64,000 bases of DNA, from the NCBI RefSeq assembly GCF_963921235.1, contig NC_086097.1, forward strand, positions 46,688,001 to 46,752,000. Direction: 5' to 3'. The translations under genes and the position numbers were made by a program. The notes under the pieces are model-generated. The model was not told where the DNA came from and made no database searches. It was given only the letters and a program-made list of their open reading frames with translations. The stretch is from Mobula hypostoma. Its lineage: Eukaryota. Shown here piece by piece: positions 1 through 64,000 of this stretch (positions are counted from its first letter, which is position 1; the number at the start of each line of letters is the position of its first letter).

Positions 1-1470
1 TAATGAAGTCTGTAAATCCTTTTCCCAATCTTTTTTAGTTTTGTCTAAAGGAGCCATTCTCAGTCCCAACAACAGGCCATAAATATAAGATATTGAGCCA
101 TTATCAAAAGGTTTCAAATTAAAAATTACATCTATTATGTTCTTATCCGGGCTGGTAGGAAATATATGTAGTTTAGATCTTAAAAAATCTCTAATCTGTA
201 GGTATCAAAAAAAGTCGGCATTTGATAGGTTATATTTCATTGAGAGCTGCTCAGAAGAAGAAAGGATCCCTCCAACAAACAGATCCTGAAATCGTTTAAT
301 GCCTAATCTATCCCAATCTCTAAACAACAGATCATTTTTTAAAAAATAGATTGTTTAAAAAAGAATTAGAAAAAATAGGACTAGAAAGGGAAAATCTCAA
401 TAAACCGAAATGTTTTCTAAACTGTAGCCAGAACCTCAAAGTGTGTTTAACCACCAAACTCTCAGTTAATTTATTTAAAGATAAAGGAAGAGAGGATCCA
501 AGAAGAGAAATAATAGAAAATTTCATTAACAGAGTTGGCTTCCAAAAAGACCCATATTGGAGAATCCTCACAATTAACATAATATAACCAGAATGTAAGA
601 TCCGTATGTTAATTGCCCAATAATATAACCTAAAATTGGGTAGAGCAAGGCCTCCATTCTTTTTAATTTTTTGAAGGTGGGCTTTATTTAATCAGGGTTT
701 TCTCTTCTTCCATATATAGGAAGAAAGAATCGAATCTAAAGAATCAAAAAAAGACAGGAATAAAAACAGGTACGGTTTGAAAAATGTATATAAATTTAGG
801 TAAAATATTCATTTTAATAGAATTAATTCAACCAATCAATGATAAAGAGAGAGGCGACCAATTAGAAAGTGTCTTTTTCACATAATTCATTAAGGTTAGA
901 AAATTTTCTTTGAATAGATCTTTATCATTCTTAGTGATTGTTACACCCAAATATGTAAGTTGTTTTCTTACAATTTTAAAAGGAAGGTTAATATCGGTTG
1001 GTATCAAATTATTTAAAGGAAACAATTCACTCTTATGTAAATTCAATTTATATCCTGAAAACTGACTAAGATTAGTCAGTAAAAGAAACATAGAGGGTAT
1101 AGAAGTTGTAACATTAAATATAAAAAGCAATAGGATATCAGCATAAAGCGAGACTTTATGAATAGTACCTTTCCTTAAGATACCGGTGATATCTTTAGAC
1201 TCTCGAAAGGCAATTGCTAAAGGTTTTAATACCAAATCAAAAAGCAAAGGGCTCAACGGATATCCTTGTCTGGTTCCACAGTTTAATTGGTTTAGAATTC
1301 TGGAAGTTTAATTGGTTTAGAATTCTGGAAGTTATTAAGGACCCAAGCGGAAGGAGATAAGTAAAGTAATTTAATCCAATGAATAAAATTGGGCCCAAAA
1401 TCAAATTTTTCTAAGGTTTTAAATAGGTAATTCCATTCAACTCAGTCAAAAACCTTCTCCACATCCAGAG
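1..1470 (-). mobile_element. L1/Tx1-type LINE ORF2 fragment (reverse transcriptase region), degenerate
   Basis: ORF 828-1256(-) reads SPLLFDLVLKPLAIAFR...HKVSLYADILLL...FSGYKLNLHKSE...LTYLGV, matching L1-type RT motifs; stops and frameshifts nearby; 25-bp tandem duplication at 1281-1330. Confidence 0.85.
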
Positions 1471-1599
1471 AAAGATTTTTTTTTTAAATGGATCTTCCTG
1501 GTTCATCCACAGTTTCTGCTTTGGAAACACCTGGATTGTCCTCTTTGCTACACAGTCCTCAGTACACTTGCTGATAGAATCTGTGATTGTTGAGACATA

Positions 1600-3050
1600 A
1601 CTTGAGAAGATTATCTAACTTCCCTTTCTTTATTTCTTTAATTCTTGTTCAATGGTTCTTCATTGCTTTTTTTCAAATTTTCCAAATCTTCCAATTTCCC
1701 ACAACTCTTGGTGACTTTGTACGCATGAGCTCTTAGTTTGATACCTTCCTTTGTTTAAGCCTGGCTCTCCCATCTTTACTGTCCTTTGAACTGGAATATA
1801 TTTTTGTTGAGCACTGTGAAAATTTTCTTTGAATATCTTCCACTGTTCCACAATTGTTCTACAATATTCTGGCATGGACTAGAAGGGCCAGGCTGACCTG
1901 TTTCCAAGCTGTAATTGTTATATGGTTATATGGTTATAGCCTCCTTATGGAATGGACATTTTTTCTGGTCGCAGTATTACATAACAGGCAGAGTCAACGT
2001 GGATTTATGACAGTGAAACCATGTTTCAAACCTAGAGAATAGATAGGAGGAAATCAGGTGATGTGGTGTTTTGGAACATAAGAAGCTCTTTGCAAGAGTG
2101 CCACACAATGTATTATGAATAAAAATTAGGGAATACATTACTATGCATACTTATCTGGTATGAAATGAGGGTTGATTCATGAAATGATTGACTGATTAAA
2201 AAAGGCTAAGTATAGTTAATATTTTGTTTTGTGGCTGTGAATAGTGGACTGCTGCAGCCCCAGTTGTTCACAAATTATATATCCACTCTTGGTGATGATA
2301 CTAAGCTAGGTGGCAGTGTGGCTGGTGAGGAGAGTTCTGAGAAGTGGAGATGGATGGAATGTATGGACAATGATGAATATCACGCACATACTTCCGTGAA
2401 AAATAGTGAGAGGTTGCAAGACATTGGTGATCAGAGGACCTAGCTGTCTTTGGGAATGAATCACCACAACATTTTGCTAGTTGGTCTTTTCACATGTTTT
2501 GGACACAAGGGATGCTTTCACTATATAGGGAGCCAGCGTCTGGCATATTGTGTGGAGGTCCTATCTCCCAACCAAATGAAGGATATATTTGTGAAGCGGG
2601 GAGTGCAGTGTAGGTACATCAAGTTGATTCCTCAGCTGGGCAGTTTATGATATGAGGAGAGATTAAGTAGGCCAGGCCCATGCTCTATTGAGTTTAGAAG
2701 GATGATAGGAGATCTAATTGAAAGGTATAATATTCATTACAATGTTTAACAATAAATAGAAGGTGACATTTGCTCTGGCTGCAAATAGGGTAGAAAATCA
2801 AGAAAAGGATGAGCAGAATGCTCTTTGTACAAAGTGCAATTAATCTTTGGAATTCTTGAGAGGGTTGTAGAAGCTCAGGTGCTGAATATATTCAAGACAG
2901 AGATTAGTAGCTCTTTTAGACATTAAAATACTCAAGGGTTATACATTAAGTGCAGGAATGTCTTACTGAGGTAAAAGGTCAGCCATGAACTCATTGAATG
3001 ATGGAGAAGACATAAGTAGTGGAGAAATGCAGGTATCCTAATCTTAATTT
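1600..3050. mobile_element. Cluster of old, degenerate CR1 LINE fragments in both orientations
   Basis: CR1-like peptides (DDTKLGGSV; LAYCVEVLSP..KDI...VQCRYIKLIP); CR1-type tail ttatatggttatatggttata near 1918-1938; boundaries approximate. Confidence 0.65.
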
Positions 3051-4099
3051 TATTATGTTGTAATGAGTTGATTATAAGGAAGCATTACTACATGACAGTG
3101 CTTCTTGTGAGACAATTTGGCAAACTGAGGCAAATAGTGATCATTGAGATAAGCGCACTTTGATCACTTTTAACCCAACAAATATCACCTAATACCTCTC
3201 CCTGACTGGCTGCCATCTAACCACCCCAGGAGTACCCATAAAGCTGAAATCCTCAACCTGTTTTATTCCTAGCTTTGTCTAATCTCTACACCTCCGCATT
3301 GTTCTCACTGCCTTAAATCTAGCTTCTACCAGCTGTCAGCTCTACTAAGTGTCACAGTAGGTTGCTAAGAGAGTAGATACTCACTGCGACCATGTGAATT
3401 GCCTGCCAAGGTAGTGCATGTTGCTAGGTTAATTGCCATCATTGTAAATTGTCAGCAGCGTGTAGGCAAGGGATACAATCGGACAGAGATGATGAGGATG
3501 TAGGGAGAATAAAAACATAGGATTAATGTTAGTGGGTGGTGATGGCTGACACTGACTCAGTGGGCTTTATGACTCCTGTGCCCATGTCCTACCAAGTTCT
3601 TTTCATTCATCACTGCCATGCTTTCCTTGTTTTTAACATGCATAAATTAGCTCTCTGCCTCCCTCTCTCTCCCTTCTGGTGAAGATAGTGCCGAGCAGCA
3701 CTCTCCATTGAGGTCATGGTTTGGTTTTAGCTGTTTTTTTTTAAAGTTTGTATGCATGGTTTTAGGGACAGAGAAGGAGTTAGGCATCAGGTTGGCGTTT
3801 CGAGACAGGGATGTGGAAGGGTTAAAGGTCAGACCAGAGTCTAGGCTTCAACTCCATGCTTGGAAGCCAGTGATGGGGATGTGTGATGAAGGACATTGTG
3901 AATGTCAGACCGTGCCAAGTCAGTGGATCCTGGAATTGCCAATGCAAGCAGGATGCATGAGGACTGGTGCGTCAACAGGCCAGGAGATTGAGGTCCCATC
4001 ATCAGCTGGTCCAGAGGTTGACAGTGAAGGCTGAAGCAAAAAAGTCTTGTTTTGCAGTTGTTGCTTTATTGCTTGCTGTGTGTGTTGTTCTGCTGAATA

Positions 4100-4548
4100 T
4101 TGGGGGCATGCTACATTGTCACTGGAATGTGTGGAAACACTTGTGGGCTGCCCTGTAGTATGCAAGACACCTTTGAGGAGCAGTGCCTCAGAAAGGTGCT
4201 GTCCATTACCAAGGACCCCCATCACCCAGGACGTGCCCTCTTCTCGTTGTTACCATCAGAAAGGAGGTACAGAAGCCTAAAGTACCTCAGTACCACACTC
4301 AGCAATTCAGGAACAGCTTCTTTCCCTCTGCCATCCAATTCCTAAATGGATATTGAACCCATGATCACGACCTCACTTTTTATATATATTGCTGGTTTTG
4401 CACTTTTTAAAATCTAATGTATAATTACAGACACACTTACTGCAATTGATGTACTTATTTTCTCTATATTATATGTATTGCATTGAACTGCTGCTGGTAA
4501 GTTAGCAAATTTCACGAAACATTTTGGTGATAATAAACCTGGTTCTGC
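4100..4548 (+). mobile_element. L2/Rex-like LINE 3' end
   Basis: Peptide [27 protein letters not shown], then a 3' UTR ending gataataaacctggttctg; related copies at about 27960-28232 and 43165-45440. Confidence 0.65.
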
Positions 4549-5249
4549 CCCCAGAACAAACAATGCATTCCACTGTACGTGTGGTAAGTAAATGAATTGT
4601 TTGTTTTCATGGCCCGAACCTCTGCATCTTCTTGAATCTGAATCTGAATCTGCATCTTCTTGAATATTCTTCTTCTTGAATCTGAATCTTCATCTTCATC
4701 TTCATCTTCTTGAATCTGAATCTGTTTGCTTTCATGGCCCAAACCTCTGCATCTTCTTGCAGCCATTCATCAGATTTCCCCACAACCTCATCTCTGGCCT
4801 CCCGTGCATCCTTAGCTCCTGCCTGGCTTCTATTTCAGTTACCATCTCTTTTGAAATATGGTATAGATTTTGTCTCAACTTATGGCCCAAGCTGTAGATT
4901 CAGAAACTTAACAACTTGCTGTACTTAATTTTCATATCTTCTTTCTGCTTGTTACCCCAATTCAGGTGCATCTCATCAATCAACCAACTCTCTTGTTTGA
5001 ATATATTTAAAATAAGGGAAGGGTTTCCAGTGTAAGTACACATGGTGTAAAAATTCTGTTTAGGACTCGGAGATTCATATTAAACTGAAGTGTACAAAAG
5101 TGAAGACATAAAGTGACTTTAATAATCTTCCATTTAAACATTATGAAATATAACAGCCCGATCTTAGCTCGGTGGTTAGCAACTCTTACAGACTTTATGG
5201 TTATATTAATCAGCATCATCACTTAGCACTTCTGTATTCATAGCTTAAT

Positions 5250-5815
5250 CGAGTCCCGGTTCACTTCATACACGCAGGCATCTGTGCACCCACATCCAGT
5301 TTAAGTTGAGTTTGCAGGGTATTCTCTGCCGCATCGCTGGAGGGCGGGTTTAGTGGTGTTAACGATTGCCTTGTTGTGGCAGGTAAAAGTGAAAGTGAAA
5401 GGTTTACCTCTTACCTACGTAAAGAAAGTCTTTTTTTAAATGCGCATGAAAAACAAGACGGGTGTAATTACAAGTCTAATTCGGGGACTCGTCTGACACC
5501 TAGGCTCTCCGAACGGACGGTGGATAACAACGGGGACCCAAAGCAAAGCCTGATTACACCTGGACTCTGACCGGACTGCCTTTTTAAACTTGGACCCCAA
5601 GACCGGACTTTCTTTTATGCCCGGCCTCTAGAATGAAGTCCAGTCGGCAGCCGGACTTCCAGAACGAATTCTGGTTGATGTCTGCGCTTTAGAACTGGTT
5701 CTGACCATTTGGTTCTTTGAGGTGTTCTCTCATGATTATCTGGGTACTCCCAAGGATCACTTCACGGTTTGACGTTTTCCAAAGTTAGTGGCCGTACTCG
5801 ATTCAGCATAACGTA
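5250..5815 (+). promoter_or_regulatory. Candidate promoter and non-coding first exon of the EXOC3-like gene
   Basis: Locally CpG-enriched, apparently non-repetitive DNA; GC box GGGCGG at 5342-5347; IRF-E at 5385-5402; consensus donor GTAAGT at 5816-5821, upstream of the first coding exon. Confidence 0.45.
5385..5402 (+). promoter_or_regulatory. IRF-E/ISRE (also PRDM1-type) element
   Basis: AAAAGTGAAAGTGAAAGG contains tandem GAAANN units matching the IRF-binding consensus. Confidence 0.55.
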
Positions 5816-6274
5816 GTAAGTATGTGATAATTAGTCCCGTCAAAACCAGCTCTCCACGGAAGTCATTTGTATTTTCTTTCCCTTTCTTTAATGTCTTTGT
5901 TTAAAGTATGGAGTGGAGCATTAAGCCTTCAATGTTTAATTATTGGACTCTCATCAGGTTTGGTGTATCATCAGGTTCAGATATTAATATAAGTGCGCTT
6001 CTTTATTTGTTTTTAAGCTATTTTGTTTGCATTTTCTTCTTTTTTAATGGATTCGTTTTGCATTTTCTGCCATGTTCTTTTGTTTTTGTTTCGGAACGCG
6101 ATCCTGTCGATCAAGTTTTGCATGCTCAAGTTCTGTTACCAGAAATTCACGGGACTTCTGGAAAGATAGGCAAGCGAGACTGACCTTGGACTGACTTAGC
6201 GTACGATCGCCGACGGCTATTTGCTATTCGTGTTTCTGATCCTGAGCTTCTTTACTTCATGGATCAGAATATTA

Positions 6275-6518
6275 TTTGTAAAGACAAATGTAGGTCCCCT
6301 GCAGACAGAAACAGGTGAATTGATTATGGGGAACAAGAACATGGCAGACCAATTGAATAACTACTTTGGTTCTGTCTTCACTAAGGGGTCAGGGGGTATG
6401 GAGGGAAGGCTGGGGCGGGGTTCTGAGTTGGATGATCAGCCATGATCATAATAAATGGCGGTGCAGGCTCGAAGGGCCGAATGGCCTACTCCTGCACCTA
6501 TTTTCTATGTTTCTATTA
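6275..6518 (+). mobile_element. Internally deleted CR1 fragment
   Basis: ORF2 piece KTNVGPLQTETGELIMGNKNMADQLNNYFGSVFTK joined directly to a CR1 3' UTR (ggctcgaagggccgaatggcctactcc...ttctatgtttctat). Confidence 0.75.
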
Positions 6519-7499
6519 CATTCTATCCATTCTTCATTTCCTCAAGGACTAAAGGCGATTCGCAAATTCCTGTTACTGTTTCTTCCAGCTCTGCTTATTA
6601 CTTACATTAACTTATTATTTCCATTTATTTTTTCCTTTTTCTCCTTTTCACCTATTCCCTCTCTTTATTCCTTTCTCATTTACTTCTAATTCATCCACTT
6701 TTCTTTCATTTGTGGTGCTCCCTTTTCTTTCATTGAACACAATGGTCATGAGAACAAAGACGCCACAAAGACGATGCAGTTTGATTAATGTCCATCAATT
6801 ACCAATCTTACTCACTCTTTGTAAGAGCCTTCAAACTAAGCAGTGTTTCCACGTGTATCTGCATCTGCATGTCTACAAACTCCAGATATAATTTTTAAAA
6901 GCTTCTGCAGGCAACTGAAAAGAGCAACTAAATGTTGTCCCTTAGAGGAATTTGCAATGGAAATTGAAGTAATGACAGAGACTTAGAATAAACATTAAAA
7001 TGAAAGCATTACAATGATAGTAGAAAATCAAAGGCAAAGAAAGGGAGGAAATAAAAAAAAACTGTCATTAGGGATTAAAGATGGATAAATCCAAGGATCA
7101 TTAGAGATGGTGGTTCATTGGTTAAGATTTTCATTGGACTGAAAGCAAAAATGATAGGCCAGTGAGCTTGAAGTTTTTGAGAAAATGCTAGAAACCACTG
7201 TTAAGTGGTTGCAGGACAATTTGAAAATCATAAGACGATCAAATAGTTATTGATGTTTGCATTGGTCAATTAGTTTTCCAGTTCTTGGTAATGAATTGGA
7301 TTGATAAGGATGCAGGTGCACTCACAGTCACCGGGGGCAGTGTTTCTAGAAAATGGGCCATGTCATAATGTTCTGTAATGCAGAGCTATGCCATCTGAAT
7401 ATGGGCCCAGAAGTACAAATTGAGAGTATAATGTTGTTTTATTTTTTCAGAAACTCCATAAGTATGCAGTTCATTCTGTAGGAAAATATGTTTATGGAA

Positions 7500-7735
7500 T
7501 GGACATCACCCACCCACCCACCAACCACCTTCCCGTTTCCCACTGACCTGGTCTCACCTCCCCCCTGCCAGTTCGTGCTCCTTACGCATCCCCCACCCCA
7601 CACCTTATTCTGCCTTCTCCCCCTTCCTTTTCAGTCCTGATGAAAGGTCTCGGCGCAATATGTCAACTGTTTGTTCTCTTCCATGGGTGCTTCCTGACTT
7701 GCTGAATTCCTCCAACATTTTGTGTGTGTTACTGG
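7500..7735 (+). mobile_element. Penelope-derived non-autonomous element (3' terminal repeat)
   Basis: cagtcctgatgaaaggtctcgg...gctgaattcctccaacattttgtgtgtg resembles the Penelope terminal region at 63540-63750. Confidence 0.6.
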
Positions 7736-8754
7736 AGCCCTTCTAACTTTTTCTTGAAAACTGCTTTCTGCTTCGAAATAAATTTATCTATAATAATGGT
7801 GTGTAGTCAGCTTTTCCTGAATTGTATCTTAAGTCAGTAAATTTGGCTTTCAGTAGGAATTCTAAATTGGGCAATCTTTAGGATTATATGATGTCCTCTT
7901 GTTGTGTTGATTTGTATTTCTCTTTTATTTGAACCTGTAATATTTGCACCTAATTTGGAGAAATAACACAACATTGATATAAAATAAGTGAACAGAAAAA
8001 AGTACAGTCAGCCGGAAACATTGAATGTTTACTCTTTTCCATGGATGCTGCCTGGCCTGCTGAGTTCCTCCAGCATTTTGTGTGTTTTTCTTTGAAATGT
8101 ACAGAGCATGTTGCCTTTATGGAATAGGTTGTCAGAGAATGTGGTTAAAGCAGATATAATAACAACATATAAGAGGTATTTAATTATTGTGTGCGCCTTG
8201 TCATTTAAACCCATCAGGACCCAGAGTCTTCCAGCCCACAGCTCCAACAACAAGTTCAATACAACTGCCCTGTCATCTGTAATTTTCCTACATTCATCTC
8301 TTCCCGTTCTTGTTGATTTGAAGAGGTCTGCTGTGCAGTATGTAGACAAGTACTGAATCCTTACATTGCTGTGAGACCTGTGGTAAAGATCACATACTTC
8401 TGCACAATGTGCTGAAGAAGCATCTTTGCCCAAAAAGTTGACTGTTTAGTCATTTCCACAGAAGCTGCTGATCTGCTGAGTTCCTCCAGCATTTTGTGTG
8501 TTTTTCTTTGAAATGTAGTCTGCTTTCTAGCCTTGCAGCCAAAATAATCACATTGAGCTTGCTCTACACTGAACCAGAGTAATGTAAGATTTTCAAATCC
8601 ATTTCAATGTAACCATTGTCCATTTAAAATATTTTAACTGAATGATTTAAAGGTATTACTATAAATAAGCTATCAGATATATTTTAATAAAATTTTCATT
8701 TTACTTTCCTTAAGTACAGAAAAGGCACTGATTTTTTTTAAAAATTGTATTTAG

Positions 8755-9153
8755 AAGTACTTCCGAAAAGCAAGACAATGTCAAATACGGAAATGGTATT
8801 AAATGACAATTTACCCAGTGCTGAAGATTCACCAGGTCAAGGCCAGACTGCTGGTAATACTTCAGATATTGAAGATGGAAGAAATAAAATGAGTCAAAGA
8901 TCCTTCAAGAGCAGGAAGAAAGAAAACAGCAATGCAGAAGCCAAAGTGCCTGATGAAAGTCCAAAAGAACAGAATGCATTCTTTAAAAACATTTACCGAT
9001 TAAGTAGGAGGAAATTAAGTTTCTCACCTCCAAAAACTTCAGACAATGAGAAAACAAAGTTTATGTCAAATGAAAACACAGCTAATAACTTAACAGAAGA
9101 AGAAGTGTGTGTGGAAGACAAGACAGTTGAGAACACAAAGTCTCCATTGTCAG
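8755..9153 (+). CDS. EXOC3L4: Exon A copy 1 (ATG at 8778; low-complexity N-terminal region)
   Basis: Acceptor tgtatttag|AAG, donor TCAG|gtaaaa; 399 nt, phase 1-1, open frame [10 protein letters not shown]...TKSPLS. Confidence 0.7.
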
Positions 9154-12100
9154 GTAAAAATATAGACATTAATTGGGGGTAAAATGCATTGAAGTGTTTT
9201 GTTTTATTGTCATTGATCTAATCGATAAACTAAACTCTTCTGTTAGCACAGTAGCATAACAGATATATTCCAAATAAGAAGAAATTTTCGAATGGAAGAA
9301 GGACACTACTGTGGCTGACAAGTGAAGTCAGAGCTAAAGTAAAAGCAAAAGAGAGGGCATACAAGGAAGCCAAAGCTAGTGGGAAGATAGAGGATTGGGA
9401 AGCTTTTAAAAACTTGCAGAAGGAAACTAAGGTCATTAGAAAGAAAAAGATGAATTATGAAAGGAAGCTGGCAACTAATATCAAAGAAGATACTAAAAGC
9501 TTTTTTTAAGTATATAAAGGGTAAAAGACAGTCAAGGGTAGATATAGGACCAATAGAAAATGACGCTGAAGATTTTGTAATGAGAGTCATAGAGATGGCA
9601 AAGGAACTGAATGCGTATTTTGCATCAGTTTTCACAGTGGAAGACATCTGCAGTATACCGGACATTCAAGAGTGTCAGTGAAGTGAAGTTTGTGCAGCGA
9701 AAATTACGGCTGAGAAGGTGCTCAGGAAGTTAATGGTCTGAGGGTTGATAAATCCCCTAGACCTGATAGAATGCACCCTTGGGTTCAAAAGGAAGGAGCT
9801 GGAGAGATTGCAAAGGCATTAACAATGATCTTCCTAGTTTCGATAGATTCTGGCATTGTACTGGATGACTGGAAAATTGCAAATATTACTCTGCTATTTA
9901 AGAAGGGTGGGAGGCAGCAGAAAGGAAATTATAGACCTGTTATCCTGACATCAGTGGTTGGGAAGTTGTTCGGATAGATTGTTAGGGATGAGATTACAGA
10001 GTACCTGGAAGCACATGACAAGATAGGCCAAAGCCAGCATGGTTTCCTGAAGGGAAAATCCTGCCTGACTATCCTACTGCAATTTTTTGAGGAAATTACA
10101 AGCAAAGTAGACAAAGGAGATGCAGTAGATGCGGTGTATTTGGATTTTCAGAAGGCCTTTGACAAGGTGTCGCACATGAGGCTGTTTAATAAGATGTGAG
10201 CCCATGGATTACAGGGAAGTTACTAGCACGGGTGGAGCGTTGTCTGATCGTCAGAAAATAGAGTGGAAATAAGGGTTATTCTGGCTGGCTGCCAGTTACC
10301 AGTGGAGTTCCACAGAGGTCGGTGTTGGGATCTCTGCTTCTTACGAAGTATGTCAATGATTTGGACTATGGGATTAATGGACTTGTGGCTAAATTTGCCA
10401 ATGATACAGAGCTAGGTGGATGAGAGGGTAGTGTTGAGGAAACAGAGAGCCTGTGGAGAGACTTAGGTAATTTAGGGGAATTGGCAAAGAAATGGCAAAT
10501 GAAAATCAGTTTTGGAAAGTGTATGACCATGCACCTTGGTGGAAGAAATAAATGGGCAAACTATTATTTAGATGGGTAGAGAATTCAAAATGCAGAGATG
10601 CAAAGGGACTTGGGAGTTCTTGTGCAGGATACCCTAAAGGTTAACCTCCAGGTTGAGTCGGTGGCGAAGAAGGTGAATGCAATGTTGGCATTCATTTTTA
10701 GAGGTATAGAATATAAGAGTAGGGATGTGATGTTGAGGCTCTATAAGGCACTTGTGAGACCACACTTGGAGTATTGTGTGCAGTTTTGGGCTCCTTATTT
10801 TAGAAAGGATATATTGACATTAGAGAGGATTTAGAGAAGCTTCACGAGAATGATTCCAGGAATGAAAGTGTTAGTGTATGAGGAACATCTGGCAGCTCTT
10901 GAGCTGTATTCCCTGGAGTTCAGGAGAATGAGGGGGGATCTCATAGAAACATTCTGAATGTTAGAAGGCCTGAACAGATTAGATATGGCAAAGTTATTTC
11001 CCGTGGTAGGGGAGTCTAGGACAAGAAGGCACGACTTCAGGATTGAAGGACATCCATTTAGAATAGAGAGGTGGAGAAATTACTTTAGTCAGAGGGTGGT
11101 AAATCTGTGGAATTTGTTGCCATGAGCGGGTAGGGAGGCCGAGTCATAGGGTGCATTTAAGGCAGAGATAGATAGGCTCTTGATTAGCCAGGGCATCAAA
11201 GGGCATGGGGTAAGGGCAGGGAAGTGGGGATGACTGGAAGGATTGGATCAGCCCATGATTGCATGGTACAGCAGACTCAATGGGCTGAATGGCCTACTTC
11301 TGCTCCTATATCTTATGATCTTGTGGTCTTTGCTGTGCTATCTGAATGATCAGGGTTCAATTCACCCTATGACTGCATGAGTTGCCTCCAACGTTCCAGT
11401 TGTACAAATTAGGGTTAGTAAGTTGTAGACATGTAGAATTAGGCTGTTCAGCCAATTGAATATGCTCAGACATTCAACCATAGCTGACTTATTCTCCCTC
11501 TCAACCCCATTTCACCTACCTTCTCCCCATAATCTTTGACACCTTACTAATCAAGAACAAATCAACCTATACAGAGGTTGGTTCCACAAAGAAGCATTTT
11601 TCAAGGAGTGACTTAACAGATATTGTATAATTAAATTTCTCTAGTATGCTTTGACTGTCTATTTCAGTTTTCTACTGACTTCAATGCCAGAATTATTTGC
11701 AAATACAGTTAGAAGTTCAGTGTTGCATATAAATTATTGTTTATCACAAAAAAAAATTGTTTCACCAATAAGAGTAAATAACCAAGTGTAGCAATGTCAT
11801 AAAACCTGTTCTCCTTCCCAAGACCCACGGACTTGTGGTTTAGTTTAACATTCCAGCAACAATTGTGCCTGTAGTTAACTGATTGCTGGGAGGTGAAAGA
11901 TTTAAAAGGGTCCTGAGGGACAATTTATTTGTGCAGAGCATGTTGCCTTTATGGAATAGGTTGTCAGACAATGTGGTTAAAGCAGATATGATAACAACAT
12001 ATAAAAGATATTTACTTATTGTTTAAGCCTCGTCATTTAAACCCATCAGGACCCAGAGTCTTCCAGTCCACAGCTCCAACAACAAGTTCAGTACAACTGC

Positions 12101-15100
12101 CCTGTCACCTGTTTTCCTACATTCATCTCTTCCAATTCTTGTTGATTTGGAGAGGTCTGCTGTGCAGTATGTAGACAAGTACTGAATCCTCACGTTGCTT
12201 TGAGACTTGTGGTAAAGACCACATGCTTGTGCACAATGTCCTGAAGAAGCGTCTTTGCCCAAAAAGTCGAATGTTTAGTCATTTCCAAAGAAGCTGCTGA
12301 TCTGCTGAGTTCCTCCAGCATTTTGTGTGTTTTTCTTTGAAATGTAGTCTGCTTTCCAGCCTTGCAGCCAAAATAATCACATTGAGCTTGCTCTACACTG
12401 AACCAGAGTAATGTAAGATTTTCAAATCCATTTCAATGTAACCATTGTCCATTTAAAATATTTTTGACTGAATGACTTAAAGATATTACTATAAATAAAC
12501 TATCAGATATATCTTAATAACATTTTCATTTTATTTTCCTAAGTACAGAAAAGGCACTGATTTTTTTATAAATTGTATTTAGAAGTACTTCCAAAAAGCA
12601 AGACAATGTCAAATACGGAAATGGTGTTAAATGATAATTTACCCAGTGCCAAGGATTCACCAGGTCAAGGCCAGACTGCTGGTAATACTTCGGATATTGA
12701 AGATGGAAGAAATAAAATGAGTCAAAGACCCTTCAAAAACAGTGAGAATGAAAGCAGCAATGCAGAAGCCAAAGTGCCTGATGAAAGTCCAAAAGAACAG
12801 AATGCATTCTTTAAAAATATTTACCGATTAAGTAAGAGGAAATTAAGTTCCTCATCTCTAAAAACTTCAGACAATGATAAAGCAAGGGTTATGTCAAATG
12901 AAAACACAGCTTATAACCTAACAGAAGAAGAAGTCTGCGTGGAAGATAAGACAGTTGAAAACACGAAGTCTCCATTGTCAGGTAAAAATATAGACATTAA
13001 TTAGGGGTAAAACGCATTGAAGTGTTTTGTGTTCCTTGCAAAGAAAGAGCTGCATTACAGCTGTTTGATCTCTCAAATTATGCACTTTTTTTGTCATTAA
13101 TCTAATGGATAAATTAAACTCTTCTGTTAGCATGGAAGCATAGCAGTTAGTGTACACTTCGCTGTGCTATCTGTCTGATCGGACTTGAATTCTCCCCATG
13201 ACTGCATGAGTTGCCTCCAATGTTCCAGTGGTACAAATTAGGGTTACTAAGTTGTACACATAAGACATCGGAGCAGAATTAGGCTGTTCAGCCAATTGAA
13301 TGTGCTCAGACATTCAATCATAGCTGACTTATTCTCCCACTCAACTCCATTCTTCTACCTTCTCCCCATAATCTTTGATACCCTTACTAATCAAGAACCT
13401 ATCAACCTAAGACTGGTTCCACAAAGAAGCAATTTTTCAAAGAATGACTGAACAGATATTTTGTAATTAAATTTCTCTAGCATGCTTTGACTGTCTGTTT
13501 CAATTTTCTACTGACTTCAATGTCAGAATTATTTGCAAATGCTATCAGTAGTTCAGTGTTGCATATAAATTGTATTTATCACATATAAGACTGTTCCACC
13601 TGAAACACCCTGGTTTCCTCGGCTGCGTAACTCTATGGAAGACTATCTCTAGCCCCAACAAACTTGTGAGACTGTCAGCCAGTTTGGGTTATTGTTGAAG
13701 ATAAAGGGATGATGTGGAATGTGTGCCATCCAATTAGCGGGAGGTTTTTCTTGGTGAGGGACAGTAAGGTTGGTCTTGGGCTTTTGTTCGAGAGGAGATG
13801 AAGAAAATGAAGAGAGATGACAATGGGGAGAACCGGTCGTAGCATACGATCTAGTGGGAGACCCATTCATTCGAGGTGGATTGCGAGCAACATTCGGAAG
13901 GTGGTGTGTGCTTTCACGTTGACCGAGGGCCCAGAGCATGAGTGACAGAGAAGTTCCAGATGAGCTCCAACTTGTGCACGTTTGACTGTTTAATTAGAAT
14001 GGGCCCTTTTCTTTTTGTTACTTTTTACTAAACTCATAGGTAAGATTCATAAATATAATTCCTTTAATCGTATACAGTGTACCGTCTGTTATCTCGTGGC
14101 ATTAATTTGTAATAGGGTAGCGAATTACGCAGCATCCACACAAACAGGGTTTGGGGGGCTCGAGCCCTAATCTCACACGTTTGGCTGGGCCGGAGATGGT
14201 CTTCCCGAGACTTGTGCAGCCGAGGAAACCAGTGTTTCATATGCTTCCCAGGTAGCCCCAAATTCTTTGAGGACTCAATCTCCCAGCATGAGTTGGGAGA
14301 ACCTAACCTTTTGATCATAACTCTTCTTATTTCCTTGATTTTGCTTGGCAGCTGCAACTTCAGCTAATTCATAAGTCTTTTTCAGCTCCTTCTCATATCA
14401 GACAGATACTTCAGATAACTCGTCAGTGGTGGATCTCCCAAAACAAAAAGTCGATGGGCAACCTCGCCTCGCACCCAAACATCAGCTAATATGGCGAGTA
14501 CCTGGTAGCTTCATTTCGTGTAGAGTTGTAACTGTGGACCAGATGTCCAATATGCAAACTCCACTTGTTCTTTTTGCTGATCTCCAAGGTTCTGAGCATG
14601 TCTAGCAAGGTGGGATTAAACCTCTCAGGCTGGGGATCACCCTGTGGGTGATCAGGCATAGTCCTTGACTTCTTGACTCCGTTCAGTAACTCATGTATGA
14701 GCCTACTCTCGAAATCCCGTCTCCGATCACTATGACACCACGTGGGGAGGCCATATTAAATGAAATGCTTCTCCCATAACGCTTTGGCCACCGTGGATGC
14801 CCTCTGATTCTTGGTAGGGAAGGTTTGTGCATATCTGGTGTAGTGGTCCGTGATGACTGAGGCATTCGCCATGTTGCTGGCATCTGGCTCTATTGACAGG
14901 ACGTACATACACACCAGGTCAAGGGGACCCGCACTCTGTAAGTGGGACAATGGAGCTGCCCTCATAGGCAGCGTTTTACTCCATATGCATCGAATGCACA
15001 ACTTGCTGTACTCTTTGACCTCAGACTTCATTCTGGGCCAGTAAAACCAATCTCTGAGCAATCTCGTCAACCCCCAAATGTCCAGAATCTTCATGCAGTG

Positions 15101-18100
15101 ACTTCAACACAATCCTCCGATACTTCTCAGGCAGAACCAGCTGGGAACGTCAAGTTAGGTCCAAAAGTGACATGACTCAGTATAGGATCTGGTTCCTCAA
15201 CTCCAACCTGGGCCATTCTCTCAGTAATGGAGGCACCACAGCGTGTCTCGTCTTCTCCGCTTGGGCCATGTCTCCTTTTTCGACCACTGTCCAAATGGGA
15301 CTGATGCCTGAGTAATCTCGCTGAATAGCTGCCGCTTCCCCAGGACTCAATTCCAGTAACTGGTTTGTCTACGAAGCAGTGAGGTTACAGTAAACTTGTG
15401 GAATGTCGTCATTAGAAGCTCCCAATTTATCTACCGCTCAATCCTGCCCCTGCTTTCTGTCTGTTTTCGCCGTGATGGCAAACTGGCACATGGCTTTCAT
15501 TCCTGGGGCGGGAACGCTCTCCCACTCTCCGTTCCTATCCAGCCCTTCATGCGCACGTCGGGACAAAGCATCAGCATCAACGTTCCTACTTCCCGGCCGG
15601 TACTTCAGGTTGTAATCATAGGCAGACAACACCGCCAACCACCGATGGCCTGTGGCATCCAATTTCACCAAGGTCAGGATATAAGTTAGGGGATTGTTAT
15701 CCGCCCTCATCTCAAACTTGGCACCATAGAGGTAGTCACTCAACTTATCCACCACAGCCCATTTCAACGCCAGAACTCCAACTTGTGTGTGGGATAGACT
15801 CAGAGGGTGACAGACTCCGGCTGACAAATTCAGCAGGTCTCAACCCTGTGCCCTGATCCCCATAAGCCCTGTCTGCTGGCAGCCATCTGCAGTACATACA
15901 CCAATTGGGGGTCTGCAAAAGCCAGCACAGACTCTTGTGTCAGCAGCTCCTTCAGCGATTGAAAGGCCTCTTCACATTTCGCATCCCATCTTGCTCCAAA
16001 GGACTAAGCTAATCTTTACCCTCCTCTCCTTTTGTCCTCCTCCCTTTCTTCCCCAAGAGAGGGTAACCACACAGAAGCTGATTTTAAAGGGTGACTCACT
16101 TTCACATAGTCCTTCAGGGAACTCCGATAGTACCTACAGAACCCAAGGAATGAGCACAAAGCGCTCAGTCTGGGGCCTTGGCCATGTGGTCACTGCCTCT
16201 ATCTTAGATAGATCTGTAGCTACTCCATCCCATAAGACTATGTACCCAACATAGCCGACAGATGTCTTGCAGAACTGGCACTTCTCCAGGGAAAGTTTTA
16301 ACCCTTCACCTTTAAGGTGGCCCAGCACATTCAGTAGCCTCGCTTCATGTTCCTCCAAGGTGGACCCAAACACTGATGTCATCCAGATACACCAATACCT
16401 CAGGCAAGTTCATATCTCCCACCATTTTCTCCATGACATGCTGGAAAGTCGCAGGAGCTCCTGATATGCCCTAGGGCATCCTTTCAAACTGGGGGAATCC
16501 CAGTGGACATGTAAATGCCATCTTGTCTTTGTCAGCCTCATGCATTTCTGGTAATATCCACTCCTCAAATCCAGCACACCGAACCACTTTGCACCACTCA
16601 GACAGGCCAGCGCGACTTTGATCCTCGGGACCGTATACTGGTCGGGGCCAGTACACCTGTTCAGAGTCCTATAGTCCACACACATCCGTACCTTCCTATT
16701 CTTCTTGCTGGCCACTACTACTGGGGACGCATAGGGGCTTCTGAACTCAGTGATGATCCCAGCTTCCTTCAGCTTCCACAAATACTGCCGAACATCTTCG
16801 ATCTCTGCAGGGGCCAGTCGCCACGACCTCTCTCGGAACAGGGTTTCCTCGGTCACCCAGATAGTGTAACGAGTGCTCTTGGAACGACCCATGTCAAACT
16901 TGTCAGTAGAAAAGACACCTTCCAGCTTCAGCATCCACTCTGTCAACCTCCTCTTCCAACCTGCAGGTACCAGGGAGCCTTCAAAGTTGAATGACTGAGC
17001 AGTCAACTTTCCCTTTTTTGAAGAGAGTTTCTCCCCGGCTCATCTCGCTGGCACATTAGACATTACCGTCACCTGGAAGAGATGTGCCAGGGGCATCCCC
17101 TGCTTGAAGGTGATCTCCCTCTTTGTAGTGTTCCTGACAATCACTGCCATCCTGTTCACCTGTACCACTGAGGACTTCTGCACATCAGGCCTCACTAATA
17201 CCCCAGCAGGGATGCCTGACTCCTCTTCGTCATCTTCCGGAGCATCCACCGAGAGGGGCTCAGCCTCAGGCATTCTGGGAAATTTGTGGTTTCCCATCAC
17301 TCTCACTACTTCCCCAAGCTGTAACACGAGTGGTGAACCACACAGTCCCTCGTCTAAGCTCATTATCCGGCCCAGTGTGGCCATGCACTTCCTCAAAAGC
17401 AGCTCGAAACACCGTGTGAATGGACAATGTTTTCAGAAAGCTCTCTCCTTGCAGGCCCCCTCTAGCCTCCTCACAATAGGAGTATTTGTCCCCACAAGAA
17501 TTGAAACTCCACCCTCCTCAACGGGGTCTGGACAAACCAGCGCTAATATATCAAGAACCTCAGCCACTCCCACATCAGCCTCCAAAAACTCCAGCTTCAC
17601 TGACAAATAACCATCATATGGATAATCACCCGTACCAAGTCCCCAAGTGCACTGAGTGGCGTCAATGGTAAATACATCAATACTGGTTGTAAAACGAACA
17701 GTTCAGCAAAGTGACCTGCAAGCCTGTGTCAAGTTTGGCTGTAGCATAAATGCCCTTTATCCATAGCGAGGTCCTGGAGCTTGGCCTCATTAAGCCTTCA
17801 GGAATAGAGGTTTTTGCTTTAGAGTGTTCCGTGACATATTGCTGGGAACGTGTTCCCCCTGAGAGGACACTGGGTCTCTTCTAAGTTTCTCGACATTTCT
17901 CTCTGCTTAGGTACCCGGCGGCTCACCCTCTGATGGGTTTTCTGATGCTCACGCTCCCGCCTGAAGAGTCCCTCTTCACCACAGTTATAACAGACAACAC
18001 TGGCTGCACCCCTTCTGTGTAGTCTGTCCCCTTGGGGGGTCAGCCTCCCTATCAGCTCCCAGGGGGTGCACTGTACCCGCTAATAACAGCCGGGACACCT

Positions 18101-21100
18101 CAGTTCTCAACTCTGCCACGATCTCCTTTCCCACTCCCCGGGGTGGGCTATCTGCACCCCGCAATGCAGTGGCTACTACCGAGGACTGTACCCTGCTAAC
18201 GGAGTCCTCCTTGTGCCTCTGATGCATGCTCCTCCTCTCGTATTTCTCTGATCAACTCAACAAACCCGGGGGGGGGCATTTTACGAGACAGTCGGAGACT
18301 CCAAGCGATCAGGTTCTGGGACTGGGTGCCTTTCGCTCTTTGGTCCATTCTTAACCGATCCACCTCAGTCGTCTGAATGGTCCCTCTACACTGCAAGCAA
18401 TTTAGTCACAGTCATAGTAGTCATAGTCATACTTTATTGATCCCGGGGGAAATTGGTTTCCGTTACAGTTGCACCATAAATAATTAAATAGTAATAAAAC
18501 CATAGATAGTTAAATAGTAATATGTAAATTATGCCAGGAAATAAGTCCAGGACCAGCCTATTGGCTCAGGGTGTCTGACCCTCCAAGGGAGGAGTTGTAA
18601 AGTTTGATGGCCACAGGCAGGAATGACTTCCTATGACGCTCTGTGTTGCATCTCGGTGGAATGAGTCTCTGGCTGAATGTACTCCTGTGCCCACCCAGTA
18701 CATTATGTAGTGGATGGGAGACATTGTCCAAGATGGCATGCAACTTGGACAGCATCCTCTTTTCAGACACCACCGTCAGAGAGTCCAGTTCCATCCCCAC
18801 AACATCACTGGCCTTACGAATTAGTTTGTTGATTCTGTTGGTGTCTGCTACCCTCAGCCTGCTGCCCCAGCACACAACAGCAAACATGATAGCACTGGCC
18901 ACCACAGACTCGTAGAACACCCTCAGCATCGTCCAGCAGATGTTAAAGGACCTCAGTCTCCTCAGGAAATAGAAACGGCTCTGACCCTTCTTGTAGACAG
19001 CCTCAGTGTTCTTTGACCAGTCCAGTTTATTGTCAATTTGTATCCCCAGGTATTTGTAATCCTCCACCATGTCCACACTGACCCCCTGGATGGAAACAGG
19101 GGTCACCGGTACCTTAGCTCACCTCAGGTCTACCACCAGCTCCTTAGTCTCTTTCACATTAAGCTGCAGATAATTCTGCTCACACCATGTGACAAAGTTT
19201 CCTGCCGTAGCCCTGTACTCAGCCTCATCTCCCTTGCTGATGCATCCAACTATGGCAGAGTCATCAGAAAACTTCTGAAGATGACAAGACTCTGTGCAGT
19301 AGTTGAAGCAGCTGCCTCTCTAGCTGAAATATGTAAGTAGAAAGCTCCTCCCCCTTCTCCTGACACATGTTCTGAAACCCCGTCATGAGCTCTATTGGAC
19401 TACCCGTTGCACCAAACAGCTTCTCTAGTGCTTGCATGCAGGTTGCAGAAGTGAGCAAGGGGGTTCCGTGCCTCTACGGCTCCCACTACATCAGCAGCCC
19501 GCGAACTCAAGCTCTCAGCCACTCGCTAACTCTTTCTGTCATCAGGGCACTGTCACTTATCTAAAAACTGAGAGATCTTCTCCACCCAAGTCTCATACTC
19601 CTCTTCCCCCTCGGGGCTGGTCTTCACCCCAGAGAGCATTCTCAGCTTTCGATAGCTAGGACCCTCTGCCTGGGCACTGGGCCATTTATTCACCAGGGAG
19701 GTAAGGGCTGATAGTAACTCTGAAGTCCCACTCTCCGCTAGGGGACTCATTAGACATTTCAAATCAGACCACTCCTTTCCCTCGCTCCGCAGAAACGAGC
19801 GTAACCTACCTTTGAAGTCTCCGCCCTCAGCTACGGGAGACTCAGCTTGCGATTTGGCCCACCCTCCTACACTCGTTTCCCCCCGGAAAGTATGGTCAGC
19901 CTATGGCCCCCCTTCCCCAGGACCCCAATAGTACCAGGCAGTTCCACCATTGTTACGTCAGCACTAGACTGGCTTAAAACAAAGTCTTTGACCGCCATTT
20001 TAACAAACCTCTGCTCCACAATCATAACTGTTCCTGCGGCTTTAACAGTACTTAAAGTTCGAATTAACAATTCATCAGGGATACGAATGTCTACTCCACT
20101 CAACACACAAGCGTTCGTTCCCAGTAACCCCACAGATTCGCACCACCGCTCAACCCCTGTAGCATCCATAAGCACATATCGTAATCACATTACTGGACAA
20201 TAGTTTAGCACAGACCCTCTGGATCAATGATCAGGGCAATCACACAGCATCCAATGAAATCGATCCCGGATGATACACCCAGAACGAAACACCCTGTGTC
20301 CCTTGGCTGCGTAAGTCTAGGAACGACAATTTCTGGCCCCACCAAACTTGTGAGATTGAGACATGAGCCCACCCTGAACCCCATTTGTGTGGATGCTGTG
20401 TAATTCATTATCCCATTACAAATGAGTGGCACAGAATATCAGACAGTACACTGCATACAATGAAAAGGTTTATCTTTATAATTCTTAATTTGTCTAAAAG
20501 ATTAGTAAAGAAAAGAACAAAAAAGAAAAGGGCCTATTTTAATGAAATTGTCTGGTGTGCACTAGTTGGAGCTCACAGTTTCCCCAAGTCACCAATCCTC
20601 AATCAGTCTCACCCCGAGCTTCGTCGAATCACTGTTCCACTCTGGGTTGAATCCTACAACCTCTTCTCTCCGGCACCTTCTCCCTTCATCTCTGTCGAAA
20701 CACAAAAAAAACCCCAAGCCCAACCTTAATGTCCCTCACCAGAGAAACCTCACCTCCTCACTTCATCTCTTATCTTCAACACTAACACAGACATAAGCTA
20801 AAAACAAGCAGCTCGCACAGAACAGCACGAAATGAGATAAATACAGCATAACAGTAAAAAAATATAAACCAGGGATTACACACCAATACGTGTAAATAAC
20901 CAAGTGTAGCAATGTCATAAAAACCTGTTCTCCTTCCCAAGACCCACGGACTTGTGGTTTAGTTTAACATTCCAGCAACAAATGTGCCTGCAGTAACTGA
21001 TTGCTGGGAGGTGAAAGATTTAAAAGGGTCCTGAGGGACAACTTATTTGTGCAAAGCATGTTGCCTTTATGGAATAGGTTGTCAGAGAATGTGGTTAAAG

Positions 21101-24100
21101 CAGATATAGTAACAACATGTAAAAGATATTTAATTATTGTGTAAGCCTCGTCATTTAAACCCATGAGGACCCAGAGTCTTCCAGCCCACAGCTCCAACAA
21201 CAAGTTCAGTACAACTGCCCAGTCACCTGTAATTTTCCTACATTCATCTCTTCCGATTCTTGTTCATTTGGAGAGGTCTGCTGTGCAGTATGTAGACAAG
21301 TACTGAATCCTTACGTTGCTGTGAGACTTGTGGTAAAGACCACATGCTTGTGCACAATGTCCTGAAGAAGCATCTTTGCCCAAAAAGTCGACTGTTTAGT
21401 CGTTTCCAAAGAAGCTGCTGATCTACTGAGTTCCTCCAGCATTTTTTGTGTTTTTCTTTGAAATGTACAGTCTGCTTTCCAGCCTTGCAACCAAAATAAT
21501 CACATTGAACTTGCTCTACATTGAACCAGAGTAATGTAACCCATTGTCCATTTAAAATATTTTAACTGAATGATTTAAAGGTTTACTATAAGTAAACTAT
21601 CAGATATATTTTAATAGAATTTTTATTTTATTTTCCTAAGTACAGAAAAGGCACTGATTTTTTAAAAATTGTATTTAGAAGTACTTCCGAAAAGCAAGAT
21701 AATGTCAAATACGGAAATGGTGTTAAATGACAATTTACCCGGTGCCAAGGATTCACCAAGTCAAGGCCAGACTGCTGGTAATACTTCAGATATTGAAGAT
21801 GGAAGAAATAAAATGGGTCAAAGACCCTTCAAAAACAGTGAGAACGAAAGCAGCAATGCAGAAGCCAAAGTGCCTGATGAAAGTCCAAAAGAACAGAATG
21901 CATTCTTTAAAAACATTTACCGATTAAGTAGGAGGAAATTAAGTTTCTCACCTCCAAAAACTTCAGACAATGAGAAAACAAAGGTTATGTCAAATGAAAA
22001 CACAGCTTATAACCTAACAGAAGAAGAAGTGTGTGTGGAAGATAAGACAGTTGAAAACACAACGTCTCCATTGTCAGGTAAAAATATAGATATTAATTAT
22101 GGGTAAAACGTGTTGAAGTGTTTCGTGTTCCTTGCAAAGAAAGAGCTGCATTACAGCTGTTTGATCTCTCAAATTATGCACTTTTATTGTCATTAATCTA
22201 ATAGATAAGTTGAAAACACAAAGTCTCCATTGTCAGGTAAAAAAATACAGACATTAATTAGGGGTAACACACATTGAAGTGTTTCATGTTCCTTGCAGAG
22301 GAAAAAACAGCTGCATTACAGGATCCATGGACTTGTGGTTCTGTTTAACATCCCAGCTACAATTGTGGTTGCAGTTGACTAATTGTTAGGAGGTGAAAGA
22401 TCTTAGAAACCCGAGAGACAACTTCTTTGTGCAGAGGGTGGTGCCTTTATGAAATAAGTTGTCAGAGCATACAGTTGAAGCAGATACAATTACGCCATTT
22501 ACAAGTAACTTAGCTAATTATTGAGTAGGCCATTTCTTTTAAGTCCCATCAGAAACACAGAGGCTAGCAGCCTACAGCTCCAACAACCTGTTCAGTACAA
22601 CTGCCCTGGTAACTGTAGTTTTCCTGCATTCTTCTCTTCCAGTTCCTTTTACATTTGGAGAGTTCTGCTGAGCAGCATGCAGACATATACTGAGTCACTG
22701 AGAGTTGTTTTGAGACTTGTGGTAAGGGGCATATGCTTGCACACAATGCTCTGAAGAAGGGTCTCAGCCGAAAGGTCGACTGTTTATTCATTTCCATTGA
22801 TGCTGCATTTTGTGCGTGTTGCACATGCTTGCAAAGTCATTTCCACGTAGTAACAATGGTGATCACCAATAGTTTTGTTAACAATGCAGCCTGCATAATT
22901 TGGGCCAATATTTATAATAAATTATAAACTTTTCCATAGTTAGAAGGCCCCGAAAGTAAACTTGTTGAAGATAAATAAACAAATAGTTTCAAAGCTGAGG
23001 TGGATGAAGTTAGAAAGTGATGGCGTGCAAATACATGGGAAGAGATGAATCCCACACATTAACTAGACTCAGGTACAGTGCTTAGTGAATTAGAATCATA
23101 GAGTGATACAGCATGGACACAGGTCCTTCATTCTAACTAGTGCATGTTGACTATGGTACTTACCAAGCTAGTTACATTTGCTCATGTTTTACCATAACAC
23201 CATAAGATATAGGAGCAGAATTAAGCCATTTGGCCCATCGAGTCTGTTCTGCCATTTCATCATGGCTGATCCACTTTTCCTCTCAGCCCCAATTTCCTGC
23301 CTTCTCCCTATATCCCTTCATGACTGACCAATCAAGAATCTATCAACCTTACCCTAAATATACATTCAGACTTGGGCCTCCACAGCTGCCTGTGGCAAAG
23401 AATTCCACAGATTCGGCACTCTCCGGCTGAAGAAATGCCTCCTCACCTCCCCTCCACTCTGAGGCTGTGTCCTCTGGTCTTAGACTCTCACCATAGGAAA
23501 CATCATCCCCACATCGACCCTATCAATTCAATAAGTTTCAATGAGGTTATTCCTCATTCTTCTAAATTCTAATGAATACAGGCCCAGAGCCATGAAACAC
23601 TATTCGTATGACAAGCCATTCAATCCTGGAATCATTTTTGTGATCCTCTTTTGAACCCTCTCCAGTTTCAGCACATCCTTTCAAAGATAAGGAGCCCAAA
23701 ACTGCTCACAGTACTCCAAGCAGACATCCCACCCTACAAAAACTCATTTCAGGGAGGTAGCAGCCCCGCCCCCCGCAACCCCATATCCACCCCCCCATCG
23801 TCAACCTCAAAGCATGTATGTAATACTTTGTTTAGTGATTTTGTCTAATCTGTAAACTAAGTTGGGTATATGCAGAAAATATGAGATTAAAATATGTACA
23901 TATATTATATGATTACATTATATTATCATGTTTATTCTATTACAACTTTAAGCAAGTCTACGGGGAGTTTGGCCTCATCACGTAGGACATCAACAGAGTA
24001 GCTCCTTGGCAGCTAGCCAGTTAGTTTAAATAACGTTCGCTACACTAATGAACGAATAACATCTGTTAAACTCACCTCAACATGTCTTTTACTATTTAAC

Positions 24101-27100
24101 CCACCATGGGCAATAGAAAAGTCACTGTTGCAAACAGTGTAGCGAGCAACACTGTTATTATTTTTGAGGTGGACTGTAAAGCCCGCCCACAGAGAAAACT
24201 GATAGGTCTACTCAACATGAAGAGAGACCAATTAGGATGCTCGCTCACGCTATCTCTCTCCCTCTCAAAAAATTGATTTGCGGGATATTATATATAATTT
24301 CCAGGCATCAGGGAGCCACTATCAATATGAGGGAGACTCCTGGAACTTCTGGGAGAGGTGGGATGTCTGCTCCAAGTGAGGCCTCACCGGTACTTTATAA
24401 AATCTCCTTATAAAGTTTGGCCCATATCCCTTTGGTAGGAGGGAAAGGGAGGCAGAAACCTCATATGCAGAATAGTTAAGATTAACATTTGATTCAAGGA
24501 AATGTTTAGAAGGTAGCATCAAATATATTACAGCAAGATCTTTAAAAATACAAGTTAATCTAACAGAGTAACCAGTTAACTGAAGTTGTGTGCTGTGGAT
24601 GAAGAGAAACTGGTAGATGTACCATACTTGGGTTTTCAAAGTCATTTTATAAGTTATCACATCAAAGATTATTGCATAGTATTAAAGCACATCGCGTAGG
24701 AAGCACAATATCGGTGTGGATAGGAGATGGACTGGCTCACATGAAACTGGGAGGTAGGCAAAAATGCATCTTTTTCTGGTTGAGAAGCCTGGTGTACTAG
24801 AGAGATCAGTGTTGAAGCTTCAACATTTTACAATTATTATAAATGACTTGGCTCTGAGATGCCTGTCTATGTGTATCAAAGTATATGATTTGCAAAAAGC
24901 TAGTATGCCTCTGTAGCAAGTAATTAAGAAAGTTCGCAGAATGTTATTATTTGCTCCTGGGAAAACCAATAGAGAAGTAAGGTACTGTGCAAAATATTAG
25001 TCTCAATATTTAAGGAGGGAAGATAATGCAGTTCTGAGAAGGAGTATTAGACTAGTATCTGGTTGTCTTGAGGAAAGGGTGAGAGTTATGCTTGTGTCTA
25101 TGAAGAATCAGAGGGGACTAGATTGAATCATCAAGTTCCTGAGGATTGTTGACAGGCTGGGTGTATAAAGGTTGTTGCTTCTTCCGGGAAAATCTCAGCC
25201 ATGATCTTTTTAAAAGGTGGGGTGGGCTTATTGGGCCCAATGGTCTTTCCATGGCTCTAATTCATATGTTTGCATGACTCAAATTAGGTTAATTCAACGG
25301 ACAAGAATTTAAGCTTGTTACATACTATCCCTAGCTCGAAGTACCCCAGAAACCTTCATCAAGTTTGGAAGCTTCTCTAGTTGGTCCAAGCTATAATTAT
25401 TGCTCTCCAATCTCTCTCTCACTAAAACATTAATTTTGTGTATCTATGTTGTAATCTTTCATGTGCATATTTGAAAACATAAGAGTCTAGAAATTCTTTT
25501 GCCCTTAAACTTGTTTAATTCTAGGTCAAAATACTCTGAAACCCACTGGAATGAATAAAGAAAAGTTACGTTAATCATTTTAAATGTAATGCTTTCAAAC
25601 AACTTACGATTAATCCTTTGAATTATTTTGCAGTAATGGAAATAAACCAGTTAATAACAAAAAAAATGTTACTGGATGCAAATGAAAATATAAATAAAAT
25701 GGAAAAAGAATTGATAAACGAAGGAAAACCAACAGAACATGAAGAGTACCATCAGCAATATATGGTTAAAGTTCGAGATCTCAACCTGCTGTGTGATGCA
25801 CTTATTGGGCAAATGATGTCCATAGTTGCCAATTCCCTCACTATTGCTAAAGAAAATGGTAACTATTTGTGCTGGACAATGAAAGTTGTTGAAATGGAAG
25901 AAGCAGCAGACAAAGAGTGGCAAGAACAAAAGAATCTTTCTGATATTAAGTGTTTCAGAAGGCCTCGAAAGTGGCGAGGACAGTGGAGAGAGACAGTTAC
26001 CAAAAGTGTAAAAGACAGGATAGATAATGTGCCTTTACTTACAAAGAAGAAGGGTTCCTGCATGGCACAGCATTTATCAGACATTCAAGAAATTATTGTT
26101 GAAGACCTGAAAACTGTTAAGAACTTTATACAAAAATGTTATCCAGAAAGTTACAATATTCTTAGCATGTACGTGAAATGCTATCACCAAACTGTAGCTT
26201 CTCATTTGGAAAGCATCCTACAGAAACAACTTGAAGCAAGTGATCTGTATTCACTACTCAACTGGATTATTCACACCTACAAAAGGTAGAGTACCTTCTA
26301 ATTTGCTTTCTTGAGATGTAAAAGGAAATTTCCAATCAGTAGGAAAAGGACACTTATCACTCCTGACCCTGAAAAAGGCTCCACTGACTGGGAAGGGAAA
26401 CCAACACCAAAATCTTCCAATCAATATGGTGAGAACTTCCCCATTTCTGACATCCAATTGCATAGGTCATCAATTTCAGGAGATCCCTGCTGTCCAGCTA
26501 TACTGCCACCAAACTGACTAATTAGCCAATCACATTAAATAATCCTCACAGCCAAGAATCCAGGTGATATCTTACCTAACGTTTAAATCATGGCAGAGGT
26601 TGCCAAATAATTATTTTCAAATACACGTGATTATTAATGTATTATAAATAAGGTTTTTATTATAATCATCCATGTTTTTTTTAAATACACATGTAAGGAA
26701 ATTGCAATGTGCATATGTTATTCGTTTATTGGACTTGATAATTAGTAAAGCAGTAGTTGTGGTTTAGTGTGCCATTAAAATCTCACCCTGAAATTTCTCT
26801 TGGATTAATAGCCTGTAATAAGCTTAGATTCCTATCAGTGTAATGGCTGCAAACATTGCAATCCCCATTGCATCACTCAGAGCATCTTCAGGATTTGCAA
26901 TGTTAAGTCACATGTATGCCAAATCCCAAAGTTACTGCCCACTGCCCCAAGTATAATGGAAGAACAAAAGGTAGGTTCATGGCCTTTTATTACTATGAAT
27001 TCCAAGCCCTGGTATCTGTGAAACATTGCTTTCATCTTTTCTCTAACATTTGTTGCCATACAGTATCAATTCAAAGGATCACCAACTCCCTTCAAACTGC

Positions 27101-30100
27101 CTTCACAGCTAGATATGTCGAATAATCATCATAATTGTCATAAATTGAAATATGTCTCTAAGGGAATTATACTCCACATAAAATACTTCAGGTCATAAAA
27201 TTAGCAAAATAAGCAATTGTGGCTTAGAATTTTTTTAATTCATCTCACTAGAGAATAATATTTTCAGAAGCTTTATAGTGAGAGTAGTTCAAATAGTCAT
27301 AGTCATAGTCATACTTTACTGATCCCGGGGGAAAATTGGTTTTCATTACAGTTGTACCATAAATAATTAAGTAGTAATAAAACGATAAATAGTTAAATAG
27401 TAATATGTAAATTATGCCAGGAAATAAGTCCAGGACCAGCCTATTGGCTCAGGGTGTCTGACCCTCCAAGGGAGGAGTTGTAAAGTTTGATGGCCACAGG
27501 CGGGAATGACTTCCTATGACGCTCTGTGTTGCATCTCAGTGGAATGAGTCTCTGGCTGAATGTACTCCTGTGCCCACCCAGTACATTATGTAGTGGATGG
27601 GAGACATTGTCCAAGATGGCATGCAACTTAGACAGCATCCTCTTTTCAGACACCACCGTCAGAGAGTCCAGTTCCATCCCCACAACATCACTGGCCTTAC
27701 GAATAAGTTTGTTGATTCTGTTGGTATCTGCTACCCTCAGCCTGCTGCCCCAGCACACAACAGCAAACATGATTGCACTGACAACCACAGACTCGTAGAA
27801 CATCCTCAGTATCATCCAGCAGATGTTAAAGGACCTCAGTCTCCTCAGGAAGTAGAGACGGCTCAAATATCTATGAAAAGTGTCATTTCTTTGATCGCTG
27901 GTGGGAGGCTTCTGTACTTCCTTTCTGATGGTAGCAATGAGAAGACATGCCCTAGTCTCATTGATACCATCAGGAGGAAGGTGAGGAAGCCTGAAGGCAC
28001 ACACTCAAAGATTGAGGAATATCTTCTTCCCCTCTGCCATCCGATTTCTGAATGGACATTGAACTCGTGATCGCTACCTCACTACATTTTATTTCTATTT
28101 TTGGCACTACTTATTTAATTTAATTTAATTCCATTTTTTTAAATCTCTCTAATATTATGTATTGCATTGTACTGCTGCTGCAAAGTTAACAAATTTCACA
28201 ACGTATGCTGGCGATATTAAACCTGATTCTGATCAGTGGAGGAATAGGGAATTAGCTTCAGAATGTCAGTACTTACATTGCATTTGCTTGCTCAATAAGT
28301 CCCACAGTCTACTGACAGTGAAAGAAAAGAACTTGATAGGGCCACGTGTGATATCATAATATTTCACAATAATAATTTACCTTTGAGATATTACTGTTAT
28401 GGGGAAGCTGACAACCAGCATGCACACAGCACACTCTAGTGAGCATTTTCTGAACAAGCTGCATGGGTGAAGCACACTGTATATAATTCCTGAACTGTTA
28501 TATTTAATGTTGTAAAGGGATAATTTGCATGAGAGTATATGGGGTGTAGGTTTAATGCTTCATCTAATAGATAATAGATATCTTTGCCGGTGCTATACTG
28601 AAGTGGCAGTCTTGAGCTTTTTTGTGCTTGAGCTCTAGAGGGCAACATAATCCTATAACATTTGGGCTTTGAAGAGTACAGGGCCCCTCTGGTAACACTG
28701 TCACCCAATAAACTGGAAGTGTGTTGAGGCATTTGATTATGTTCTCAGCAAACAATCAATTACACAATGAAGTGAAATAACTCAAAGGAATCAAATTCCT
28801 GAATGAAAACACAGCAATATTTCCCACTAAAAACTTGATAATTTTACCAGGAAAGTGTGATTAAGAAGATAGTTATCTAAGTATTTTGTCCTTAATACGG
28901 CAGTAAGCTTGATGAAATAATTCTACTCTCAACCATCTTCCCTTTGGTTGGAAATATTATTGCAGCCTGCTGTGGCTCAGATTATTTATTATAACAAAAT
29001 TACAACTGTTAGTTTACAAAATCAAAATACTACAGATGTTGGAAACCCGAAATAAAAACCTTGAACTCTGGGAATACTCAGGTTGGATAATATTTGTAGA
29101 GAGCATCAGTCTTAATATTTACAGTTGTTCTTTCATCATAACAGGTATCAGGCAGAAAACCACAGGGGAAGTAAAGAACACTTGCATAATCTAATATTTA
29201 AATGATTTGTCCCTTGGGTCTCATTGCAAAAAAGATAAACTTGCATCCTTGCAGGTTCAATAAGTAAACTTCAGGATAAAATGGCTATTGGTTTATCTTC
29301 CAAGTAGCTGTTAAGTGTACAAAAATACATTTTTTTTCAATTTTTGTTCTTCTGAGATGATCACATCTATCTATCTCTTTCCTTTTTACTTTGCCATACA
29401 CAACTCTGTGTCATCAAAACTAATTTCAGACTCTGTACACCTAATGCAAAAGTACGCACTATTCACATAAAATAAAGCTAGTATCTTCTCTGGTATATGC
29501 AGAAGAATACTTTTCTTTACAATAAATCCATCCCAAAATTGTACTTTTCCAAATCTATTATTGTTATGGTTTTTATGTAACAAATCTACAGCTTATTTTA
29601 CAAAATCAAAATACTGCAATGCTGGAAACCTAAAGTAATTCCAAAAATAGTCAGGTCAGATAGTGAGAAGAAACTGAGCAAGATTGGTAATTATGCCGTT
29701 AATTGCGAAAATTAAATGCTTAAAGTATCCCACTTTACTTGTAGTGATGCTGTTATGAACCATCCTGAGCTTTCACCAGAAGTGAACATCGAGGGACTTG
29801 GTCCATTGTTAGATGAAAAAATTATAAAGAATATCATGGACAAATATATTGAAGCTTTGAAGGTATGAATGAAATGATAAGTACCTTTCAAGTGATCTTA
29901 TCGGACAACAGACTAAGAAAAGAAATCAATGTATAGAAAAAGACTTTAATACAAGTTTAGATAAGATCCTCTCCTGTTCAGCGTAACGATGTCTGCTTCT
30001 TGGGTGCAATTTTTTTCACAGCTAGATTATTTGTTCTAAGACCTGATTCTTCATTGACAGGTCATTAAAATTTCCTGTCAGAGAGCTGTTCTGGAACTGG

Positions 30101-33100
30101 AACAGAGTTTGCTAGATCAATCAATAACTCACAGAAAAATAGTTTGATCACACTGTCCTGATTTGGATAACACCATTTTTTTAAAGAAAGACTTTTAAAA
30201 GGATTGAAAAATCTTTTAGTGTTTTGAAGAGGCAATCTATCGCCAGTGCAGTCCCATTTTGCCTCCATTAGGTATTAATTAATCCAAGAATCTGTTGCTC
30301 TAATGCTCTCTGAAGAGTTTGCCTCATGGCAATTTATGAAATTAGCAAAACACATAATTAGATTCTGGAGCTCCTTAATGGAGCAAATAATATATTTATA
30401 TTATAATAGTGAGTACGAATAGCCTTAATACGTTCTAACATTCTTTCAACCAATTAAGAATATTTATAAGTTGTAATTTTTGGAACCAGAATATCAGCCA
30501 ATTGACCAAAATGAATATACAGTAATAACAAGTAATGAATACTTCTAATATTTGCACATACACTGCATTGGATGTTTGAAGTGTTCTGAACATATCATAA
30601 TGATTCACATTAATGTCACTGGAGAAGAGGAGAAAGAAACATGACCATAATGTCAGAGCCAGACTGTTCTACAAAGAAGTCAAGAGATATTAATATTGAA
30701 TTCAGGAATTGCTGGCTTAATTCATATTTTCAAAATCAAAGTTCAACAAATATTTTATTATCCAAACAAAAAGGTGACAAGTATGGTGGCTGGGATTCTG
30801 GTATTAATGAATTATAACGTTGTCAAAAAATGCATTGCAGAGGCTACCAAAAATTCACATTTGCCAACCACTTCAACCCCTTGTTCTGGATTTAATCTAA
30901 CATTTTCATTAAAAACTTGAGTCTAACATTTTCATTAAAAACTTGAGTCTCCTTCTTCAGGATAAAAACTTTCTCTTTTGAAAAATGTATTCAGTTTCTT
31001 TAATTCTCAAGTGCTGTAGTCCTGGGATATTCCAGAGAAAGCCATGCGATATGCATATGTGAAAACAGTGAGATGTACAAATGCAGGCTCTCTAATGTCA
31101 TTAGTACCTCATCCATTTCAACATCTAGTTTTAATCAAATAAATATGAAAATAAATCTGGCATTCCTGGAAGTTTAGCGTAAAATAAGTCCAAGCTTTTC
31201 AAAATAACTTCTATCCCACTTGAATTCCAGTTAACAGTTCCACAGTGGATGAAGAATGCAGTGAAGGCAGATGAAGCAAAATGGTCTGAACCTGAGGCAT
31301 ATGTACCAGAAATAATGATGGGTTGTTATCAATCGCATATTGCCTCTGATATAAGTCAGGTAAGTGTCTCAATATTCTGACTGTTTCAGTATACCGGAAC
31401 ACAAATAGGCTCATCTAACATATTCAGCTATTCACTGACCTATGAATTTGACCTGTTTCTGTCCTTGTGTCTTAACCCTTTGCAAGCAAACAAATGTATT
31501 TCCAATTTTAAACTGAACATTAACTGAGCTTAAAGTTATTACTATTTATGAGAGAGAGTTGTAGAGAAGTGGTATTTCAGCTGAAGGATTAAACTGGAAT
31601 TCTTTTTGTCAAAGCAAAGATAAATGAAGAGAGGATTTGACTGTAGTACGCCAAATGCTGACTATTTTAGATGTTACGAACAGAGAAAGTATGATTAATT
31701 CCTTCAAAACATTTTCTTCACCATCTTCCCTAAATAATTATTGTTCCAGTATAAATGAGGGTAGGAGCTACTGGAAGGTATCCTGGCTATGAATACCACA
31801 TTGAGAGGTAATTTTTCCCTGTTGCTAGTCTGTCAAATTTCAACTTCTGTGGAACTTTGCAGACTTTTTTAATGTTGATTAATTTTGAGGAGAATGTCTA
31901 GGCAAGACAAGACAGGACATCAGAAGAGGCACAGCAGGTTCGAACCTATCCTCTACCACTCTTTCAGAAAATTCCCACATTGTGTAAAAATTTCCTCAGC
32001 CTTGAAAGGTCAAAGAAATATTGAAAACATTTGTAAATCTTGGAATCTCCAAGCTATTCTGACATTTCACAGTATCTAAATATTCAATCCGTAATCCCTT
32101 GCAGAATTCTGTCTTTAGAATCCAAGACTACAAAGTGTTGCCTGGAGTAGCAAAGGGATCACACCCCAATCCCCAATCTAAAGGCATCGTTTCTTCTGTT
32201 AAATAATGGAAAAGCTGGAGCCTTGACAATCATCGTTAACTCCATATTTTTGCATTATCTCTGGTTAGAGCTTAAAATGACCCAGGGCAACTTGGCAAAT
32301 TGGATGTGAATTTTGCTTGTCAAAGAGTGACACTCCAAGCTGTTTTGTGGTTGACCTGTAGTATTACTGCAGGGACCCTCGCTGTTTGTAGTATTCATTA
32401 ATGATATGGATGTGAATGTCTTTGGTAAGGTGACACAAAACTGATGGCATTGTGGAGATTGAGAAAAGTATTCTTCAGCTACAGAACAATATTAATGATT
32501 TGGTAAGATGGACAGAGCAACAACAGATGAAAGTTATTCCTGAAAAACGTGAGATGATGCACTTTGGGAGAACTAATGAGGCTGTACACAGTGAATGAAG
32601 GACACAAAGAAGTTCTGAGGAACAGAGAGATTATAATGCCATAACATAGAAGAGTGGAATTAGGCCATTTGGCCCATCGAATCTGCTTGTCCATTTCATC
32701 ATTGCTGATCCATTTTTTTTCTCAGCTCCAATATCCTGCCTCCCCCCACCTCGTATCCCTTCATGCCCTGACAAATCAAGAATCTATCAACCTCTGCCTT
32801 AAGTATATATACAGTCTTGGCCTCCACAGCTGCCTGTGGCAAAGCATTCCACGGATTCACCACTCTCTGGCTAAAAAAATTTTCCTCATCTCCATTCTAA
32901 AAGGACATCCCTCTATTCTGAGGCGGTGTCCACAGATCTGAGACTCAATCACCATAGGAAACATCCTCTCCATATGCATTCTATCGAGGTCTTTCATCAT
33001 TTGATAAGTTCCAATGAAGTCGCCCCTCATTCTTCTGAATTCTAGTGAATACAGGCCTAGAGCCATCAAATGCTCTTCATATGAAAAGCCATTCAATCCT

Positions 33101-36100
33101 GGGATCATTATCATGAACATTCTTTGAACCCTCTCCAGTTTCAACACATCCTTTCTAAGAAAAGGGGCCCAAAGCTGCTCTTAATACTCCAAGTGAGACC
33201 TCATCAGTGCTTTATAAAGTATCAATATTACATCCTTGCTGTTATATTTAAGTCTTCTTGAAAAGAATGCTAGCATTGTATTTACCTTCCTCACCACAGA
33301 CTCAACCTGCAACTTGACCTTTAGGGAATCCTGCACAAGGGCTCATAAGTCCCTTTGCACTTCAGTGTTTTGTATTTTCTCTCCATTCAGAAAATAGTCA
33401 ACATTTTCATTTCTTCTACCAAAATACATCACCATACACCTCCTGACACTGTATTCCATCTGCCACTTCTTTGCCCATTCTCCTAATCTGTCTAAGTTCT
33501 TCTGTAGCCTCCCTATTTCCTCAAAGCTACCTACCCCTCCACCTATCTTCATATTGTCTGCAAACTTTGCAACAAAGCCATCAATTCCATCATCTAAATC
33601 ACGATATACAGTATAATGTAAAAAGAACCTGTCCCAACACAGACCCCTGTGGAACATCACTAGTCACTGGCAGCCAACCAGAAAAAGCTCCCTTTATTCC
33701 CACTCTTCGCCTCCTGCTAATCAGCCACTGCTTTATCCATGCTAGAATATCTTCTGGAATACCATGAGTTCATAGCTTGTTAAGTAGCCTCATGTGTGGC
33801 AGCTTGTCAAAGGCCTTCTGAAAATCCAAGCACACAACATCAACTAATTCTCCATTGCCAATGCTGCTTGTTAATTCTTCAAAAAACTCCAACAGATTTG
33901 TCAGGCAATATTTTCCTTTGAGGGAACCATGCTGACTGTGGCCTAAGTTTATCATGTGCCTCCAAGTACACCGAGACCTCTTCCTTAATACTCGATTCCA
34001 ACATTTTCTCAACCACTGACATCAGACTAACTGACCTATAATTTCCTTTCTTTTGCCTCTTTCCCTTCTCGAAGAGTAGAGTGACAGTTGCAATTTTCCT
34101 GTCTTCTGGAACCATTCCAAAATTGAGTGATTCTTGAAAGATCATTACCAATGCCTCCACACCCACTTTAACCACCTCTTTCAGAACCCTGCAGTAATTA
34201 CCATGTGGTCGAGGTGACTCATCTGGAAAGTCATGCCATATCTAATCTGTTCAAGCTTTTTAACATTCAGAATGTTTCTATGAGATCCCCCCCACATTCT
34301 CCTGAACTCCAGGGAATACAGCCCAAGAGCTGCCAGATGTTCCTCATACAGTAACCCTTTCATTCCTGGAATTATTCTTGTGAATCTTCTCTGAACCCAC
34401 TCCAATATCAGTATATCCTTTCTAAAATAAGGAGCCCAAAACTGCACACAATACTCCAAGTGTAGTCTCATGAGTGCCCTATAGAGCCTCAACATCACAT
34501 CCCTGTTGTATATATTCTATACCTCTAGAAATGAATGCCAACATTGCATTCACCTTCTGCACCACCAACTCAACCTGGAGGTTAACCTTTAGGATATCTT
34601 GCACAAGGACTCCCATGTCCCTTTGCATCTCTGCATTTTGAATTCTCTCCCCATATAAATAATAGTCTACCCTTTTATTTCTTCCAACAAAGTGCATGAT
34701 CATACACTTCCCAACATCGTATTTCATTTGCTACTTCATTACCCATTCCCCTAAACTATCTAAGTCTCTCTGTAGGCTCTCTGTTTCCTCAACACTACCC
34801 GCTCCTCTACCTGCCTTTGTATCATCGGCAAATTTAGCCACAAATCCCATAGTCCAAATCATTGACATACATAGTAAAAAGCAGTGGTCCCAACACTGAC
34901 CCCTGTGGAACTCCACTGGTAACCGGCAGCCAGCCAGAATAGGATCCCTTTATTCCCACCTTCTGTTTTCTGCTGATCAGCTAATGTTCTAACCATGCTT
35001 GTAACACCCCTGTAATTCCATGGGCTCTTACCTTACTAAGCATCCTCATGTGCGGCACCTTGTCAAAGGCCTTCTGAAAATCCAAGTGCACCACATCTAC
35101 TGCATCTCCTTTGTCTACCCTGCTTGTAATTTCCTCAAAAAATTGCAGTAGGTTAGTCAGGCAGGATTTTCCTTTCAGGAAACCATGCTGGCTTTGGCCT
35201 ATCTTGTCATGTCCCTCCATGTATTCCATAATCTCATCCCTAACAATTGATTCCAACAACTTCCAAACCACTAATGTCAGGCTAACAGGTCTATAGTTTC
35301 CTTTCTGCTGCCTCCCACCCTTCTTAAATAGCAGAATAACATTTGCAATTTTCCAGTCAATCCGGTACAATGCCAGAATCTATTGATTCTTGAAAGATCA
35401 TTGTTAATGCCTCCGCAATCTCTCCAGCTACTTCCTTCAGAACCTGAGGGTGCATTCCATCAGGTCCAGGAGATTTATCTACCCTCAGATCATTAAGCTT
35501 CCTGAGCACCTTCTCGGTTGTAATTTTCACTGCACAAACTTCACTTCCCTGACACTCTTGAATGTCCAGTATACTGCAGACGTCTTCCACTGTGAAGGCC
35601 GACGCAAAATACGCATTCAGTTCCTCTGCCATCTCTGCGTCTCTCATTACAATATCTCCAGTGTCATTTTCTATTGGTCCTAGATCTATCCTCAACCCTC
35701 TTTTACCCTTTATATACTTAAAAAAGCTTTTAGTATCTTCTTTGATATTAGTCGCCAGCTTCCTTTCATAATTCATCTTTTCCTTCCTAACGACCGTCTT
35801 GGTTTCCTTCTGCAAGTTTTTTAAATCTTCCCAATCCTCTATCTTCCCACATGCTTTGGCTTCCATGTATGCCCTTTCTTTTGTTTTTACTTTGGCTGAC
35901 TTCACTTGTCAGCCACAGTAGTGTCCTTCTTCCATTCGAAAATTTCTTCTTATTTGGAATATATCTGTCTTGCACTTCCCTCATTTTTCTCAGAATCTCC
36001 GGCCATTGCTGCTCTGCTGTCCTTCCTGCTAGTGTCCCTTTCCAGTCAACTTTGGCCTATTCCCATCTCATGCCATTGTAATTTCTTTTATTCCACTGAA

Positions 36101-39100
36101 ATACCGACACATTGGAATTTAGTTTCTCCTTCTCACATTTCAAAGTGAACTCTGTCATATTGTGATCACTGTTCCCTAGGGGTTCCTTAATCTTAAACTC
36201 TCTTATCACCTCCGGATCATTGCACAACTCCCAATCCAGCACAGCCGATCCCCTAGTGGGCTCAACAACAAGCTGTTCCAAAAGGCCATTCCTGAGGCAT
36301 TCTACAAATTCTCGCTCTTGAGGTCCAGTACTGTCCTGGTGTACTTAATCCACTTTCATTTTAAAACCCCAAAAGATTATCATGACATCTGACACACCTT
36401 TTCTATCTCCTGCTGTAATGTGTAATCCACATCCCGGCTGCTGTTTGGAGGCCTGTATACAACTGCCATTAGGGTCCTTTTACCCTTGGCATTTCTTAAC
36501 TCAACCCATAGAGACTCTACACCTTCCAATTCTATGTCATCCCTTTCTAATGATTTAGTATTTCTTATACACAGAGCCACACCATCCCCTCTGACAACTA
36601 ACCTATCTTTCTGATACACCGTATATCCTTGGACGTTCAGCTCCCAATGGCAGCCATCCTTTAGTCAAGTTTCAGAGATGGCCACAACGTCATACTTGCC
36701 AATCTGTAGCTGAATTTCAAGATCGTCCATTTTATGTCTTATGCTGCGTGCATTCAAATATAACACTTTCAGTCCCGTATTTGTTGCTTTTTGTTTTAAC
36801 TGCAACACACTTCTATTGCCCTGTAACTCATCCCACTGGCTGTGATTATTCCTCACCTCCTTCCTATCATCACTGTTGCACGCTATCTTTGATTTATTTC
36901 TGTTTTCCCCTTCCTCACCCCTATCACTCCGGTTCCCATCTCCCTGACAAATTGGTTTAAACCCTCCCTATCAGCTCTATTAAACCTGCCTGCTAGGATA
37001 TTGGACCCCTTTGGGTTCACGCGTAACTTGTCCTTTTTGTACAGGTCGTACCTCCCCCAGAAGATGCCCCAGTGATCCAGGAAACTGAAGCCCTGCCCCC
37101 TACACCAGTCTCTCATGCTATTCTTGCGCTTATTAGCACGTGGCACAGGCAGCAATCCTGAAATTACTACCTGGAGGTCCTGCTTTTCAGCTTCCTACCC
37201 AACTCCTTAAATTCTCTCTTCAGGACCTCCTCCATTTTTCTACCTATGTCATTGGTAACAAAGTGTACCGAGACTCCTGGCTGTTCACCCTCTCCCTTCA
37301 GAATACTCTGCACCTGATCTGAAACGTCTCGTACCCTGGCACCTGGGAAGCAACACACAATAAGGGTATCTCTATCAGACTGACAGAATCCCCTATGGCT
37401 ACCACATTCCTCATCTTCTTCTCTTCCTTCTGCACCATGGAACCAGGCAGAGTGCCAGAGACCCGATTGCTGTAGTCGTCCTCTGTCAGTTCACCCCCCC
37501 CCCAATAGCATCCAAAATGAAATAACGATTACTGAGGGGGATGGCCACGGGGGTGCTCTCTACTATCTGAGCTCTTCCCATCCCTTCCCTGACAGTCACC
37601 CACTTATCTAACAACTGCAGCCTCAGGATGATTAACCCCCTGTAGTTTCTATCTATCTCCTGCTTATTTTCCCTAATAAAATGTAGGTCATCAAGCCGCA
37701 GCTCCAGATCCCTAACACGGTCTCTCAGAAGCTGCATCTCAGTGAACCTGGCGCAGGTGTGGCCAGCTGGGAGACTGGAAGATTCCCAGGATTCCCACAT
37801 CTAACACCCAGAGCAAAGTACTAACCCTGCAGACGTGCTCTTTAGTCCTCTTTTCAAAAAAAAAGGAAAGAAAAAAAATTAAGTCCACTCACTCTCTTAC
37901 CTCACCGAAGGCCGAATGAGCCAAAGCCCTGCCACACTGCTTCAGATCACTCCATCGATGACCACTCCGCTAGGCAGTGTCTCCCTTTTTATGCCTGAAC
38001 CTTCCCTGCCATCTAACTCATAATTGGTGCTCTGGTTCTAGCCGCTAATAGGCCACGTACAATGGACAAGCACTCTCAAAGTTCCCTTTTTAAATAACCG
38101 CTGCCGACCTGTGAGAAATCCTTCTTGGTAAAGCTCTGTAGACGCTGCTGATAGGCTGTGTACAATGGACAAACACTCTTGAAGTTCTCTTTTTAAATAA
38201 CCGCCACCGACCTGTGAGAAATCCCTCTTGGTTTCCCAAGAACCTTCTCCCTAGTTATGGTAACTTCACACACTTCATGACCCCTGACACTTGGAACTTC
38301 CCTCATACTGCTAGTGTCTTCCACAGTGAAGACATGCAAGATATTTATTCAGTTCATCTGCCATTTCCTTGTTTCCTCAATACTACCTCTCCAGTGTTGT
38401 TTTCCAGAGGTCCATTATCCACTATCTCCTCTTTTACCCTTTATGTATCTGAAGAAACTTTTGGTATCTTCTTTAATATTATTGGCTAGCTTACTTTCAT
38501 ATTCCATCTTATCCTTCTTAGTGACTTGTTTTACCTTCCTTCTGTTGGTAATTAAAAGCTTCCCAATCCTCGAACTTCCCACTACTTTTTGGCCTCTCTT
38601 TGGCTTTTATGTTGACTTTGATTACCACTGTTAGCCATGGTTGTATCATTTTGCCTTTAGAATACTTCTTCCTTCTTTGGGATGTATATATCCTGTGCCT
38701 TCCACATTGCTTGCAGAAATCTCAGCCATTGGTGCTCAGCTATCATCCCTGCTGGGGTTCTTTAACAATCAATTCTGGCCAACTCCTCTCTCATGCCTCT
38801 GTAATTCCCTTTACTCCGCTGTAATATTGATACATCTGATTTTGGCTTCTCCTTCTCAGATTTCAGGGTGAATTTGATCATATTATAATCACTTTCCCCA
38901 AAGGGATCTTTTACTTTAAGCTCTCTTATCAATTCTGCTTCATTGCACAACCAATGCAGAATAGTGGGCTCAACGACAAGCTGCTCTATAAAGCCATTTG
39001 TGGACATTCTAGAAATTCCCCCTCTTGAAATTCTGCATCAACCCGATTTTCCCAATCTACTTGCATATTGAAATCCCCCATGACTATTGTAACATTGCCC

Positions 39101-42100
39101 TTTAGGCATGTTTTTTCTATTGCCATTGTAACTTGTAGACCACATCCTTACTACTGTTTGGGAAGGAGGGGCCAGGCCCAGAGTCACCCCATAGTGCCCG
39201 GAACCTCCAAGTGTTGCAAACTAATCCCTCTAGCGTGAAGTCTAACAGGAGGTGGATCAAATGGCCTGCAGCTAACATGACTTCACTGGGGAAGCAGTTT
39301 GATGAAGATGTTAACCAAATTCTGGAGGCAGGACTGGTCAGCAACTGTCAGCAGGCGGATGGAGAGCGAGGTGTCTCCAGTAGAGGTTGGTTGTAGGGGA
39401 TTCACAGCCAGTTCCTTAGTTAGAGCCTTCAGCATTTCGGGCATTGAGGGAGAGAGGAAGAGGAGAGCCATCCGCAGTACCACCGATGCAGCAGAGAGGG
39501 CCTCAAGACGGCTGTGGCTCAAAAGAGGGGAGCCATGGAGTCATAAGTAGCTAGCCATCTGGACACAAGCTGGAGTCTGATCAGCCCCGGCTGGGTCACC
39601 TGGAGGAGGGTGTATGATGTTGAAAGACCCGAAACACCCGATGATTCCAGGAACATCACTGAAGATGTGTCCAGAAGCATCAGTAGATGTGTGTACACAG
39701 CAGGGGGTCTGTATATAACTCCCATCAGGGTCTTTTTACCCTTCCAGTTCCTTAGCTCTATCCACAATGATTCAACACCTCTGACCCTGTGTCAGCTCTT
39801 TCTAACGATTTAATTTAATTTTTTTTACCAGCAGAGCCACACCACCCCCTCTGCCTTCTTGCTTGTCCTTTTGATACAATCCTTGGGCATTAAGCTCCCA
39901 GCTATAATGTTCTTTCATCCATGCCTACAACATCATACATGCCAATCTGTAACTGTGCTACAGTTCATTGACCTTATTCCGTTTACTGCACACATTCATA
40001 TGTAACACCTTCAGTCCTGTATTCACCCTTTTCAATTTTGTCCACCTTTTACCTTGCAACTCATCCTGTTGACTGCAATTTTGTCCTATTGTTAGCCTCT
40101 CCTTGCTAGGACTCGCAATACACATTGCCTCCGTTTGTAAACCAGCTACCTCATCCTCAGCGCTATACTCTGGTTCCCATCCCGCTGCGAAATTAGTTCA
40201 AACCCACCCGAACAACTCGAGGCAACCTGCCCACAAGGATATTGGTCTTTCTGAGATTCAGGTGTCACCCGTCCCTTTATACAGGTCATACCTTCCCCAG
40301 TAGCGATCCCAATGATCCATAAATCTGAACCGCTGCCCCCTGCACCAGTTCCTCAGCCACGCATTCACCTGCCAATTCATCCTATTCTTACCCTCACTGG
40401 CACGTGGCACAGGAAGAAATCCGGATATTACTACCCTGGAGGTCCTGTTTCTCGGTTTTCTACCTAGCTTCCTAAAATCTCTCTTCAGCACCTCCTCACC
40501 TTGTCTGGTATGTTATTGGTGCCAATATGTACCAAGACTTCAGGCTGCTCACCCTTGCCCTTGGGAATGCCATGGACATGATCTGAGGCATCCCTGATCC
40601 CAGCAGCAGGGAAGTAACATACCATCCGGGTGTCTCTATTACACCCACAGAGCCTCATCTCTGTTCCTCTGACTATGGAATCTTCTGTCACCACTGAAGT
40701 CCTCTTCACCTCTCTATTCTCCTGAGCCACAGCACCAGACTCAGTGCCAGAGACGTGGTCACTGTGGCTCCCCCCAGTAGGTCGTCCCACTCACTAGTAT
40801 CTAATGTTGAGGGGAACAGCCGCAGGTGTACTCTACACTGGCTCTGCATTTCCCCTCTTTCTCCTGACAGTCACCCATTTTCCTGTCTCCTGCAACCTTG
40901 GGGTGACTACCTCCCTGTAGCTCCTGTCTATCGCCTCCTGGTTGTCCTGTATGAGTCGAAGGTCATCGAGCTGCAGATCCAGTTGCTTAATATGATCTGT
41001 CAGGAGCTGCAGCTCAGTGCACCTGGTGCAGATGTGTTTACCTGGGAGACTGGAGTTCTCCCAGATTTCCCACATCCCACTCCTGCTGTACATTTACGAG
41101 GATATTTGGAGGCAGTAGCACAGGTAGTTAATGTGGTTCAGAAGTCAAACAGAATACTTGCCTATATTAGCTGAGGCACAGGGGCCTATGGTAAAGCTAT
41201 ATGAAACATCAATTAGTTCATACCTAGAGTACTGCATGCAGTTCTGGTCATCACATTGTAGAAGGGATGTGATTGCATTGGAAAGAGTGTTGCTCAGCAG
41301 TAAGATACAACAGCTGTGAGGAGAGAAAGATTGGATGGGCTTTGTGCTGAGAAGGCTAAGGCAAGACCAGACTCAGATGCATAAAATTCTGATAGGCACA
41401 TTGAAGGCACTTTAGGAGAGCTGCCCATAACAGGAAAGCAAATGTTTAAGGAGTAAGTGAGCTGAATGGAATTTGGGAAAGATTTTTTTCGCCTGGAGTT
41501 TCGTTAACTCTGGAATGCATTGCCTGAAGAAGTTTGGAGGTCAATATTTGCTGATCTGAAAGGAAATTTAAAACCATTTCACTAAGAAGGCATTCATTTT
41601 TGGATAAACTGGCACAATGGTGCCATTTAAGATTGGGTGAAAATAACATACAGGCAGTACCCCCAACTCAGCACTCAGGTCTTTTGGGTAACAAATATTC
41701 ACCTTCACAAAATTTCCAAATCACTGCCCAAAAAGTTTGAGATGCAGCACAAAATTTATTCTCAAAGAATTTATGTGGAAGATAAAGTAAATGGACGAGT
41801 ACAGTATATTTATTATTTTCAACTCTCGTTTCTTGAAGCATGTGCAGATAATGTAGCTTTGTATTATAGAAAATTGCGATACCGACAATTTTCTAGGAAT
41901 GCAACCATTCCCGTAATGTGGGGTTCATATGTAACTGAGTGAAAGGAGAAATTTAAGCATACAGTTCCAGATGTTCTGGGAAAAGCTTTAAAAAACTTTC
42001 AGTGATTATTCTGGCTTTGCTATTGCTCTATGATTCACATTAACCATGGGATATGAAATGGATTCCTTCACATACCAATGTAATTCAATACAGGATGTGG

Positions 42101-45050
42101 TTAATGACTGGAATTCACTTCAAATATAATGAACATAAACATTAAATCTGGCATTCCAAATATTATAAACAATATACAAATGTAGTTTGTATTTTTTCAA
42201 CCAGCTTCATTGAGAAAATTAAATATGGATCCTCAAATAATAACCTCGGTTGTTTTAACTTTTCAGATCATTGGTGCATACCTGAATGAATCTGGCAAGA
42301 TCAGCAAAGATTTAAAGGAGAAAGTTTTGTGTTACTGCCTGAAAGAATTAACAAATTTAATTCACTGGTAATTTTTTATTATTGCTTTAATTGTGTTCAT
42401 GGCAACCCTGTTTACAGACATTTCTCTCTAGCCGCAGTTACCCAGGTGATTTTTGTAGCAGTGGAACTACAGTAAGTTACTGCAAATCTGAATGATTAGT
42501 GACAGCTTCTTCTGAAGCAGTTTACTCAGAGATTCAGATTTTAATGTCTATTGTATAATAAAGGATAGAAAGATAAAATGTAATCCAGCAGGGGAATATA
42601 GAACCGGGTTTAATGTTGCAGCATTTATTCTACATCGTTTGAGAGTGCTTCTCTGGTGGAAAAAGAAAAAATATTAATTATCCTATTAGGAATGTTTAAT
42701 TCTGGAATATGTGTTTCCAGTCTTACTATATTTGTGTAGTTTCTCAATTTCCCTTTTGGTTTTAGAGAATGCCTTCTCTTCATAAAATGACAGGATCATG
42801 CAGGAGTGCCTTGACATAGAAATATGACATTCAGTGGAAGTCACCTCATATAACCCTAGTTATAATTTCTTCTCTTCCTTTTATCAGTAACTTCACCACG
42901 AAGGCATCAGGTTCCACCTTCTAACCAGAGTTGCAGAGAGAGAAGTGCAACATGGAAAAAGACAATTTGGCCCACTGAGTGTGTTCTGACCCTCAGCCAT
43001 CCATCCTACACTGATTGTAAATTAATCCCTTTTTCACACTTTCCCTATTTTCTCATCAACCACCCCTAGATTCTGTCATTTACTTACACACGAAGTACAA
43101 TTTACAGTGGCCAATTAACTTGCCAACCACTTTTTTTTTGAGGTACGGTTGGGAACAAGAGCACCACTACACGCTGCACCCGTAAAGCCAACAGCATTGT
43201 GAAAGACCCCACACACCCCTCATACAAACTATTCTCTCTCCTGCCATCTGGCAAAAGTTACCGAGGCATTCGGGCTCTCACAACCAGACTGTGTAACAGT
43301 TTCTTTCCCCACGCCATTAGTCATAGTCATACATTATTGATCCCGGGGGAAATTGGTTTTTGTTACAGTTGCACCATTAATAATAAATAGTAATAAAACC
43401 ATAAATAGTTAAATAGTAATATGTAAATTATGCCAGGAAATAAGTTCAGGACCAGCCTATTGGCTCAGGGTGTCTGACCCTCCAAGGGAGGAGTTGTAAA
43501 GTTTGATGGCCACAGGCAGGAATGACTTCCTATGACGCTCTGTGTTGCATCTCGGTAGAATGAGTCTCTGGCTGAATGTACTCCTGTGCCCACCCAGTAC
43601 ATTATGTAGTGGATGGGAGACATTGTCCAAGATGGCATGCAACTTGGACAGCATCCTCTTTTCAGACACCACTGTCAGAGAGTCCAGTTCCATCCCCACA
43701 ACATCACTGGCCTTACGAATGAGTTTGTTGATTCTGTTGGTGTCTGCTACCCTCAGCCTGCTGCCCCAGCACACAACAGCAAACATGATCGCACTGGTCA
43801 CCACAGACTTGTAGAACATCCTCAGCATCGTCTGGCAGATGCTAAAGGACCTCAGTCTCCTCAGGAAATAGAGACGGCTCTGACCCTTCTTGTAGACAGC
43901 CTCAGTGTTCTTTGACCAGTCCAGTTTATTGTCAATTCGTATCCCCAGGTATTTGTAATCCTCCACCATGTCCACACTGACCCCCTGGATGGAAACAGGG
44001 GTCACCGGTACCTTGGCTCTCCTCAGGTCTACCACCAGCTCCTTAGTCTTTTTCACATTAAGCTGCAGATAATTCTGCTCACACCATGTGACAAAGTTTC
44101 CTACCAGAGCCCTGTACTCAGCCCCATCTCCCTTGCTGATGCATCCAACTATGGCAGAGTCATCCGAAAACTTCTGAAGATGACAAGACTCTGTGCAGTA
44201 GTTGAAGTCCGAGGTGTAAATGGTGAAGAGAAAGGGAGACAAGACAGTCTCCTGTGGAGCCCCAGTGCTGCTGATCACTCTGTCAGACACACAGTGTTGC
44301 AAGCACACGTACTGTGGTCTGCCAGTCAGGTAATCAAGAATCCATGATACCAGGGAAGCATCCACCTGCATCGCTGTCAGCTTCTCCCCCAGCAGAGCAG
44401 GGCAGATGGTGTTGAACGCACTGGAGAACTCAAAAAACATGACCCTCACAGTGCTCGCTGGTTTGTCCAGGTGGGCGTAGACACGTTTCAGCAGGTAGAC
44501 GATGGCATCCTCAACTCCTAGTCGGGGCTGGTAGGAGGGGAGAGTGGAATATGTGTTGGTTGGGGGCCGACAACAGATGGCTCATGTGGGGGATGGGCAG
44601 GGGCCACAATGTCAAATCTGTTAAGAACAGGTTAAGTTCATTGGCCCTGTCCACACTGCCTTCAGCTCCTCTGTTGCTAGTTTGCTAGAACCCAGTGATG
44701 GTCCTCATCCCACTCCAGACCTCTCTCATGTTGTTCTGCTGGAGTTTCCACTCAAGCTTCCTCCTGTACCTGTCTTTAGCCTCCCTGATCCTGGCTTTCA
44801 GGTCCCTCTGTATTGCCCTCAGCTCCTCCCTATTTCCATCTCTAAATGCCCTCTTTTTAGCGTTCAGGATGTCCTTAATGTCCTTTGTCACCCATGGCTT
44901 GTTATTTGAATAACAAAGGACAGTTCTTGTCGGAACATTGCAGTCCACACAGAAGTTGATGTATTCAGTGATGCACTCTGTGAGCCCATCAATATCCTCT
45001 CCATGTGGCTCACAGAGTCCTCAATTCCCAGAGTCTAGACTGGCACTAAC

Positions 45051-45088
<38 letters not shown>

Positions 45089-48000
45089 CCTGAATACCAC
45101 TCCACTCCCTTTGCAATTCTTGTTCATTTCTTTCTCAATTCCTGCTAAAACATTGTTTATATTTACATTTACATCATTTACTATTATATTGTAATTTGTC
45201 CTTTACTGTGCCTATTGTCTTGTTTATTAATTATTGTACTGTCTTGCACTGTTTTGTGCACTTTATGTAGTCCGGTGTAGGTCTGAAGTCTAATGTAGTT
45301 TTGTGCTGTCTCACATAGTCTAGTGTAGTTTTGTGTTGTTTCATGTAGCACCATGGTCCTGGAGGAACGTTGTTTCGTTTTTACTGTGTACTGTACCAGC
45401 AGTTTATGGTCGAAATGACAATAAAAGCGACTTGATTTAACTTGAAGAAGAAATCAGATGGTATGCAAACTTCATACAGTCAGCCCTCAATGTCATGTTT
45501 GGACCTGGGTATCTGGCATTGTGAGCCAATGGCTCTTTTAGCTGCATCACTGGGCCACTCTCCATGTAGAGAGTTCTTCCAAATTTCCCAGTAGGTTTAT
45601 TAATGTGTTAGTTTATGGCAGTTTGTATATAGCATTTCTACAAATAGAAACATCTCCCCTATATTTATAATTTTAAGGTCCTCACTATCAAAGTTTTCAA
45701 AAAAGGAATGCAGCCTCTTCTGACGTACCAACTTCGACCATCAGCTTTGTGAATTGCTTTCCCTTCGCTAGGTTTCCTGTATTTTTATATTGTGCACGAC
45801 CTATGCACAGCAGCCTAGCTGTCATCAACAAAGGCTCCAAAAATATGTCAGCTTACTTCTTTATTTTCCAATTCTGCTCCCCTAAGTTTGAATGCCAGAA
45901 TTTGTTTGCATTTTTATTGTTATTGTCATATTATCACAAAAAGTTGCAGTTAACCAACAATTGAGCATAGTAAAAATAATAAAAGGCTATAAATGAACAT
46001 TATCATTCGAAGTTAGACACCAACAATTTTTAAAATTAAAGAACACATTTGACTGTGAAATATATTTTCATTTCTCCTTATAGTTTTAACCAGGAACTAA
46101 ACATGTGAATCCATCTATCAAAATGTTGAAAGTAGTCTGTTGAATAATTGAGATATTATCAATATAAGGAATGTTTACTTGTCCATTAGACTGCTATTGC
46201 AGCAGGAGTTAACATATTAATCAGCTTCTGTTTCTGTGTGATTCAAATCCAGCTACCAAGAAGACCTGAAGGTCAGAAAACAGAATGTCCAAGACCCACT
46301 GCCACTCCTGATTGTAAGCATCAACAGCTACATTGATCTTGGGTGAGTTTTATTAATGATGAGTATAAATAATTTGAGCACTAAAATAGTATAATGATGG
46401 TTGCAGATTGAACATCACTTTCATAAGCAACCAGAAAACACTTCCTTTGTTCCTGCTCTTTGCCTCCCATCAGCCAATCCCCTGTCCATGGGTTGGTTAT
46501 TTCTTCAGCGGTTTGATCGGGGTATGACTGAGCAAGCGCGTGGACATCAGCCAGTGAGAACAGCGAGAGGAGTTTAAAAGGAGACACCTTATAGAGCGGG
46601 TGCCGGAGCACCGGGCATCAGAGTAGAGGGAGACAGAGCAGAAAAGCTTTGGCTCAATGGGGCTTTGGCGATAACAGATCGAGGCGAGGTAGGTTGCATG
46701 TGTAGAATACAGACAGGAAGAATGTGTGTGAGGCTGGTGTTCTGTGCTCGGTGTCGGATGTGGGAAGTTAGGGAGACTCCCAGCCTCCCGGATGACCACA
46801 CCTGCACCGGGTGCGTCAAGCTGCAGCTCCTTAGGGACCGGGTTAGGGAACTGGAGATGCAGCTCGATGACCTTCATCTAGTCAGGGAAAGTGAGCAGGC
46901 GATAGAGAGGAGTCACACTGGTGCCTGGGGTGACGGATGAGCGGGTAACAGTCAGGAGAGGGAAGGGCAGGAGTCAGATACTAGAGAGCACCCCAGTGGC
47001 TATACCCCTTAACAATAAGTACTCCTGCTTGAGTACTGTTGGGGGGGACGGCCTACTGGGGGAAGCAACAGCGGCTGCGCCTCTGGCACAGAGTCTGGCC
47101 CTGTGGCTCAGAAGGGTAGGGAAAGGAAGAGGATGGCAGTAGTGATAGGGGACTCCATAGTTAGGGGGCCAGACAGGCGATTCTGTGGACGCAGGAAAGA
47201 AGCATGGACGGTAGTTTGCCTCCCAGGTGCCAGGGTCCGGGATGTTTCTGATCACATCCAAGATATCCTGAAGTGGGAAGGAGAACAGCCAGAGGTCGTG
47301 GTACATATTGGTACCAACGACATAGGCAGGAAAAGGGAAGAGGTCCTGAAAGTAGACTACAGGGAGTTAGGAAGGAAGTTGAGAAGCAGGACCTCAAAGG
47401 TAGTAATCTTGGGATTACTGTCCACGACATGTGACAGTGAGTATAGGAATAGAGTGAGGTGGAGGATAAATGTGTGGCTGAGGGATTGGAGCAAGGGGCA
47501 GGAATTCAGATTTCTGGATCACTGGGACATCTTTTGGGGCAGGAGTGACCTGTACAAAAAGGACGGGTTGCACTTGAATCCCAGGGGGACCAACATCCTG
47601 GCAGGGAGGTTTGCTAAGGCTGTTGGGGTGAGTTTAAACTAGGATTGCTGGGAGGTGGGAACCAAACTGAAGAGATGGAGGAAGAGGCGGTTGGCTCAGA
47701 AATAGAGAAAGCTTGGAGACAGTGTGAGAGAGAGGATAGGCAGATGATAGAGAAGGGATGTGCTCAGACTGATGGTTTGAGGTGTATTATGGTAAAGGTG
47801 TATTATAACAAGGAGTATTATGAACAAAGCAGATGAGCTTAGAGTGTGGATCAGTACTTGGAGCTATGATGTTGTGGCCATTACAGAGACTTGTATGGCT
47901 CAGGGGCAGGAATGGTTACTTCGAGTGCCAGGACAAGGAGGGAGGTAAAAGAGGTGGGGGCAAGGCACCATTGATCAGAGATAGTGCCATGGCTGCAGAA

Positions 48001-51000
48001 AAGGAGGAAATCATGGAGAGATTGTCTACGGAGTCTCTGTGGGTGGAAGTTAGTAACAGGAAGGGGTCAATAACTTTACTGGGTGTTTTTTATAGACCAC
48101 CCAAATAGTAACAGGGACATCAGGGAGCAGATAGGGAGACAGATTCTAGAAAGATGTAATAATAACAGGATTGTTGTGGTGGGAGATTTTAATTTCCCAA
48201 ATATCGATTGGCATGTCCCTGGAGTGAGGGGTGTAGATGGGGTGGAGTTTGTTAGGTGTGTTCAAGAATGTTTCTTGACACAATATGTAGATAAGCCTAC
48301 AAGAGGAGAGGCTGTACTTGATCTGGTATTGGAAAATGAACCTGGTCAAGTGTCAGATCTCTTAGTGGGAGAGCATTTTGAAGATAGTGATCACAATTCT
48401 ATCTCCTTTACCATAGCATCGGAGAGGGATAGAAACAGACAAGTCAGGAAAGCATTTAATTGGAGTAAGGAAAATATGAGGCTATAAAGCAGGAACTTGG
48501 AAGTATAAATTGGGAACAGATGTTCTCAGGGAAAAGTACAGAAGAAATGAGGTAAATGTTCAGGGTATATTTGCGTGGAGTTCTGCATAGGTAAGTTCCA
48601 ATGAGATAAGGGAAGGATGGTAGGGTACAGGAACCGTGGTGTACAAAGGCTGTTGTAAATCTAGTCGAGCAGAAAAGAAGAGCTTACGAAAGGTTCAAAA
48701 ATCTAGGTAATGATAGAAATCTAGAAGATTATAAGGCTAGCAGAAAGGAGCTTAAGAAAGAAATTAGGAGAGCCAGAAGGGGCCATGAGAAGGCCTTGGT
48801 GGACAGGATTAAGAAAAACCCCAAGGCACTCTACAAGTACATGAAGAGCAAGAGGATAAGTTGTGAGAGAATAGGACCAATCAAATGTGTATGGAACCGG
48901 AGGAGATAGCAGAGGTACTTAATGAGTACTTTGCTTCAGTATCCACTAAGGAAAAGGATCTTGGCGATTGTAGAGATGACTTGCAGCTTGAGCATGTAGA
49001 TATTAAGAAAGAGGATGTGCTGGAGCTTTTGGAAAGCATCCAGTTGGATAAGTCACCAGGACTGGATGAGATATACCCCAGGCTACTGTGGGAGGCGAGG
49101 GATGAGATTGCTGAGCCTCTGGCAATGATCTTTGCATCATCAATGGGGAGGGGAGAGATTCCGGAGGATTGGAGGTTTGCGGATGTTGTTCCATTATTCA
49201 AGAAAGGGAGTAGAGATAGTCCAGGAAATTATAGACCAGTGAGCCTTTCTTCGCCAGCTGGTGGCGTACTGGCATCAGCGCCGGACTTCAGAATGAAGGC
49301 TCCCGAGTTCAAATCCAGCCAGCTCCCTTGCACGCTTTTCCATCCTTGCTGGTTTGAGCATCGAGCTAGTAAAAATAAGAAAGCCTGCTAAAAAAAACGC
49401 CGTCACGACAGCATTGTGATGACTCCACTCAGAGTTAAGGGCTTTCTTCTTCTTCTTCTGAGTCTTACTTCAGTGGTTGGTAAGTTGATGGAGAAGATCC
49501 TGAGAGGCAGGATTTATGAACATTTGGAGAGGCATAGTATGATTAAGAATAGTCAGCATGGCTTTGTGAAAGGCAGGTCATGCCTTACGACCCTGATTAA
49601 ATTTTTTGAGGATGTGACTGAACACATTGATGAAGGTAGAGCAGTAGATGTAGTGTATATGGATTTTAGCAAGGCATTTGACAAGGTGCTCCATGCCAGG
49701 CTTATTGAGAACGTAAGGAGGCATGAGATGCAAGGGGACATTGCTTTGTAGATCCAGAACCAGTTTGCCCACAGAAGGCAAAGAGTAATTGTAGACGGGT
49801 CATATTCTGCATGGAGGTCGGTCGCCAGCTATATTCCTACTAAACTGTGCGCGTGTGCGCGTGTACACACGTCTTCAACCAGCGTACAAAGGAAATTAAC
49901 AAAAGGTAAGTTATCTAAAATAATGTAGTAATTAATAATTATACTTATTGAAAATCTTTTGGGTAAATGTTTCTGTTAACTAGTTAGTCGGTTTTTCAGC
50001 TACCACAATGCACATCACTAATTTACGTCACATCACCTTTCCTGTTCCGGTTTGTACAGCTGCATCACTTCATTTTGCGTGAGGCAAAATTAACAAGATA
50101 AGAAAGCAGTATTTGGGAGACAATGTTTTGTGGAGTGACAAAGTTAAAGTTTTGCTAAGCCAACAACGTGAAGAAAACGTCACAGTAGATACAAGTTCGC
50201 TGTTGAATTTTATAAATAGTCCTTGAATTCATTTAGAGGAAAGGTTTCCTGAAGATGAGGTACAAGATTGCTCAGCTTTTGATTTCTCCACAATTGCAGA
50301 TTGTGACTTCACATTTGGCAATGAACAAGTTAATGCCTTATGTCTAAAATATCACGATTTTCTAGCTGAAAGTACTGTAATAGTTACACAGTTTAATGAT
50401 TTCAAATTTTCCATACAAGAAAAAATTAAATCCAAACTGATTTTAATCTTTGCTCATAGGGTGGCATTTGTACTTCAAAATGAGCAGTTTTGCGACCTTG
50501 CACAGTTGATGGACATTGGGGGAACTTTTCTTGCGTCTAGTGTGGACTGTGAGTGAGGTTTTAGCCTAATGAATCAACTCAAAAACAAGCCGAGAAACCA
50601 TTTAGGTGAATGTCATTTGGATATGTTAATGAGAATCAAAAGCTATCAATTGAATGGAAGTTCTATTAGTCTAGATAGTTTACAAAGAATGGGTAAATGC
50701 CAAAGACAGGAGAGAGAAAAATAACTGAGTGACTTAAATATATATATTATTTTGTTGTTATTCTGTGCAGTTTTATGTCAAATATTTTGTAAACCTCATA
50801 AACTGTGCCATGTGTGCATTCAGTGCGTACATACTTTTGTCACAGGAAAAAAATTTGCACAACATAAGATTTTTGTGCACGCTGACTACTAAAAATTAGA
50901 GGGAACATTGGTCACCAGTGGTGTGCCTCAGAGATCTGTTCTGGGATCCCTACTCTTCGTGATTTTTATAAATGACCTGGATGAGGAAGTGGAGGGATGG

Positions 51001-54000
51001 GTTAGTAAATTTACTGATGACACAAAGGGTTGGAGGTGTTGTGGATAGTGTGGAGGCTGTCAGAGGTTACAGCGGGACATTGATAGGATGCAAAACTGGG
51101 CTGAGAAGTGGCAGATTGAGTTCAACCCAGATAAGTGTGAGGTGGTTCATTTTGGTAGGTCAAATATGATGGCAGAATATAGTATTAATGGTAAGATTCT
51201 TGACAGTGTGGAGGATCAGAGGGATCTTGGGGTCCGAATCCATAAGACACTCAAAGCTGCTGCGCAGGTTGATTCTTTAGTTAAGTAAGCATACGGTGCA
51301 TTGGCCTTCATCAATTGTGAGATTGAGTTTAGGAGCCAAGAGGTAATGTTGCAGCTATATAGGACCCTGGTCAGACCCCACTTGGAGTACTGTGCTCAGT
51401 TCTGGCCACCTCACTATAGCAAGGATGTGGAAACCATAGAAAGGGTGCAGAGGAGATTTACAAGGATGTTGCCTGAATTGGGGAGCATGCTTTACGAGAA
51501 TAGCTTGAGTGAACTCGGCCTTTTCTCCTTGGAGCGACAGAGGATGAGAGGTGACCTGATAGAGGTGTATAAGATGATGAGAGGCATTGATCGTGTGGAT
51601 AGTCAGAGGCTTTTTCCCAGGGCTGAAATGACTAGCACGAGAGGGCACAGTTGTAAGGTGCTTGGAAGTAGGTACAGAGGAGATATCAGGGGTAAGTTTT
51701 TTACGCAGAGAGTGGTGAGTGCATGGAATGGGCTGCCGGCGATGGTGGTGGAGGCAGATACAATAGGGTCTTTTAAGAGACTCCTGGATAGGTACATGGA
51801 GCTCAGAAAAAGAGAGGGCTATGGGTAACCCTAGCTAATTTCTAAGGTAAGGACATGTTCAGCACAGCTTTGTAGGCCGAAGGGCCTGTATTGTGCTGTA
51901 GGTTTTCTATGTTTTCTATGCTAGTATCTTTTCTGTAATACCATGGGCTCCTGTCTTGTTAAGCAGCCTTATCTTTGGCACCCTGTCAAAGGCCTTCTGA
52001 AAGTTCTAGTAAACAATACCCACTGACACTCCTTAGTGTATCCTGCTTCTTATTTCCTCTTCAAAGAATTCCAACAGATCTGACAGATTTCCCCTTAAAG
52101 AAACCATGCCGATTTTGACCTATTTTATCGTGTGTCTCCAAGTATCCTGAGACCTCATCCTTAACAATCGATTCCAACATCTTCTCAACCACTGAGGTCA
52201 GGCTAACTGGTCTATAATTTTCTTTCTTTTGTCTCCTTCCCCTCATGGAGAGTGGAGTGACACTTGTAATTTTCCAGTCCTCCTGAACCATGCCAGAATC
52301 CAGTTATTCCTGAAAGAACATTACTAATGCCTCCACAATCTCTTCAGCTACCTCTCTCAGAAACCTGGGGTATAGTCCATCTGGCCCAGGTGACTTATTT
52401 CCCTTTGGACCTTTCAGCTTCCAAAGCACCTTCTCCCTAGTAATAGCAATTGCCCTCACATCTGCCGCCTGACACTGTTGAACTTCCGGCACATTACTTG
52501 TTCAGTTTGCCTATTTCCTTGTCCCCCATTACTATCTCTCCAATGTCACTTTTCACTGTTCTTGCTTCTCCTTTACTCTTTACACTGTATATTTGGAAAA
52601 AACCTTTGGTATCCTTTGTGATATTATTAGCTAGCTTGCTTTCATATTACAGCTTTTTAGTTACCTTTTGTTGGTCTTTAAAAGTTTCCCTATTTTCTTA
52701 ACTTCTCACCAATTTTTGCTCTATTACTGTATATGCACTCTCTTTTGCTTTTATGTCATCTTTGACTCCCCTTGTCATCCATGGTTGCATCATCCTGCCT
52801 TTAGAATACCACTTCTTCTTTAGTCAAATCTATCATCCCCATTCTGAATTGCTTCATGAAACTCCAACCATTGCTGTTCTGCTGTCATCCTGAAAGTGTC
52901 CCCTTCCAATCAACTTTGGCCAGTTCCTCTCTCATGCCCCTATAATTCCCTTTACTCTACTGTAGTACTGATACATCTGATTTTAGCTTTTCTCTCTCTC
53001 AAATTGCAGTGTGAATTCTATCATATTATGATCACTACTTCTTAAGGCTTCCTTTACCTTAATCAAACCTGGTTCATTACACGACACCCAATTCAGAATA
53101 AACTTTCCTCTAGTAGACTCAACCACAATTTGCTCTAAAAAGCCATCTTGTGGGCATTCTACAAATTCTATCCCTTGGGATCTAGCACCAACCCAATTTT
53201 CCCAGTCTACCTGTATATTGAAATCCCCCATGACTATCAGAACACTGCCCTTTGACATGTGTTTTCTATCTCCAGTGTAATTTGTAGCCCACATCCGGGC
53301 TACTGCTTGGCCTGTATATAATTCCCATCAGAGTCTTAACTCTACCAATAAGGATTCTACATCTTCCAATCCTATGTCACCTCTTTCTAAGAATTTGATT
53401 TCATTTCTTACAAAAAGAACCATGGCAAACCCTCTGCCTACCTGCCTTATCTTTCAATACAATGTGTATCCTTGGATGTTAAGCTCCCAACTATAATCTT
53501 CTTTCAGTCATGACTCAGTGATGCTGACAACATCATACCTGCCAATCTCTAACTGTGCTACCTTATTCCATATACTGCGTGCACTGAAATATAACATCTT
53601 TTGTACTCGTCACCCTTTTAGGTTTTATCCCCATGTTACACTGCCAACTCATCCCACTGACTGCAGTTTTGCCGTGTCATCTGCCTGTCCTTCCTGCCAG
53701 TCTCACTACACACTGCCTCTGCTTGTATACCAACTGCTCCCCCTTCAGCCCTATCATTCCTGTTCCCACCCCCTTGCCAAATTAGTTTAAACCCTCAACA
53801 GCTCTAGCAAACCTGTCCACAAGGACATTGGTCCCCCTCCAGGTCAGGCATAATCCATCCATTTGTACAGGTCATGCATTGCCCCAGAAGAGATCCAATT
53901 GATCCAGAAATCTGAAGCCCTGCCCGCTGCTCTAGTTCTTCAGCCACTTATTCACCTGCATCCTAGTTCTAATATCTCTTTCTTCCCCTTTATTTTAATA

Positions 54001-57000
54001 ATCTATTCAATCTATTCCTAAATGTCAATGTGGAGTTTTGCCTTCTCCCATTAATTCTAGTTGCATATTCCTTGTTTTGTGTAAGCGGATGGCAAGATTT
54101 TTTAAAAAAAGATAAGTGATCAGGTGATATGGTAACTATGTTATTGTTGGCGTGTGGCCAAGTGGTTAAGGCGTTGGTCTAGTGATCTGAAGGTCACTAG
54201 TTCGAGCCTCAGCTGAGGCAGTGTGTTGTGTCCTTGAGCAAGGTGCTTAACCACACATTGCTCTGCAACGACACCGGTGCTAAGCTGCATCGGCCCTAGT
54301 GCCCTTCCCTTGGACAACATCGGTGGCGTGGAGAGGGGAGACTTACAGCATGGGCAACTGCCGGTCTTCCATACAACCTTGCCCAGGCCTGCACCCTGGA
54401 AACCTTCCAAGGCGCAAATCCATGGTCTCACAAGACTAACAGATGCCTATATATTGATTGAAGAATAATGTCAGCTTGGGTGCTGGTTGAACTCCCATGC
54501 TCTTCCTCAAAATCAGCCAGCAAATCTTTTATGTCCAACAGAGTGAGCAGACAAGGTCCTCTGTGTAGTATTCTAATAATTCTGCAGTGAATTGTCAGCT
54601 GAGATTATGTGTTGAAATCTCAGGAGTAAAGCTTTGGAAACCAGTATAGAAGTGTCCCAGAATTCAGCCCATCAAACCCATTCTTCCAAAGAAACCTACG
54701 GCAGATTCTGATTTTTTTTATTGCCTCAAAGATTAGCACACTGGAAAGGCATTCCCAGTTGTTAATCATTTTTAATACGAGTTTAAACATTTCCTGGTAT
54801 TTACCTATTAACAGTTTGCATGAAAACTTACTTAATACATTCCATCCATTTCAAAGATTTAATAGATTCCTTGCTGCGTTTTGCTGTGTGACTACCTCCC
54901 TGAGAACTACAGGGAGGTAGTCACACCTAGGGTACTGGAAGTAGGTCGTTGGGTGACAGTCAGAGGGGGGGAAAGCAAAGTTGAGTAGACAGGTAGTGCA
55001 GAGCACCCCTGTAGCCATTCCCCTGAATAATAAGTTTACTGTGCTGGATACTATTGGTGGGGACGACCAACCAGGTGTGACCCACAGTAGCAGGGCCTCT
55101 GGCACTGAGTCTGACTCTGTGGTGCAGAAAGATGGGATGGAGAAGAGGAGAGCTGTCGTCATTGGGGATTCTATAGTCATGGGAGCAGACAGGAGATTTT
55201 GTGGACGTGAGAAGGACACCTGCATGGTTTGTTGCCTCCCGGGTGCCAGGGTCCGGGGATGTCTCTGACCGGGTGCACGAAATCCTGGTACGAGAGGGAA
55301 AGCAACCAGAAGTCGTGATACATGTTGGTACCAACGGTATAGGCAGGAAGAGGGATGAAGTCCTGAAGTGTGAGTTTCGGGAACTAGGCAGAAAGCTGAA
55401 GAACAGGACCTCAAGGGTGGCGTTCTCAGGATTGCTGCCAGTGCTACGTGACAGTGATGGTAAGAATTGGAGGAGATGGCAGTTGAATGCGTGGCTGAGG
55501 AGTTGGTGCAGGGAGCACGGTTTTAGATTTTTGGATCATTGGGATTTCTTCTGGGGAAGGTGGGACCTTTGCAGATTGGATGGGTTGCACCTGAACTCGA
55601 GGGGGAGCAATATCCTTGCAGGTAGGTTTCCTAGCATGGTTCGGAAGGATTTAATCTAATTTTCAAGGAGGATGGGACCCGGAGCGATAGAGCAGTGAAA
55701 GAAGTGCATGGAGTAAAGCCAGATCTAACATATAGAGAGGCTTTGAGGAAAGAGAAGCAGAATAAACGGTGTAAAGACAGTAAGGTAGAAGGGCTAAAGT
55801 GTGTGTACCTCAGTGCAAGAAGCATCAGGAACAAAGGTGATGAACTGAGAGCTTGGATACATACATGGAATTATGATGTAGTGGACATTACAGAGACTTG
55901 GCTGGCACCAGGGCAGGAATGGATTCTCAATATTCCTAGATTTCAGTGTTTTAAAAGGGATGGGGGGAAGGGGAGGGGGGTTGGCATTACTGTTCAGGGA
56001 TACTATTACAGCTACAGAAAGGGTGGGTAATGTAGCAGGATCCTCTTTTGAGTCAGTATGGGTGGAAGTCAGGAACAGGAAGGGAGCAGTTACTCTATTG
56101 GGGGTATTCTATAGGCCCCCTGGTATCAGCAGAGATACCGAGGAGCAGATTGGGAGGCAGATTTTGGAAAGGTGCAAAAATAACAGGGTTGTTATCATGG
56201 ATAACTTTAACTTCCCTAATATTGATTGGCACCTGATTAGTTCCAAGGGTTTAGATGGGGCAGAGTTTGTTAAGTGTGTCCAGGATGGATTCCTGTCACA
56301 GTATGTGGACAGGCCAACTAGGGAGAATGCCATACTAGATATAGTACTAGGTAACGAATTGGGTCAGGTCACAGATCTCTCAGTGGGTGAGCATCTGGGG
56401 GACAGTGAGCACCGCTCCCTGGCCTTTAGCATTATCATGGAAAAGGATAGAATCAGGGAGGATAGGAAAATTTTTAATTCGGGAAGGGCAAATTATGAGA
56501 CTATAGGGCTAGAACTTGTGGGTGTGAATTGGGATGATGTTTTTGCAGGGAAATGTACTATGGACATGTGGTCGATGTTTAGGGATCTCTTTCAGGATGT
56601 CAAGGATAAATTTGTCCTGGTGAGGAAGACAAAGAATGGTAGGGTGAAGGAACCATGGATGACAAGTGAGGTGGAAAATCTAGTCAGGTGGAAGAAGGCA
56701 GCATACATGAAGTTTAGGAAGCAAGGATCAGATGGGTCTATTGAGGAATATAGGGAAGGAATATAGGGAATATAGGAGCTTAAGGGGCTGAGAAGAGCAA
56801 GAAGGGGATATGAGAAGGCCTTGGCAAGTAGGGTAAAGGAAAACCCCAAGGCATTCTTCAATTATGTGAAGAACAAAAGGATGACAGGAATGAAGGTAGG
56901 ACCGATTAGAGATAAAGGTGGGAAGATGTGCCTGGAGGCTGTGGAAGTGAGTGAGGTCCTCAATGAATACTTCTCTTCGGTATTCACCAATAAGGTGGAT

Positions 57001-59860
57001 TCAGAGTTGGCTTGCCTGCAGAAGGCAGAGGGTCATGGTGGAGGGAGTACATTCAGATTGGAGGGTTGTGACTAGTGGTATCCCACGAGGATCTGTTCCG
57101 GAACCTCTACTTTTCATGATCTTTATTAACAACCTGGATGTGGGGGTAGAAGGGTAGGTTGGCAAGTTTGCAGATGACACAAAGGTTGGTGGTGTTGTAG
57201 ATAGTATAGAGGTTTGTCAAAGATTGCAGAGAGACATTGGTAGGATGCAGAAGTGGGCTGAGAAGTGGCAGATGGAGTTCAACCCGGAGAAGTGTGAGGT
57301 GGTACACTTTGGAAAGACAAACTCCACGGCAGAGTACAAAGTAAATGGCAGGATACTAGGTAGTGTGGAGGAGCAGAGGGATCTGGGGGTACATGTCTTC
57401 AGATCCCTTAAAGTTGCTTCACAGGTAGATAGAGTAGTTAAGAAAGCTTATGGGGTGTTAGCTTTCATAAGTCGAGGGATAGAGTTTAAGAGTCACGATG
57501 TAATGATGCAGCTCTATAAAACTCTGGTTAGGCCACACTTGGAGTACTGTGTCCAGTTCTGGTCGCCTTACTATAGGAAGGATGTGGAAGCGTTGGAAAG
57601 GGTACAGAGGAGATTTACCAGGATGTTGCCTGGTTTAGAGAGTATGGATTATGATCAGAGATTAAGGGAGCTAGGGCTTTACTCTTTGGAGAGAAGGAGG
57701 ATGAGAGGAGACTTGATAGAGGTGTACAAGATATTCAGAGGAATAGATAGAGTGGACAGCCAGCGCCTCTTCCCCAGGGCACCACTGCTCAATACAAGAG
57801 GATATGGCTTTAAGGTAAGGGGTGGGAAGTTCAAGGGGGATATTAGAGGAAGGTTTTTTACTCAGAGAGTGGTTGGTGCGTGGAATGCACTGCCTGAGTC
57901 AGTGGTAGAGGCAGATACACTAGTGAAGTTTAAGAGACTACTAGACAGGTATATGGAGGAATTTAAGGTGGGGGGTTATATGGGAGGCAGGGTTTGAGGG
58001 TCGGCACAACATTGTGGGCCGAAGGGCCTGTAATGTGTTGTACTATTCTATGTTCTATGTTTTCAGATAAACTTGCAAATTTCTTCATTTCTCAAACATT
58101 TTGTTAATTTCTAAAGTTTCTGTATGGAGTAATCAAGTTTAGCACTTGATTATATCCATGATATTTGTGTTTGCTAGCTCCATGGGGGGAAAAAACTAAA
58201 AGCTCAGCAGGTTATTGGCCCACCCAGCTTGCATTGCTGTTCTTCTTCTGTACAAATACCTGCCAGAATCTCTTTTATTGACTTTGCTCCCATAGAATAG
58301 ACTTTGTTTCCCCTTTCTTTTAACAACTGCTTTTGTACCACACACCCCAACCCCCACTGATTTGAATAGTAACTTCCACAATCTTATTTTTATATAGAAG
58401 TCCTGTATTTAGTTTTAACTCTACCATGTGTACTATAAGAACCATAAAATGTTGTAAAGTTCACAGTGAGTACAAACTGGTTAAAGGCAAATTCAACTTG
58501 TATTTATACTTCTCCATTTTAAAAAATCCCAGCAACTTGAAATTACAATCAATTCCATAAGCCAGCCCTTTATAAATTTAAATACTTCTATCAAAGCATC
58601 ACCTATATCTTTTAGAATTAATTTTAAAGTTCTCTTATTTGTTTTTACAGCTCTTGATAGTCTAGAACTGGAGTACATCACAGAATAGTTTTCTTTTTGT
58701 AATTCTGCTTGAGCTCTCGTGTGTTCTTCCGCTGGTCTCTTAAATTTAAACAATCTCCCTGAAAAGATCATTGGCAGGTCATCTTTTTTTGACCCAATGC
58801 TCCTAAACTGTGGAATTCAATGCCTGAAACTATAAGGGACGCAGTCTCAATTGATACTGTTGAAGAGCAGATTTAAAAACTATTTATTTAACTTTGCTTT
58901 TAACCAACATCGTCTTGTCATTTATTTTCAGGTTTATTTTAATTTTTTAATTTTATTTTCATGTTTGCATTTTATTCCGTTGTAAAGCACTTCCAATTAC
59001 ATCATCTATATGAAAAGCACTCAATAAATAAAGTTATTGTTATAAAATATTACCTGATTGCAAAATAAAACAAACTATAATGGATTCTGAAAATGCTGTC
59101 AAAAATCGGCCAAGGAATATCTTCCCCACTGCAGTATAGTCCCAACATGATATGTACACAAGATGGGATTCCTAAACCTAGGTCCATAACAACTAAAGCT
59201 CCATGTCTACTAACTACCCTTTCATTGATGGCTATTATTTGATGCACACAATATTATTACCTATATCTTCTTTCCTATCCAACACAGGGAATTCATTAAG
59301 AACCTTAAAGAAGATAATTCTGCATCTCTCAATGAGGTAGAAAAGGCATTAAATGAAGCACGACATGAACTCAACAAAATTCTTTCAGATGATCTCCTTT
59401 CTAAAGTTTTGGTAGGTTGTCAATAGTTCTCTCAAATGTTTAAATATCAATGACTTGGTATTATACCGTTAACTGTATTTTCTAGTGTTGTTTTAAGAAG
59501 ATCATGAAAAATAAGCAGTTGTCCAGCAGTGAAGATTTTGATCAGTTAATGGGCATGACTGAAAAATATTGTTACGAGTTAAAGAAAATGAAAGAGGCTA
59601 ATTACCAGGTAAATCGCTTATTGCTCTTAAATAAAAAGCTTCAGTTATTTTTTTAAAGAGGTGCTTCTTATAAATAACCAAAAGTTGCATATCTATTTAA
59701 ATAAAAGGTGGTGATTTCTGATCTTCACTATCAGTTTGTTAGAGAGTACATTACTGCATTCATGAAAAAGAAAATCAGCAAAAAAACATCTTCAAAGCAT
59801 ATCACAGCAGCTAAGATAAGAGAAGAGTTGGGAGCAATAAATAAAATGTATGAAGAATTT
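8755..59860 (+). CDS. EXOC3L4: Exocyst complex component 3-like (Sec6 family; EXOC3L4/TNFAIP2-like) gene, multi-exon, 3' end not found in window
   Basis: Spliced translation gives [12 protein letters not shown]...RRPRKWR...[30 protein letters not shown]...[33 protein letters not shown]...|[10 protein letters not shown]...|[10 protein letters not shown]. All introns are GT-AG with matching phases. Family assignment is strong; the exact paralogue (EXOC3L4 vs TNFAIP2 or EXOC3L2) is tentative. Confidence 0.8.
9259..11328 (+). mobile_element. 5'-truncated CR1 LINE (ORF2 RT plus 3' tail) inserted in repeat unit 1
   Basis: Peptides [15 protein letters not shown] and [14 protein letters not shown]; tail cttatgatcttgtggtct; absent from the matching position in unit 2 (about 13145-13158). 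Confidence 0.9.
12583..12981 (+). CDS. EXOC3L4: Exon A copy 2 (ATG at 12606)
   Basis: Same acceptor and donor as copy 1; 399 nt; open frame. Confidence 0.7.
13601..14239 (+). repeat. Left LTR-like terminus, inverted relative to the right LTR, with about 70-bp inverted ends of its own
   Basis: The reverse complement of 13680-14239 aligns with 20285-20790 (ttgtgtggatgctg, aaagaaaagggcc, gttggagctca, caacctta-tgtccctcacc). 13601-13673 is an inverted copy of 14169-14239. Confidence 0.85.
18403..19308 (-). mobile_element. Rex1/Babar-like LINE, 5'-truncated, nested in the Gypsy gag
   Basis: ORF 18558-19106 ([33 protein letters not shown]); (ATGACT)n tail; near-identical to the copies at 27294 and 43318. 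Confidence 0.85.
20263..20281 (-). other. Degenerate tRNA-Pro-type primer-binding site
   Basis: Minus strand TGGGTGTATCATCCGGGAT lies 3 nt after the LTR end and resembles TGGGGGCTCGTCCGGGAT. Confidence 0.6.
20285..20880 (-). repeat. Gypsy 5' LTR (about 596 bp)
   Basis: Lies between the TSD and the PBS; short inverted ends gaaacaccctg...cagggattaca. Confidence 0.8.
21679..22077 (+). CDS. EXOC3L4: Exon A copy 3 (ATG at 21702)
   Basis: Same acceptor and donor; 399 nt; open frame; nearest copy to exon B. Confidence 0.75.
23200..24420 (-). mobile_element. CR1 3' fragment interrupted by a MITE
   Basis: Reverse-strand CR1 tail (ccataagatataggagcagaattaagccatt); the RPHLEY-coding segment is split at actccaag. 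Confidence 0.75.
23721..24369. mobile_element. Non-autonomous DNA transposon (MITE, probably hAT-related)
   Basis: TIRs CAGACATCCCACC...GGTGGGATGTCTG; duplicated target CTCCAAG at 23714-23720 and 24370-24376; host CR1 resumes precisely. Confidence 0.85.
25634..26285 (+). CDS. EXOC3L4: Exon B (Sec6 domain N-terminal part)
   Basis: Acceptor ttttgcag|TA and donor AAAAG|gtagag; phase 1-2; VMEINQLI...[10 protein letters not shown]...[18 protein letters not shown]...[10 protein letters not shown]. Confidence 0.92.
27294..27864 (-). mobile_element. Rex1/Babar-like LINE 3' fragment
   Basis: [15 protein letters not shown]...[15 protein letters not shown]; (ATGACT)n tail. Confidence 0.85.
29745..29862 (+). 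CDS. EXOC3L4: Exon C
   Basis: cttgtag|T...AAG|gtatga; phase 2-0; (S)[39 protein letters not shown], typical of the EXOC3 family. Confidence 0.9.
31231..31359 (+). CDS. EXOC3L4: Exon D
   Basis: ttccag|TTA...CAG|gtaagt; 129 nt, phase 0-0; [43 protein letters not shown]. Confidence 0.88.
34225..38232 (-). mobile_element. Second CR1 LINE nested in the previous one (5' UTR, ORF1, most of ORF2; 3' tail missing)
   Basis: ORF2 peptides 34181-36856 and ORF1 peptides 36883-37800; about 103-bp tandem repeat at 38041-38232; same subfamily as 9259-11328. Confidence 0.85.
39163..39702 (+). mobile_element. Internally deleted RLE-type (HERO-like) non-LTR retrotransposon
   Basis: [19 protein letters not shown] fused to C-terminal PVEVGCRGF...[13 protein letters not shown]; inserted in a G-run of the host CR1 (ctactgtttggg|...|ggggtctgtatat). 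Confidence 0.7.
42267..42367 (+). CDS. EXOC3L4: Exon E
   Basis: ttttcag|ATC...CACTG|gtaatt; phase 0-2; [33 protein letters not shown]. Confidence 0.88.
43318..45018 (-). mobile_element. Rex1/Babar-like LINE (RT largely open), nested in an older L2-like 3' end
   Basis: 330-aa ORF 43457-44449: [39 protein letters not shown]; (ATGACT)n tail. Confidence 0.9.
45053..45086 (+). repeat. (AC)n microsatellite
   Basis: About 17 AC units. Confidence 0.95.
46253..46342 (+). CDS. EXOC3L4: Exon F
   Basis: atccag|C...CTTGG|gtgagt; 90 nt, phase 2-2, bridging exons E and G exactly; (C)[29 protein letters not shown](G). Confidence 0.82.
49253..49458 (+). mobile_element. tRNA-derived SINE with (CTT)n tail
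   Basis: A box TGGCGTACTGG, B box GAGTTCAAATCC; imperfect 13-bp TSD tgagcctttcttc/tgagtcttacttc. Confidence 0.8.
49829..50910 (+). mobile_element. hAT DNA transposon deletion derivative
   Basis: 8-bp TSD gtcgccag/gtcaccag; right TIR TTAGAGGGAACATTG with a degenerate left TIR; dimerisation-domain remnant [30 protein letters not shown] at about 50500-50646. Confidence 0.88.
51921..53960 (-). mobile_element. Decayed CR1 fragment (ORF1 end and ORF2 EN/RT)
   Basis: Peptides [37 protein letters not shown]. Confidence 0.8.
54148..54452 (+). mobile_element. tRNA-derived SINE
   Basis: A box TGGCCAAGTGG (54155-54165), B box AGTTCGAGCC (54199-54208), followed by gtgtccttgagcaagg. Confidence 0.8.
54903..58060 (+). 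mobile_element. 5'-truncated CR1 LINE with an internal ORF2 deletion near 56990
   Basis: Esterase and endonuclease ORFs (55201-56766); YFSSVFTNK jumps straight to WIQSWLA; C-terminal 257-aa ORF; tail ttctatgttctatgtt. Confidence 0.9.
58620..59045 (+). mobile_element. L2-like LINE 3' end, degenerate
   Basis: aaactgtggaattcaatgcctgaaactataagg...tgtaaagcact...aataaataaagttatt. Confidence 0.5.
59288..59411 (+). CDS. EXOC3L4: Exon G
   Basis: aacacag|G...TTG|gtaggt; phase 2-0; [41 protein letters not shown]. Confidence 0.85.
59486..59608 (+). CDS. EXOC3L4: Exon H
   Basis: ttttctag|TGT...CAG|gtaaat; 123 nt; [41 protein letters not shown]. Confidence 0.85.
59708..59860 (+). CDS. EXOC3L4: Exon I
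   Basis: aaaag|GTG...TTT|gtaagt; 153 nt; [22 protein letters not shown]...[18 protein letters not shown]. Confidence 0.88.
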
Positions 59861-60798
59861 GTAAGTATATACCATTTTTTTTGTTTCTTCCTGTGTTTTT
59901 TGCAAATATTTTGTGTATACAAATTGATGCATTCCAGTACTAATTTCCTCTCTGAGCCAAAGCAAACACCACATAGAATTGTGTAAATATTCAGAATTAA
60001 TTATGTAGCCTATATCTAGTCAGCAACTATATCTAGGTAGCAACTGTTCCTTTTAATCTTCAGCATTATTAGATGATTTTTGCATTCCCTTTTAATCCCT
60101 GATATAAAATTTAGCTAAATCTGGTGAAATTTGCAAATATTTATTTTAGGTATTACCCTAAAATAAAAATTAGCTTCCAAAAAGTTCCTGCAAATATGCA
60201 CACTTCCGAGGGTGTTCACCTGAAATATCAAAAGACCATGTCAGCAACTAAGGGGAAAAAACTCATTGTTATGGACTGCTTTTCTTTACTGGTATATAAA
60301 AAAATTAAAATAAATTGGGAAGGTGTTGGGAAAAATGTAGAGGAACCTGCTGATAGATCAACAGAAATCCTATCACCTCAAAAATCCTTCTTGGGTTTAG
60401 AAGGTCCAGTTTCAAAGCGTTTGATATTTATTTTGCTTACATAATAAAGAATAATGTGGGACATAGAGATAGAAGTTATTCTTTTTAAATATTTTTATTG
60501 AATTAGTACACAAAAGGTAAAACATATAGCAACCAATACATTGTTAAGATATAAATATACAAGTAATATTAATACAAAAAAACAATGCAAACAATGTAAG
60601 TTAGTTATAAAATAACAAGGTAATATAGTTGTATACTAATTTTCCATATATATCGATAAATGAGAAATAAAACAGGAAAAAAAACCCAAAAAAAATACCT
60701 ACCATGCAACTAACCTACAAAGCAAAGCAATGGAAGCAACACACATCAAAGTTGCTGGTGGACGCAGCAGGCCAGGCAGCATCTCTAGGAAGAGGTAC

Positions 60799-60834
60799 AG
60801 TCGACGTTTCAGGCCGAGACCCTTCGTCAGGAGT
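60799..60834 (-). ncRNA. Minimal hammerhead ribozyme motif (Penelope-type), core intact
   Basis: Minus strand actc-CTGACGA-agggtctcggcct-GAAA-cgTC-gact. Confidence 0.6.
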
Positions 60835-63620
60835 AACTGAAGGAAGGGCTAGTAAGAGATTTGAAAGTGGGAGGGGGAGGGGGAGATCCAAAATGATAGG
60901 AGAAGACAGGAGGGGGAGGGATGGAGCCAAAAGCTGGACAGGTGATAGGCAAAAGGTGATATGAGAGGATCATAGGACAGCAGGCCCAGGGAGAATGACG
61001 GGGGGGAACCCAGAGGATGGGCAAGGGGTATAGTCAGAGGGACAGAGGGAGAAAAAGGAGAGTGAGAGAAAGAATGTATGTATAAAAATAAATAATGGAT
61101 GGGGTACGAGGGGGAGGTGGGGCATTAGCGGAAGTTAGAGAAGTCAATGTTCATGCCATCGGGTTGGAGGCTACCCAGACAGAATATAAGGTGTTGTTCC
61201 TCCAACCTGAGTGTGGCTTCATCTTTACAGTAGAGGAGGCTGTGGATAGACATGTCAGAATGGGATGTAGAATTAAAATGTGTGGCCACTGGGAGATCCT
61301 GCTTTCTCTGGCGGACAGAGCGTAGGTGTTCAGCAAAGCGGTCTCCCGGTCTGCGTAGGGTCTCGCCAATATATAGAAGGCCACATCGGGAGCACCGGAC
61401 GCAGTATATCACCCCAGCCAACTCACAGGTGAAGTGTCGCCTCACCTGGAAGGACTGTCTGGGGCCCTGAATGGTGGTAATGGAGGAAGTGTAAGGGCAT
61501 GTGTAGCACTTGTTCCGCTTACAAGGATAAGTGCCAGGAGGAAGATCAGGTAGAAACAGGAAGTGCGAGGTGTGGGGACTATAAGGTTGGTATCAGTGGA
61601 TGGGAGATCCCCTGAGCGGATAAAGTCGTGACCCCACTAAGGAGCAGCAGGCCATTGTCTCCCACACCATCACCGACTTTATCCGCTCAGAGGATCTCCC
61701 ATCCACTGCTACCAACCTTATAGTTCCCACACCTCGCACTTCCCGTTTCTACCTCCTACCCAAGATCCACAAACCTGCCTGTCCTGGCAGACCTATTGTC
61801 TCAACTTGCTCCTGCCCCACCGAACTTGTTTCTGCATACCTTGACACGGTTTTATCCCCCCTTATTCAATCCCTTCCTACCTATGTTCGTGACACTTCTC
61901 ACGCTCTTAAACCTTTCAATGATTTTAAGTTCCCTGGCCCCCACCGCTTTATTTTCACCATGGATGTCCAGTCCCTATATACTTCCATCCCCCATCAGGA
62001 AGGTCTCAAAGCTCTCCGCTTCTTTTTGGATTCCAGACCTAATCAGTTCCCCCCTACCACCACTCTGCTCCGTCTAGCGGAATTAAATTAGTCCTTACTC
62101 TTAATAATTTCCCCTTTGGCTCCTCCCACTTCGTCCAAACTAAAGGTGTAGCTATGGGCACCCGTATGGGTCCTAGCTATGCCTGCCGTTTTGTTGGGTT
62201 TGTGGAACAATCTATGTTCCGTGCCTATTCTGGTATCTGTCCCCCACTTTTCCTTCGCTGTATCGACGACTGCATTGGTGCTGCTTCCTGCACACATGCT
62301 GAGCTCGTTGACTTTATTAACTTTGCTTCCAACTTTCACCCTGCCCTCAAGTTTACCTGGTCCATTTCCGACACCTCCCTCCCCTTGCTAGATCTTTCTG
62401 TCTCCATCTCTGGAGACAGCTTATCCACTGATGTCTACTATAAGCCTACTGACTCTCACAGCTATCTGGACTATTCCTCTTCTCACCCTGTCTCTTGCAA
62501 AAATGCCATCCTCTTCTCGCAATTCCTCCGTCTCCGCCGCATCTGCTCTCAGGATGAGGCTTTTCATTCCAGGACGAGGGAGATGTCCTTTTTTAAGGAA
62601 AGGGGCTTCCCTTCCTCCACCATCAACTCTGCTCTCAAATGCATCTCCTCCATTTCACGCACATCTGCTCTCACTCCATCATCCCGCCACCCCATTAGGA
62701 ATAGGGTTCCCCTGGTCCTCAACTACCACCCCACCAGCCACCGGGTCCAACATATTATTCTCCGTAACTTCCGCCACCTCCAACGGCATCCCACCACTAA
62801 GCACATCTTTCCCTCCCCCCATCTCTGCTTTCCACAAGGATCGCTCCCTACGCGACTCGCTTGTCCATTCGTCCCCCCCATCCCTCCCCACTGATCTCCC
62901 TCCTGGCACTTATCCTTGTAGGTGGAACAAGTGCTACACTTGCCCTTACACTTCCTCCCTTACCACCATTCAGGTCCCCAGACAGTCCTTCCAGGTGAGG
63001 CGACACTTCACCTATGAGTCGGCTAGGGTGATATACTGTGTCCGGTGCTCCCGATGTGGCCTTCTATATATTGGCGAGACCCGACGCAGACAGGGAGACC
63101 GCTTTGCTAAACACCTACGCTCTGTCCACCAGAGAAAGCAGGATCTCCCAGTGGCCACACATTTTAATTCCACATCCCATTCCCATTCTGACATGTCTAT
63201 CCACGGCCTCCTCTACTGTAAAGATGAAGTCACACTCAGGTTGGAGGAACAACACCTTATATTCCATCTGGGTAGCCTCCAACCTGATGGCATGAACATT
63301 GACTTCTCTAACTTCCGCTAATGCCCCACCTCCCCCTCGTACCCCATCTGTTATTTATTTTTATACACACATTCTTTCTCTCACTCTCCTTTTTCTCTCT
63401 CTGTCCCTCTGACTATACCCCTTGCCCATCCTCTGCGTCCCCCCCCCCACCTCCTTGTCTTTCTTCCCGGACCTCCTGTCCCATGATCCTCTCATATCCC
63501 TTTTGCCTATCACCTGTCCAGCTCTTGGCTCCATCCCTCCCCCTCCTGTCTTCTCCTATCATTTTGGATCTCCCCCTCCCCCTCCCACTTTCAAATCTCT
63601 TACTAACTCTTCCTTCAGTT

Positions 63621-63656
63621 AGTCCTGACAAAGGGTCTCGGCCTGAAACGTCGACT
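63621..63656 (+). ncRNA. Minimal hammerhead ribozyme motif with a core mutation
   Basis: agtc-CTGACAA-agggtctcggcct-GAAA-cgTC-gact; stem I agtc/gact intact, G8 changed to A. Confidence 0.5.
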
Positions 63657-64000
63657 GCACCTCTTCCTAGAGATGCTGCCTGGCCTGCTGCGTTCACCAG
63701 CAACTTTGATGTGTGTTGCTTGAATTTCTAGCATCTGCAGAATTCCTGTTGTAAGCAAAGCAATGGGCTAACTAGGTAAATAGTAGACTTGAACAAATTA
63801 AACAATCACGTCCTCAAACCCGACCTCCACTAATAGCAGATAAAATTCACGAAGGGAGTGTATGTATGATCAGAGAGAAAAAAAAGTTACATTAAATGAA
63901 AATATTGAATAAAAGATCTCCAGTTCTGTTCAAATTTAACTGAAGTATCATAAAGATTACTTCTGATTTTTTTCCAAATTTAGACATAGTATCATTTGAG

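What the first reader, a model, noticed from the sequence alone, without database searches (positions are those of the whole stretch)
8755..22077. First coding exon of an EXOC3L4/TNFAIP2-like gene triplicated as intact symmetric cassettes
Seen: three 399-nt exons (8755-9153, 12583-12981, 21679-22077) keep identical splice sites and have no indels or stops, although the neighbouring intron copies carry several indels and large insertions. Each is phase 1-1, so any combination splices in frame (..SPLS-E-VLPKSK..) and onto exon B ([12 protein letters not shown]). Each also has its own ATG. Established: TNFAIP2/M-Sec uses an N-terminal basic region for membrane phosphoinositide binding. Inference: the protein may carry one to three copies of a 133-aa disordered module with a basic/amphipathic patch ([15 protein letters not shown]), giving length or avidity tuned by splicing.
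Basis: partly seen in the sequence, partly recalled or inferred. Interest (0 to 1): 0.7.

Follow-up and report, generated by a model that had tools for sequence, protein, structure and literature searches.

The report
Tripled first exon of ray EXOC3L4
In devil rays the first coding exon of the vesicle-tethering gene EXOC3L4 has been copied three times (four in a stingray) and the copies seem to be strung together in one longer protein, which is an ordinary kind of exon duplication, although similar repeats of the same candidate membrane-binding patch arose separately in several other vertebrates.

Summary
The three 399-nt exons are real, intact and frame-neutral. They match RefSeq XP_062903757.1 (Mobula hypostoma, 989 aa), which already joins all three. 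The gene is EXOC3L4, not TNFAIP2 (tree 100/99; grouping with TNFAIP2 rejected, p-AU 1.8e-5). Copy number: 3 in two Mobula, 4 in Hemitrygon, 1 in 10 other elasmobranchs. Contig lengths in 4 runs fit serial inclusion A1-A2-A3-B, not skipping onto B; one contig fits A1-A3 or an assembly chimera. Within the window, selection is weak: exon and upstream-intron divergence are equal (8.8%), and dN/dS is 0.53-0.63 after transition correction (P 0.05-0.12). The copies are mosaics, consistent with gene conversion. Each carries one conserved basic-hydrophobic patch in a disordered arm. Unrelated tandem repeats bearing such patches occur in frog, reptile and sturgeon EXOC3L4. Verdict: a genuine lineage-specific exon expansion of a known kind. 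Splicing-tuned avidity is unsupported; recurrent multiplication of the patch is the interesting, untested part.

The parts
8755..9153 (+). Exon A1: 23 nt of 5' UTR plus start codon at 8778; first module
   Evidence: residues 1-125 of XP_062903757.1 at 100%; A1-specific contigs from 9030
12583..12981 (+). Exon A2: former UTR now read as an 8-aa linker (EVLPKSKT), then second module
   Evidence: residues 126-258 at 100%; A2-specific 129-nt contig 12788-12916 in X1 and X2
21679..22077 (+). Exon A3: third module; a 3-nt alternative acceptor is implied by RefSeq isoform X2 (988 aa)
   Evidence: contigs 21678-21789 and 21760-21913 in X2
8979..9020 (+). Basic-hydrophobic motif of A1 (module residues 68-81); the same motif lies at 12807-12848 and 21903-21944
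   Evidence: helix in the model; basic-hydrophobic score 0.84/0.67/0.84, hydrophobic moment 0.95 (scales recalled)
25634..26285 (+). Exon B, 652 nt, phase 1-2; start of the Sec6 helical rod
   Evidence: Pfam Sec6 E 1.2e-30; boundaries; contigs enter at this boundary in 4 of 4 runs
29725..59866 (+). Further coding exons, approximate tblastn stretches 29725-29865, 31228-31362, 42264-42365, 46254-46343, 59289-59411 and 59486-59866; residues after about 890 were not matched in the window
   Evidence: tblastn of P0018
8098..11766 (+). Duplication unit 1, with a LINE-type insertion at 9259-11327
   Evidence: self-BLAST, alignments; the LINE/CR1 label is recalled from the translated frames
11763..13600 (+). 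Duplication unit 2 (about 1.84 kb, uninterrupted)
13601..20880 (-). 7.28-kb LTR-retroelement-type insertion between units 2 and 3, TG...CA ends, 4-bp target duplication CACC
   Evidence: broken gag/pol-like frames on the minus strand (Gypsy label recalled)
20881..22207 (+). Duplication unit 3
   Evidence: 92.7% to unit 2 over 1362 columns
22208..22321 (+). Relic: last 31 nt of the exon, its donor and the intron start; no acceptor
   Evidence: 8-11% different from the three copies
22319..22806 (+). Older direct copy of the upstream intron segment (21% different); candidate substrate or remnant of earlier unequal crossing-over
   Evidence: its role is inference

Best explanation
A roughly 1.8-kb unit holding the first coding exon of EXOC3L4 was duplicated in tandem in myliobatiform rays, most likely by unequal crossing-over (inferred). 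The exon's 23-nt UTR part plus 376 coding nt make 399 nt with no in-frame stop, so extra copies splice in frame and the old UTR becomes an 8-aa linker (shown from sequence). The copies are kept alike by gene conversion and further crossing-over (inferred from mosaic patterns). The product is a Sec6-type helical rod with a 390-aa disordered, near-neutral arm that carries three basic-hydrophobic patches instead of one. The most likely role of each patch is to fold as an amphipathic helix on acidic phospholipids and recruit the rod to the plasma membrane, so three copies would raise avidity and reach in a fixed, species-specific way (inferred by analogy with the paralogue M-Sec; not shown). Constraint on the copies is modest.
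For: RefSeq models join 3, 3 and 4 copies; 10 other elasmobranchs have 1. A unitig model of the full transcript predicts pieces of 165 nt (A1:276 to A2:41), 129 nt, 100 nt and 77 nt before B; one search shows 165 nt from 9030 (X2), 129 nt (X1, X2), 100 nt (X2) and 77 nt before B in 4 of 4 runs; models with more than one exon spliced onto B predict 14 nt. RefSeq isoform X2 differs only by 3 nt at the A2-A3 joint. Copies cluster by genus (bootstrap 85 and 96), while A2 and A3 are positional orthologues between the two Mobula species (94.4% and 96.0% aa). Odd-copy sites in the exon are clustered (runs P 0.023, longest run P 0.011); A1 equals A3 over exon positions 173-305, where M. birostris copy 1 keeps residues shared with Hemitrygon; the distal part of the unit is twice as diverged as the exon-proximal intron (50/435 against 36/621, p 0.0013). 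Disorder and a helix at the motif; motif conserved in 13 species and scoring above 0.6 in all 10 copies. M-Sec binds PI(4,5)P2 through an N-terminal polybasic region (PMC5024327, passages).
Against: The joint table was filled by repeats (139 joints and 34,314 pieces not shown), so no A-to-A junction was read directly; the assignments rest on contig lengths. One contig (X1 record 2, 235 nt) fits A1-A3 exactly, though graph simplification can give the same length. Contigs drop minor isoforms; the runs are only guessed to be RNA; tissues are unknown; three of the four runs are one study. 77 nt before B does not tell A3-B from A2-B. Selection in the window is borderline, and the motif is not significantly better kept than the rest of the module among the copies (p 0.18-0.30). 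Open frames in other species come from gene models, which would omit broken copies. Lipid binding by EXOC3L4 was not found in the searches and was not tested.
Confidence: 0.62

Rival explanations
1. Splicing-tuned array: transcripts carry one to three modules in regulated proportions, tuning arm length or membrane avidity.
For: All combinations are in frame. X1 record 2 (235 nt) fits an A1-A3 junction. Single-copy relatives have RefSeq isoforms without exon A (Amblyraja and Leucoraja 611 aa, Stegostoma 591 aa), so this exon can be skipped.
Against: A single predecessor of exon B in 4 of 4 runs, and a 165-nt piece that needs an unbranched A1-A2 path in X2. Clusters P0001 and P0002 list no reduced-copy isoform (4 members), but a 90% cluster look-up could miss them; the searches of longer (381-2000 aa) and near (543-1731 aa) lengths returned no further Mobula or Hemitrygon form. 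Splice sites of the copies are nearly identical, giving little handle for separate regulation.
Confidence: 0.15
2. Tolerated, nearly neutral expansion: the array persists because it is frame-neutral and lies in a disordered arm; selection only removes frameshifts and stops, and copy number drifts by unequal crossing-over.
For: Exon divergence equals intron divergence (p = 1.0); dN/dS 0.53-0.63, P 0.05-0.12. Modules diverge faster than the core (Mobula-Hemitrygon 74-78% against 90%). Copy number differs (3 against 4) and a deleted relic lies beside A3. One Mobula copy per species has lost the motif's final Phe.
Against: All 10 copies keep a basic-hydrophobic peak; all 7 linkers derived from former UTR are EVLPKSK[T/I] across two genera; similar motif-bearing repeats arose in at least three other vertebrate lineages. 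This rival is compatible with serial inclusion and differs only in whether the extra copies matter.
Confidence: 0.35
3. Independent duplications in Mobulidae and Dasyatidae rather than one ancestral duplication followed by homogenisation.
For: Copies group by genus (bootstrap 85 and 96).
Against: Same exon unit and identical linker in both genera; signs of conversion in Mobula would produce the same grouping. No genomic DNA of Hemitrygon could be examined.
Confidence: 0.3
4. Assembly artefact (collapsed or falsely duplicated haplotypes).
For: None beyond the high similarity of the copies.
Against: Copies differ by 5-7.5%, carry different insertions, recur in three species, and copy-specific variants are present in independent runs.
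Confidence: 0.01

Closest known systems
EXOC3L4 (exocyst complex component 3-like 4) of jawed vertebrates
   Same: Orthologue: clade 100/99 with records named EXOC3L4 from shrew, dunnart, turtle, two squamates, two frogs, lungfish and a notothenioid; Sec6 rod; disordered arm with basic-hydrophobic patches.
   Different: The arm is multiplied by whole-exon duplication (3-4 units of 133 aa); other lineages have repeats at shifts of 61-115 aa whose exon basis was not examined.
TNFAIP2 / M-Sec (EXOC3L3)
   Same: Paralogue; best solved-structure match 5B86, E 1e-40; N-terminal basic region that binds PI(4,5)P2 (PMC5024327, passages).
   Different: Separate clade; sharks have their own TNFAIP2-like protein (P0078); M-Sec uses two lysine clusters (PMC6080751, passages), whereas the ray patch is an Arg/Lys amphipathic segment in a near-neutral module (16-19 K+R against 21 D+E).
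Tandem exon duplication with joint inclusion, e.g. 4Ig B7-H3 (PMC3172298, abstract) and vertebrate COE (PMC2394523, search listing)
   Same: Lineage-restricted tandem exon copies that lengthen the protein.
   Different: Here the unit is the first coding exon, UTR sequence is recruited as linker, and the module is disordered rather than a folded domain.
Mutually exclusive tandem duplicated exons (PMC9741552, PMC9013439; search listing)
   Same: Tandem homologous exons of equal length.
   Different: The mutually exclusive model predicts 138-nt and 91-nt pieces and 14 nt before exon B; 165 nt and 77 nt were seen.

Membership tests
Sec6/EXOC3 family | Pfam Sec6 domain, helical rod | tested here: met
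   PF06046 E 1.2e-30 on exon B; all-helical model from residue 392; 5B86 match
EXOC3L4 | Clade with named EXOC3L4 proteins | tested here: met
   100/99 in IQ-TREE with 25 rows, 23 of them named; FastTree 1.0 with 128 rows
EXOC3L4 | Synteny beside TNFAIP2 | tested here: inconclusive
   No neighbour gene found in the window and no genome held; in Heptranchias the orthologue and the TNFAIP2-like protein lie on contigs of the same length, 87,304,332
TNFAIP2/M-Sec | Clade with named TNFAIP2 proteins | tested here: not met
   Constraint rejected, p-AU 1.78e-5
TNFAIP2/M-Sec | Two N-terminal lysine clusters that bind PI(4,5)P2 | tested here: not met
   No such clusters in the module; an amphipathic Arg/Lys patch instead; lipid binding itself is not testable here
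Tandem exon duplication, jointly included | Homologous exons with duplicated flanking intron | tested here: met
Tandem exon duplication, jointly included | Copies present in series in one mRNA | tested here: inconclusive
   Contig lengths and RefSeq models fit; no single read or contig spanning all copies was seen
Mutually exclusive duplicated exons | Each copy splices separately onto the downstream exon | tested here: not met
   One predecessor of exon B in 4 of 4 runs
Concerted evolution of a tandem array | Copies more alike within than between lineages, with conversion tracts | tested here: met
   Within genus 84-98% against 74-78% between genera; clustered sites P 0.01-0.02; independent duplication per family is not excluded
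Basic-hydrophobic membrane-binding motif | Binding to acidic phospholipids | not testable with these tools
   Only sequence scores (scale recalled) and a low-confidence helix, pLDDT about 35

The most novel reading that the evidence does not exclude
The number of basic-hydrophobic membrane patches in the disordered arm of EXOC3L4 (and of some TNFAIP2-clade proteins) is a trait that selection has raised repeatedly in vertebrates: by whole-exon duplication with recruitment of UTR as linker in rays, and by unrelated repeat units in frogs, sauropsids and sturgeon. Copy number would then set membrane avidity and reach of an exocyst-like tether, and the ray array (3-4 near-identical units, possibly also skipped in some tissues) would be the cleanest natural series for testing it.
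Probability: 0.25. Interest if true: 0.6.

Novelty: new member of a known kind. Interest (0 to 1): 0.36.

Why it matters
EXOC3L4 is a little-studied exocyst paralogue; the searches found no study of its N-terminal arm. The ray gene points to the motif that is conserved in that arm and offers a natural 1-, 3- and 4-copy series for measuring how motif number changes membrane binding. It is also a neat case of a first coding exon becoming a frame-neutral cassette by the chance length of its UTR part. The mechanism itself is textbook, and the three-copy protein is already in RefSeq as an automatic model.

Tried and rejected
No whole genome is held for this window, so neighbours and other copies could not be searched. 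The run search listed no holder on record as RNA; the four runs laid behave as RNA (unique intron bins at depth 0-2, long contigs entering at the exon B boundary), which is my inference. 4 of the 16 listed runs were laid. The joint and loose-end tables were filled by repeat-derived rows, so junctions were not read directly. Contig depths (X3: A1/A3-shared 179, A2 88, A3 92, B 99; X2: 8, 10, 11, 8) look like equal inclusion, but the tool says depth cannot rank parts of a gene, so they were not counted as evidence. The starts of contigs at 21678 (X2) and 21679 (X5) fit none of the 8 models tried and remain unexplained. The search for short proteins spanning an A-A junction found 1 protein, a single-copy skate-like fragment. 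Pfam found nothing for the module. A BLAST self-comparison for internal repeats returned 0 of 198 including the known triple, so it was discarded and replaced by a shifted-diagonal scan. A motif regular expression matched 10 of 34 EXOC3L4-clade arms and was not used further. No homologue of the skate upstream leader peptide was found in 1-8754 (best score 24). Look-ups of earlier findings by place gave nothing. TNFAIP2 identity, mutually exclusive splicing and assembly artefact were rejected as set out above. Literature: 7 searches, whose listings showed no title on this duplication; the manta genome preprint 10.64898/2026.10.27.761883 has 0 main-text hits for EXOC, TNFAIP, exocyst or exon duplication; its supplements were not seen and could list the gene.
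Full report
Observation. The three exons lie at 8755-9153, 12583-12981 and 21679-22077, each 399 nt with the same acceptor and donor, one open frame and no indel. They differ at 30, 21 and 20 positions. Exon B is 25634-26285 and begins in phase 1, so every combination is in frame. The duplicated unit is about 1.84 kb; unit 1 carries a 2.07-kb LINE-type insertion and a 7.28-kb LTR-type insertion with a CACC target duplication separates units 2 and 3 (element labels recalled). A relic exon tail with its donor (22208-22321) and an older, 79%-identical copy of the upstream intron (22319-22806) follow A3.

Identity. Exon B carries Pfam Sec6. Its homologue search returned 17 proteins, 16 named elasmobranch records and one unnamed. 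The window's three exons match XP_062903757.1 (Mobula hypostoma, 989 aa) letter for letter, and that automatic model already joins all three; isoform X2 lacks one residue at the A2-A3 joint. A search of 50% representatives, a 128-row FastTree (of 153 candidate rows, 22 were dropped for length and 3 for gaps), names for 20 rows and a 25-row IQ-TREE place the gene with EXOC3L4 at 100/99. Holding it with TNFAIP2 is rejected (p-AU 1.78e-5), and a shark has a separate TNFAIP2-like protein.

Distribution. Of 13 species aligned, two Mobula have 3 modules, Hemitrygon akajei has 4, and Pristis, Narcine, three skates and five sharks have 1. These counts come from gene models, which would omit broken copies. 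In single-copy species the protein starts at the module's Met, so the 23 nt before it are ancestral UTR; in the arrays they are read as a linker, EVLPKSK[T/I] in all 7 cases. The frame neutrality is thus a product of UTR length, not of an ancestral symmetric coding exon (inference). A2 and A3 are positional orthologues between the Mobula species (94.4% and 96.0%), so the triplication predates their split; copies group by genus (bootstrap 85 and 96).

Splicing. Four runs kept as contigs, guessed to be RNA, from two studies, were laid on 5960-25950. The joint table was swamped by repeats, so I compared contig lengths with unitigs predicted for 8 transcript sets. The full transcript predicts pieces of 165, 129 and 100 nt and 77 nt of exon A before B. 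Seen: 165 nt starting at 9030 (X2), 129 nt at 12788-12916 (X1, X2), 100 nt at 8960-9059 (X2), and long contigs entering exon B with 77 nt before it in 4 of 4 runs. The 129- and 100-nt pieces show only that all three copies are present; the 165-nt piece points to A1-A2; the 77 nt point to one predecessor of B, A3 or A2. Models in which two or three copies splice onto B predict 14 nt. Against this, X1 record 2 (235 nt from 9030) equals the A1-A3 prediction; graph simplification can give the same end point, and other pieces (154 and 112 nt in X2) are longer than any pure unitig, so simplification is at work. An unspliced A2-intron contig appears in X5 (12952-13376). Minor isoforms would be lost in contigs. 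Skates and zebra shark have models without exon A, so skipping is possible in this gene. Serial inclusion is the best reading; regulated one-to-three tuning is not shown.

Selection and history. Variable columns are 35 of 399 in the exon and 59 of 669 in the shared intron (p = 1.0). Indels are 0 against 8 (P 0.02; 0.06-0.10 if 2-3 events, such as the T-run length changes, are discounted). There are 14 synonymous and 22 non-synonymous changes: dN/dS 0.42 (P 0.011) with equal rates, 0.53 (P 0.050) with the intron spectrum, 0.63 (P 0.12) with the intron transition bias; absence of stops has P 0.13-0.32. Uncorrected pairwise values are 0.26, 0.48 and 0.36. So constraint is suggested but weak. The copies are mosaics: odd-copy sites cluster in the exon (P 0.023 and 0.011) but not in the intron (P 0.47); A1 equals A3 over positions 173-305, where M. 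birostris copy 1 keeps residues shared with Hemitrygon; and the distal part of units 1 and 2 differs at 11.5% against 5.8% next to the exon (p 0.0013). Gene conversion would make the copies look younger than the duplication; uneven mutation rates in repeat-derived DNA are an alternative for the last result.

Protein. AlphaFold with 18 sequences gives pLDDT below 50 for residues 1-385, with one low-confidence helix per module at 64-77, 197-211 and 329-342, then a helical rod. That helix is the best-conserved window across 13 species (0.85 against 0.68), has the highest hydrophobic moment in the module, and is the only basic-hydrophobic peak above 0.6 in each of the 10 copies (scales recalled). 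Among the copies it is not significantly better kept than the rest (1 of 14 against 29 of 111 variable columns in Mobula, p 0.18). M-Sec binds PI(4,5)P2 by two lysine clusters, and its authors discuss phosphorylation nearby as a switch (PMC5024327, passages; PMC6080751, passages). The ray patch includes R/K-R/K-x-S, a basophilic kinase consensus (recalled). Membrane recruitment is the likeliest role, by inference only.

Wider pattern. A shifted-diagonal scan of N-terminal arms found repeats in 8 of 38 EXOC3L4-clade, 4 of 31 TNFAIP2-clade, 0 of 12 EXOC3L2 and 1 of 30 EXOC3/EXOC3L1 representatives with arms of 60 aa or more (17 of 128 rows had shorter arms and were not tested). I judged by eye 6 and 3 of these to be motif-bearing and set aside 4 (two low-complexity, one short repeat that looks like a model artefact, one coiled-coil-like); 9 of 69 against 0 of 42 gives p 0.013, raw 12 of 69 against 1 of 42 gives p 0.017. 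The EXOC3L4 cases are bullfrog (shift 61, also in many transcript-like contigs), Rhineura (76), turtle (70), gecko (115), sturgeon (79) and the rays (133), each with several basic-hydrophobic peaks. The three sauropsid cases share a motif and may have one origin. Caveats: cluster representatives may favour long or divergent forms, EXOC3 has a folded rather than disordered N-terminus (recalled), and disordered arms gain repeats easily.

Literature. Seven searches listed no paper on this duplication or on repeats in EXOC3L4; I saw listings only, except passages of PMC5024327, PMC6080751 and preprint 10.64898/2026.10.27.761883 (no main-text mention, supplements unseen) and the abstract of PMC3172298.

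Verdict. A real, transcribed, lineage-specific tandem duplication of the first coding exon of EXOC3L4, probably included in series and shaped by conversion: a new member of a known kind, already present as an automatic gene model. Interest 0.36. The bolder reading, repeated selection for more membrane patches across vertebrates, has probability about 0.25 and would deserve about 0.6.

Noticed in passing
window 5340-5410: A GC-box-like stretch, a donor-like site after 5382 and an ISRE-like GAAA repeat at 5391-5400 (motif names recalled); a candidate non-coding first exon with an interferon-response element beside it. It lay outside the stretch on which runs were laid.
   Followed up: partly
window 13601-20880: The LTR-type insertion has TG...CA ends and a CACC target duplication, but its two terminal segments (13601-14239 and about 20286-20880) are only 74% alike and inverted; the left one has 71-bp terminal inverted repeats. 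Possibly nested or recombined elements.
   Followed up: partly
window 18418-19308, 27300-27864, 43318-44207: Three young copies (95-97% identical) of a LINE-type 3' fragment, the first nested inside the LTR-type insertion; very deep contig cover in all four runs.
   Followed up: no
window 60726-61549 and 62891-63729: An 840-bp inverted repeat, 93% identical, around a reverse-transcriptase-like frame (61624-62891) with an endonuclease-like frame on the minus strand at 61128-61592; looks like a Penelope-type element (label recalled).
   Followed up: no
window 12952-13376: Run X5 has a contig running unspliced from the end of A2 into the intron (depth 14); pre-mRNA or an early 3' end that would give a soluble two-module peptide. 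An unnamed skate-like protein, P0049, also reads through this donor.
   Followed up: no
window 50227-50721: Broken frames resembling a hAT-type DNA transposase remnant (label recalled); no Pfam hit for 50227-50553.
   Followed up: partly
P0171 (988 aa, TNFAIP2 clade, unnamed): At least four 58-aa tandem units, each with a strong basic-hydrophobic patch: a parallel expansion in the paralogue.
   Followed up: partly
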